Virus genome (UHGV): UHGV-0210061
DNA: 34,719 nucleotides
Origin: a virus
Reading direction: 5' to 3' (one strand)
In this document: piece by piece, positions 1-34,719 of the stretch
How positions within the stretch are numbered: the stretch's first letter is position 1
Layout: every line of letters begins with the position of its first letter
Notes under the pieces: model-generated
Databases searched by the model: none
What the model was told of the DNA's origin: nothing
What the model saw: the letters and a program-made list of their open reading frames with translations, nothing else
Translations under genes and position numbers: made by a program

Positions 1-187
1 TTGGTTTCTTCGTTCATTTGCGGATCCTCAGATCGTTACCGTGTCGCCGGGTTGAACCTGGCGGGCTTCTTTTTCGCTATCGCGGATGATGGTTGTGTTG
101 CTGTATCTGCCCCAGCTCAACACCTCCACCTCGACGATCCAGAAATGGCGATATGGACGAACGTCCAAAACTCGCGTCACAACGGCA

Positions 188-1156
188 TCAAGCGTGTTCA
201 TCAGATGGCTCCCCGTTATCGAATCCGGCGGCCAGGTCAAACCCGATCCATATCGCCGCCGGCCGCAGATTTTCAATGGTGCTCGTCCAAGCTCCACATG
301 CGCCAGAGTTGCGACCCACATCGCCGCGAAGAACGCCGATCACTTCACCGGCCATATCGCGGCTTTTGGCGCTGACAGAGCGGCGAACGCTGAAGGCGTG
401 GAGATTGAAAGCGGAGTAGATCTCGCGGGTTTCCGGGGTGTCGCTGTTGGAGATCACCGCGCGGGTGCCGTGCTGGCGATGAGCATCGAGCAGGGTTGCA
501 ACCAGGTCGCGGTGATCGTCCAGGGTAAATGGCTTGCCGTAGGCAGTGAAGTTGGCTGTTTTGCTGGCTGGAATGTAGGGTGGGTCGCAGTAAATAACCG
601 CGTCATATGCCAGCTGCATAACGTAAGGGATGGTGTAACGAAAATCGCCATCAATGAAAACGGCTTTTGTGTCGTTGGCCTTTTCGGCAAAGCGGCGCAT
701 CTCGTCAGCCGGAAAGTAAGGTGCGCCATATTTCCCGAACGGGACGTTATGATCACCCATCTGATTGACGCGATATATCCCGTTAAAGCAATGTCGGTTC
801 AGATACAGAAACAAAGCGGCATAAAGTAAAGCAGTATCAGCCTTGCCCGTATCGCTCCACTGCATGGAGTTAAATAGCGCACGGCGCTTGTAATATTGCT
901 CTTCGTTATTGCCACCCAGGAACATTCCGCGAGCGGTATCAATCAGTCGCTCGGTGTTGGAAATCAGCACACGAAAGAAATTGATCAGCGCGCGATTGCT
1001 ATCGCAGAGGATGTAACGGCGGTATTCCGTGTTCATAAACACGGTACCGCTGCCAACGAACGGCTCGATTAAACAATCGGCTTTCGGCAGTTGCATCAGC
1101 AGCTGCCGCATGACGCGGGTTTTGCCGCCAGCCCATTTGATAGGTGATTTAGTCAT
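188..1156 (-). CDS. dam: DNA adenine N6-methyltransferase (Dam-like)
   Basis: Start MTKSPIKWAGGK; motif I EPFVGSGTVF; motif IV DPPY; C-terminal SNSDT region. ATG at 1156 with GAGG SD. About 40 aa longer at the C-terminus than E. coli Dam. Confidence 0.85.
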   Translation of the reverse strand: MTKSPIKWAGGKTRVMRQLLMQLPKADCLIEPFVGSGTVFMNTEYRRYILCDSNRALINFFRVLISNTERLIDTARGMFLGGNNEEQYYKRRALFNSMQWSDTGKADTALLYAALFLYLNRHCFNGIYRVNQMGDHNVPFGKYGAPYFPADEMRRFAEKANDTKAVFIDGDFRYTIPYVMQLAYDAVIYCDPPYIPASKTANFTAYGKPFTLDDHRDLVATLLDAHRQHGTRAVISNSDTPETREIYSAFNLHAFSVRRSVSAKSRDMAGEVIGVLRGDVGRNSGACGAWTSTIENLRPAAIWIGFDLAAGFDNGEPSDEHA

Positions 1157-1164
1157 TGCGCGCC

Positions 1165-1743
1165 TCACAATGATTCGAGGTGCGGGGAGGTCAGGCGCTG
1201 CCAGATCTCGCAAACCTGCTCGGCCTGATAGATGGCGTCGGTTAAGGCGTTGTGTGCAACTGAGCGGCGCGGATGGGGGGCGTAACCGATAGCTCCGGCC
1301 ACTGTAAGCAGCGAGCGGAAACAGCATTCATTCCAGTAAAGCCACGGCAGCATGGAAACGCCTTCGAGCGATGAGCGTTCAAATGCAGATTTGAGGATCG
1401 GGAAATCAAACGAACCGCCCTTGCACCACACCTTCAGATTCTTTTTCTTGGTTTCAGGGAATGCGCCTTCAATGAATTTGGCGAAATCCAGCATCACCTC
1501 AATTTCATGCGACTTCGCGCCTACCAGCTCGCTGATAGGTTCTTTGTCCTGCCTGAGCCACCACATCACTGTATCGGCGGAGATGTGCGCGCCGCGATTC
1601 TGCGAGGTTCGCGGATCAATGGTCTGATAGAACGAAGGGCCGATTTTTCCAGTTGACGGTTCGAAGAAGGTCGCGCCAATCGCGCAAATTACCGCATTCG
1701 GCTGGGTGCTGAGCGTTTCAATGTCGATCATTAAGTGGTTCAT
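1165..1743 (-). CDS. DnaQ-like 3'-5' exonuclease (DEDDh family)
   Basis: Exo I motif MIDIETL, Exo III-like HNALTDA; 192 aa. Stop overlaps upstream ORF start (ATGA); ends 9 nt before the dam ATG. Confidence 0.8.
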   Translation of the reverse strand: MNHLMIDIETLSTQPNAVICAIGATFFEPSTGKIGPSFYQTIDPRTSQNRGAHISADTVMWWLRQDKEPISELVGAKSHEIEVMLDFAKFIEGAFPETKKKNLKVWCKGGSFDFPILKSAFERSSLEGVSMLPWLYWNECCFRSLLTVAGAIGYAPHPRRSVAHNALTDAIYQAEQVCEIWQRLTSPHLESL

Positions 1744-1964
1744 TGTTTGCTTTCCTCAGTGATGGTTAATTCGCGGGCATCGGCCCACTGTTCGATTGAT
1801 GAATAAATCTCTTCCGGGGTGGCCCTTTCCTTTTTCAGCTGACCGACATAAATACGCAGCAGTCCCAGCAGGTGGGCGCGCTCACGTTTCCGTGCATTGG
1901 TGCTTATTTCCACAAACTCTGGATCGCTAATTCCGCCATCCAGTTTTATTGACGTGATCGACAT
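1740..1964 (-). CDS. hypothetical early-operon protein (74 aa from internal ATG with AGGAGG SD)
   Basis: ORF 1740..1985; strongest SD (cAGGAGGtcgcATG) precedes M8 at 1964. Stop overlaps the exonuclease start. Confidence 0.5.
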   Translation of the reverse strand: MSITSIKLDGGISDPEFVEISTNARKRERAHLLGLLRIYVGQLKKERATPEEIYSSIEQWADARELTITEESKQ

Positions 1965-2032
1965 GCGACCTCCTGAAAAAGGCAAAACGAAGCCCCGGCA
2001 AAATGAATGCCGTTATTTTTAACGCTGGTTAA

Positions 2033-2305
2033 TTAGTGGTTGGGGTGCGGTTTTCTTTTAACCTGTTTAAATAACCTTTCGTGCCAGTAATACAAAAAGT
2101 CGATAAACGTCATTCGCGCACGCTCATGATTACCGCGAATTGTTTTCTCCAGACCGTAAATAATTAAATCTATCGACGGGCTGTCAGCGGTGACATAGAC
2201 GCGAGCGCCGTTCTTCAGGTGAACGGTGAAGCCCTGCTCTGCACTTTCCACCGCTTCGCGTATCAGCATTTCACGTTCCCACGATGTTTTCTCTTCGGTA
2301 AACAT
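2033..2305 (-). CDS. hypothetical early-operon protein (90 aa)
   Basis: ORF 2033..2317 begins with TTG; in-frame ATG at 2305 is preceded by GGAG. Same strand and tight spacing with its neighbours. Confidence 0.5.
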   Translation of the reverse strand: MFTEEKTSWEREMLIREAVESAEQGFTVHLKNGARVYVTADSPSIDLIIYGLEKTIRGNHERARMTFIDFLYYWHERLFKQVKRKPHPNH

Positions 2306-2320
2306 GGCGGACTCCAATGA

Positions 2321-2707
2321 TTAATAGAGGCGTGGGCGCTTCATCTGCGCTGACACCGTGGCCGACTGTTTCAGCTGCTGAAGCATCTCTGGTGTAACTT
2401 CCACTGTTACCGCCAGCGGCTTAAAAAACATCACTGTCTTGCTTGCTGCTTCCGGTTGCTCAGCATCCATAGATGACAGGTCGTATGGCTTCGGGATATC
2501 GCCATTAGTGATCAAAATGATGATGTTACGCAGCTCTTCCAGCGTAGCCTCATCGTTCTCGCCCTGGAGCATCGCGAAGTGATAAAGGTGGGATACGCCG
2601 TGGCGTAAAAGTTGATGGGAATAATCATGGTTCCATTCCAGAAACTCCTTGTTGAAATGGAAGCATTGCAGCAGCGAATTAATTTTGTCTGCGTATTCTC
2701 TTTTCAT
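2321..2707 (-). CDS. hypothetical early-operon protein (128 aa, His-rich segment NHDYSHQLLRHGVSHLYH)
   Basis: ATG at 2707 with GAGG SD; stop 3 nt before the next ORF. Confidence 0.55.
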   Translation of the reverse strand: MKREYADKINSLLQCFHFNKEFLEWNHDYSHQLLRHGVSHLYHFAMLQGENDEATLEELRNIIILITNGDIPKPYDLSSMDAEQPEAASKTVMFFKPLAVTVEVTPEMLQQLKQSATVSAQMKRPRLY

Positions 2708-2723
2708 TTTCAGCCTCGGCTAT

Positions 2724-2969
2724 TTAGTGAATGATGAAACGGTTATTATTAATAATTCGATCTATCGTTTTGCACGCTTCAGCTAATGCAAAGTCAATCC
2801 CGAAGTAATGGCCGCTATGCGTGATCTGATAGCGCTGGCGGCTGTATGGTTTTTTGCGTGGGAGCTTCAGAATAGTAAAGCCACGGTAAAGACTGGTTTT
2901 ACTATTCAGCTGCGAGACCGCTCCGCTAATTCCACTTTTCATGTATCCACTCCCTGAAGCAGTTCGCAT
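2724..2969 (-). CDS. hypothetical protein translationally coupled to cox (81 aa)
   Basis: ATG at 2969 overlaps the cox stop (TGATG). Basic KLPRKKPYSRQRY segment. Confidence 0.5.
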   Translation of the reverse strand: MRTASGSGYMKSGISGAVSQLNSKTSLYRGFTILKLPRKKPYSRQRYQITHSGHYFGIDFALAEACKTIDRIINNNRFIIH

Positions 2970-3241
2970 CAAAGCCCCATCCACAGCAACCAGGCATCGC
3001 GCTGTTCTACCGGGCGGTTGTAATACGCCTCACGCACTGCACGGTTGAACTCAGGGATATACACCCAGCGTTCACCCGCGCGGGCGTTCGGTTTGGTTGG
3101 GTCGCGCAGCTCAATCACCGGCAGCTTTCTTGCCTTGATCATTTCTTCCACGGCGGACTTTGGCTTGCCGATCAGCTCGGCGAACTTCTCCACATGGACA
3201 GCATCAAGCGGATATTTGATCGCGTAATCGCTCGCTTCCAT
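2969..3241 (-). CDS. cox: Cox-like excisionase / early-promoter repressor
   Basis: 90 aa with KLPVIEL and C-terminal DAWLLWMGL, resembling P2 Cox (KLPVID... WLMWLGL). First gene of the leftward early operon, divergent from C. AGGAG SD. Confidence 0.75.
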   Translation of the reverse strand: MEASDYAIKYPLDAVHVEKFAELIGKPKSAVEEMIKARKLPVIELRDPTKPNARAGERWVYIPEFNRAVREAYYNRPVEQRDAWLLWMGL

Positions 3242-3379
3242 CGTTCACGCTCCTGTTAGCTCGTGTTAATCTCGTAAGATCCAGCCCTTTCTAAACCGTT
3301 TGAAAACGTTCTAGCGGCTGGTTTTCATGCCTGAAAAGGTCACTAATCACAAACCTTTTGCGAGAATATAGTCACTAAC
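3242..3379. promoter_or_regulatory. lysis-lysogeny switch region (divergent early/repressor promoters) with two direct repeats GTCACTAA (3339-3346, 3371-3378)
   Basis: 138-bp divergent intergenic region between cox and C. P2 C repressor is known to bind direct, not inverted, repeats. TATAGT -10-like hexamer at 3367-3372 just upstream of the C ATG. Confidence 0.5.
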
Positions 3380-3688
3380 ATGCAACCAAGTCAAATGAAA
3401 ATGGGCCAGAAGCTTAGAGCAATCAGAAAAGCTGAGGGTATAACCCAAGCAAAATTCTGCGAAATCACTGGCATAGCACTAGGCACCGTAAAAAATTATG
3501 AAGGGGGGCACTCAGATCCTGGGATTCAAATCGTTTTGCAGGTAACTAACGCACCGCAACTACAGAAATACACGCTATGGCTGATGACTGACAAAACCGC
3601 CCCGCAGGCTGGTCAGATCGCACCGGCCCTCGCGCACATTGGGCCAGAATCAACGGAATCAGACCAATCCGGGAAACAGACTGGCTAA
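3380..3688 (+). CDS. C: C-type immunity repressor (XRE-family HTH)
   Basis: 102 aa with HTH ITQAKFCEITGIALGTVKNYE; position between cox and int as in P2. Confidence 0.8.
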   Translation: MQPSQMKMGQKLRAIRKAEGITQAKFCEITGIALGTVKNYEGGHSDPGIQIVLQVTNAPQLQKYTLWLMTDKTAPQAGQIAPALAHIGPESTESDQSGKQTG

Positions 3689-3757
3689 CACTTTATAAAC
3701 ATTACATTTTCACTATTTGTTACCAAGATAGTGAAAACTGCGCCGGAGGGCTTTCTT

Positions 3758-4738
3758 ATGTCGATTAAGAAGCTCGATGATGGTCGCTATATGGTGGACA
3801 TTAGACCGCGCGGGGCAGCAGGACGCCGCATCCGCAGGACGTTTGACAGAAAGGCAGAAGCTACCGCGTTTGAGCAATACACGATAGCGAACGCCAGCCA
3901 AAAAGAATGGACTGGTAAGCGCGCCGACCGGCGGCCTTTAAGTGAGTTGCTCGATGCCTGGTGGCGGTACCACGGGCAAAACCATGAAAACGGCAAAAAG
4001 GAATTCAATCACCTTTTGAAGACAATAAGCGGCCTCGGCGATCCCGCCGTTAGTCGGTTAAGCAAAAGAGATTTAATGGATTACCGCTCAAGCCGTTTGA
4101 ATGCCGGGATCAAGGCATCAACGATTAATCGTGAGATGTACCGATTATCCGGCATGTTTACGAAGTTAATACAGATTGAGGAATTTAGCGGGCAGCACCC
4201 CGTTAACGGGCTTCCACCACTGGCGGAAGAAAACCCGGAAATGACATTTCTGGAGCGGGAAGAGATCAGCAGTTTGTTGAACGTTCTGGAGGGGGATTAT
4301 CTCTTAGTTGCCCTGTTATGCCTGAGCACTGGCGGGAGATGGTCAGAGGTCGCCACGTTGAAGCGGTCGAATATCGTCAACTGCCGCGTTACTTTCCTGA
4401 AGACAAAAAATGGGAAAAAACGGACGGTGCCAATCTCTGAAGAACTGGAAAAAAAGGTGAAAAAAGAGGCCAGCGGGAAGCTGTTCAAAGTGGATTATGA
4501 GAGGTTCTGTAAGATACTGCGGGAGGTGAAGCCGGATATCCCGGAAAACCAGGCAACGCATATTCTACGCCACACCTTTGCAAGCCATTTCATGATGAAC
4601 GGCGGGAATATCATCGCACTGCAACAGATCCTGGGGCATGCGAATATTCAGCAAACGATGGTCTATGCGCACCTGTCGCCTGACTACCTGCAAAACGCGG
4701 TGACGTTGAACCCGTTACAGGGGGGAGTTGCGGCATAA
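3758..4738 (+). CDS. int: tyrosine integrase (P2 Int family)
   Basis: From ATG 3758 (GGAGGG SD) the protein MSIKKLDDGRYMVDIRPRG... aligns closely with P2 Int (MAIKKLDDGRYEVDIRP...). Catalytic region HILRHTFASHF...MVYAHL. The tracker's GTG at 3731 is probably not the start. Confidence 0.9.
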   Translation: MSIKKLDDGRYMVDIRPRGAAGRRIRRTFDRKAEATAFEQYTIANASQKEWTGKRADRRPLSELLDAWWRYHGQNHENGKKEFNHLLKTISGLGDPAVSRLSKRDLMDYRSSRLNAGIKASTINREMYRLSGMFTKLIQIEEFSGQHPVNGLPPLAEENPEMTFLEREEISSLLNVLEGDYLLVALLCLSTGGRWSEVATLKRSNIVNCRVTFLKTKNGKKRTVPISEELEKKVKKEASGKLFKVDYERFCKILREVKPDIPENQATHILRHTFASHFMMNGGNIIALQQILGHANIQQTMVYAHLSPDYLQNAVTLNPLQGGVAA

Positions 4739-4744
4739 AGTGCG

Positions 4745-4965
4745 CCCCGGAGTGTCCATATACTGTCCACACTCCGGGAAATTTGAAAGCGTTCCAAACC
4801 TTCACAACTCTTTTTAAGTCGTTGTTTTGATTTGAATGCAGAGGTAAGTGATTGATAAAAAAAACCCCCACATCATGTGGGGGAAGACAGGGATGGTGCG
4901 CTAAGGAAGCCGCCAGCCCACTGATAAAAAAGGATTTTTATCAAACAGTGTCCACACTGTGACCA
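4745..4965. other. putative attP region: inverted repeat CCGGAGTGT...ACACTCCGG (4747-4778) carrying tandem TGTCCA(T/C)A repeats, and a third TGTCCACA copy at 4950-4957
   Basis: Immediately downstream of int, where P2 has attP; the complementary strand reads TGTGGACA-like direct repeats, reminiscent of P2 Int arm-type sites (from memory). Core not identified. Confidence 0.4.
4857..4883 (-). terminator. rho-independent terminator (minus strand)
   Basis: CCCCCACA-tca-TGTGGGGG hairpin; on the minus strand it is followed by T8 (plus-strand A8 at 4857-4864). Confidence 0.65.
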
Positions 4966-4972
4966 CATCGAC

Positions 4973-4997
4973 AAAAAAGCCACGGTTATCCGTGGCT
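4973..4997 (-). terminator. rho-independent terminator of the cargo operon (minus strand)
   Basis: AGCCACGG-ttat-CCGTGGCT hairpin followed, on the minus strand, by T6. Lies 20 nt downstream of the stop at 5019. Confidence 0.7.
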
Positions 4998-5018
4998 TAT
5001 CTTCATTACCTATCAGCT

Positions 5019-5915
5019 CTATTTCCAGCCACAGGCTTGCTGTAACGGTTTCAATGCGCTATTGAGTCCCGCCAAATCGAATGTCACAGACACCGGGCTT
5101 TCGTTGTAAGGCGTTATCCTGGCGAACATCTTATCGGCTTTCACCATGGCTTTAACAAAATCAATATCTCGCCCACTGTAGAAAACAGCCTTTGTATCAG
5201 TAGAAATCGACCATCGCCTTTCCACGGCTTTTTGCTTATCAAACCGGTAAAGCATGCTAGTTTCTTCTAGCCCCAGATATACATCCCAATTAATAAAAAC
5301 TTCGGTTTTCTTTTCACGACAAGCTACAAAAATCGTTGGTGTAACGGTCTCGCCGTATGGTGTTCTGATGGAATCATTGCTAGGTAGCATTAAAACCACA
5401 TTTTTAGAGTCATCAACCGGTGAAGTTGTTATATGAGTCAGCCATTTTCCAGGGTTCGGGGCTGACTCAACTGCGGAAGACGCAACATTCTCTGGTTCAT
5501 CTTGAGGGAAAAGCTTGTCATAACACGCTAATCGTTTGGTGCCATTTATTTCTGAACGGCATTCAAGGAGCTTTTCTTTACTGATAGCCTCGTTTTTAGC
5601 GGCCTCTTGGCCTGAAGATATGGTTTTGGTCAAATTTGTTGGTTTAAATGTTGGTGAGAAAAATCTGTCGTAGCAGGTCAGGCGGCCCTCGTCCGTTTTT
5701 TCATCAGGGCATTGGTCTCTACTTTCAAATTTTTTAGCACTCTTCGTTCGCGTCGGTGGAATTGAATTATCGTAACAAGAAAGACGCTGAGAGCTATCCT
5801 CAATCGCTCGACACTGAAGAACCCCTTTAAAGTCCTTTGGCTCCTTTTGAGCATGAGCCGCCAAAGACACGGAAGCGGCTAAAAATGTCACAATGAAAAC
5901 AAAACTTTTCTTCAT
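5019..5915 (-). CDS. secreted/periplasmic protein with three tandem Cys-pair repeats (C-x9-10-RL[STA]CYD) and a ~170-aa C-terminal domain
   Basis: ATG at 5915 gives signal peptide MKKSFVFIVTFLAASVSLAAHA|QKE. Repeats QCRAIEDSSQRLSCYDN, QCPDEKTDEGRLTCYDRF, ECRSEINGTKRLACYDKLF. AAGGGA SD; start 4 nt after the upstream gene's stop. Visibly lower GC than the phage core. Confidence 0.7.
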   Translation of the reverse strand: MKKSFVFIVTFLAASVSLAAHAQKEPKDFKGVLQCRAIEDSSQRLSCYDNSIPPTRTKSAKKFESRDQCPDEKTDEGRLTCYDRFFSPTFKPTNLTKTISSGQEAAKNEAISKEKLLECRSEINGTKRLACYDKLFPQDEPENVASSAVESAPNPGKWLTHITTSPVDDSKNVVLMLPSNDSIRTPYGETVTPTIFVACREKKTEVFINWDVYLGLEETSMLYRFDKQKAVERRWSISTDTKAVFYSGRDIDFVKAMVKADKMFARITPYNESPVSVTFDLAGLNSALKPLQQACGWK

Positions 5916-5919
5916 GAGA

Positions 5920-6252
5920 TCATCCCTTTGGTCTTGTAAGAAACACCAGTATTCCAATGACAATGTCGCCAATAACCCAAATAGTGCCAATGGCCATCAT
6001 TCCCAGACCAGCCCCTAAAGCAGCCCCAGCCCTTTCCGCTTCCGATGTGGCATGATTAATAACTTCACCGGTTCCGCCCAAGCCTTTGAAGAGGGCGTAG
6101 ATCATGAAGATGTTAAATAGAATGAAGATCCATTTTATAAGTAGCCCAAAAATTGAGCGGCGCGGTTTTCTTAGTTGTTTGCCGCAGGAAGGGCACCTCA
6201 ACGCTGAATCACTCACTTCTTTCCGGCATTCCGGGCAGCTAACTAAAGCCAT
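5920..6252 (-). CDS. zinc-ribbon inner-membrane protein (CPEC...CPSC followed by two TM helices)
   Basis: Three in-frame ATGs (6267, 6258, 6252); GGGGA SD best placed for 6252 (MALVSCPECRK...). TM1 SIFGLLIKWIFILFNIFMIYALF, TM2 GAALGAGLGMMAIGTIWVIGDIVIGILVFL. Confidence 0.65.
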   Translation of the reverse strand: MALVSCPECRKEVSDSALRCPSCGKQLRKPRRSIFGLLIKWIFILFNIFMIYALFKGLGGTGEVINHATSEAERAGAALGAGLGMMAIGTIWVIGDIVIGILVFLTRPKG

Positions 6253-6305
6253 AACCATTATCCCCATCGTTACTTATTGGTTTTTATTTGTAACAAAACA
6301 TTTTG

Positions 6306-6333
6306 ATTTTATCGGATCATTCTCAATTGACAA
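6306..6333 (-). promoter_or_regulatory. sigma70-like promoter for the cargo operon (TTGTCA-N16-TAAAAT on the minus strand)
   Basis: Plus-strand TGACAA at 6328-6333 and ATTTTA at 6306-6311; about 55 nt upstream of the first cargo ATG. Confidence 0.45.
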
Positions 6334-6341
6334 GAAATATA

Positions 6342-6357
6342 CCCCGCATATGCGGGG
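6342..6357 (-). terminator. perfect palindrome CCCCGCATATGCGGGG just downstream of the ogr stop; probable ogr terminator
   Basis: 16-bp perfect hairpin followed on the minus strand by TATATTTCTT (weak U-tract). Confidence 0.4.
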
Positions 6358-6363
6358 TATATT

Positions 6364-6612
6364 TTAAACTGCGAGGGTAAGCTGATCGTTGCCGTAGTGC
6401 GATGCAGGAAACGCATCTGAAGGGATGAAGCCCGGCGGTAACTTTTCACGCGGTGTGCGCTTCGTTACCAGTTTTTCAACGCTGTTTAGCGTGGTGAAAG
6501 TGATACTACATTCAAAATTCTGGCACTGGTGATAATGCCGAACGGTGGTATTGCTTAACGAGCGACTGGTACGCGTTTTTGCAACGGCACCACAAACAGG
6601 GCACTTAAACAT
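6364..6612 (-). CDS. ogr: Ogr/Delta-family zinc-finger late-gene transcription activator
   Basis: MFKCPVCGAVAKTRTSR...VRHYHQCQNFECSITFTT closely parallels P2 Ogr (MFHCPLCQHAAHARTSR...ERYHQCQNVNCSATF). GGGAGG SD. Confidence 0.85.
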   Translation of the reverse strand: MFKCPVCGAVAKTRTSRSLSNTTVRHYHQCQNFECSITFTTLNSVEKLVTKRTPREKLPPGFIPSDAFPASHYGNDQLTLAV

Positions 6613-6657
6613 GATGGCCTCCCGGGGCGGGAGTTGAACTCGCTCATATTATGGCCG

Positions 6658-7812
6658 CTAACTCTCACTTTCTGCAATCCATTCAGGTATTCTCGCCTCA
6701 AGCTCCAGCCGGGTTTTGAATCCGCTATCGTCTACCGTATGCCCCACCTTCGCGATTATCCAGTCCTGCTTGTCTATCGCATCTTTAAATCCCGCTACGG
6801 TTCCGTGCATCTCCGGATAAAGATCCGCGCGCCCATAAGCCAGGGTTAACGAAAATTCAGCTGCACCGCGCTGAAGCTGCTGCCACTTTGCGGCGGCCGC
6901 GCGCTGTGCCGCCATTTCGCTGCTGTATGTTGTGCGGAGTACAAAAACATTACCATCTTCCCCGGCGATATAATCGCCCTCCCGGCTGCTGCTGCGCGGC
7001 TTCTTCTCCGTGGTTTTCTTGCGCTTCTTCACCGTGACTTTTTTCTTTTTGCCGAAGTTCAGATCCAGCCAGTAAGCCTGCACGCCGGTGTAAGCGTCGC
7101 GGTCTGCAATACGGAACGAATGGCGGTCTGCACTACCGCGCGTAATGGCGAACTCCGGCAACGCTTTGCCGTTTGCACTAACGCCACCACCCGGCAGAAT
7201 GAACAACAGGCAACCGTTTTTCACCGTGGCGATGGCACCGAGAATATCCGCCATGCGCGTCAGGAATGACATGTCGCTTTCCTGTGTCTGGTCGGCATGA
7301 TCTATTTCGGCGCTCATCAGTTGCTCAGAAATGACCGGCGTCAGCTTGTAACGGTGAGCGATAGCCGACACGATTCGCTCTACCGTCACGTCATGCCACG
7401 ATACCTCGCGCTTGATATTGAATTCATCACGAAAATCCGCGCTACGGGCGGTTATCTCGATGCGGTCTGGCGGCCCTGAATGCGCGATCTCATCAACAAT
7501 ATAAATCCCCTTGTAGATTAGCGGCTCCCCCTGCCAGCCGAGCGATAACGACAACTCGGCACCACGAGGCGGCAGCTCAATATCGCCCTGGCTGTCATCA
7601 ACGGTGATCGTCAGCTCGTCGGCGTTAAATCCGCGATTATCCGTCAGCTCCAGAGAAATCATTTTTTCATCCAGCACGGTCAGCGCCTTGCCGCCAATCA
7701 GGACATTAAACGCCGGGATGCGCGACAACTCATCCTGGTATTTTTTGAAGTCCTGAGCGCCCGCATTCAGCAGGCTTTTTGCATTGTCGATAGTGTCTGT
7801 GTTCAGCGCCAT
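6658..7812 (-). CDS. D: tail protein D (P2 gpD family)
   Basis: 384 aa versus P2 D 387 aa. Position next to ogr. GGAGGG SD. Confidence 0.85.
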   Translation of the reverse strand: MALNTDTIDNAKSLLNAGAQDFKKYQDELSRIPAFNVLIGGKALTVLDEKMISLELTDNRGFNADELTITVDDSQGDIELPPRGAELSLSLGWQGEPLIYKGIYIVDEIAHSGPPDRIEITARSADFRDEFNIKREVSWHDVTVERIVSAIAHRYKLTPVISEQLMSAEIDHADQTQESDMSFLTRMADILGAIATVKNGCLLFILPGGGVSANGKALPEFAITRGSADRHSFRIADRDAYTGVQAYWLDLNFGKKKKVTVKKRKKTTEKKPRSSSREGDYIAGEDGNVFVLRTTYSSEMAAQRAAAAKWQQLQRGAAEFSLTLAYGRADLYPEMHGTVAGFKDAIDKQDWIIAKVGHTVDDSGFKTRLELEARIPEWIAESES

Positions 7813-7870
7813 GATTGCCCTCCGCCGCTGATAGTTCCATGCGCGCGCGAGGCATGCGACGGCTTTTTGT

Positions 7871-7888
7871 TGTCACGGAACGCCCACA
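7871..7888. promoter_or_regulatory. Ogr-type late promoter dyad TGT-N12-ACA (extended GTTGT...ACAAC) in the D/FI divergent region
   Basis: TGTcacggaacgcccACA with 5-bp extended arms. Centre sits about 55 nt upstream of a predicted FI transcript start (GATTAT -10-like at 7923-7928). Being palindromic, it could also serve D on the other strand. Confidence 0.6.
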
Positions 7889-7963
7889 ACCACCGCCACG
7901 AGACGACACCATGTATTTCAGGGATTATCACCCCGAACTCACTAAACATGATGGCGGTAGAGT

Positions 7964-9145
7964 ATGACCGACAACTTTTTCCACGGGGCGCGCACCAAAG
8001 AAAACACCGACCTACAGACCGTAATCAACGATGTTGATTCAACGGTCATTGGCCTGGTGGCGGTTGCTGAGGATGCCGATCCCGAAACTTTTCCACTTGA
8101 TACACCAGTGCTGATTACGCGAGTGATCAGCGTGCTGGGTAAGGCCGGCAAAACCGGCTCCCTGTACAAATCACTCAAGGCTATTTCCGACCAGGTCAGC
8201 ACCCGCGTGATCGTCGTGCGTGTCGCTGAAGCTAAGACCGAGGAAGGCGCACAGACACAGTCTCAGCTCATCATTGGCGGAACGAAGGCAGACGGCAGCT
8301 ATACCGGCATGTTTGCCCTGCTGACGGCAGAGCAAAAAACCGGTTATCGCCCGCGCATCCTCGGCGTACCAATGTATGACACGCAGGAGGTCACCGCGCA
8401 GTTACGCGTGATTGCAAAGCAGCTCCGGGCGTTCTCTTACAGCTACTGCGATGGCTGCGAAACGATCACCGAAGCGAAAGCTTATCGTGAACAATTTGCA
8501 GAGCGCGAAGGCATGCTGATCTGGCCGAACTTCATCGCCTATAACTCACTGACCGGCGCCAATGAAGAATTTCCCGCCGTGGCTTATGCATTAGGTTTGC
8601 GAGCACTGATCGATAACGAGCAGGGCTGGCATAAATCGCTATCTAACGTGGCGGTTAAAAACGTGCTGGGGATTACCAAAGACGTATTCTGGGCGCTACA
8701 GGCGGAAGACTCCGACGCCAACGAGCTGAACGCCAACGAAATCACCACGCTGATTAAGCGTGACGGCTTCCGCTTCTGGGGCAACCGCACCACAGACACC
8801 GAAGAATATATTTTCGAGGTGTACACCCGTACCGCCCAGATTCTGGCTGACAGTATCGCCGAGGCGCAATTTACCACCGTTGACAGCCCGCTCACCCCGG
8901 CGAACGTGAAAGACGTGGTAAGCGGTATTAACGCCAAACTTCAGGCGCTCGTCACGGCTGGCAAGCTGATTGGTGCGGCGTGCTGGTTTGATATCGTCGA
9001 TAACCCAACCACTGGCCTGCGCCAGGGTAAGGCTGTCGTGCGCTACAACTACAGCCCGGTACCGCCGCTGGAAGATTTAACGCTGATCCAGACTTTCACC
9101 GATCAGTATTACGAACCGGCTTTTGCATCGCTGGGAGGTGCGTAA
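7964..9145 (+). CDS. FI: contractile tail sheath protein FI
   Basis: 393 aa versus P2 FI 396 aa. Synteny with FII, E, T, U. Confidence 0.9.
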   Translation: MTDNFFHGARTKENTDLQTVINDVDSTVIGLVAVAEDADPETFPLDTPVLITRVISVLGKAGKTGSLYKSLKAISDQVSTRVIVVRVAEAKTEEGAQTQSQLIIGGTKADGSYTGMFALLTAEQKTGYRPRILGVPMYDTQEVTAQLRVIAKQLRAFSYSYCDGCETITEAKAYREQFAEREGMLIWPNFIAYNSLTGANEEFPAVAYALGLRALIDNEQGWHKSLSNVAVKNVLGITKDVFWALQAEDSDANELNANEITTLIKRDGFRFWGNRTTDTEEYIFEVYTRTAQILADSIAEAQFTTVDSPLTPANVKDVVSGINAKLQALVTAGKLIGAACWFDIVDNPTTGLRQGKAVVRYNYSPVPPLEDLTLIQTFTDQYYEPAFASLGGA

Positions 9146-9661
9146 ATGGCTATTCCTAAAAAATTGCGGCTGTTTACCCTCTTTGTGGACGGGGAAAACT
9201 ATATCGGGAAAGTGCCGAGCGTCACGCTCCCGAAACTCACCCGGAAAACAGAAGACTATCAGGGCGGCGGCATGCTTGGCGCGGCGGGTGTCGATCTCGG
9301 CCTGGAAGCCGGGGCGCTGGATGCATCAATGATTGTCGGCGGTGTAGTCGAAGAGCTGATCCTGAAATGGGGCGGCGATATTGACGAATTGCGCCTGCGC
9401 TTTGTGGGTGAGATTTACAGCGGCGGTACCAGCTCGCTGCTGGAAGTCGAAATGCGCGGCCGCATCACTGAAATTGATCAGGGTGAAGCAAAACAGGGTG
9501 ATGACACAAACCACACCTATGCGATCAAAAACACCTATTACAAAGAATCAGTAGACGATAAACCCTTGCTGGAAATCGACCTGCTGAACTTCATCTACAA
9601 ACGCAACGGTAAGAGCCTCTATCCAGATCGGATTGCCTCCGCGCTGGGCCTCGGCCAGTAA
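9146..9661 (+). CDS. FII: tail tube protein FII
   Basis: 171 aa versus P2 FII 172 aa. GGGAGGTG SD; starts 1 nt after the FI stop. Confidence 0.9.
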   Translation: MAIPKKLRLFTLFVDGENYIGKVPSVTLPKLTRKTEDYQGGGMLGAAGVDLGLEAGALDASMIVGGVVEELILKWGGDIDELRLRFVGEIYSGGTSSLLEVEMRGRITEIDQGEAKQGDDTNHTYAIKNTYYKESVDDKPLLEIDLLNFIYKRNGKSLYPDRIASALGLGQ

Positions 9662-9712
9662 CTTTTTAACCACTATCAATGGCGGCCAGACCGGCCGCCC
9701 GGAGAATTACCA

Positions 9713-10012
9713 ATGTCTGTTACTTTAAGCAAGCCTATCAAACGCGGTGATCAGGAAATTAAAACCATCATTATCACCGACACTATTAAGCAGGCTGGCT
9801 CGCTGCGCGGCCTAAAACTGGTTGATGTGCTCAACTTCGACTATGACGCCGTTTCCACGCTGCTGACGCGCACAACCAGCCCGCAACTGACAGCTGTCGA
9901 GATTGCCACGATGGCGACCGGCGACTTTACTGCGCTGTGTGAAGAGATCACGCCTTTTTTGACGAAAGCGGAGCCGTCCGCAGTCACCGAAGCGGCGACG
10001 GCGAGCAAGTAA
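9713..10012 (+). CDS. E: tail assembly chaperone E (0-frame product)
   Basis: 99 aa. GGAG SD. Contains slippery TTTTTTG near the 3' end. Confidence 0.8.
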   Translation: MSVTLSKPIKRGDQEIKTIIITDTIKQAGSLRGLKLVDVLNFDYDAVSTLLTRTTSPQLTAVEIATMATGDFTALCEEITPFLTKAEPSAVTEAATASK

Positions 10013-10185
10013 GAGAAGCAGTTATCTCCGATATCGACGACCTGATCGCCGATATCGCTGTTATTTTTCACTGGCCGCCCTCCGAGATGTACGGCATGGA
10101 GCTGCGCGAGCTGATAGCCTGGCGCGAACGGGCGGCTATCAGAAGCGGCAACCATGACAAGGAGGATGACGACGATGGATCTTAG
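9713..10185 (+). CDS. E': E+E' fusion by programmed -1 frameshift at T_TTT_TTG (9955-9961)
   Basis: The heptamer is in X_XXY_YYZ register with the E frame. The -1 frame continues for 74 codons (…HWPPSEMYGMELRELIAWRERAAIRSG…) to TAG at 10183-10185, overlapping the T start, as in P2 E/E' and lambda G/GT. Confidence 0.6.
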
Positions 10186-13105
10186 TATTCGCGTTGCGTT
10201 CAGCGCCATTGATAAACTCACCCGTCCGGTCAACGCCGCCAGTAAAGCTATTGGCGGCCTTTCTGACTCCCTCAAGAAAACGCAATCGTCGATCAAGGAT
10301 CTGGAGAAAAGCGCAGCGGCATTCGACAAGCTACGCTCGCAGGCCAATGAAACGGCGCAGAAACTAAAAACTACCCAACGAGCCTTTGACGGCCTCAACC
10401 AGAAACAACGCGAAGGCGGCCAGCTTACCGAAGCACAGGCGGCTCGTCTTGAATCTCTGCGCGGCAAACTCTCACGGCGGACGGATACCTATAACAAACA
10501 GACCACACAGCTGCGAACGGCTGCGCAGGCGGTACGCCAGCACGGCGTTAACCTCTCGTCCGGCAGCGGTGCTGTTCAGAGTGCGATCCGGCGCACCGAG
10601 CAATATAACCAGACGCTGGAACGTGAACGCCGTCAGCTGGCGGCCACAACGCGCGCCCAGGCAAGCTATGAACGTACCAAAGAAACCGCAGGGAAACTCC
10701 GTGGCGCTGGCATGGGGATGACACTCGGTGCAGCGGCTACAGGTTATGCGGCGGGGTCGTTCCTGGCGCCCGCAGTAGGTTTTGATGAGGAAATGTCGCG
10801 CGTACAAGCGTTAACCCGCCTCAACAAAAACTCATCCCAACTCGCCGACCTGCGCGCGCAGGCAAAAAAACTCGGTGCCGAAACGGCCTTTACTACCCGC
10901 GACGCCGCGAGCGGTCAGGCATTCCTCGCGATGGCCGGCTTCACCCCTGAAGCAATTCAGGCAGCCTTACCCGGCGTGCTTAACATGGCGCTGGCCGGTG
11001 GCATGGATCTTGGCGAAAGTGCCGACATCAGCTCTAACATCCTGTCGCAATTCCGTCTCGATCCAAAGGAAATGGATCGTGTCAGTGACGTGCTGACTGC
11101 CGCCTTTACCCGCACCAACACCGATTTAACCAATATCGGTGAAGCCATGAAATACGCGGGTACCGGCATGGCCGGTCTGGGCGTTGATGTTGAACGTACC
11201 ACCGCCATGATCGGCGTAATGGCGAACGTGGGACTCCGTGGCAGTATCGCTGGTACAGGTTTGCAAACGACGTTCTCCCGGCTTGCAGCGCCTACCACCA
11301 CAGCACGAGCGGCGCTGAAACAGCTAGGAGTTACCGTGGCTGACGCTACCGGCAAAATGCGACCGGCGGAAACAGTGCTCTCCGACATTTATAAATCCAT
11401 TAAAAAATATGGAGCCACGGATCAGCTTTCGTTCTTCAAAGATATCGCCGGTGAAGAAGCGGCAAAATCCTTTCAGGCTTTGGTTCGAGCGGCTGGAAGT
11501 GGTGAGTTGCAAAAACTTCTCGCCGATCTGCGTGGCTCTCAGGGTGAGGCGCTGAAGGCCGCAAGAGTGATGGCCGACAACCTCGGCGGCGACCTGAAGA
11601 ACCTCGACAGTGCGTGGGAAGGGTTCCGTATCCAAATCGAGGAAACCACCGACGGTCCACTTCGCAAGTTAACCCAAAACCTGAGCGACGTAATCACCGC
11701 GGCCAGCGAATGGGTTAAAGCTAATCCGCGCCTTGCGCAAAGCCTTCTGCTCATTGTTGGCGGCACCCTCGCGCTCACCGTCGCTATCGGCGGCCTTTCC
11801 CTTGCTGCTGGGATTCTGATTGGCCCACTGGCAAAACTGCGACTCGGTTTCGTGCTGCTTACAGGTGGGAGAGGGATTGCGGGGACAATCACCGCAATAC
11901 GAACACTTGGCACGGCTGCTGGCCCCGCAATGGCAACTATGCGCGGTTGGAGTGGCGTGCTGGCAGGTGTTGCCTCTGGCTTCGGGAGGGTGTCGGCGGT
12001 ACTGCCTGCTATCCGTGCTGGATTAATGGGGGCATTTCTGGCTCCTGGTGCGGCGCTGGCGTCTCTTGGTAAAAACCTTGCCATGCTGGTACTGCGGTTG
12101 ACTGGCCTCCCCGCTTTGTGGGGAGTGATTACCGGCGCGGTATCGGTGCTTGGCGGGGCCTTGTCTTTCCTCCTTAGCCCAATCGGTCTTATTGGGGCGG
12201 CGTTTGTCGCGGCCGGCCTTCTGATCTGGCGTTATTGGGAGCCTATCAAGGCATTTTTCGGGGGCTTCTTTACTGGCATCTGGCAGGCGCTGGCGCCACT
12301 TCGAAACGCATTATCACCACTGGTTCCGATCTTCTCTGCTATTGGTAACGGGATTAAATCGGCCTGGGAGTGGTTTAAAAACCTGCTCAGCCCGATGGAA
12401 GCCAGCAAAGAAACGCTGGATAAGTGCGCCTCTGCTGGGGAGACATTCGGACGGGTTATGGGAACGGCTCTCAGCGTTCTGCTGTGGCCGCTTCAGCAAC
12501 TCATGAATGGGGTGGACTGGCTGCTTAAGAAGTTGGATCTCATCCCTGATGGGATCGATAAGGCCAGGCAACAAGCGGATAAGGCGCAGCGCGAGCTAGA
12601 GGCCTCGGCGGCAGCACTGGCCGGACACCAACTCCCGCTAGGGAAAGCGGAAGTGTACAAACCAGCCGGCGATAAACCGCCTGTTATCACCGGTAATAAC
12701 GGCACGCTGCGGCGCCTGGATAATATCGCAAACAACACGAAGGCCACCGCCGATAACACGAAGGCGGCCAAAAGGATCGGGCCCGGCGACATTATCTTTA
12801 AAAACCTGCCGCGTGCGCTGGCCCTGCGCGGGGCTTATCGGGAAGCGCGAGTGATTCCGCAGTCTGTGCCGCGCGTATCAGCTGCGGCGGCCGGCGGCGT
12901 TCTGTCGGTACCAGCCGCCACGCCAGCGCCTGGTTCTGCGCCCGTTTCCGCGCCTGGCGGTGCTGCGCCGGTGTTCAATCTTAACTTCTACGAGGTCGGC
13001 CAGCACTCGCCCCGGGATCTGGAAAAAATGGTGCGCAACGCCGTGCGCGATGCAATGGCCAGCACCAACAGAAATAACCGTGGCTCGTTCCGCGACAGAG
13101 AATAG
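10175..13105 (+). CDS. T: tail tape measure protein T
   Basis: 976 aa from ATG 10175 (AAGGAGG SD 9 nt upstream); the tracker's upstream ATG at 10154 lacks an SD. N-terminal coiled-coil, central Gly/Ala-rich hydrophobic segments. Position after E/E'. Confidence 0.85.
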   Translation: MDLSIRVAFSAIDKLTRPVNAASKAIGGLSDSLKKTQSSIKDLEKSAAAFDKLRSQANETAQKLKTTQRAFDGLNQKQREGGQLTEAQAARLESLRGKLSRRTDTYNKQTTQLRTAAQAVRQHGVNLSSGSGAVQSAIRRTEQYNQTLERERRQLAATTRAQASYERTKETAGKLRGAGMGMTLGAAATGYAAGSFLAPAVGFDEEMSRVQALTRLNKNSSQLADLRAQAKKLGAETAFTTRDAASGQAFLAMAGFTPEAIQAALPGVLNMALAGGMDLGESADISSNILSQFRLDPKEMDRVSDVLTAAFTRTNTDLTNIGEAMKYAGTGMAGLGVDVERTTAMIGVMANVGLRGSIAGTGLQTTFSRLAAPTTTARAALKQLGVTVADATGKMRPAETVLSDIYKSIKKYGATDQLSFFKDIAGEEAAKSFQALVRAAGSGELQKLLADLRGSQGEALKAARVMADNLGGDLKNLDSAWEGFRIQIEETTDGPLRKLTQNLSDVITAASEWVKANPRLAQSLLLIVGGTLALTVAIGGLSLAAGILIGPLAKLRLGFVLLTGGRGIAGTITAIRTLGTAAGPAMATMRGWSGVLAGVASGFGRVSAVLPAIRAGLMGAFLAPGAALASLGKNLAMLVLRLTGLPALWGVITGAVSVLGGALSFLLSPIGLIGAAFVAAGLLIWRYWEPIKAFFGGFFTGIWQALAPLRNALSPLVPIFSAIGNGIKSAWEWFKNLLSPMEASKETLDKCASAGETFGRVMGTALSVLLWPLQQLMNGVDWLLKKLDLIPDGIDKARQQADKAQRELEASAAALAGHQLPLGKAEVYKPAGDKPPVITGNNGTLRRLDNIANNTKATADNTKAAKRIGPGDIIFKNLPRALALRGAYREARVIPQSVPRVSAAAAGGVLSVPAATPAPGSAPVSAPGGAAPVFNLNFYEVGQHSPRDLEKMVRNAVRDAMASTNRNNRGSFRDRE

Positions 13106-13114
13106 GTGGCAATT

Positions 13115-13603
13115 ATGATGATGGTTTTCGGGATGTTTGTTTTTACGCTGCGCACAGCCCCTTATCAGCAGCTCCAGCACGCGCAGGAATGGCGGCATGT
13201 TAAAAACGACCGGGTTAATCAGTCTGCCGGGTGGCAGTACATCGGGCCGGGTGAGGACAATATTACCCTGTCCGGGGTGCTCTTTCCGGAAATTACCGGC
13301 GGCAACCTGTCGCTTTCTGCGCTGGAGACGATCGGATTTTCAGGCCGCCCCTGGCCGCTGATTGAAGGGGATGGACGGATTTACGGGATGTACGTCATGA
13401 CGCGGCTGGAACGAGGAAATACAGAGTTCGATCAGTTCGGTGGCGCAAAAAAAATTGAATTTACGTTAAGCCTCAGCCGGGCGGACGCAGATTTTCGTGA
13501 GAAGCTGCAATCATCCTCCATCAGCGATGCCCTGGCAGACCTTCAGGCCAGCGCCACCAAAGCTATTAACGCAACAACTAACTCAGTTAATCGCCTGTTT
13601 TAA
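13115..13603 (+). CDS. U: tail protein U
   Basis: MMMVFGMFVFTLRTAPYQQLQH parallels the P2 U N-terminus. GGTGG SD. The preceding GTG at 13106 is read as part of the T stop context. Confidence 0.85.
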   Translation: MMMVFGMFVFTLRTAPYQQLQHAQEWRHVKNDRVNQSAGWQYIGPGEDNITLSGVLFPEITGGNLSLSALETIGFSGRPWPLIEGDGRIYGMYVMTRLERGNTEFDQFGGAKKIEFTLSLSRADADFREKLQSSSISDALADLQASATKAINATTNSVNRLF

Positions 13604-13613
13604 TCCAACAAAA

Positions 13614-13632
13614 AGCCCCTCATCGAGGGGCT
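13614..13632. terminator. bidirectional rho-independent terminator between convergent U (+) and tail-fibre (-) genes
   Basis: AGCCCCTC-atc-GAGGGGCT hairpin flanked by A5 upstream and T-rich sequence downstream. Confidence 0.65.
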
Positions 13633-13701
13633 TTGCTATACCGGCAAACATCACCACTTCTGACCGTGCTGCAGCTCCGTTATTTTTGACGATGCTCGAT
13701 A

Positions 13702-14865
13702 CTATGCAACCCTCGCCCAGCACATCAACAGGGTGTGTGCTTCCACCACGCTTAATGATTTACCTTCGCCGAGGTTGTCGGTTTTGCCGCTGGTCGTGTG
13801 TTTGTGGGGTGGTACCGTAACTTCGTGATCGTGCTCTCCGGCGTCATCTGTCACACCCAGCTCTTTCGGGTTAAAGAGCTGACGCACATCGCCGCCGATT
13901 TCCCAGGGATCATCTTTACCGGCCACACCACCATGATTGTGAATGCCGCCGCGCGTGGTTGTCAGCTTCTGCTCTGGCTGCTCACTGGTTTCTCCGCTTA
14001 CATCAATCTGCACGGCGGGAAGGTTAGCCTTCTGAAGCGTGACGGTATCGCCGCCGCCGGTCTGCCCGACGTCCGAACCATCAGCCTTGCCGACGCGAAT
14101 TGATTTATTTTCGCCGGTGTACACCCATTGCGACCAGGGCCAACGCTCATTCGGATCCAGATTCTGACTGAAAAATCGGGTGGTGCCGACCGGGTTATCC
14201 AGCTCCCAGGCGCTGCGCACCGCCGAAGCGATAGCCGCTTTGATGGCTTTTGGCGTAGCCGCCAGTTCTTCGCTGTCACTGTTAATGGCGTTACTCAGCC
14301 GGGTAAATCCTTTTTCTTCCAGCGTGGCATCCGGGTGATTTCGTGATTTCGCGTGCTCACACAACTGATTGTCAGTGTAATCACGGGTCTCACTGCCGAC
14401 CTTAATCACATCTTCAACGGTCGCCACGACGACGCCGGGGTCATTCAGTAACTGAACATCTGCCGTATTGGCAACAGCAAGCTGAATACGGATAACGCTG
14501 AATCGCCCGGAACCCTCAGCAAGCAACGGTTTATAGGTTTCCGGCATATTTGCCACGGCGAGACAAACACCGTCTTCGTCGTACAATGCCGCCTCACGCA
14601 TGGTAAATCCGCCGACCTGCGGGGGAATCAGCATTTCCGCTTCTATCACATTCGCGGCGGCATCGGTAATTTTCAGCCCGTTAAGCACCGAGCGATACAC
14701 CTCGCTGACCAGGCCGGATTGCTCCCGGTAAGGTACGGGGAGTTGTCCGTTACCGTCCCCTACGGCCATCAGTGCAAAACCGACCGGCTCGCCTGAGACT
14801 GCAGCATCGGCCAGTCTTTCCAGCCCGGCGGTGGTAATCAATGAGTAAAATTTTTTACCGGCCAC
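13702..14865 (-). CDS. tail fibre protein: gpH-like N-terminal domain with short HxH-motif C-terminal tip
   Basis: GTG start (GAAGGA SD). N-terminal ~230 aa parallels P2 H (MAGKKFYSLITTAG...; HPDATLEEKGFTRLSNAINSDSEELAATPKAIKAA vs P2 HPDASLTAKGFTQLSSATNSTSETLAATPKAVKAA). C-terminus has IHNHGG, EHDHEV, PHKHTT and ends ...WARVA, like the T4 gp37 / lambda Stf tip. Confidence 0.75.
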   Translation of the reverse strand: MAGKKFYSLITTAGLERLADAAVSGEPVGFALMAVGDGNGQLPVPYREQSGLVSEVYRSVLNGLKITDAAANVIEAEMLIPPQVGGFTMREAALYDEDGVCLAVANMPETYKPLLAEGSGRFSVIRIQLAVANTADVQLLNDPGVVVATVEDVIKVGSETRDYTDNQLCEHAKSRNHPDATLEEKGFTRLSNAINSDSEELAATPKAIKAAIASAVRSAWELDNPVGTTRFFSQNLDPNERWPWSQWVYTGENKSIRVGKADGSDVGQTGGGDTVTLQKANLPAVQIDVSGETSEQPEQKLTTTRGGIHNHGGVAGKDDPWEIGGDVRQLFNPKELGVTDDAGEHDHEVTVPPHKHTTSGKTDNLGEGKSLSVVEAHTLLMCWARVA

Positions 14866-14892
14866 AATTATTCCTTCTCTGGTGAGCGATGG

Positions 14893-15117
14893 TTAATCGG
14901 CATACAACCCCACACCATTGACGCACATGATGTAATATCCGCCGGGTTGCGGGTTGTATTTTTCAACAAATGCCGCCGTCACCGTAATCGGGTCGGTGAT
15001 TTCCTGCTCATCATCCGGGGTGATAACAGCAAATCCACCGTCATCAGCCGTAATTGATTTAATTCTGATGACATACGCAGGAATCAGCACATTGTCGTTT
15101 ATTACTTTCTCTCTCAT
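14893..15117 (-). CDS. hypothetical 74-aa protein translationally coupled to the tailspike gene (ATGA overlap)
   Basis: ATG at 15117 with GAGGTG SD; lies between the tailspike and fibre genes. Confidence 0.45.
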   Translation of the reverse strand: MREKVINDNVLIPAYVIRIKSITADDGGFAVITPDDEQEITDPITVTAAFVEKYNPQPGGYYIMCVNGVGLYAD

Positions 15118-17240
15118 CACAACACCTCAATTTCTACAACGTAGGGCATGTCTTCCGTGGCTGCCGGATTAGGGGGCAGGACAATCTGGATCCTGCGACC
15201 AGAATTGACCGCATAAGACACACTGTTATTAACCTGACCATTCGACAGGGTAAGCGTGGTACTACCGATGGTCGCGTGCTGTAAAAACGGATTATCGGCC
15301 AGTGAGGCTTTTGTCAGAAAACTACCCGTTTTGCCGGTGGTTTCCGTCAGTGCATTACCTGATTCCGTTGTCAGCGAGGCGGGTTGCTCTGAAAGGGGCT
15401 TAACAATACAGGGGAAATCCGTCCCTCTTACCTCAACATCCCACTCAGAGATTTGGGGCTGATACTTATCGACGTTAAAGCTGTGCAGCCGCACCCGCAG
15501 GCGCTGGCCCGGCAGTAAAGAACTCAGGGTATAGGTTTTACCTGAGATACGCTCTGCTGCGGTAAATGAGCCTTCGAAATTTAACCGCATCCCTTTGGCG
15601 CGGATAACTGGATAGGCTCTTTTCAGAGAGGCATCATTAGCGGTGGTCTCCTGCGTGTAAATGCAGGAGTTCCAGACCAGTTGCAGGAGGTGGATTTTTG
15701 CCTGCAACAGCTGACCCGAAAGGTTCGTGACTTCGCAGTCAAATCGCGCATTCGGCCCCCGGGCACGGATAATATGTAAAACTTCGGTAGTGGCCTCTGA
15801 CGCCATTCCGTACCCGTCCCAGATAAAGGTCATCTTACCGGTGACAACCCCGTAATCCATGATATCAACGCCGGTATGCCAGGATGACCGACTCATCCAG
15901 CCCCTGATAGTCAGCACGGCGCTGTACATTGAGCACCGACCTTTCTCGGTGCCGTCGCCAATGCGAATATAAGAACAGGGATTCGGCACCCCGGCATTCA
16001 TATCAATTTCGCCTGTCACTGCAAAAAACGAGTCTGTCGCCGCCGCCCCTTCTGAGGTATTACGATGCAGACGTAACCCCACGACAGAGCCGCGTATCAT
16101 AACGTTGTCAAACCTGGCTTTTTCAGTCCAGGCGGTATCGTTATAAAGCGAAATGGCACTACCATTTGTATTATTATCGTAACCACCGATAAATAAATCT
16201 TTAAATAAAGACCCCCACATATCTGATGCCTGGAATGCTACTGCCCCGGTATAAATGTTATTTCCGGTAAGAGTGTCATTTCTTCCGGTTACCCGAAGGC
16301 ATTCAAATCCGCACGCCACCCAAAAATCCTTTGAGCTGGCATGATTGCGCTTAATACGCATCAGAACACCATTCCCTTTATGATAAATCATCGGCCCGTT
16401 ATGTCCGACACCCAGCCCCCTAACGGTAAAATTCATTCCATCGGAGACATCAGCCACAAATCCGTTACTGCCGTCAGAGAGGGTGTCAGCAATGTAATAT
16501 TTTCCGGCGGGTAATTTTGCAACCAGCACATCCTCAATACAAAATGTGCGGGATGCGCGAAACATATTTCTCAGGCATTCAATATAATCGCCACCATGCA
16601 TCAGACCGAACATATCAGAACAGATAAGCCGTAAATCTTTGCGTCGCAACACCTGCCCGTGATTATTAATAATCTGACACCCGTCATCATCCACATAATT
16701 ATTATCATTGGTCAGGGAATGACAGTACCAGGTACCGCCGCCCATACCCTGCCCGGCAGTATGTTCTTTAAGAAAAATCTGTTTCCCGACCGCATCAAAT
16801 TTAATCATTCTCAGCCGGTTAATATCCGGGCATTGCCCCACCATCGCAAGACCGTCAACGGCATTGAGGTTGTCACGGATTGCGGCATCAGATGTATACG
16901 CCCAGGCCCCGGCACCGATACCGCCGGTATTGAAGGGCGTCGACGCCGCCGGAACGTCTTTAGGAAACCACCCCGTCCAGACAAGTCGATAATTCCCGTA
17001 CAGAATTTCATCGCGTGGAGAATTAAGCGTCGCCCCCTCATCAAAGGTTTTAACCGCTTCCACCTTTGATGAAATATCGGCATCAGTTTCATCAAATCTT
17101 TCTTTCAGATAACGCGTGCGGTTTGCCAGTTTCTTTAACGGGCGGTTAGCCACGCCATCCTGACCGCCCGATACGCGCTCAGTTCTGCCAATCAGTTCAA
17201 TGCCGTCTTCCCATAATGGAGATTCGTTAATATCGGCCAT
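15117..17240 (-). CDS. tailspike-like protein with conserved N-terminal anchor motif and predicted parallel beta-helix (putative polysaccharide depolymerase)
   Basis: 707 aa from ATG 17240 (AGGTG SD). N-terminus SPLWEDGIELIGRTERVSGGQDGVANRPLKKLANRTRYLK; long Gly/Asn-rich repetitive middle (…GGYDNNTNGSAISLYNDTAWTEKARFDNVMIRGSVVGLRLHRN…) typical of pectate-lyase-fold tailspikes. Occupies the slot between I and H. Confidence 0.65.
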   Translation of the reverse strand: MADINESPLWEDGIELIGRTERVSGGQDGVANRPLKKLANRTRYLKERFDETDADISSKVEAVKTFDEGATLNSPRDEILYGNYRLVWTGWFPKDVPAASTPFNTGGIGAGAWAYTSDAAIRDNLNAVDGLAMVGQCPDINRLRMIKFDAVGKQIFLKEHTAGQGMGGGTWYCHSLTNDNNYVDDDGCQIINNHGQVLRRKDLRLICSDMFGLMHGGDYIECLRNMFRASRTFCIEDVLVAKLPAGKYYIADTLSDGSNGFVADVSDGMNFTVRGLGVGHNGPMIYHKGNGVLMRIKRNHASSKDFWVACGFECLRVTGRNDTLTGNNIYTGAVAFQASDMWGSLFKDLFIGGYDNNTNGSAISLYNDTAWTEKARFDNVMIRGSVVGLRLHRNTSEGAAATDSFFAVTGEIDMNAGVPNPCSYIRIGDGTEKGRCSMYSAVLTIRGWMSRSSWHTGVDIMDYGVVTGKMTFIWDGYGMASEATTEVLHIIRARGPNARFDCEVTNLSGQLLQAKIHLLQLVWNSCIYTQETTANDASLKRAYPVIRAKGMRLNFEGSFTAAERISGKTYTLSSLLPGQRLRVRLHSFNVDKYQPQISEWDVEVRGTDFPCIVKPLSEQPASLTTESGNALTETTGKTGSFLTKASLADNPFLQHATIGSTTLTLSNGQVNNSVSYAVNSGRRIQIVLPPNPAATEDMPYVVEIEVL

Positions 17241-17245
17241 ATTTA

Positions 17246-17842
17246 TCACCTGTAGCTGTTATTTCCATCATGGAAAACCATGCCGTTATAAAAAAGACTG
17301 TCATCCGGCTCGTATTCTTCCGGGTAAATACTGATTATGTCGCCACCATATAGCGCTGCCCCAGTGTAGATAAATCCCGTGACATGTGTAGCAATGCTCA
17401 TCTGCGAAATATGGCGGCTGACTGGTTTTGCGTCATTAATAAGGCGGTTCAACTCATCAAGAGTGCGACTCGTTAAACCAACCTCATTAACATTCACTTC
17501 GATCTGGAACGTCCCCGGCTCGTTACCGATCTCAAACCACTCGGCTAAAGTCGCCGAAAAACCCATATCCTCAATGACGCGCCGTACTGCACCGGACGTC
17601 CCCTTCCGGCGATGAAGCCAGTAGGAACGCTGGATTGACGCTATTTTTTTCTCTGCCGGCCAGCTCTTATCCCATCGGTCAACCGACAGCGCCCACGCCA
17701 GATACGGCAATAAATCAACCGGGCATGCCGTCGGCGTCCACAGCGTGCGAATGGCTACCGTGATTCCGGACAGCTTCGCCGTGGCAGCTTCGGCGCAACG
17801 CATCCACGCGCTGGCAGAGGGAGGAAGAAGCGTGTTATTCAT
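17246..17842 (-). CDS. I: baseplate protein I
   Basis: From ATG 17842 (MNNTLLPPSASAW…) it parallels P2 gpI (…LWNPDTCPANLLPWLAWAFSVDRWDEKWPE… vs LWTPTACPVDLLPYLAWALSVDRWDKSWPAE). Overlaps the J stop. Confidence 0.8.
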   Translation of the reverse strand: MNNTLLPPSASAWMRCAEAATAKLSGITVAIRTLWTPTACPVDLLPYLAWALSVDRWDKSWPAEKKIASIQRSYWLHRRKGTSGAVRRVIEDMGFSATLAEWFEIGNEPGTFQIEVNVNEVGLTSRTLDELNRLINDAKPVSRHISQMSIATHVTGFIYTGAALYGGDIISIYPEEYEPDDSLFYNGMVFHDGNNSYR

Positions 17843-18734
17843 CCGTTCCGCCGTTTTCCAGGTTGTAGCCGATATTCCTGGCCGCCTGGATATCGCTGAG
17901 CCTGATATCGTCCGGCGGGGCATTCAGCACGACACGCTGTACGCCCTGGACATGGAGCGCCGCTGAAATGGCGGAGCGCGCCACGTCTCTGCTGATTTTT
18001 TTATCGTTCTGTTTCAGGAACTTTTGCAACGATGCATCAGCAGCATTGATGATCGGCTCTGACTCCGGCCCCGGATACAGGTACAGCGTGGCGTCAATCT
18101 CGTAATCGACAATCTCAGCGCTGCGCACCGTCACACGATCACCCAATGGGCGAACCTCTTCATCGTTTACCGCTTCGGCAACAGCGGCCAGCAGTTCTGG
18201 CGACGCGGTACCGTCGCCCTCGGTGGACAGCACCGCAATAATCACTTCGGCCGGTGCCGGGCTGGAAGCCCTGGCATCGGCAACTTTTCCGCTGGCGCTG
18301 CGGGCAAAGTATTCATAGGCCGCCGATGGCCCGGCGACACTCATTCCCTCAAAAGCAGCCTGCGCCCGCAGGCGTAGCGCCTCGTCACTTTCCATTTCGG
18401 CATCAGTTGTCTCGGTTGCTTCGGTCTTGATCAGGCGTTCGGTATCGAGGTTCGCCGCGATATTATCCAGATCGTCACCGGTCGAATGACTCAGCATGCA
18501 GGCGGCCGCCCCTTCGTTAATACGCTGGCGCAGTAACATCTCGCGATATGCCAGTGCCTGGGCGAGTACATTTAATGGTTCAGACTCCAGCGCCAGGGCA
18601 GCAATAACGGCGGCCTGCTGATCTGCCGGATAAGCGGCTACCATCACCGCTTTCACCTCGATCAGAATTTCTTCAAAATCCAGTTCCTCGATAATGGTCG
18701 GCTGCGGCAGCTGCGAGAGATCAATTGTCGGCAT
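17835..18734 (-). CDS. J: baseplate protein J
   Basis: 299 aa versus P2 J 302 aa. Synteny W-J-I. Confidence 0.85.
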   Translation of the reverse strand: MPTIDLSQLPQPTIIEELDFEEILIEVKAVMVAAYPADQQAAVIAALALESEPLNVLAQALAYREMLLRQRINEGAAACMLSHSTGDDLDNIAANLDTERLIKTEATETTDAEMESDEALRLRAQAAFEGMSVAGPSAAYEYFARSASGKVADARASSPAPAEVIIAVLSTEGDGTASPELLAAVAEAVNDEEVRPLGDRVTVRSAEIVDYEIDATLYLYPGPESEPIINAADASLQKFLKQNDKKISRDVARSAISAALHVQGVQRVVLNAPPDDIRLSDIQAARNIGYNLENGGTDE

Positions 18735-19089
18735 TTTTGGCGCTCCTTAACGTTACCGATCTGGTGCTCTTTTCCATGCTTTCAGTCAGCATTCCGGATA
18801 GCTCCGCCGTTACTGCGCCCGAAGCAGAATAGTGAATATTGATAGCGTCAAGCGCGATCCGCGGCTCCCATGCAGCCAGCGCGATAACGGCGGCGCTCAT
18901 CAGTTGCAGTCGCGTGACGTCATTCTGCGGGCTGTCGATCAAATCCGGGCAAAGCGAGCCGTAATTGCGGCGCATAATGCGCGTATTAACTGGCGTCAGC
19001 AGAATATCGCCCACGGACTGCCACACATGATCTTCATCCGTCAGCGTTCCGGTGCCGTTCGCATTCATACCGCGATAGCGCTCACTCAT
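18721..19089 (-). CDS. W: baseplate protein W (gp25-like)
   Basis: MSERYRGMNANGTG…ILLTPVNTRIMRRNYGS parallels P2 W (MTARYLGMNRSDG…ILRTPVGSRVMRRDYGS). Confidence 0.8.
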   Translation of the reverse strand: MSERYRGMNANGTGTLTDEDHVWQSVGDILLTPVNTRIMRRNYGSLCPDLIDSPQNDVTRLQLMSAAVIALAAWEPRIALDAINIHYSASGAVTAELSGMLTESMEKSTRSVTLRSAKNADN

Positions 19090-19670
19090 CGGATGCCCTC
19101 CGTCCAGTCATCACCACGTTCAACTTTGCCGTGATTGTGGTTATCCACCTGCACGCCGTTAGAGATAAACGCCCCGCCGGCATGATTAAAATCACCGCGC
19201 ATTTCCCCGCCTTCGGTGATATCAAGATTTTTCGCGCGCAACAGGTTGGTGCAGTTCACCTCTGGCGTATCCAAAGTGACGATAACCGACGCCTCGATCA
19301 CCGCCGATTTAATACCCGTCACCTGTAAGGCGCCCGCCTCGGCGTCATAACGAAAACGCGCACCATCAGGAGCCGTGACTACCATTTCATTACGTGTCGC
19401 GCCCGGCGCCGGATTGTCGTTGCTGTACAGGCTGCCGCCAATGATGGCGGTATCCGTGTTACCTCCGAGACACAAGAGCCAGACCTGCTCGCCAATGGAT
19501 GGCGGCACCCAGACCTTAAATGCCCCGGCCCGTTGCGCGTTCCAGCGTAGCCAGGTGGTTTCCAGTCCGCCGCTTTGTACCCGGACGAGCCAGTTTTCCT
19601 CGTCAATCTCCGTCACCGTACCGGTGCGGCCGATGTTCTCCAGCAGGCGGATCAGTTCGGCAATATCCAT
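19086..19670 (-). CDS. V: baseplate spike protein V
   Basis: 194 aa; shares the VTLDTPEV..CTN motif with P2 V. Overlapping stop/start with S and W. Confidence 0.8.
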   Translation of the reverse strand: MDIAELIRLLENIGRTGTVTEIDEENWLVRVQSGGLETTWLRWNAQRAGAFKVWVPPSIGEQVWLLCLGGNTDTAIIGGSLYSNDNPAPGATRNEMVVTAPDGARFRYDAEAGALQVTGIKSAVIEASVIVTLDTPEVNCTNLLRAKNLDITEGGEMRGDFNHAGGAFISNGVQVDNHNHGKVERGDDWTEGIR

Positions 19671-20311
19671 CAGCGCACTCCCAGCGAATCAATCACCTTC
19701 CGGGCAATCATCATTCGATCCGTCTTACTCAGGCCCAGCAGTTCACGACGGGGATAGCTCGCCATCGCGCCGCTATCATTCACCCTGTCACGCAACCCAT
19801 ACTGGTGAACGCGTGCAATACGGGCCGCCACGCCAGTAAATCCCACGCTTGCCCCTTCAGAGGTCGCGCGGGCTTTCAGAAAGCGCGCGGTGCGCAGGCG
19901 GCGGAACATGGGATCGGCTTTCGTCGTATCGCGGCGAGTCTCGTTGAAGCTGATATCGAGATAACGCTCGATATCAGCACGGTAAAACGACCGCACCGCG
20001 CCTCGCCCTTCATCAAATCCGGTCAACATGCGGCCACGACTACCACGCGTCGCCCGCCAGTTACGCAGGCGGCGCTCTTCCCCCTGCCAGATAAACCCGA
20101 TCCCGGCCTGCGAACGCAGTACCCGGCGGTGTCGTTTCTGGTACGGTGTGCCGTCTGGCGCAACCTGCTTACCGATCCGCTGGCTCTGAGTACGGCGCAG
20201 CGTGGTGGCAATGCCTCTTGCCGTGCGCAGGCGACGTGCTGGCGTCATAGCGGAAAGGATTTCCGCGAATACTTGATCAAGCTGTTGAAACAGCGCCGCA
20301 TCGTTGCTCAC
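19670..20311 (-). CDS. S: tail completion / virion morphogenesis protein S
   Basis: GTG start overlapping the R stop. N-terminal region resembles P2 S; 213 aa versus P2 150 aa. Confidence 0.7.
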   Translation of the reverse strand: MSNDAALFQQLDQVFAEILSAMTPARRLRTARGIATTLRRTQSQRIGKQVAPDGTPYQKRHRRVLRSQAGIGFIWQGEERRLRNWRATRGSRGRMLTGFDEGRGAVRSFYRADIERYLDISFNETRRDTTKADPMFRRLRTARFLKARATSEGASVGFTGVAARIARVHQYGLRDRVNDSGAMASYPRRELLGLSKTDRMMIARKVIDSLGVR

Positions 20312-20766
20312 GTCATCTCCCCCTCATAGCCCGGATCAAAGACCACTTCCCACTCACCGCCATTAATACGCGGGCGGTCTTCCGCCAGGTGCGTAGCAAC
20401 GGGTTTTCCGTTGACGTTCTCCACCATGACGCGCTCCCAGACCGGCACCTTAAACAGCACATCGGCCATGTCATCGCTGATAATGTCCGCGTCAAACTCA
20501 ACTTTGCGGTTATTGTCCGGATTGAGCAGTAAATCAGGCTGGTAATGCCATACCCACGCCATAATCGGCAGCATGAGATCATCCACCTGCCCCGGAAAGT
20601 CCACGGCCAGCACCTGTATGGTGTAGCGATACATAAACGAGGATTCGCCGGTCGCCAGCGTCTCAATGCTCCCCTTCTCCACCCAGACGGTGATCAGTTC
20701 AGGGTTGGCCTTACACCAGGTGTTTGCGGCGATCAGCGCCTCGCGTAACAATTCGGCTTTTTTCAT
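20308..20766 (-). CDS. R: tail completion protein R
   Basis: 152 aa versus P2 R 155 aa. Position after the lysis genes. Confidence 0.75.
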   Translation of the reverse strand: MKKAELLREALIAANTWCKANPELITVWVEKGSIETLATGESSFMYRYTIQVLAVDFPGQVDDLMLPIMAWVWHYQPDLLLNPDNNRKVEFDADIISDDMADVLFKVPVWERVMVENVNGKPVATHLAEDRPRINGGEWEVVFDPGYEGEMT

Positions 20767-21062
20767 TTCATCCCCCGGGCTATTCGCCGCAGTTCCAGCT
20801 CCCGAATGCCCGCCTTATCCGCGTTGCAAGTATCCAGCGCATCAAGTAGCGCATCAGACCAGATCACAAGATTCCCATAGCGCATCGGCCTGGGCGGCGG
20901 CGCTGGCGTTTCAGTTTTTGCCGTCAGGCTTTCTGGCAAAGGCTCCTGAATGATCACCGGCGGCGACTTCGGCGGCGCGCTGGTACAGGCTGTCAGCGAC
21001 AACGTCAGGCACAAGAGCAGCAGTGCAGGGATCGCCGGCCAGTTCAGTTTTGATATTTTCAC
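20763..21062 (-). CDS. lysC: o-spanin (Rz1/LysC-like outer-membrane lipoprotein), embedded in the +1 frame of lysB
   Basis: GTG start. Signal peptide plus lipobox LSLTAC. Pro-rich mature part. Overlaps the 3' end of lysB. Confidence 0.7.
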   Translation of the reverse strand: MKISKLNWPAIPALLLLCLTLSLTACTSAPPKSPPVIIQEPLPESLTAKTETPAPPPRPMRYGNLVIWSDALLDALDTCNADKAGIRELELRRIARGMK

Positions 21063-21306
21063 GACGTTTCTCCCCGGCTTCGTTACGCTTTTGCCCCAGC
21101 GCTTTCACACTGGCTTCAATCTCGCTGACGTCCTGGCGCAGCGCCCGCACTTCGGCCAGCACATCGCTGGTCTGGTTCAGTTTTTGGTTAGCGTCTGCCA
21201 GCGCTCTTTCTGCGGCTTCGCGCTTGTTGGTTTCCGTGGTTAACCGGATGCAGGCCACCGCCAGAAGGACACAGATCACCGTGATAACGGCAATCAACCC
21301 CTTCAT
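20911..21306 (-). CDS. lysB: i-spanin (Rz/LysB-like)
   Basis: N-terminal TM segment, coiled-coil rest, C-terminal Cys. ATGA overlap with K. Confidence 0.7.
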   Translation of the reverse strand: MKGLIAVITVICVLLAVACIRLTTETNKREAAERALADANQKLNQTSDVLAEVRALRQDVSEIEASVKALGQKRNEAGEKRRENIKTELAGDPCTAALVPDVVADSLYQRAAEVAAGDHSGAFARKPDGKN

Positions 21307-21854
21307 TTCGCCCCCTTAAACACAGGATCTGACAAGCACCACTCCCGGAACTCTTCCCGGCGGTTGACCAGTCCCTGCAAGCGCCTGCCGCCTGAGTTAA
21401 CAAAATCCGTTACCCGCTCGCAGACGCCGCGCCAGTCAGCCGATTGCGCATTACGCCAGATCGTCGTTCTAACCTTCTTCCCCTGCCTGTTGGTGTACCA
21501 GGCAAGCCCGCTACAACCGACATTAAATGCGCTATCGGTCAGCGCCTCGAAAACGCGCTGCGGTGCAGCTGCGCCGTTAAACTCGCGGTTAACGCACCGT
21601 TCCGCGCGCATCAGGTCATTCACCCAGCGCTCGGCAATCTCCTGCTCGGCATACTCCCGGTTCTGCACTTTCCCGGTCGAGCCGATCCCCACGGTTAGTA
21701 CGCCTGCCGGGCAGTAATACGGGGTCTTGCGACAATCCTCATATTTCGCCATCTTCAGTTGCGCCTCCGGGCTGGTACGTAGTGACTGCGGCCAGAGCGC
21801 GGCGGCCAGCGAGATAATCGCGGCGACAGAGCAGGCAATAACGCCCTTTTTCAT
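21303..21854 (-). CDS. K: endolysin (T4-lysozyme/GH24 type) with N-terminal SAR-like signal-anchor
   Basis: Catalytic E-x8-(D/C)-x5-T arrangement (AKYEDCRKTPYYCPAGVLTVGIGST). N-terminal weakly hydrophobic Gly/Ala/Ser-rich segment MKKGVIACSVAAIISLAAALW that P2 K lacks. Confidence 0.85.
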   Translation of the reverse strand: MKKGVIACSVAAIISLAAALWPQSLRTSPEAQLKMAKYEDCRKTPYYCPAGVLTVGIGSTGKVQNREYAEQEIAERWVNDLMRAERCVNREFNGAAAPQRVFEALTDSAFNVGCSGLAWYTNRQGKKVRTTIWRNAQSADWRGVCERVTDFVNSGGRRLQGLVNRREEFREWCLSDPVFKGAK

Positions 21855-22132
21855 CGTGGCGCCTCCCTGATAGTGCGGATCAGCTCTTTCACGTCCTGCC
21901 GGTTTTCCGTGTCGTCGCGAATGGCGTCGATCAAATCGTTCAGCAGCACGTTATTGGTTTCATGGATACGGGCCATACGGCGGCGATGCATTTCACCTAA
22001 CACCGCCACCACTACCCCTGTTACTGCCGCAATAGCCGTCAGCCAGTCCTTTTGCGTCATCATTCCGACGCTGCCGAGGAACACCGACCAGAGGTATGCG
22101 GCCCAATTCCAGGCGCGGTTTATTAACTCCAT
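21851..22132 (-). CDS. Y: holin (P2 Y-like)
   Basis: 93 aa (the same length as P2 Y). Two or three predicted TM segments, charged C-terminus. Position before K. Confidence 0.7.
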   Translation of the reverse strand: MELINRAWNWAAYLWSVFLGSVGMMTQKDWLTAIAAVTGVVVAVLGEMHRRRMARIHETNNVLLNDLIDAIRDDTENRQDVKELIRTIREAPR

Positions 22133-22323
22133 AGCTGCACCGTCTCCTTTGTCGCCGAGGCGCTTACCTCCGGCAGTTCCACCACCTGCCCGGCCTCCAT
22201 GAAGATCTGATCAGCCAGTGACTTGTTCGCAGCAAGCACAATCTCGGTGACACCCTGGGTGGTTCCGTAATAACGCTGGCAAAGCAAATCCACCGTATCG
22301 CCCTGTAAGGCCTTCACTTTCAT
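22123..22323 (-). CDS. X: tail protein X (LysM-like)
   Basis: MKVKALQGDTVDLLCQRYYG parallels P2 X (MKTFALQGDTLDAICVRYYG). 66 aa. Confidence 0.75.
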   Translation of the reverse strand: MKVKALQGDTVDLLCQRYYGTTQGVTEIVLAANKSLADQIFMEAGQVVELPEVSASATKETVQLWS

Positions 22324-22820
22324 CAGAATGCCTCCGCAGAATTGCGAACTTCGCCGCGAATATCGGAGATAGCCCAGCGCGCATCACGCCAGTGATCGTT
22401 TGCCTGGCTTGCCAGCGCAGCGGCTTTCTTCTCCCCGGCGTCGCCGGTCGTGTCCACATCACGGAACGTTTCGATCAGCAGGGCGCGGGCTATGCTGTAA
22501 ACCGCGCGGCGCCAGCGGTAAACCTTTGCGCTCTGCCCGTTAATTTCCATTGCTGGCACGGTATACAGTGATGCAAGTCCGGCGTTCTGCTGCTCGATCC
22601 GCCAGGTATCGAGCTGGTCAGCGGCATGGCCTACCGCCTCGATAACAACATGCTTCAGCCTCGAAGTTGTCACCGTGCCGGTAATGCGCATCTCCTTACG
22701 GGCATCGCTCAACACAATTTCGGGCCAGAACACACCGGCGGTGACTTTCTCGCCGCCGTCGTCCACATCCGGCACATCCTCTGCTGAGGGGGTTATTGTG
22801 CGGGGGGCTACAAGGCTCAT
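22323..22820 (-). CDS. L: head completion/stabilisation protein L
   Basis: 165 aa versus P2 L 169 aa. Position M-L-X. Confidence 0.8.
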   Translation of the reverse strand: MSLVAPRTITPSAEDVPDVDDGGEKVTAGVFWPEIVLSDARKEMRITGTVTTSRLKHVVIEAVGHAADQLDTWRIEQQNAGLASLYTVPAMEINGQSAKVYRWRRAVYSIARALLIETFRDVDTTGDAGEKKAAALASQANDHWRDARWAISDIRGEVRNSAEAF

Positions 22821-22863
22821 GGTGTAGTCTCCAGAAAAGGTGGCGGTGAGCGGACGGAGAAAA

Positions 22864-22880
22864 GAAAACGCAGTGCGTTG
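22864..22880 (-). terminator. terminator-like hairpin between M and L (possible attenuator)
   Basis: Minus-strand CAACGCA-c-TGCGTTG followed by TTTTCTTTTCTCC; lies in the ~100-nt M-L gap. Confidence 0.35.
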
Positions 22881-22922
22881 CAGATCTCCGACCGCGCCGC
22901 CAGCGCACGGGGCGCAAGTCGG

Positions 22923-23783
22923 TTATTTTTTGGCGGCAGGCGCTTTTTTCGTTGTGGTTTTGCGCGCCGCTGGTTTTTTGGCTGTGCTTTTACGGGCGGT
23001 TTTAGGTGCGGGCTTTCCGGCCGCCACCGCCGGAACCGGTGGTGCAGCAGCACTATCACTCGGCCCCTCTGCACCATCGTCGCCAGTAGACTCACCTTCG
23101 GTAATAGTCGCAGCAGCGGTTTTCTTCAGCTGACTGGCGAGTTTGTCGATCAGCTTTTTCACGCCTGCGCCAGGATCCATGATCAGTGCAGTGCGCAGCA
23201 GCCCTAGTGCAGTTTCCTGCTCGGCAGGCGTGCCGTTGCGCAGGGCAAAAGCGCGTGCTTTGTGGAGTTTGGCGCGCACCATGTCTGGCATATCGCTGGC
23301 GGCGGTAAACTCGGCTACTTCATCGAGCACCGCCAGATATGGCGATACGTCGGTGCTGTCGTCGGCCTTAACCTGCACCAGGATCGGATCACAAATTTCA
23401 TCGACCAGAGCCGTCGCCGCCGTGCGGTTAAAGCGGTCTGGCATCGCCAGGTTATGCTCGATGACGTAACGCCCGATTCGCGCCGCCAGTGGATAATCAC
23501 GAACATCTATCGCCCAAATCATCAGGCGCGTGATCACTTCATCCTGGCGGCCGCTATTACCTTCGAGCGTTCCCTCAATCCACCCCTCGTAGTTGGGTAG
23601 CATCTGGCGCTTAAGCGCGGCTTTCGCCTGCTCGCCCTGAATTTTTTTAAGCGCGGCCATATCCATGCGCATGCGGTGCAGGATCTGCTCATGCGCAGTG
23701 CGCGCCGTATCGGACAAATCCTCAGCCTTGCCATGACGTTCAGCCATGACGCGTTGAAAATGTCGTTGTGCCGGTGTCAGCAT
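22923..23783 (-). CDS. M: terminase endonuclease (small) subunit M with Lys/Ala/Pro-rich C-terminal tail
   Basis: From ATG 23783 (MLTPAQRHFQRV…) it parallels P2 M (MTSPAQRHMMRV…), including conserved AGVKK. C-terminus KPAPKTARKSTAKKPAARKTTTKKAPAAKK. Confidence 0.8.
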   Translation of the reverse strand: MLTPAQRHFQRVMAERHGKAEDLSDTARTAHEQILHRMRMDMAALKKIQGEQAKAALKRQMLPNYEGWIEGTLEGNSGRQDEVITRLMIWAIDVRDYPLAARIGRYVIEHNLAMPDRFNRTAATALVDEICDPILVQVKADDSTDVSPYLAVLDEVAEFTAASDMPDMVRAKLHKARAFALRNGTPAEQETALGLLRTALIMDPGAGVKKLIDKLASQLKKTAAATITEGESTGDDGAEGPSDSAAAPPVPAVAAGKPAPKTARKSTAKKPAARKTTTKKAPAAKK

Positions 23784-23829
23784 TGTTTCTTCCCCGATGA
23801 ACGGCGGGCCTAAGCCCGCCAGTGTGCGG

Positions 23830-24879
23830 TTACGCGCCACCTTCCGGCGCCTCGGCAAAGGTGATGCCGTCGATAAATGCGACGTTGCCGTAATCCTCGA
23901 TCACAAAGTCATCGTTTGAGGACTGGTAGGTCGCGACGCGGTTGTACTCCGGCTCTTCCTTGATCGTCCGGCGCAGCCCACCGCGCTGGTAGTACACCGA
24001 CAGGTTTTTAAACGGCGTGATCAATACGCCATTGACCGGGAAGTAAGGCGCGATGAAGGTCGGCATGTTGCCAACGCGTTCCTGCGCAACAATCAGCTGA
24101 CCGGCCAGCATTTCGGTGTTCGGGTTGGTCTGGCTCATGGCGTTAATGGCCGGGAAATTACCGGTAGTCAGCAGGTCGCCTGCCAGGATCACCACGTTAT
24201 CCGGATTGCGCTTGTGCCATTCATCCATAAGGCTGTTTTTCGCGTCATAGACCGCGGCGCCGAGGTTACCGTAAGTCCCTTTCGCAATGACTTTGTTATC
24301 TTCATCGCGTGAGGTGATGGTGACGCCGGAAATGACGCGGTGAGAGGCTTCAGTGCGGATTTTCTCCAGCCAGCCAATGCCGCAATCCTGCAACAGCGGA
24401 TTAGCGGCACGATCTGACGGGTCGCTGTATTTGGTACCGTTAAAGCCAATCATGATGCGATCCAGCGACATCTGACGCGCCATCGCCTTACTAATCAACG
24501 GCTGGAAGTCCGGCATGTGCGCCCAGGTATCAAGCTGTTCGTAGCTGATCCCGTAGTCGTAATTGACCTTACGGCACATATAATCAAACGGCTCCATCGC
24601 ATAATTTGCGCCCGGATTACGGCGGGTAGTGGTGCTGTTGTTGACGCCAGCCATCGGGCCTTTGCTACCAATCAACACTTTCTGACCGATCTGCTGATTA
24701 ACGCCAAACACGTTAATTTTGCTCAGGAAAGAATCGCTCTCCTGCGCTGCCTGCTCCAGCTTTTGCTGACGGGTTGGATCAACCGCAAATTTCGCAGCAA
24801 CTGCCGCAGGCGATACGCCGTTTAACTGCGCCTGGCGCAAAATGTACTGGTCAAACAGCTGGCGGGTATTGTTTTCCAT
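23830..24879 (-). CDS. N: major capsid protein N
   Basis: 349 aa. Multiple blocks parallel P2 N (…IMIGFNGTKYSDPSDRAANPLLQDCGIGWL… vs …IMAGFNGVKRAETSDRSSNPMLQDVAVGWL…). Confidence 0.9.
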   Translation of the reverse strand: MENNTRQLFDQYILRQAQLNGVSPAAVAAKFAVDPTRQQKLEQAAQESDSFLSKINVFGVNQQIGQKVLIGSKGPMAGVNNSTTTRRNPGANYAMEPFDYMCRKVNYDYGISYEQLDTWAHMPDFQPLISKAMARQMSLDRIMIGFNGTKYSDPSDRAANPLLQDCGIGWLEKIRTEASHRVISGVTITSRDEDNKVIAKGTYGNLGAAVYDAKNSLMDEWHKRNPDNVVILAGDLLTTGNFPAINAMSQTNPNTEMLAGQLIVAQERVGNMPTFIAPYFPVNGVLITPFKNLSVYYQRGGLRRTIKEEPEYNRVATYQSSNDDFVIEDYGNVAFIDGITFAEAPEGGA

Positions 24880-24902
24880 GTTCTCTGCTCTCGTTGTGAA
24901 TA

Positions 24903-25736
24903 TCAGTAGTCAGCCAGCTGCGCGTTCGCGCCGCCGCCCGCCGGTGGTCGCTGGCTAAAGCTGGCATCGGTGGTACTCAGCTTTTGCCGCAGTTCGGCCA
25001 GCTCACTGGTGAGTTTCTCAATGGCGGCCTTGTCCTGCTGTCGCTCCTGCTCGGCAGTGTTAAAGCGATCAATCTGCTCTGACTGCGATTGCGCCACGGC
25101 CTCAACGACCTGGTGCATCTGGCTGAAGCGCTGATCGTCGGTTTTCTGGCCCTTGCCGATGATGCCCATCACCCGGTTAAACCACTTAACCCCTTCATCA
25201 CTGCGCTGGGCGGCCAGCTCGATCACCTCTGCTTCCAGGGCTTCGGTAAACATTGGCGCTTCGCCCTGCTGGTTGTTAAAGGCCATCACCGATGCACGTT
25301 GCTGCGCGGCAAACTTCAGGCGATCGGTACCCAGGCTCGCCGGGGTATCGGTCATCGCCAGCCCCACCACATAGGCTTTTCCGTTGAGGGCAAACTGAGG
25401 GTGCAGCTCAATGCTTGAATAGACTTTCTGGCCTTTGTCGGTCATCTGCACCATGCGATCTGATGGCTCGATCTCGGCATAAAGGGCGGTTCGCCCTGCT
25501 AACGGGCCGTCGGTAATGTCTTCGGTGCTGAGTGCCACCACATCCCCCATCGCGCCAAAATCGCTGTTCGGGAACATAGAGAGATAGTGCTCAATATTGA
25601 CGCGTGCGCCGTACACCTCCGGGTTGTAATTCGCTGCCGCATCGCGAAGGTGCTGCGGTTGAATTTCGCGGCCATCAACGGTATTTCCGGAGACGGCAAC
25701 ACGGAATTTCTTACGTGGTTTTGCTGTGCCTGCCAT
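24903..25736 (-). CDS. O: capsid scaffolding protein O
   Basis: 277 aa versus P2 O 284 aa. Divergent from P across a late-promoter region. Confidence 0.8.
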   Translation of the reverse strand: MAGTAKPRKKFRVAVSGNTVDGREIQPQHLRDAAANYNPEVYGARVNIEHYLSMFPNSDFGAMGDVVALSTEDITDGPLAGRTALYAEIEPSDRMVQMTDKGQKVYSSIELHPQFALNGKAYVVGLAMTDTPASLGTDRLKFAAQQRASVMAFNNQQGEAPMFTEALEAEVIELAAQRSDEGVKWFNRVMGIIGKGQKTDDQRFSQMHQVVEAVAQSQSEQIDRFNTAEQERQQDKAAIEKLTSELAELRQKLSTTDASFSQRPPAGGGANAQLADY

Positions 25737-25812
25737 GTTCGTTTACTCGCTCGGTTTCTGAGTTCCCGGAGATGATGGCAGGGGGCGGCGTACGCTCTCA
25801 ACGCGTTGTTGT

Positions 25813-25830
25813 TGTGAGGGAATCACCACA
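25813..25830. promoter_or_regulatory. Ogr-type late promoter dyad TGT-N12-ACA (extended GTTGTG...CACAAC) in the O/P divergent region
   Basis: TGTgagggaatcaccACA. Centre is ~55 nt from plausible transcript starts for both P (ATG 25897) and O (ATG 25736), as in the P2 PP/PO arrangement. Confidence 0.65.
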
Positions 25831-25896
25831 ACCAAAAGCGAGCGAAAGGGTACGCGCGCGCGGGTTAATCTCCCCGGCAGGAAGCGAGGAGGACAA

Positions 25897-27618
25897 ATGG
25901 CGATTGAAGAAGCATTCATCATGCAGCGGGCGCGGCAGCTTTACTGGCAGGGGTACCCGCCAGCGGAGATTGCACGCCTGATGGGTATTAATCAGAACAC
26001 GGTTTACTCATGGAAAAAGCGTGATGAATGGGACGCCACGCCACCGATCCAGCGCGTGACGACGTCCATTGATGCACGGTTGATACAGCTCACCACCAAA
26101 GACAAAAAGACCGGCGGCGACTTCAAAGAAATTGATCTGCTTACGCGCCAGCTGAAAAAGCTGGACAACGGCACAGCAGCTACCCAGCCGAAGAAGAAGA
26201 TCCGCAAGAAACAAAACTATTTCTCAGAGTCGCAGATTGCAGCACTGCGCGAGAATATTCTCGGCTCGCTGCATTGGCATCAAAGAGGCTGGTACGACAA
26301 CCACCACTGGCGCAACCGCATGATCCTGAAAAGCCGTCAGGTTGGCGCGACATGGTACTTTGCGCGCGAAGCCCTGGTGCGCGCCCTTTCCGATGATGTG
26401 AAGTACAAGCATCAACGTAACCAGATCTTTCTGTCGGCGAGCCGCCGCCAGGCGTATCAGTTCCGCAGCTTTATTCGCTCTGCTGCCGCTGAGGTTGATG
26501 TTGAGCTGAAAGGTGGCGACATGATCCAGCTGTTTAACGGTGCCGAGCTGCATTTCCTCGGCACGTCCGCTGCGACGGCACAGTCGTACACCGGCAATCT
26601 GTATTTTGATGAATTTTTTTGGGTCGGCCAGTTTGCCAACCTGAAGAAAGTAGCCGGTGCGATGGCGACGTTAAAAGGGCTGACGCGTACCTATTTCTCC
26701 ACCCCGTCAGCAGAAAGCCATGAGGCTTACCCTTTCTGGACAGGTGAAGCATTCAACAAAGGGCGCAGCCACGGAAAGCGGGTTGAGTTCGATACGTCCT
26801 GGAAGACGCTAAACAGCGGGCTGATGTGTCCGGACAAAATCTGGCGCCAGATCGTCACATTGCAGGACGCTATCGATCACGGCTGGGATCTGACCGACAT
26901 TGACGAAATCCGCGACGAAAACAGCCCGGAGGAATACGACAACCTGTACGGGTGCCAGTTCATCAAAAGCGGTGAAAGCGCCTTTGACTATAACCGGTTG
27001 CTGGCATGCGGCGCAGACGGCTACGACGACTGGCCCGACTGGCGCCCGTATGCCTCCCGCCCGATGGCTGATCGCCCGGTCTGGATTGGTTACGACCCCA
27101 ACGGTGCCAGCGGTAAAGGCGACAGCGGCGCCATTTCAGTCAATGCCGTACCAATGGTCGCCGGTGGCAAGTTCCGCACCGTCGAGACGCTACGCATACG
27201 CGGGATGGAGTTCGAAGAGCAGGCCAATCTCATTATCGGCATGCTGAGTCGCTATAACGTACAACACATCGGGATTGATGGTACCGGCATCGGTGAAGCT
27301 GTTTATCAGCTGGTTAAAAAGCACTTCCCGGCAGCGGTCTGTTACCAGTTCTCACCGGCCAGCAAACGCATGCTTGTGCTGAAGATGCAACAGCTCGTTC
27401 GCGGTGGCCGCTGGGAATATGACCGGGGAGAGCTTGATCTCGTTGGCGCGTTCAACTCTGTTCGCAAGATTGTTACCCCCGGCGGCGTTATCACTTACGA
27501 CACTGACCGTTCGCGCGGCGTCAGTCATGGCGATCTCGCCTGGGCGACGATGCTTGCCACCATTAACGAGCCGCTGGGACAGGAAGGCGGCAGCAGTATG
27601 ACAGTTACGGAGTATTAA
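25897..27618 (+). CDS. P: terminase large (ATPase) subunit P
   Basis: 573 aa versus P2 P 590 aa. P-loop-like KSRQVGATW. GAGGAGG SD. Confidence 0.9.
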   Translation: MAIEEAFIMQRARQLYWQGYPPAEIARLMGINQNTVYSWKKRDEWDATPPIQRVTTSIDARLIQLTTKDKKTGGDFKEIDLLTRQLKKLDNGTAATQPKKKIRKKQNYFSESQIAALRENILGSLHWHQRGWYDNHHWRNRMILKSRQVGATWYFAREALVRALSDDVKYKHQRNQIFLSASRRQAYQFRSFIRSAAAEVDVELKGGDMIQLFNGAELHFLGTSAATAQSYTGNLYFDEFFWVGQFANLKKVAGAMATLKGLTRTYFSTPSAESHEAYPFWTGEAFNKGRSHGKRVEFDTSWKTLNSGLMCPDKIWRQIVTLQDAIDHGWDLTDIDEIRDENSPEEYDNLYGCQFIKSGESAFDYNRLLACGADGYDDWPDWRPYASRPMADRPVWIGYDPNGASGKGDSGAISVNAVPMVAGGKFRTVETLRIRGMEFEEQANLIIGMLSRYNVQHIGIDGTGIGEAVYQLVKKHFPAAVCYQFSPASKRMLVLKMQQLVRGGRWEYDRGELDLVGAFNSVRKIVTPGGVITYDTDRSRGVSHGDLAWATMLATINEPLGQEGGSSMTVTEY

Positions 27619-27620
27619 CC

Positions 27621-28673
27621 TTGAGCAAACGAAAATCCATGCGCGGCAGGCAGTATGCCAGGGAGCAGGCCGATCTCGCCGTCTCGCTAAAAGCTGCACC
27701 CGAGCTGAACTCATTCACATTCGACGGCCCCTGGCCGGTGAGTGGCGCGTATGACCTGCTCGATAACATGTACTGCGCCGATAACGGGCGATACTACGAA
27801 ACTCCGGTTGACTGGTACGGTCTGGCCCGCCAGTTCGGCTATGCCAGCTGGCACCAGTCGGCGCTGTACTTCAAACGCAACGTGCTGGCCGGTTGCTTTA
27901 TCCCGCACAAACTGCTTTCCCGTCAGGTGTTCTCATCCTTCGCTCTGGACTGGTTCGTATTCGGTAACGGCTATCTGGAGATGAGGAAAAACCGGCTTGG
28001 CGGTTCTCTCGGCTTCCGTAACTCGCTGGCTAAATATACCCGTCGCGGCTCCGACCTGGACACCTACTGGTTTATTCAATCCGGGCTACAGGATCACCAG
28101 TTTACAACTGGCTCTGTCTGCCACGTTCTTAGCCCGGATATTCACCAGGAGATCTACGGTATGCCGGAGTATTTCGCCGGTTTGCTGTCGGCTAACCTGG
28201 CACATTCTGCCGACAAGTTCCGCAAACTCTATTACGACAATGGCTCGCATGCCGGGTGTATCGTCTACGTGAACAGCGCAATGGCCGATCAGGAGAGCCT
28301 CGACAAGCTGAAGAAGACGCTAACAGATACCCGACGCGGCGGGGCATTCAAAAACATTCTTCTTCACGCCCCTAACGGCGGCAAAGACTCCGTGCAGATC
28401 CTGCCGTTCAGCCAGATATCGGCAAAGGATGAATTCGTAGGGGTGAAGTCCTCCACCCGCGATGACATGTTAGCCGCGCATCGGGTGCCGCCTCAATTAA
28501 TGGGCGCCATTCCGGAAGGCAACGGATCATTTGGCGATATCGAGAAGGCGGCCCGCGTCTTCGCCGTCAACGAGCTGACGCCATACATGGAAGCCATGAA
28601 GCATGTTAACGACTGGCTGGGCGAAGAGGTGATCCGCTTCAATCCTTACGCACTGCTCGAAAGCACGAAGTAA
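27621..28673 (+). CDS. Q: portal protein Q
   Basis: 350 aa versus P2 Q 344 aa. TTG start 2 nt after the P stop with GGAG SD. The 3' end lies ~230 bp from cos, as in P2. Confidence 0.85.
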   Translation: MSKRKSMRGRQYAREQADLAVSLKAAPELNSFTFDGPWPVSGAYDLLDNMYCADNGRYYETPVDWYGLARQFGYASWHQSALYFKRNVLAGCFIPHKLLSRQVFSSFALDWFVFGNGYLEMRKNRLGGSLGFRNSLAKYTRRGSDLDTYWFIQSGLQDHQFTTGSVCHVLSPDIHQEIYGMPEYFAGLLSANLAHSADKFRKLYYDNGSHAGCIVYVNSAMADQESLDKLKKTLTDTRRGGAFKNILLHAPNGGKDSVQILPFSQISAKDEFVGVKSSTRDDMLAAHRVPPQLMGAIPEGNGSFGDIEKAARVFAVNELTPYMEAMKHVNDWLGEEVIRFNPYALLESTK

Positions 28674-28904
28674 CACCAGGCCGCATCGTCATTTCTGGCG
28701 GTGCGGTACCCGCCAACCCGTATCACCGCCCAGGCCACACAGGCCGCTCACTCACTTCCGAATCCCTACACCTCACCAGACGCCGCCAGCGCCATTCTGG
28801 CGCATTCTCTTGTTCTCGCCACCTGGATTTGCACCAGAAGTCAGCGCGCGACAGGACGCGACTGGCGAACGATACGACCCCCTCCCTTACCCCCTTTACG
28901 CGCG

Positions 28905-28923
28905 CTTGCTCCCCCGCCTCGCC
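28905..28923. other. cos: cos site (P2-type 19-nt cohesive end region)
   Basis: Minus-strand GGCGAGGCGGGGGAGCAAG: the first 12 nt are identical to the P2 cohesive end GGCGAGGCGGGGAAAGCAC (from memory). Located just beyond the Q 3' end. Confidence 0.6.
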
Positions 28924-28944
28924 TGCGCGCTAAACCTGCCTCTT

Positions 28945-29036
28945 TTTGTGCACTTTGTGCAAACCGCCAAACCCTTGCCAGTGCTGGCTCTGCATAGCAA
29001 AAACGACGTTTTAAAAATTGTGCAAATTTGTGCACC
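28945..29036. repeat. four copies of TTGTGCA in two tandem pairs (28945-28963 and 29017-29036), ~10-bp spacing within pairs
   Basis: TTTGTGCACTTTGTGCAAA and ATTGTGCAAATTTGTGCACC, one helical turn apart within each pair; between cos and the 3' end of the HNH gene. Confidence 0.4.
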
Positions 29037-29068
29037 TTTATGCGCCTCAAGATATGTCGTTCAGACAT

Positions 29069-29785
29069 TTACCTTATAACGCTAGGAAACTCTGCAGATT
29101 TCTTTATTACGAGCCGCCTTGAATGCAACCTCCTAATTATTTCATTCAGGTATATTTGTGGTATATCAATAAAATCCTGATCGTTCTCATAGCTATCATT
29201 CACAAGAACCTGCTGTTCAATTGCATTAATTGTATCAATATCTTCAGTACCGTACGACTCAACAAATGAATATCTTGATAATTTGCAGGTAATAATGGTC
29301 TCGAGTCCTTTATCTGTAAGGTATGTATACGCATAATAATTCCCTACCTTCTCTATTTCTATGTTATCACTGTATCGATCAAAGTGTGGATGGATAATAG
29401 AGAATTGTTTTTCATCCTGCGGGTATTTATATCTTAAAAACTGGTTTTCATCCATCAATGGGATCTTATTGCTTTTAAATCCATTGCACTCCTTACAGGC
29501 TAAAATTAAATTCAATGGTTGAAATAAAAACTGTGGGTAACGATCCTTTGGTAAAATATGATCAATGTCCCACGATAAACCATGAGAAGTATGATTATGC
29601 ATTCTGCAATAAGCACATAAATGCCCTTGTTCTTTTAAATAATGCTTTCTTATCTCTTTTCGGATAATAGATATAGTTCCCTTCGTCCCCTCCCATACTC
29701 GAAAATCCACCCGATCATATCGATTGTACTTTAATATAAACTTTCTACTTTTTTTTGAAAACTTTATTTTTTTTGAAATCCTCAT
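29069..29785 (-). CDS. HNH endonuclease (PtuB-like)
   Basis: CAYCRMHNH…DIDHILPKDRYP…NLILACKECNGFKSNK (CxxC…HNH…DH…N…CxxC). ATG at 29785 with GAGG SD, 5 nt after the ATPase stop. Roughly 30% GC. Confidence 0.8.
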   Translation of the reverse strand: MRISKKIKFSKKSRKFILKYNRYDRVDFRVWEGTKGTISIIRKEIRKHYLKEQGHLCAYCRMHNHTSHGLSWDIDHILPKDRYPQFLFQPLNLILACKECNGFKSNKIPLMDENQFLRYKYPQDEKQFSIIHPHFDRYSDNIEIEKVGNYYAYTYLTDKGLETIITCKLSRYSFVESYGTEDIDTINAIEQQVLVNDSYENDQDFIDIPQIYLNEIIRRLHSRRLVIKKSAEFPSVIR

Positions 29786-29792
29786 AAAAACC

Positions 29793-31370
29793 TCACATAG
29801 AGAACATGCCAATGGCCTGCTTTAACAAATGTTCAATGGTATTATTCTCGCTCCTTTCGCTAAAAACATCCTTATTTAATTCAAACATTTTAATTGCTCT
29901 ATCTAAAAATTGAATTTCATTTCCAGACAATTCTTTTCTGATATTTTGCTTTGCAATTATAGTGGTAAGCATTCTTATGACATATTCGTTATGTTCTCCG
30001 GGATAATTTAACGTTGCAAAAAGTTGGTAGTCTGATGATTTACCCCTAACAATGGACCCAGGAATAGCACCCTGATCACTACCAAGAATTGCTACACTAG
30101 AGTTATCCCTAGGGAGACTACTCACAACCTGGGGGGAATGCGTTGCAATAATAAAATGGCATCCTTTGTAATTAATGAAACATCGCTGTAACTCAGGAAT
30201 GATTTTTTTTTGCCACGCAGGGTGCAAGCTTATCTCTGGCTCGTCAATCATGATTATAGTGTTATCTTCAATCTCACTATTAATCCTCAACAGCATAAGA
30301 AAAATACATAACTCACCGGAACTCATTTTATCCGATTCTACCAAATGATCACCTTTCTTGAATGTTAGATGTTCAACATTTACTATTCTCATTTCTGATA
30401 AAAATAACATATCCTTTATTAAACCTTCCTCGAGAATTGTATTCTCATCAAAAGAAAAGGTTACAAATGGCGAACCCATCACAAAAAACATACCATCCTC
30501 ATCATCACGAAAATGACTCCGAGTTTCTTCATCAAGTAATCCACAAAAATATTTCAGCATTCTCTCTGTAGTATGAATCATTTCATCAGTTATAACTGTT
30601 GCATTCCCTTCTTCATCATGAGGGACTATCTTCTTCAAACTTTCTTTAAATTTTTCCAAATCCTTTATGCCGTCTAGATTTGCGCCTGCGAGATAATGAT
30701 TCACTGTTAAAACTAAAGTAACATTTTCAGTCACTCCAAAACTTCGCATAAAAGCCATAGAACGAATATAATTTACTTTATCAGTAAATAGCAGTTTTAT
30801 GACCTCATGACCTAAAACTTTATTAATAAAACTATCATCAGAAAAACCACCGAATTTTAAAACATCTTTAGAAAGAGATAGGTTTTTATACTTATCAGGA
30901 TCATGAAAAGGGAACGAATGAGATTGACCAAAACCTTCAATAAAACGATTAAATAAGCTATTGGAAACACATATTAATTTCGGATGCAATTCTTTATCTG
31001 CAACTGTAATTGACGAAGAAACACTTCCGTCATCATGGATTGTTAAATCATTTAATATGCCGCCCACATAATAGCTGAAACTTAATGATGAAAAAGGAAT
31101 ACTTGTCCTTAAAATATGTTTTGAATACTTAAATTGTTTTTGAAACTGTTCTTCGTGAACAGGATAAAGCTCAATAAAAAAAATACAGAATGACATTATC
31201 TCCAACGCTCGACTTTTTCCAACTCCATTCTTCCCTGTAAGAACAGAAAAATAATTATCATCATTTTGGATTACAGGATCATGAACTAAACTCACAGATA
31301 AATCATCCACGACAAAACTGTTAATAAGCACTCTACTATTCATAATTAACTCACTTAAATTTAAATTCAT
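29793..31370 (-). CDS. ABC/OLD-type ATPase (AAA_15/21-like; PtuA-like)
   Basis: Walker A LTGKNGVGKSR; Walker B IIMIDEPEISLHP; H-loop region IIATHSPQVV. 525 aa. Very AT-rich. Starts 60 nt after the gene A stop. Confidence 0.8.
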   Translation of the reverse strand: MNLNLSELIMNSRVLINSFVVDDLSVSLVHDPVIQNDDNYFSVLTGKNGVGKSRALEIMSFCIFFIELYPVHEEQFQKQFKYSKHILRTSIPFSSLSFSYYVGGILNDLTIHDDGSVSSSITVADKELHPKLICVSNSLFNRFIEGFGQSHSFPFHDPDKYKNLSLSKDVLKFGGFSDDSFINKVLGHEVIKLLFTDKVNYIRSMAFMRSFGVTENVTLVLTVNHYLAGANLDGIKDLEKFKESLKKIVPHDEEGNATVITDEMIHTTERMLKYFCGLLDEETRSHFRDDEDGMFFVMGSPFVTFSFDENTILEEGLIKDMLFLSEMRIVNVEHLTFKKGDHLVESDKMSSGELCIFLMLLRINSEIEDNTIIMIDEPEISLHPAWQKKIIPELQRCFINYKGCHFIIATHSPQVVSSLPRDNSSVAILGSDQGAIPGSIVRGKSSDYQLFATLNYPGEHNEYVIRMLTTIIAKQNIRKELSGNEIQFLDRAIKMFELNKDVFSERSENNTIEHLLKQAIGMFSM

Positions 31371-31431
31371 TAATAGTTATAGCGATACTTCTTCTTTAAT
31401 TCAAGATAAAAGAGATAATACACCTCACTGA

Positions 31432-34071
31432 CTAAGGGTTTTTAGCTGTGCTTCTATTCACAACTTTTAGCAAGCGAATCATTAGATGGTGTAGATAGAC
31501 AAGCTCTTGATGAGATTTACTTTCATGATTACCATTATATAAGATTCTCTCTCTTAATATACCGTTATAAACACTAAACAATCTACCATTGCGGCGTATA
31601 AAAGCTCCAGCAGCAACTGATTTCACAACTTGATCACTGACGAAAATCCGGCAGTCGCGGAGCTGCGCGCCGATGCTGGCGATCATCTCTTCGGAGATGC
31701 CGTGTTTTTGCGTCGCTTCTTCTTGCTGCGCCTGACGCAATGCTGCCTCTGCTTTTTTCTTCTGATACTCCGCAACCGCAGCCGCGTAGTTATCTGCGCG
31801 CCGTTCCGCCTCGATCCGCAGTTGCTCGCGCCAGCGCTGCTCGGCCTCTTCTGCCGTCAGACTCATGTCTTTCGCGGCGGTGACTTTTGGCCCCCATGTA
31901 AGCGCGGTTTCGTCATCAATCGACGTGCGCAAGCCGCGCGCGGTACGCGTGAAGGCTTGATCTGAGCTTTCCCGAGCGGATTTTCTTAGCCTGCTGGTGA
32001 TCTCCTGCCTTTGCTGGCGTGAGTATCGCCTCAAAACATCGATATTCAGCGGAAGTTCTATCACTGAACTGTCGTCTTGAGCGGTTTTATCAGCTGGCAC
32101 TGCCTTTTCTGACGGTGGTTTTTCATCCAAAACAGAGCGCCCCGTACAGTTATTGACAGAACTCCGAGGGGCCGCTGCGCGGCCTTCTAAGGTCAAATTC
32201 TCGACCGGCGACGGCTTACGCTTCGGCACAATCTTGTAATCGGTGGTGCGGGTGAAAATGACAGAATCACCGCCCGAATACGGGCAGTAGATACCAGTGA
32301 TTTTGGCGACCGTGTCACCATAATCGTTGCCATCCTCGGTGTATTCGTAGTTGAGGCGAACGCGCAGGCAATCTCGCGGAACAAATGGGCCACCCTGGGC
32401 GTTGGTGTATCCCGGCCAGTCCGGCGCATCAGCTGCCGCGCGGGCCGCTTCAAGTTCCGGATGCAATACCAGCTCACGGCTACCCAACCGGCGCAGCTCG
32501 CGCCAGGTAGTAACGGGAGCGCCTCCAATCTGCTGAAACTGGCGAATGCTCCAACGAGAAGCCCACGCCCGAACGCGCTTTGCCATCTCCTTGACTGGCT
32601 GGCCGGACTCGTCGTCTAACTCGCCATCCATGCCGTAACCGTCGATATTCTTTGAGATGTATTTCGCGATGTATCCCGTCGCTGAGCCAAATTTTTCATC
32701 AATCGGCGTGACGGTAAAACGGTGCTCTTGAGCGCCTGGCTCGCCACCGTCTTCACGCAGCGCATGTTTGCGGAAAATAGCCGTGGCGTACTCAGCCTCT
32801 TCTGGTCGCAGGAATAACAACAGGTGCCAGTGTGGGGTTCCATCATGATGCGGTTCGGCAACACGAAAACCAAAGGTGCGAATGCCTTCGCGCCCCCATT
32901 TGGCACGGACGCGCGACCATACTTTGCAGAGGTATTTCTGAGTTTTGCGCGGGCTGGCGTCGCGGTATTTATCGTTTCGCTTCCCGGATTGCACATGCGT
33001 TGAGTGATAACGCGACGGCGCAGTCAAGGTGTAGAACATGCCGACCAGGCCCATTTCGTTAGCCATATCTTCAAACCCGCGCATGCGTACCATCAGCTCA
33101 TGGCGCGCGATCTTCGGGTTGGATACGCTACCCATGACCTTATCCAGCAAAGAACTACGCTCGCCGGTGTCCTGGTCTTCCAGCTCCATCGCATTAAGAA
33201 ATTCAAGGTTTGCTTTTTTCTGGGCTATCCACTCTTTGAAGCACGGATCAGAACAATACGGCGAGGCTACCTTACTGACATAGCCAGCGGCGATCATGAG
33301 GTGCTCGCGCCAGCAGTCATGGATCCGGCGGATTTTACCTAACCACCACTTTTCTGACTGAAGGCGCGCAACGGCACGCAGCGCCTCTTCGGCCTCCAGC
33401 TTCTCTTCGCAATACCGGCTCCAGCCAGGGATCGCGATATTGAGCGCTGTCGCTTTACTGGCGATAAATCCGTATGCGTAAAGCGTGGAAAACTCAACAT
33501 CAGCGGTTTTCTCATACTGAAAATCAAACTCGCGCATAAACTCGCTTTTCATCAGGTTGGCGAGCTTATAAGCCAGTCGTTTCAGGCGTTTTTTGTCCGC
33601 CCAAGGCAGCAGGTGAAAATCATCACGGAGGGGCGCAAGGATCGCCGGGAGCGCGGCCTGCGGTAGGTATTGTGCGTTTACCGCATCGACACGGCGTAAG
33701 ACATGGCGTTCAAACGTACTGAACAGCCAGCGCACGGCCTCTTTTGGGTCGTGACGCTCCAGCGATTCCAGGCGCAGAGAGAACCGCTTGCGGATAAACG
33801 CCGGTAGAGTCTGAACCCGTCGGCGCAGGTAGTGGGCGCGTCCCTTGCGGTCGAATGCTTCACGCGCGGCACCTTCGCGCGGGCGCATGGGGGTGCGATA
33901 AACGGTATCGACCAAATCCGCATAGGCGAGCGTCTTCCGCTCGCCTTTCGGGGTGAGATACTCAATTTGAGGATCTGAGACGTGGTTGGGGTTGATAGCC
34001 TGCCGTTTGGCGTTCCATTCCCAAACTAAGGAGGAATAGTCAGACATGATCTGCCTTTTCTGGCTCGCCAT
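31432..34071 (-). CDS. A: replication initiation protein A (rolling-circle nickase, P2 gpA family)
   Basis: EPHHDGTPHWHLLLF and GYIAKYISKNIDGYG (tyrosine active-site motif) closely parallel P2 A. Start ambiguous (TTG 34080, ATG 34071, ATG 34047). ~880 aa versus P2 761 aa. Confidence 0.85.
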   Translation of the reverse strand: MASQKRQIMSDYSSLVWEWNAKRQAINPNHVSDPQIEYLTPKGERKTLAYADLVDTVYRTPMRPREGAAREAFDRKGRAHYLRRRVQTLPAFIRKRFSLRLESLERHDPKEAVRWLFSTFERHVLRRVDAVNAQYLPQAALPAILAPLRDDFHLLPWADKKRLKRLAYKLANLMKSEFMREFDFQYEKTADVEFSTLYAYGFIASKATALNIAIPGWSRYCEEKLEAEEALRAVARLQSEKWWLGKIRRIHDCWREHLMIAAGYVSKVASPYCSDPCFKEWIAQKKANLEFLNAMELEDQDTGERSSLLDKVMGSVSNPKIARHELMVRMRGFEDMANEMGLVGMFYTLTAPSRYHSTHVQSGKRNDKYRDASPRKTQKYLCKVWSRVRAKWGREGIRTFGFRVAEPHHDGTPHWHLLLFLRPEEAEYATAIFRKHALREDGGEPGAQEHRFTVTPIDEKFGSATGYIAKYISKNIDGYGMDGELDDESGQPVKEMAKRVRAWASRWSIRQFQQIGGAPVTTWRELRRLGSRELVLHPELEAARAAADAPDWPGYTNAQGGPFVPRDCLRVRLNYEYTEDGNDYGDTVAKITGIYCPYSGGDSVIFTRTTDYKIVPKRKPSPVENLTLEGRAAAPRSSVNNCTGRSVLDEKPPSEKAVPADKTAQDDSSVIELPLNIDVLRRYSRQQRQEITSRLRKSARESSDQAFTRTARGLRTSIDDETALTWGPKVTAAKDMSLTAEEAEQRWREQLRIEAERRADNYAAAVAEYQKKKAEAALRQAQQEEATQKHGISEEMIASIGAQLRDCRIFVSDQVVKSVAAGAFIRRNGRLFSVYNGILRERILYNGNHESKSHQELVYLHHLMIRLLKVVNRSTAKNP

Positions 34072-34086
34072 GTGCGGCAAACTTTC

Positions 34087-34116
34087 TTGCCCTCAAACAC
34101 AGCAGATGGTTAGTAT
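34087..34116 (+). promoter_or_regulatory. sigma70-like promoter TTGCCC-N18-TAGTAT for the plus-strand gene
   Basis: Lies in the gap between the A start and the 34148 ATG; AAGGGA SD follows. Confidence 0.45.
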
Positions 34117-34147
34117 TGCCAACGCATACAGCAAAAAAGGGATAAAA

Positions 34148-34423
34148 ATGAAAGATAAATATGTAGAAGGAAAAGTGAAGTCCTCCATTGATGAGAAAAT
34201 CTCCGAAGTAGTCCGCAAAGCGAAGGATGCTGAACTTGGTGGCATGCCGATGCTGACAGCGATTCAAAATGAAGCTGGTGATATTTACCGCGTCATTACT
34301 GTTGATGGTCTTGGCGCATACCTGGCTCTCGTTCAAGGCATTGCTAAACTTGGGCTGACTGATCTTCATGCAGATAACCTTAATCCTGGAAAATACGATT
34401 CATTGTTCGTTTTCAAGCAATAA
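34148..34423 (+). CDS. hypothetical 91-aa protein on the strand opposite the early operon, with its own promoter and terminator (moron-like)
   Basis: MKDKYVEGKVKSS…; AAGGGA SD 5 nt upstream. Lower GC than flanks. Strong terminator downstream. Confidence 0.55.
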   Translation: MKDKYVEGKVKSSIDEKISEVVRKAKDAELGGMPMLTAIQNEAGDIYRVITVDGLGAYLALVQGIAKLGLTDLHADNLNPGKYDSLFVFKQ

Positions 34424-34561
34424 GCTCTGGCGGCAAAATGCCGCCTTTTGTTGCTTTTTTGACTTGTATTTATTGACATATTTCCATGCATCAACCTGTT
34501 CCAGCAGCCGATTCATTAGCTCATTTCCTTTGAGTTGATACTTCTCTTCGTACAAAGCCAT
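34400..34561 (-). CDS. possible 53-aa ORF (MALYEEKYQLKGNELMNRLLEQVDAWKY…) with strong AAGGAG SD; runs through the terminator hairpin
   Basis: ATG at 34561 with AAAGGAGAAAACTAA upstream. However, the coding region overlaps the convergent plus-strand gene end and terminator, so it may be spurious. Confidence 0.3.
   Translation of the reverse strand: MALYEEKYQLKGNELMNRLLEQVDAWKYVNKYKSKKQQKAAFCRQSLLLENEQ
34429..34460 (+). terminator. rho-independent terminator (GGCGGC-aaaat-GCCGCC + TTTTGTTGCTTTTTT)
   Basis: Canonical hairpin plus U-tract 5 nt after the stop at 34423. Confidence 0.7.
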
Positions 34562-34719
34562 TTAGTTTTCTCCTTTGATTTCACTACATTTTTATAAGAG
34601 ACCACAGCGCATCCCAGACCACAGAGCCAACACGAAAGGCGAGATAGCCCATCGGGATCCAGAACAACAGCGAGCAAAGCGCACAACAGATCACAAGGTT
34701 TCGCCAGAACCGGCGGTAA

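Follow-up and report, generated by a model that had tools for sequence, protein, structure and literature searches.

A probable two-gene envelope cassette, encoding a predicted exported VasI-family protein, in the ogr-attP interval of a temperate P2-type phage of Klebsiella

The window analysed here is the whole 34,719-nucleotide stretch of the viral genome UHGV-0210061, and the subject of this study is a low-GC insert of 1.35 kb that lies in it between ogr and attP (Table 1). With a GC content of 43.6%, as compared to 53.1% in the rest of the window, the insert is made up of a sigma70-like promoter, a pair of genes and a terminator. Here the distance from the ogr stop to the attP core is approximately 1.47 kb, whereas in phage P2 it is only about 100 bp and contains no gene. 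A preliminary description of this DNA had already drawn attention to a low-GC two-gene insert at this place, to the absence of any gene between ogr and attP in P2, and to the tight coupling of the pair, and in all three respects it was borne out: the insert is present at, or close to, where it had been placed, P2 has no gene in the gap, and the stop of gene 1 and the start of gene 2 are 4 nt apart. The region from the tail-protein genes to CI has been reported as a third P2 hotspot, and the slot occupied by the cassette falls inside it; a Septu system is found in the classical hotspot of the same phage.

Table 1. Positions of the genes and sequence elements at the ogr-attP-int junction of the window.
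Feature	Position	Strand	Remarks
integrase	3731..4738	+	Pfam Int_N and Phage_integrase; beyond attP, downstream boundary of the insert
attP core	4854..4898	.	45 bp, matched with 100% identity between genes on the chromosome of ~3,400 E. coli genomes
second hairpin with T-run	4865..4883	-	inside the attP core
intrinsic terminator of the cassette	4977..4998	-	9-bp stem with 6 GC pairs, then TTTTTGT
gene 2, 298 aa	5019..5915	-	Sec signal peptide, three Cys hairpins, C-terminal beta-sandwich
gene 1, 110 aa	5920..6252	-	ORF open to 6267; C4 zinc ribbon and two-helix membrane hairpin, DrpB-like
sigma70-like promoter TTGTCA-N16-TAAAAT	6306..6333	-	10/12 positions match; upstream of gene 1, just past the ogr terminator hairpin
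palindrome ATACCCCGCATATGCGGGGTAT with T-rich tail	6338..6360	-	read from the sequence; directly after the ogr stop (6364-6366)
ogr, late activator	6364..6612	-	Pfam Ogr_Delta, E 7.7e-18; upstream boundary of the insert

How is the cassette likely to be transcribed? The insert had been credited with a sigma70-like promoter of its own, and a site with this degree of match (10/12) is indeed there. That said, its frequency is no better than chance: since two promoter-like sites were found in a 2.1-kb stretch, against a mean of 2.7 in shuffled sequence, the putative promoter is plausible, yet statistically not distinctive. The palindrome that follows ogr is likely its terminator and would, as such, keep transcription of the cassette apart from that of ogr; P2 has an annotated rho-independent terminator at the equivalent place. 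Our hairpin scan, which needs a loop of at least 3 nt, left this palindrome unflagged owing to its shorter loop. At the other end of the insert, two tandem terminators had been proposed to insulate int. The first of them, a hairpin with a T-run at 4998..4977, stands, while the second (4883..4865) does not: since it lies inside the 45-bp stretch that is identical to the chromosome, it is, judging from that identity, a part of the att core and not an insulator built by the phage. Finally, Ogr-dependent late promoters of P2 carry the motif TGT-N12-ACA. No such site could be read upstream of gene 1, and an Ogr-dependent late promoter for the cassette was rejected on this ground.

Gene 1 likely starts at the third ATG of its reading frame, at position 6252, giving 110 aa, because the sequence GGGGA stands 8 nt upstream of it and nearly all homologues are of this same length. 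Its product combines a C4 zinc ribbon (residues 4-27, with cysteines 6, 9, 20 and 23 in the arrangement CPEC...CPSC), a basic stretch, a membrane hairpin of two hydrophobic helices (residues ~34-105) and an invariant T-R-P-K end, in agreement with the earlier account of a protein of about 110 aa with an N-terminal CPEC...CPSC zinc ribbon and two transmembrane helices. The protein scores 25.9-26.0 bits against Pfam Zn_Ribbon_1, for which the cut-off is 25, and matches phrog_6586 with an E-value of 1.3e-36, while its AF2 model (pLDDT 82.5) displays beta strands followed by helices at 34-67 and 71-105. Residue T106 is invariant across 37 sequences of the family. The product is predicted to sit in the inner membrane and, given that there are 8 K/R residues ahead of TM1 and only 1 in the loop, its zinc ribbon and both of its termini are predicted to be cytoplasmic, with the hairpin reaching slightly into the periplasm.

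Gene 2 begins with a Sec-type signal peptide, consisting of MKK, a hydrophobic core and the sequence AHA, after which cleavage would occur ahead of Q. Three C-x11-C units ending in R-L-x-C-Y-D follow (residues 35-49, 69-83 and 119-133), together with two further cysteines, Cys199 and Cys295. The features given in the preliminary description, namely a length of 298 aa, a signal peptide, three R-L-x-C-Y-D repeats and two additional cysteines, were all recovered. The repeats are helical hairpins of the disulfide type joined by disordered linkers, while the C-terminal part, approximately residues 155-298, is a beta-sandwich with the VasI/IalB fold, for which block-mean pLDDT values in the AF2 model are ~84-96 and mostly above 90. 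R128, L129 and D133 are invariant in an alignment of 14 members of the family, and conservation reaches at least 90% for C119, R128, L129, C131, Y132 and D133 in one of 81 members. No named family had been recognised for the protein, and this is wrong. Namely, gene 2 is a clear member of Pfam VasI (PF11319), with 88.8 bits against a cut-off of 26.5 and residues 118-297 aligned on positions 1-184 of a 184-position model, it is annotated as TagO in Klebsiella genomes, and all of its 298-aa homologues carry PF11319. It also matches phrog_1848 (E 1.9e-36). Both genes, moreover, already belong to PHROG families, and a VasI-family cargo gene of the C. rodentium prophage phiSM was listed previously. 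There is no lipobox in gene 2, whose first cysteine is residue 35; the proposed precedent of Ltp, a superinfection-exclusion lipoprotein of phage TP-J34 that blocks DNA entry, fails on this, the single feature tested, and an Ltp-like lipoprotein is ruled out by the AHA cleavage site and by the lack of a lipobox cysteine. The product is instead predicted, from sequence and model, to be a soluble VasI-family protein that Sec exports to the periplasm.

Both genes are real coding genes under purifying selection, since their dN/dS ratios (gene 1, 0.01-0.04; gene 2, 0.09-0.12) are far below 1. Within gene 2, the beta domain exhibits values of 0.01-0.05 and the repeat/linker half values of 0.18-0.28, indicative of somewhat relaxed constraint. 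We rejected arms-race evolution, as dN/dS is well below 1 throughout, and the apparently fast evolution of gene 2 is mostly linker drift plus cassette exchange. An exchange of the cassette between phage backbones is indicated by the dS of its two genes, which does not follow that of the adjacent D and ogr. What is more, the pair recurs. At 61 of 80 IMG/VR loci, which amounts to 61 of the 66 P2-type ones, the gene immediately upstream of VasI encodes the zinc-ribbon protein, and co-occurrence at the ogr-att junction of other P2-like prophages, which had been suggested as a check, is hereby found. The 4-nt spacing and the gene order are kept in these 61 loci, while gene 2 drops to ~50-60% identity, and the pair was present in all five of the K. 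pneumoniae places that were read. The exact proteins are found on 74 and 433 contigs, with all named cluster members being Klebsiella, and each gene is also found without the other. Siting of the ogr-attP type, and not in T6SS clusters, is seen in prophages of Klebsiella, Pectobacterium and Salmonella. The insert is best explained as a mobile envelope cassette of two genes that occupies the D/ogr-attP-int accessory slot of a temperate P2-type Klebsiella phage. The earlier proposal of an autonomous pair of cargo genes, directed to the envelope and placed in an accessory slot of the P2 type, is supported.

What would such a cassette do for its host? Most likely, it would alter or guard the cell envelope of the lysogen. 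More specifically, we favour, with a probability of roughly 0.45, a module that would be expressed in lysogeny and would most likely serve superinfection exclusion or defence, possibly via envelope-stress signalling. Here, a role in superinfection exclusion or lysogenic conversion is inferred from genomic context. The cassette would be transcribed in the lysogen from its own sigma70-type promoter and would act at the envelope, shielding the lysogen from other phages at the stage of adsorption or DNA entry. The periplasmic VasI-type protein would be the working or recognition part and the membrane protein its anchor or transducer, and the latter may, in addition, switch on envelope-stress signalling (Rcs/Psp), as over-produced DrpB does. 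A similar layout is known from T4, whose Imm and Sp proteins are a phage-made pair, one in the membrane and one facing the periplasm, that blocks the entry of later phages; this is an analogy of layout only, and no kinship in sequence or structure is to be expected.

The contexts in which relatives of the two genes occur are in line with the earlier suggestion that this position is typical of genes expressed in the lysogen, as relatives of each gene sit after cI or CI-like repressors. In Rodentibacter and in unidentified metagenomic prophages, homologues of gene 1 come immediately after the cI repressor and are then followed by differing signal-peptide proteins. At 62 loci of distant VasI relatives, Peptidase_S24 and HTH_3 are the most frequent families among the two genes upstream (7 proteins apiece), and integrases are next in rank (2 upstream and 3 downstream). 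A 201-aa VasI relative of V. cholerae is a superintegron cassette, and further ones are surrounded by methylase/Vsr, DUF262 and Cas_NE0113 genes in defence-rich islands.

A comparison with SDIC4 is instructive in this regard. This anti-phage system of Serratia LptG-YjiA islands consists of SDIC4A and SDIC4B, of which SDIC4B, an exported protein with a reported VasI-like fold, alone gives 10-200-fold protection against phages (10.1101/2024.01.28.577318). Like the cassette, SDIC4 is a two-gene module with a small exported key protein of reported VasI-like fold; it occurs away from T6SS clusters, chiefly in Klebsiella, Salmonella, Enterobacter and E. coli, and its protection against phages is modest. 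However, SDIC4B has no Pfam VasI match, unlike gene 2, SDIC4A begins with what resembles a signal peptide and, unlike gene 1, does not belong to the zinc-ribbon membrane proteins, and SDIC4 is associated with BrxR, whereas no BrxR/WYL gene adjoins the cassette. Using the SDIC4B sequence from plasmid pGM249 in the supplement of the SDIC4 paper, and SDIC4A likewise from the plasmid sequences of that paper, we obtained a BLASTP E-value of 2.2 for gene 2 against SDIC4B, an hhalign probability of 0.35% for the corresponding 81-sequence profile, and an E-value of 0.32 for gene 1 against SDIC4A. Membership of the cassette in SDIC4 was rejected by these sequence and profile tests and, as there is no such similarity to either protein, SDIC4 is a precedent by fold analogy only, with the VasI/IalB fold of gene 2 coming from an AF2 model and that of SDIC4B known only from an HHpred statement in the paper. 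Bartonella invasion-associated locus B, IalB (PDB 3dtd), is 15% identical in sequence to gene 2 and has no Cys-stapled hairpin repeats. A sequence-based profile search of solved structures returned nothing significant (best E 0.43).

Several observations speak against exclusion or defence. A PADLOC scan of both proteins gave no match, and the SDIC4 precedent is a reported fold analogy; the promoter match occurs at chance frequency and there is no sign of an arms race in dN/dS; the sole genetics on a true VasI, VCA0118, points to T6SS killing and not to defence against phages. The step of stress signalling, for its part, has to contend with the weak kinship to DrpB (21.7 bits, hhalign probability 70%). 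What is more, the pair may not work together, as each gene occurs without the other.

The kinship to DrpB deserves closer scrutiny. Like gene 1, DrpB (YedR) of E. coli has a length of ~100 aa and two membrane helices that are joined by a short turn in the periplasm, and it is alignable with gene 1 across the whole membrane domain, including an N-terminal R-S-x-x-G-K and a C-terminal T-R-P-K/R. Against the NCBIfam DrpB model (NF038392), gene 1 gives an E-value of 1.9e-4 and 21.7 bits, below the cut-off of 50. By hhalign, the two proteins align with a probability of 70% (E 4e-5, 76 columns), with T106RPK of gene 1 opposite T89RPR of DrpB, and the DrpB-type two-helix topology and juxtamembrane motifs, including the T-R-P-K/R end, are present in gene 1 by this alignment and in the AF2 model. 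A phmmer search with DrpB against representatives of the gene 1 family gave a best E-value of 2e-7. Precomputed matches to PF28000 (DrpB) exist for 16 of 66 gene 1 homologues, those seen in gene context being marked weak, while for gene 1 itself no such match is listed in the local Pfam copy; the DrpB link is drawn from NCBIfam, hhalign, phmmer and the precomputed matches. Taken together, these results weakly suggest that the membrane domain of gene 1 is distantly related to that of this cell-division and Rcs-activating protein. That said, DrpB has no N-terminal zinc ribbon, which gene 1 adds, and while gene 1 is cargo of a prophage, DrpB is encoded on the chromosome and belongs to the divisome, with septal localisation and ftsEX suppression among its experimental phenotypes.

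When present in multicopy, DrpB activates Rcs without a need for RcsF. The T89A variant no longer activates Rcs, and an excess of DrpB copies induces Psp as well (PMC11709261). A possible, if doubtful, alternative to exclusion or defence is that the cassette brings about a conversion of envelope stress and capsule, with the DrpB-like gene 1 acting on Rcs, and perhaps Psp, via RcsC and thus on capsule, motility or biofilm of the lysogen, and gene 2 tuning or sensing in the periplasm; phage resistance would then be a side effect of capsule. Capsule synthesis in Klebsiella is under Rcs control, and the named members of both exact-protein clusters are all Klebsiella. The full-length match of the membrane domain to DrpB, the position of the invariant T106 opposite the very residue whose change abolished Rcs activation, and the independence of RcsF all argue in the same direction. 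Against this, the homology is distant (21.7 as compared to 50 bits), what DrpB does to Rcs and Psp is a phenotype of multiple gene copies, relatives of gene 1 occur in Pasteurellaceae (Rodentibacter) and in a Synergistaceae MAG, and the lone VasI-type genes in integrons and prophages of many phyla would be left unexplained.

Could gene 2 instead work in type VI secretion, as its NCBI name, "T6SS-associated protein TagO", implies? VasI/TagO (PF11319, the former DUF3121; VCA0118 in V. cholerae) is the sequence family to which gene 2 belongs, and the two have in common a signal peptide, an N-terminal C...RLxCYD motif, a C-terminal beta domain and an end-to-end alignment to the model; VCA0118 is also predicted to be exported. 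It is needed for T6SS-dependent killing, and not for Hcp secretion. Gene 2 could, in this sense, be an accessory supplied by the phage that raises or alters killing by the host's own T6SS. Klebsiella strains commonly have a T6SS, gene 2 is a significant member of Pfam VasI, and P2-type proteins score 44-78 bits on the equivalog model TIGR03360, as opposed to 25-38 bits for relatives on marine islands. We nevertheless consider such a role unlikely. Gene 2 attains 71.8 bits and all ten VasI relatives tested 25-78 bits, well under the equivalog cut-off of 124.2. No T6SS family is found near distant VasI genes among the 25 commonest families of each list (216 neighbour proteins at 62 loci), in which single T6SS genes could be hidden, and some relatives are found in MAGs assigned outside Proteobacteria, for example to Atribacterota and Elusimicrobiota. 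Unlike T6SS VasI, gene 2 is phage-encoded and its recurrent partner, a zinc-ribbon membrane protein, is not a T6SS gene; its motif is tripled, as compared to one copy in the majority of distant VasI relatives. Moreover, a review of 2026 still describes TagO/VasI as being of unknown function. A T6SS context was not seen in any locus inspected, gene 2 itself lying between ogr and attP, and the phage-borne VasI branch is not part of type VI secretion clusters.

It is equally improbable, in our view, that the two genes have no joint function, being either independent neighbouring cargo or part of the lytic cycle of the phage (in lysis timing or envelope passage) and not of the lysogen. Such readings draw on the occurrence of each gene without the other and on the presence of IalB/VasI-fold proteins in the virulent T4-like phages RB16 and KP15. 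What weighs against independence is the spacing and order held in 61 loci at such low identities of gene 2, as well as the fact that, in distant phyla, VasI genes adjoin zinc-ribbon membrane proteins that are built differently. A lytic role, on the other hand, is at odds with the position of the cassette outside the late operons, behind the ogr terminator, and with the lack of an upstream TGT-N12-ACA site of P2 late promoters. Least probable is immunity to weapons other than phages (T6SS attack, R-type tailocins or colicins), in which a periplasmic IalB-fold protein would neutralise the delivered agent: gene 2 is predicted to be periplasmic and has conserved cysteine pairs of the disulfide-forming kind, in some bacteria VasI genes are associated with T6SS loci, and VasI is fused to a TolA/TonB C-terminal domain, machinery that colicins and filamentous phages exploit, on one phage-like contig, but no toxin gene adjoins the cassette, immunity proteins are usually specific and paired with an effector, and the fusion is a single case from one MAG contig.

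The association of VasI genes with small zinc-ribbon membrane proteins extends to distant lineages (loci L088/L120, L148 of Atribacterota and L153 of Elusimicrobiota), in which the membrane proteins have other architectures. An HMM search for homologues of gene 1 beside distant VasI genes gave just one weak case, L153 (E 2e-5), and the wider association is with zinc-ribbon membrane proteins that are not homologous to gene 1. One may speculate, at rather long odds, that VasI-type and small zinc-ribbon membrane proteins together form a widespread, unrecognised two-part envelope guard on prophages, integrons and islands of many phyla, which would detect or block phage tails, tailocins and T6SS spikes and signal inward via the membrane partner (in enterobacteria, to RcsC). 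On this view, the VasI of T6SS would be a copy that was domesticated to protect or coordinate the envelope while a cell fires its own T6SS.

VasI has been without a mechanism since 2011. Hundreds of Klebsiella contigs carry proteins that are the same as gene 2, or nearly so, under the label 'type VI secretion system-associated protein TagO', whereas by the evidence the phage-borne VasI branch is cargo of mobile elements and shows no visible link to T6SS. The label is probably misleading for surveys of virulence and T6SS. The recurrent siting of VasI genes, be it downstream of the repressors of prophages, in cassettes of integrons or next to zinc-ribbon membrane proteins, leads to a testable hypothesis, namely that they provide protection at the level of the envelope. 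In addition, the DrpB-like partner points to Rcs/Psp as a read-out and to T106 as the residue of interest, and offers a natural context in which DrpB-type proteins might act. A prophage module with an effect on capsule signalling or on the entry of phages in Klebsiella would matter for phage therapy.

In the window, the genes run D, ogr, cassette, attP, int, C and cox, which is the excised order of a P2-family phage; among deposited sequences, Klebsiella phage 3LV2017 is the nearest, sharing approximately 82% nucleotide identity. P2 has no gene between ogr and the attP core, and its ogr terminator, the P arm of Int and that core all lie within about 100 bp past ogr; the 1.35-kb cassette is therefore a real insert. 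Its GC content is 43.6%, as opposed to 53.1% in the remainder of the window. The preliminary description of a lower-GC two-gene insert in a slot empty in P2 thus holds, and so does the tight coupling it noted, as gene 2 (the exported protein) starts 4 nt past the stop of gene 1 (the zinc-ribbon membrane protein). The same phage carries accessory genes elsewhere. Namely, the early region (188-1327 and 1165-1743, both on the minus strand) encodes a D12-class (Dam-like) N6-adenine methyltransferase and an Rv2179c-like protein of the 3'-5' exoribonuclease family; as listed, these frames share approximately 160 nt; one of them, therefore, probably begins further downstream. The classical gpA-gpQ hotspot (29069-31370, minus strand) holds a complete Septu-type defence pair, consisting of a 525-aa ATPase, PtuA (E 7e-70, PADLOC), and a 247-aa HNH protein, PtuB (E 7e-64).

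Positions of the cassette, its signals and its neighbours in the window
Feature	Coordinates	Strand	Remarks
D	6658-7812	-	neighbouring gene, beyond ogr
ogr	6364-6612	-	upstream boundary; stop at 6364
Palindrome with T-rich tail	6338-6360		directly after ogr; read from sequence; annotated ogr terminator of P2 in same place
Sigma70-like site TTGTCA-N16-TAAAAT	6333..6306	-	10 of 12 positions matched
Gene 1	5920-6252	-	110 aa; ORF open to 6267
Gene 2	5019-5915	-	298-aa ORF
Intrinsic terminator, good	4998..4977		closes cassette
att core	4854-4898		45 bp; encloses hairpin with T-run (4883..4865)
int	3731-4738	+	far side of attP

The cassette had also been credited with a promoter of its own and with two tandem terminators, and here the outcome is mixed. 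The sigma70-like site is indeed present, but two such sites occur in 2.1 kb, a frequency not above shuffled-sequence expectation, which makes the promoter plausible and not proven. Similarly, the first terminator does close the cassette, but the second lies inside the att core, whose sequence recurs with 100% identity between genes in approximately 3,400 of 5,426 E. coli genomes. This hairpin therefore belongs to the attachment core, where attP probably carries along a host terminator; the phage did not build it as an insulator.

For gene 1, the third ATG was taken as the start because of a GGGGA 8 nt upstream and because nearly all homologues are 110 aa long. Pfam recognises only the zinc ribbon (25.9-26.0 bits; cut-off 25), and the whole protein is phrog_6586 in PHROGs. 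Eight K/R residues precede the first helix, one lies in the turn and TRPKG closes the chain, from which, following the positive-inside rule, both termini and the ribbon are predicted to be cytoplasmic. The AlphaFold2 model (pLDDT 82.5) consists of a small beta ribbon and a long helical hairpin (34-67 and 71-105); together with the Pfam ribbon and the charge topology, it bears out a protein of about 110 aa with a zinc ribbon and two transmembrane helices. The strongly conserved positions, namely N47, D96 (at least 90%), a glycine-rich face and T106, all lie within or adjoin the membrane helices. What is more, the NCBIfam model for DrpB (NF038392) matches gene 1 end to end (E 1.9e-4), albeit at 21.7 bits, below its cut-off of 50; when the family profile is aligned with E. 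coli DrpB by hhalign, the probability is 70% (E 4e-5, 76 columns), phmmer with DrpB as query finds representatives of the gene 1 family (best E 2e-7), and 16 of 66 homologues have precomputed Pfam DrpB matches. An exhaustive HMM search with the gene 1 profile returned 412 cluster representatives at E <1e-10, many of them of about 98 aa and covering only its membrane part; all six such sequences that were read are, like DrpB, without a zinc ribbon. The membrane domain of gene 1 is probably a distant homologue of DrpB (YedR), a divisome protein in E. coli, although not a member of that family. In multicopy, DrpB turns on the Rcs phosphorelay without a need for RcsF, via the periplasmic domain of RcsC, and also induces Psp, while its T89A variant loses Rcs activation (PMC11709261); in the hhalign alignment, T89-R-P-R of DrpB stands opposite the invariant T106-R-P-K of gene 1. 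The main rival to a role in phage protection, Rcs or capsule conversion via the DrpB-like protein, is one to which we assign a minor but real chance. That said, the two readings overlap, since capsule changes alter phage susceptibility.

The observations of the preliminary description stand, and its interpretation does so in part, but its statement that gene 2 belongs to no named family does not: Pfam VasI (PF11319; threshold 26.5 bits) matches three stretches of the protein with a score of 88.8 bits, identical or near-identical proteins are named 'type VI secretion system-associated protein TagO' at NCBI, and PHROGs already holds it as phrog_1848. The signal peptide is Sec-type, without a lipobox. 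The three C-x11-C hairpin units ending in R-L-x-C-Y-D are present as described (residues 35-49, 69-83 and 119-133), as is the additional cysteine pair (199 and 295). Homologues fall into size classes of about 210-218, 247-250 and 294-298 aa, with exactly one, two or three units, and most distant relatives of about 200 aa have a single copy. Uncharacterised proteins with the same beta fold, at 8-15% identity, were found as BFVD matches to the model m31e4580f8d71 in virulent T4-like phages (Escherichia phage RB16, Klebsiella phage KP15, Aeromonas phage 65.2) and in Vibrio phage VH7D.

Does gene 2 then serve a type VI secretion system, as the databases say? [quoted passage not shown] A 2026 review still enters TagO/VasI as 'unknown' (PMC13584744). 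None of the ten relatives tested reaches the cut-off of the T6SS equivalog model TIGR03360 (124.2 bits), their scores being 25-78 bits. A genome scan gave 66 loci with gene 2 relatives, 56 of them not P2-type. At 62 distant loci, we took a Pfam census of the two flanking genes on each side of the VasI gene, 216 proteins altogether; among the 25 commonest families per list there was no T6SS family, a scope that could miss isolated T6SS genes. Upstream, CI/LexA-type repressors were the most frequent (Peptidase_S24 and HTH_3, 7 proteins each), followed by phage integrases (2 upstream, 3 downstream), and the lists also contain Cas_NE0113, N6 methylase, Mrr and SIR2. In V. cholerae, a 201-aa relative annotated as TagO (P0211; L167-L169), distinct from the 227-aa VCA0118, is a superintegron cassette; it neighbours intI and rplT, and ParE/Phd and acetyltransferase cassettes surround it. 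That gene 2 is truly a T6SS accessory is improbable, and no other reading has less support from context.

Distant VasI genes adjoin small zinc-ribbon membrane proteins of other architectures in three further settings: two transmembrane helices with a C-terminal ribbon (L088/L120), a ribbon with four helices (L148, an Atribacterota MAG) and an Elusimicrobiota MAG (L153). Nothing argues more strongly for a joint action of the two kinds of protein than this recurrent adjacency; we would give little credence to unrelated or lytic-cycle functions of the two genes. A second membrane-protein family, sharing the motif ...FVGVF.PIVS.P.MGN.NYF.NG.GDG..., lies beside distant VasI genes in the Atribacterota MAG (L148 5054-5719), where it has an N-terminal zinc ribbon, and in Marinobacterium (L117 6594-7007), where it has none. 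In P0275 (360 aa; L170 3001-4083), a VasI domain (31-206) is fused to a TolA/TonB C-terminal domain (215-357), a hint, from a single sequence on one 4.9-kb phage-like MAG contig, that VasI domains may possibly work with the Tol/Ton envelope machinery. Relatives of gene 1 in Rodentibacter P2-family and metagenomic prophages lie directly downstream of a cI-type repressor and are followed each time by a different small signal-peptide protein, in one case with an Excalibur domain.

The exact proteins of the two genes occur on 74 and 433 contigs, all named cluster members being Klebsiella, and eight species-representative genomes carry the pair. In IMG/VR, 80 loci encode a gene 2 relative; 66 are P2-type and 61 of these have the zinc-ribbon gene directly upstream, so that the pair does recur at the ogr-att junction of other P2-like prophages. 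In most loci the VasI gene is the extreme end of the predicted prophage. Each of the five K. pneumoniae places that were read has the order D-ogr-ZnR-VasI-attR and adjoins yccJ/wrbA, where the three-repeat form resides; the one-repeat form of Klebsiella has the same order beside fieF/pfkA, a site that a related E. coli prophage also occupies. At the same junction, the VasI gene occurs without gene 1 in Pectobacterium, with a HicA/HicB pair between it and chromosomal fieF (L011 7995-8629), and in Salmonella, in opposite orientation and beside a hok/gef-type toxin gene (L013 7906-8046). P2-like prophages of E. coli at the fieF site fill the ogr-att slot with other cargo, a gene on the opposite strand for a hypothetical protein of 225 aa (L002 3250-3927, E. 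coli C 236-04A), which makes the slot variable across hosts. Both genes are under purifying selection, with omega of 0.01-0.04 for gene 1 and, in gene 2, 0.01-0.05 for the beta domain and 0.18-0.28 for the repeat/linker half. The dS of the cassette is uncoupled from that of D and ogr (at L025, 0.19 for D versus 1.6 for the beta domain), a sign that phage backbones have exchanged the cassette.

VasI-type genes in prophages are not new, as ORF1 of the C. rodentium prophage phiSM, a member of the VasI family, is listed as 'virulence' cargo (PMC6456863). The slot falls within the third P2 hotspot of the iLund4u survey, from tail protein to CI; passages of a 2026 survey of P2 defence hotspots name four sites (GpA-GpQ, int-att, int-GpA and tail genes) and do not mention the cassette. 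In Serratia, SDIC4B alone, exported and with a reported VasI-like fold, gives 10-200-fold phage protection (10.1101/2024.01.28.577318). However, SDIC4A and SDIC4B, taken from the plasmid sequences in the supplement of that work, have no similarity to genes 1 and 2 by BLAST or profile comparison, and neither was matched in a Pfam scan, so SDIC4 is an analogy and not a demonstrable relative. In supplement 3, the printed sequence of pGM248, labelled SDIC3, holds the SDIC4B ORF only, probably a table mix-up.

While the anatomy of the cassette is secure, its function is something we infer. Several points favour a cargo module that the lysogen expresses and that acts at the envelope: the cassette occupies an accessory slot at the edge of the prophage and has terminators and a promoter-like site of its own; its relatives are found behind repressors, as integron cassettes and on defence-rich islands; its products are predicted to be periplasmic and in the inner membrane; it is exchanged between backbones; and SDIC4 sets a precedent. 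Most likely, the module would protect against other phages when they adsorb or when their DNA enters, tentatively at a probability of about 0.45; immunity to other envelope-crossing weapons is very unlikely. We would file the cassette as prophage cargo for the envelope, with a VasI-family protein as its basis.

Follow-up and report, generated by a model that had tools for sequence, protein, structure and literature searches.

The window, that is, the whole stretch of 34,719 nucleotides analysed here, comes from a P2-like phage of Klebsiella pneumoniae in which two neighbouring minus-strand genes, ptuA and ptuB, lie between gene A and a P2-type cos site (Table 1). The GC content is 33.2% in both genes (GC3 of 0.27 in ptuA and 0.32 in ptuB) and 33.1% across the variable segment that holds them, compared to 54.3% in the rest of the window, 56.3% in gene A upstream of position 31625, and 55.9% in the portal gene, bearing out the foreign composition that an earlier, sequence-only reading of this DNA had proposed. 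That reading had also placed the pair between gene A and cos, and the position stood, with gene A ending at 31432 and a cos-like sequence on the far side of ptuB. The gpA-gpQ slot is a P2 defence hotspot (PMC9122126; PMC13586616), and in every related Klebsiella prophage we examined for context this slot holds the same gene pair (L003, L004, L085, L086, L087, L178, L179, and L180).

Table 1. Features of the ptuAB cassette and its surroundings (window coordinates).
Feature	Position	Strand	Details
Portal gene (gpQ), right hotspot border	27621-28673	+	PF04860 Phage_portal, from the 99.7%-identical L001 protein
cos-like site	28905-28923	-	GGCGAGGCGGGGGAGCAAG; first 12 nt are P2 cosL/cosR, GGCGAGGCGGGGAAAGCAC
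Weak terminator-like hairpin downstream of ptuB	29020-29035	-	GTGCACAAATTTGCAC, then AATTTTTAAA; consensus scan; 5-bp stem, of which 3 pairs are G-C
Variable (cargo) segment of the hotspot	29044-31624		2581 bp
ptuB, HNH nuclease of Septu	29069-29785	-	238 aa; alternative start TTG 29812 gives 247 aa, overlapping ptuA by 20 nt
PtuB second conserved motif, IIHPHFD	29378-29398	-	aa 130-136
PtuB HNH beta-beta-alpha-metal core and zinc-finger cysteines	29483-29617	-	C57-x2-C60, D73-I-D-H76, N92, C97-x2-C100-N101
PtuB NLILAC and CKECN	29483-29512	-
PtuB DIDH	29558-29569	-
PtuB CAYC	29606-29617	-
ptuA-ptuB junction	29786-29797	-	GA of the ptuA TGA stop opens the ptuB Shine-Dalgarno sequence, GAGG
ptuA, ABC/SMC-type ATPase of Septu	29793-31343	-	516 aa; alternative upstream ATG 31370 gives 525 aa
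PtuA C-lobe motifs together	30129-30326	-
PtuA H-loop, ATHSPQ	30129-30146	-
PtuA D-loop, SLHP	30219-30230	-
PtuA Walker B, IIMIDEPE	30234-30257	-
PtuA signature, MSSGE	30312-30326	-
PtuA Walker A, GKNGVGKS	31212-31235	-	aa 37-44; K43 in 516-aa numbering
Candidate sigma-70 promoter, TTGAAT-N17-TATAAC	31376-31404	-	gene A-ptuA spacer; weak, inferred, read from the sequence
Last ~64 codons of gene A	31432-31624	-	AT-rich, 35% GC; travels with the cargo segment
Gene A, replication endonuclease, left hotspot border	31432-34080	-	PF05840 Phage_GPA, from the 94.7%-identical L001 protein

Breakpoints at 29034-29043 and 31624/31625 were found against six other elements with different cargo, marking the segment between them as hotspot cargo. 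Homology to CP052639.1, a P2-like element of Klebsiella whose cargo is small and different, ends at 29043 and restarts at 31625; the gene-A-side breakpoint at 31624 was also found against L178, L179, and L180, and cos-side breakpoints at 29034-29035 against L003, L086, and L087. On its gene A side, the cargo segment takes in the last ~190 nt of the gene, the tail of which is divergent yet alignable at the protein level to other gpA tails. Two further candidates near cos were set aside. A 75-aa minus-strand open reading frame (ORF) just after the ptuB stop and across cos (28841-29068) was rejected as spurious, given its GC-rich, Arg/Gly-rich translation, the lack of any public gene call, and the cutting of virion DNA at cos. 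An exact 13-nt match between the ptuB 3′ end (29117-29129) and a region near P2 cos was taken as chance, since its distance from cos is not the same in the two and it had an E-value of 0.008 in a tiny search space. Elsewhere in the window, the FI-U tail block looks inverted; its order is colinear with the Klebsiella phage Kp4860-2, and we therefore regard it as a lineage trait and reject misassembly. PADLOC, Pfam, and PHROGs scans of the remaining unassigned ORFs in the window returned no further known defence systems, and there are no flanking inverted repeats of note around the cassette.

Both ORFs of the sequence-only reading exist (29793-31370, 525 aa, and 29069-29812, 247 or 238 aa), but the overlap it described between the two genes is unlikely. 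In ptuA, the alignment of 23/23 homologues begins at the second ATG and a length of 516 aa is given by most public gene calls, making ATG 31343 the most likely start; in ptuB, every public gene call gives 238 aa, and the GAGG Shine-Dalgarno sequence lies 5 nt upstream of ATG 29785. Translated from these codons, the genes are free of overlap, with 7 nt between the ptuA stop codon (TGA, 29793-29795) and the ptuB ATG. The shared nucleotides of stop codon and Shine-Dalgarno sequence at this junction (Table 1) likely couple the translation of the two genes. Similarly, the gap from the gene A stop, previously given as 60 nt, is 61 nt to ATG 31370 but 88 nt to the likelier ATG 31343. The TTGAAT-N17-TATAAC promoter noted earlier does exist in this spacer. 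A consensus promoter scan did not report it because its -10 element lacks the final T, and as this element ends only 5 nt before ATG 31370, the candidate promoter is better suited to the 516-aa start than to the longer 525-aa form. Upstream of 5/6 divergent cassettes, the aligned position again has a TTGA and, ~17 nt further on, an A/T-rich hexamer, which is suggestive, though only that, of a ptuA promoter. Since the cassette has the same direction as the early operon, expression may come mainly in lytic growth.

The ATPase and HNH motifs read earlier from the translations were all located and intact, with invariant residues across 24 homologues of each protein. In PtuA, this applies to every nucleotide-binding motif (Walker A Lys, Walker B Asp/Glu, signature, and H-loop), with G37, N39, G40, G42, and K43 of Walker A and S341, S342, G343, D367, E368, P369, E370, H374, T401, H402, S403, and P404 of the C-lobe invariant among the 24 sequences. 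In PtuB, C57, C60, H76, N92, C97, C100, and N101 are invariant (24 homologues), and in the second conserved motif I130, P133, and D136 are invariant, with H132 and H134 kept in at least 90% of homologues (n = 24). The Pfam family matches that the sequence-only reading had made a condition of its proposal also lie above their cut-offs: PtuA matched AAA_21 (1e-19, 72 bits; cut-off 27) and AAA_15 (2e-12, 48 bits; cut-off 32), and PtuB matched HNH (1e-5, 25.9 bits; cut-off 21.4). The signature position in PtuA is Glu (MSSGE), whereas it is Gln in retron PtuA and is reported to be Leu in solved stand-alone PtuA (PMC12819146); the ATPase behaviour of this protein may therefore differ.

Profile comparisons assign the two proteins to Septu, the stand-alone form of which, PtuA/PtuB, was reportedly described by Doron et al. 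in 2018. The PADLOC PtuA1 model PDLC00283 matched PtuA with an E-value of 7e-70 (aa 33-495, profile 20-422 of 448), three more PtuA1 models matched at 1e-62 to 6e-38, and the PtuB1 model PDLC00335 matched PtuB at 7e-64 (aa 14-206, profile 2-189 of 214). These near full-length matches uphold the Septu fit that had been suggested from architecture and size, and that of PtuB takes in the non-HNH C-terminal domain. Among solved structures, PtuA showed sequence matches to 8ee4 and to the Ec83 and Ec78 PtuA, with PDB-chain matches covering only the Walker B/H-loop region, and PtuB to the PtuB chains 9n69_F and 22bv_F. The structures 8EE4, 8EEA, and 8SUX are of E. coli PtuAB. In the AlphaFold model of PtuA (pLDDT 81.5), PtuA chains made up 50/50 of the PDB fold matches listed, including the E. 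coli Septu complex 8eea, with E-values of 6e-13 to 4e-8, TM-scores of 0.28-0.46, and 12-16% identity over the structural alignments. For the PtuB model (pLDDT 77.4), the top fold matches were the PtuB chains 9n6b_F, 9n69_F, 9u9y_H, 9nnb_J, and 8eea_G (TM ~0.36-0.44), followed by Cas9 HNH domains. The fold comparison agrees with the profiles in placing solved PtuA and PtuB chains as the best matches; domain orientation and a divergent central domain are the probable cause of the low TM-scores. The gene order is likewise that of Septu (ptuA upstream of ptuB, adjacent, on the same strand), and a PtuB relative is also present in 121/164 loci holding a PtuA relative.

Several other ATPase-nuclease families resemble Septu, including PARIS (AriA/AriB), Gabija, OLD class 1/2, and PDC-M01, and the PtuA C-lobe does match PADLOC models for AriA (9e-22), PDC-M01A (5e-18), and ATPase-Toprim_I-B (OLD-type/retron I-B; 1e-16), with further sequence matches to the AriA structures 8v45 and 8ux9 and a match of PtuB to PDC-M01B (1e-13). 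However, these matches span ~60-110 residues around Walker B and the H-loop, while the PtuA1 match spans ~460 residues and is ~50 orders of magnitude better, and what ptuA is paired with encodes an HNH protein that matches PtuB from end to end, with Toprim and DUF4435 absent. Membership in one of these families is accordingly highly improbable.

A closer question is posed by type I-A retrons of the Ec78/Ec83 kind, which use the same two protein families and of which the cassette could be a degenerate or split remnant, its reverse transcriptase and msr-msd RNA lying elsewhere or having been lost. The best PDB E-values do belong to retron-associated chains of PtuA (2.9e-10 for 9e8z in the sequence comparison; about 1e-12 for 9n6b and 9kjy in the fold comparison), and PtuA, at 516 aa, is nearer in length to its retron counterparts (542-552 aa) than to the solved stand-alone protein (465 aa). 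Against this, all ORFs of at least 250 aa in the 34.7-kb window are P2-type genes or a methylase, none being a reverse transcriptase, and the hotspot relatives carry the same two genes between gene A and portal, the sole extra being a 166-aa ORF in L180. Rfam, which need not hold every retron RNA, gave no match at the gathering score in the window and none at E ≤ 1 in 28600-31800. The retron models NF041760 and NF041761 of NCBIfam also scored far below their cut-offs (64.1 bits vs. 500 for PtuA and 36.3 vs. 150 for PtuB). A retron origin of this kind is extremely unlikely, in line with what had been concluded from the sequence at the outset, and the lack of both reverse transcriptase and retron RNA points to stand-alone Septu.

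Since ptuB lies 146 nt from the cos-like site, with the portal and terminase genes next, its product might also be imagined as a phage housekeeping factor, such as an HK97-type HNH endonuclease helping terminase cut cos. The cassette is, however, dispensable in this phage family, its slot being occupied by a 150-aa hypothetical gene in CP052639.1 and by old/tin in P2; its composition is foreign; ptuB is always paired with ptuA; and it is PtuB-specific profiles that match the protein in full, C-terminal domain included. We consider such a role hardly credible.

Taken together, the two genes very probably make up a type I Septu system of the stand-alone form, directed against phages and borne by a P2-like phage of Klebsiella pneumoniae as cargo for lysogenic conversion in its gpA-cos-gpQ hotspot.

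The weak candidate promoter and weak ptuA ribosome-binding site, along with the annotation of a truncated 321-aa ATPase on identical DNA in L168 and L169, would be compatible with a relic, in which a cassette derived from Septu has lost its expression or function. The truncated call is an annotation artefact, given that the L169 DNA is 100% identical to the window; both ORFs are intact, with all catalytic residues conserved; the public assembly index lists the exact PtuB in 126 blocks (24 contigs examined); and variants differ by only 0-9 substitutions over 6 kb. Decay of this sort is highly improbable. The cassette was located through exact-protein look-ups in public assemblies, where several Klebsiella pneumoniae assemblies carry it at 100% identity under generic gene names only (e.g., the 238-aa PtuB as 'HNH endonuclease [Klebsiella pneumoniae]'). 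In near-identity DNA searches of the phage and E. coli collections (query 28600-31700), the flanking portal gene and gene A were matched and the cassette was absent, and the plasmid collection (query 29044-31624) gave no match. A tblastn search of phage records returned short C-lobe matches only. A scan of genome contigs found distant PtuA relatives only (e.g., in Photobacterium, Chryseobacterium, and Pseudomonas), in a collection that holds one genome per species and is uninformative for the Klebsiella clade.

The nearest distinct relatives are 30-44% (PtuA) and 31-66% (PtuB) identical to the cassette proteins, and their ranking depends on the part compared. The N-terminal and central parts of PtuA are nearest to the L003 type, while the C-terminal extension and PtuB are nearest to the L178-L180 type, indicating a mosaic ptuA. 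Residues ~61-330 of PtuA are hypervariable (15-40% identity between alleles), and the ATPase C-lobe, the C-terminal tail, and ptuB are more conserved. One possible account, which we put forward tentatively and consider rather less than probable, is that the PtuAB cassettes of the Klebsiella P2 hotspot form a natural allelic series in which the N-terminal/central part of PtuA has repeatedly recombined onto a conserved module of C-lobe, extension, and PtuB. The breakpoint may lie at the conserved signature/Walker B region, and the window allele may be one such chimera. If the swapped part served to sense the trigger, different alleles would respond to different phage determinants, and prophages would be exchanging 'specificity cartridges' of Septu, in a manner comparable to the swapping of specificity subunits among restriction-modification systems.

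By analogy with characterised Septu systems, a course of action can be proposed. In the lysogen, ptuAB would be expressed from its own weak promoter and/or by read-through from gene A. PtuA would oligomerise and hold PtuB through its C-terminal extension, and ATP-bound PtuA would keep the nuclease quiet; in stand-alone E. coli PtuAB, PtuA is a hexamer bound to PtuB at 6:2, its C-terminal extension binds the PtuB C-terminal domain, and ATP reduces DNA nicking (PMC12819146). Infection by another phage would then release HNH activity. The reported Septu trigger is a tail-fibre protein, stand-alone PtuAB being sensitised by the tail fibre (PMC12819146), and we propose the hypervariable residues ~61-330 as the candidate trigger-sensing part, with the C-lobe, C-terminal extension, and PtuB as the effector module. 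The released nuclease would either nick DNA or cleave host tRNA-Tyr in the variable loop. Cleavage of tRNA-Tyr in the variable loop has been observed for Septu EcB88, in which mutating Walker A/B or HNH residues abolishes phage resistance and the equivalents of K43 and D316 (PtuA) and H75 and N91 (PtuB) are essential (PMC13096335). Translation or replication would stop, the infection would abort, and the lysogen population, and hence the prophage, would be protected.

The biology is what one would expect of a known system type in a known hotspot that is detectable by standard HMMs, and with the cassette Klebsiella pneumoniae gains a further prophage-borne Septu system among its defences. Its practical use would be in predicting which therapeutic phages fail on lysogens of this P2-like prophage. 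Wider value lies only in the highly divergent alleles of this one slot, with which the part of PtuA deciding trigger specificity could be mapped and which could show whether the substrate, DNA or tRNA-Tyr, varies among alleles of Septu.

Among known systems, P2 old/tin occupies the same slot between gene A and cos, as had been read from the sequence, and consists of non-essential lysogenic-conversion genes that exclude other phages. The orientation relative to gene A is opposite, however: transcription of old and tin leads away from cos and towards gene A, while ptuAB is read towards cos, in the same direction as gene A. P2 OLD is likewise an ATPase-nuclease combination, with an ABC-type ATPase head joined to a nuclease, but it is one polypeptide with a Toprim nuclease, while the nuclease of the cassette is a separate HNH protein. 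The effectors of type I-A retrons (Ec78/Eco7, Ec83) share both protein families and a similar PtuA length with the cassette but come with a reverse transcriptase and msr-msd RNA, neither of which it has. Septu type I, like the cassette, is an operon of two genes in which that for the ATPase precedes that for the HNH nuclease, with intact Walker A/B, signature, H-loop, and HNH residues, no retron parts, and residence in a mobile-element hotspot. The differences lie in PtuA, which is only 12-14% identical to solved E. coli PtuA in structural alignments, is ~50 residues longer, and has a clade-specific, hypervariable central domain. Divergent PtuAB cassettes of Klebsiella/Raoultella P2-like prophages (P0002-P0028; L003, L085-L087, L178-L180) share its slot, orientation, and motifs, with PtuA of 457-522 aa and PtuB of 233-239 aa, and the cassette is, like them, a divergent member of a known system type and not a new kind.

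The ATPase gene and HNH nuclease gene lying between gene A and the portal gene are best described as a Septu pair, ptuA and ptuB. Against the PADLOC models, the ATPase matched PtuA1 (PDLC00283) at E 7e-70, with aa 33–495 aligned to positions 20–422 of the 448-position profile, and three further PtuA1 models (1e-62 to 6e-38) at nearly full length. The AriA, PDC-M01A, and ATPase-Toprim models were ~50 orders of magnitude weaker and covered the Walker B and H-loop region only. The small protein matched PtuB1 (PDLC00335) end-to-end at E 7e-64, and this defense-HMM scan thereby bears out the PtuA/PtuB assignment proposed in the sequence-only reading. The Pfam families AAA_21, AAA_15, and HNH all scored above cut-offs, while a PDB sequence search returned the PtuA of Ec83, Ec78, and E. 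coli Septu, plus AriA, for the ATPase, and the PtuB of type I-A retrons for the small protein. In AlphaFold models built from family alignments (pLDDT 81.5 for PtuA, 77.4 for PtuB), all 50 listed PDB fold matches to PtuA were PtuA chains, the E. coli Septu complex 8eea among them, and PtuB chains ranked first for PtuB, followed by Cas9 HNH domains. Given that the TM-scores of these matches were low (0.28–0.46), the fold agreement is at the domain level; the relative domain arrangement in the models appears to differ from that of the solved chains, as does, probably, the central PtuA domain.

Across 24 homologs of each protein, the invariant residues comprise the Walker A K43, signature S341-S-G343, Walker B D367/E368, and H-loop H402 in PtuA (516-aa form), and C57/C60, H76, N92, and C97/C100/N101 in PtuB (238-aa form), which carries a second conserved motif, IIHPHFD. 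The equivalents in Septu EcB88, PtuA K43 and D316 and PtuB H75 and N91, are essential for defense (PMC13096335). The PtuA signature motif here reads MSSGE, with Glu in the last position, in contrast to the Gln of retron PtuA and the Leu reported for solved stand-alone PtuA (PMC12819146). The latter is reported to lack ATPase activity (PMC12819146), and the Glu seen here may have a bearing on ATPase behavior.

The cassette is predicted to be a stand-alone Septu system. A retron-Septu was rejected, in agreement with the earlier reading, as no ORF able to encode a reverse transcriptase occurs anywhere in the window and no Rfam family matched in the window at gathering score, or even at E ≤ 1 in the cassette and its flanks. 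The retron Ec78-based NCBIfam equivalogs scored weakly (PtuA, 64 bits vs. a cut-off of 500; PtuB, 36 bits vs. 150). No tRNA genes or notable repeats were found in the window.

At 34,719 bp, the window seems to represent an entire P2-like phage genome in circularly permuted form: a 98%-identical prophage contig (L001) runs past the window end and resumes at the window start. The full P2 gene set is present (integrase, C, cox, gene A, portal, terminase, capsid, tail sheath, tail tube, and gpD). The cos-like site and flanking genes (Table) place the cassette in the gpA-cos-gpQ slot, home of old/tin in P2, upholding the position first proposed for it, and this slot is a published defense hotspot of P2-like phages (PMC9122126; PMC13586616). 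The contrast in base composition with the phage core likewise held: ptuA and ptuB are both 33.2% GC (GC3 of 0.27 and 0.32, respectively), whereas gene A and the portal gene stand at 56% and the remainder of the window at 54.3%.

Table. Coordinates of the cassette genes and their flanking features.
Feature	Position	Strand	Remarks
ATPase ORF (ptuA)	29793..31370	-	525 aa, from ATG 31370
HNH ORF (ptuB)	29069..29812	-	247 aa, from TTG 29812
Gene A	31432-34080	-	one flank of cassette
Portal gene	27621-28673	+	other flank of cassette
Cos-like site GGCGAGGCGGGGGAGCAAG	28923..28905		first 12 nt identical to P2 cosL

The two ORFs had been described as overlapping; their coordinates and lengths are exact, but the overlap is lost with the preferred starts. 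The second ATG of the ATPase gene (31343) is the start position in 23 of 23 aligned homologs, and most public gene calls give a 516 aa product. The small protein is 238 aa in every public gene call, and a GAGG lies 5 nt upstream of its ATG (29785), its first two bases being the last two of the ptuA stop codon. With these starts, 7 nt separate ptuA and ptuB, a layout that would be suited to translational coupling. The TTGAAT-N17-TATAAC noted previously upstream of the cassette is present on the minus strand (31404–31376), with its −10 element ending 5 nt ahead of ATG 31370, so that a transcript from it would be leaderless if translated from the 525-aa start, while use of the 516-aa start would leave a leader of ~25 nt. 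This candidate promoter was not reported by a consensus promoter scan. In five of six cassettes that otherwise do not align, the corresponding upstream position also has TTGA with an A/T-rich hexamer ~17 nt on, a recurrence that is no more than suggestive. As the consensus scan predicted no terminator between gene A and ptuA, early-operon transcripts could plausibly also read through into the cassette.

Comparison with elements carrying other cargo sets the variable segment at 29044–31624. Homology to a Klebsiella P2-like element with a different, small cargo (CP052639.1) ends at 29043 and picks up again at 31625; the 31624 breakpoint is common to the related loci L178, L179, and L180, and a 29034/29035 breakpoint to L003, L086, and L087. 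A recombination breakpoint of the hotspot thus falls within gene A, at 31624/31625: the final ~64 codons of the gene (31432–31624), which are AT-rich (35% GC) and change along with the cargo, belong to the swapped segment, and this tail is still recognizably homologous and alignable to other gpA tails at the protein level. In L003, which has a different gene A, 371 nt left over from the 3′ end of a window-type gene A lie downstream of that gene. The gene A protein is only ~30% identical to those of the Klebsiella P2-like prophages L003, L085, L086, and L087, and the portal and terminase proteins are 88–90% identical; the replication module appears to be exchanged independently of the structural module.

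Another variable spot of the early region lies upstream of gene A. Here, a low-GC stretch (34049–34594, ~0.42–0.45) just ahead of the start of gene A stands in place of the Dcm-type C5 DNA methylase (PF00145, 338 aa) of the related prophages L001, L171, and L179. Its 125-aa plus-strand ORF (34046–34423), antisense to the early operon, matched phrog_19905 (1.7e-27; function not assigned), with no match in Pfam or PADLOC. Also in the early region, the minus strand at 188–1743 codes for an orphan N6-adenine methyltransferase of Dam type (379 aa; PF02086 9e-54, PADLOC oMTase 6e-80), plausibly an anti-restriction function, and an Rv2179c-like 3′-5′ exoribonuclease (192 aa; PF16473 2e-51). Between the integrase (3731–4738) and gpD (6658–7812), the minus strand at 5019–6267 encodes a VasI-domain protein of 323 aa (PF11319, 7e-25, type VI secretion; phrog_1848), overlapped by an ORF of 115 aa (phrog_6586). 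Neither matched in PADLOC, and the att/ogr-proximal location of the pair makes it a possible moron. The block with the sheath, tube, and tape-measure genes of the tail and U (7964–13603) lies on the plus strand, and gpD and V-W-J-I-H (15117–19670) on the minus strand, unlike in P2, where all run in one direction. As 6300–13664, from the gpD/sheath junction through U, is colinear with Klebsiella phage Kp4860-2, this orientation is a lineage trait, and an assembly error is ruled out.

Four assemblies (GCA_900515075.1, GCA_053931165.1, GCA_021921105.1, and GCA_022298755.1) match positions 28674–34719 with 100% identity. They are taken to be Klebsiella pneumoniae on the grounds that the exact PtuB protein is entered at NCBI as 'HNH endonuclease [Klebsiella pneumoniae]'. 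The public assembly index lists that protein in 126 blocks, and public names are generic ('HNH endonuclease' for PtuB, 'AAA family ATPase' for PtuA relatives). The next-nearest PtuA proteins are 30–44% identical, those with a named source being almost all from Klebsiella or Raoultella, and all relatives with context examined (L003/L004, L085–L087, and L178–L180) occupy the same slot in the same orientation. In some public annotations (L168/L169), the ATPase is cut to 321 aa and gene A is missing, even though their DNA is 99.9–100% identical to the window (at most five substitutions and one gap); the short call is an annotation artifact, not a pseudogene.

Identity of PtuA to its relatives varies along the protein, at 15–40% for aa 61–330, 51–69% for the C-lobe (aa 331–420), and 33–64% for the C-terminal extension (aa 421–516). 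The L003 type is closest over aa 61–330 (35%; others about 20%), and the L178/L179/L180 type is closest over the C-terminal extension (50–51%, vs. 33–42% for the L003, L086, and L087 types) and PtuB (60–66% vs. 31–38%). DNA similarity to L178–L180 (65–71%) begins at ~30272–30326, close to the signature and Walker B motifs, with none upstream of this point, and extends via ptuB into the portal gene (L178, L179) or to 28786 (L180). In published work, the two proteins meet through the C-terminal extension of PtuA and the C-terminal domain of PtuB (PMC12819146), and the domain-wise identity pattern fits this. These comparisons suggest that the N-terminal/central part of PtuA is exchanged independently of the effector module, and we infer that this part may sense the trigger.

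By analogy with published Septu systems (PMC13096335; PMC12819146), PtuA would oligomerize and hold PtuB, with ATP binding restraining the nuclease. On infection, HNH cleavage would be released, as DNA nicking or a tRNA-Tyr cut in the variable loop, and the infection would then abort. The trigger reported for Septu is a tail-fiber protein (PMC12819146). Taken as a whole, the sequence comparisons support a divergent Septu member. The type of system, its hotspot, and the way of detecting it were all established before, and the sequences are already public; a modest upside lies in the clade's allelic and mosaic structure.
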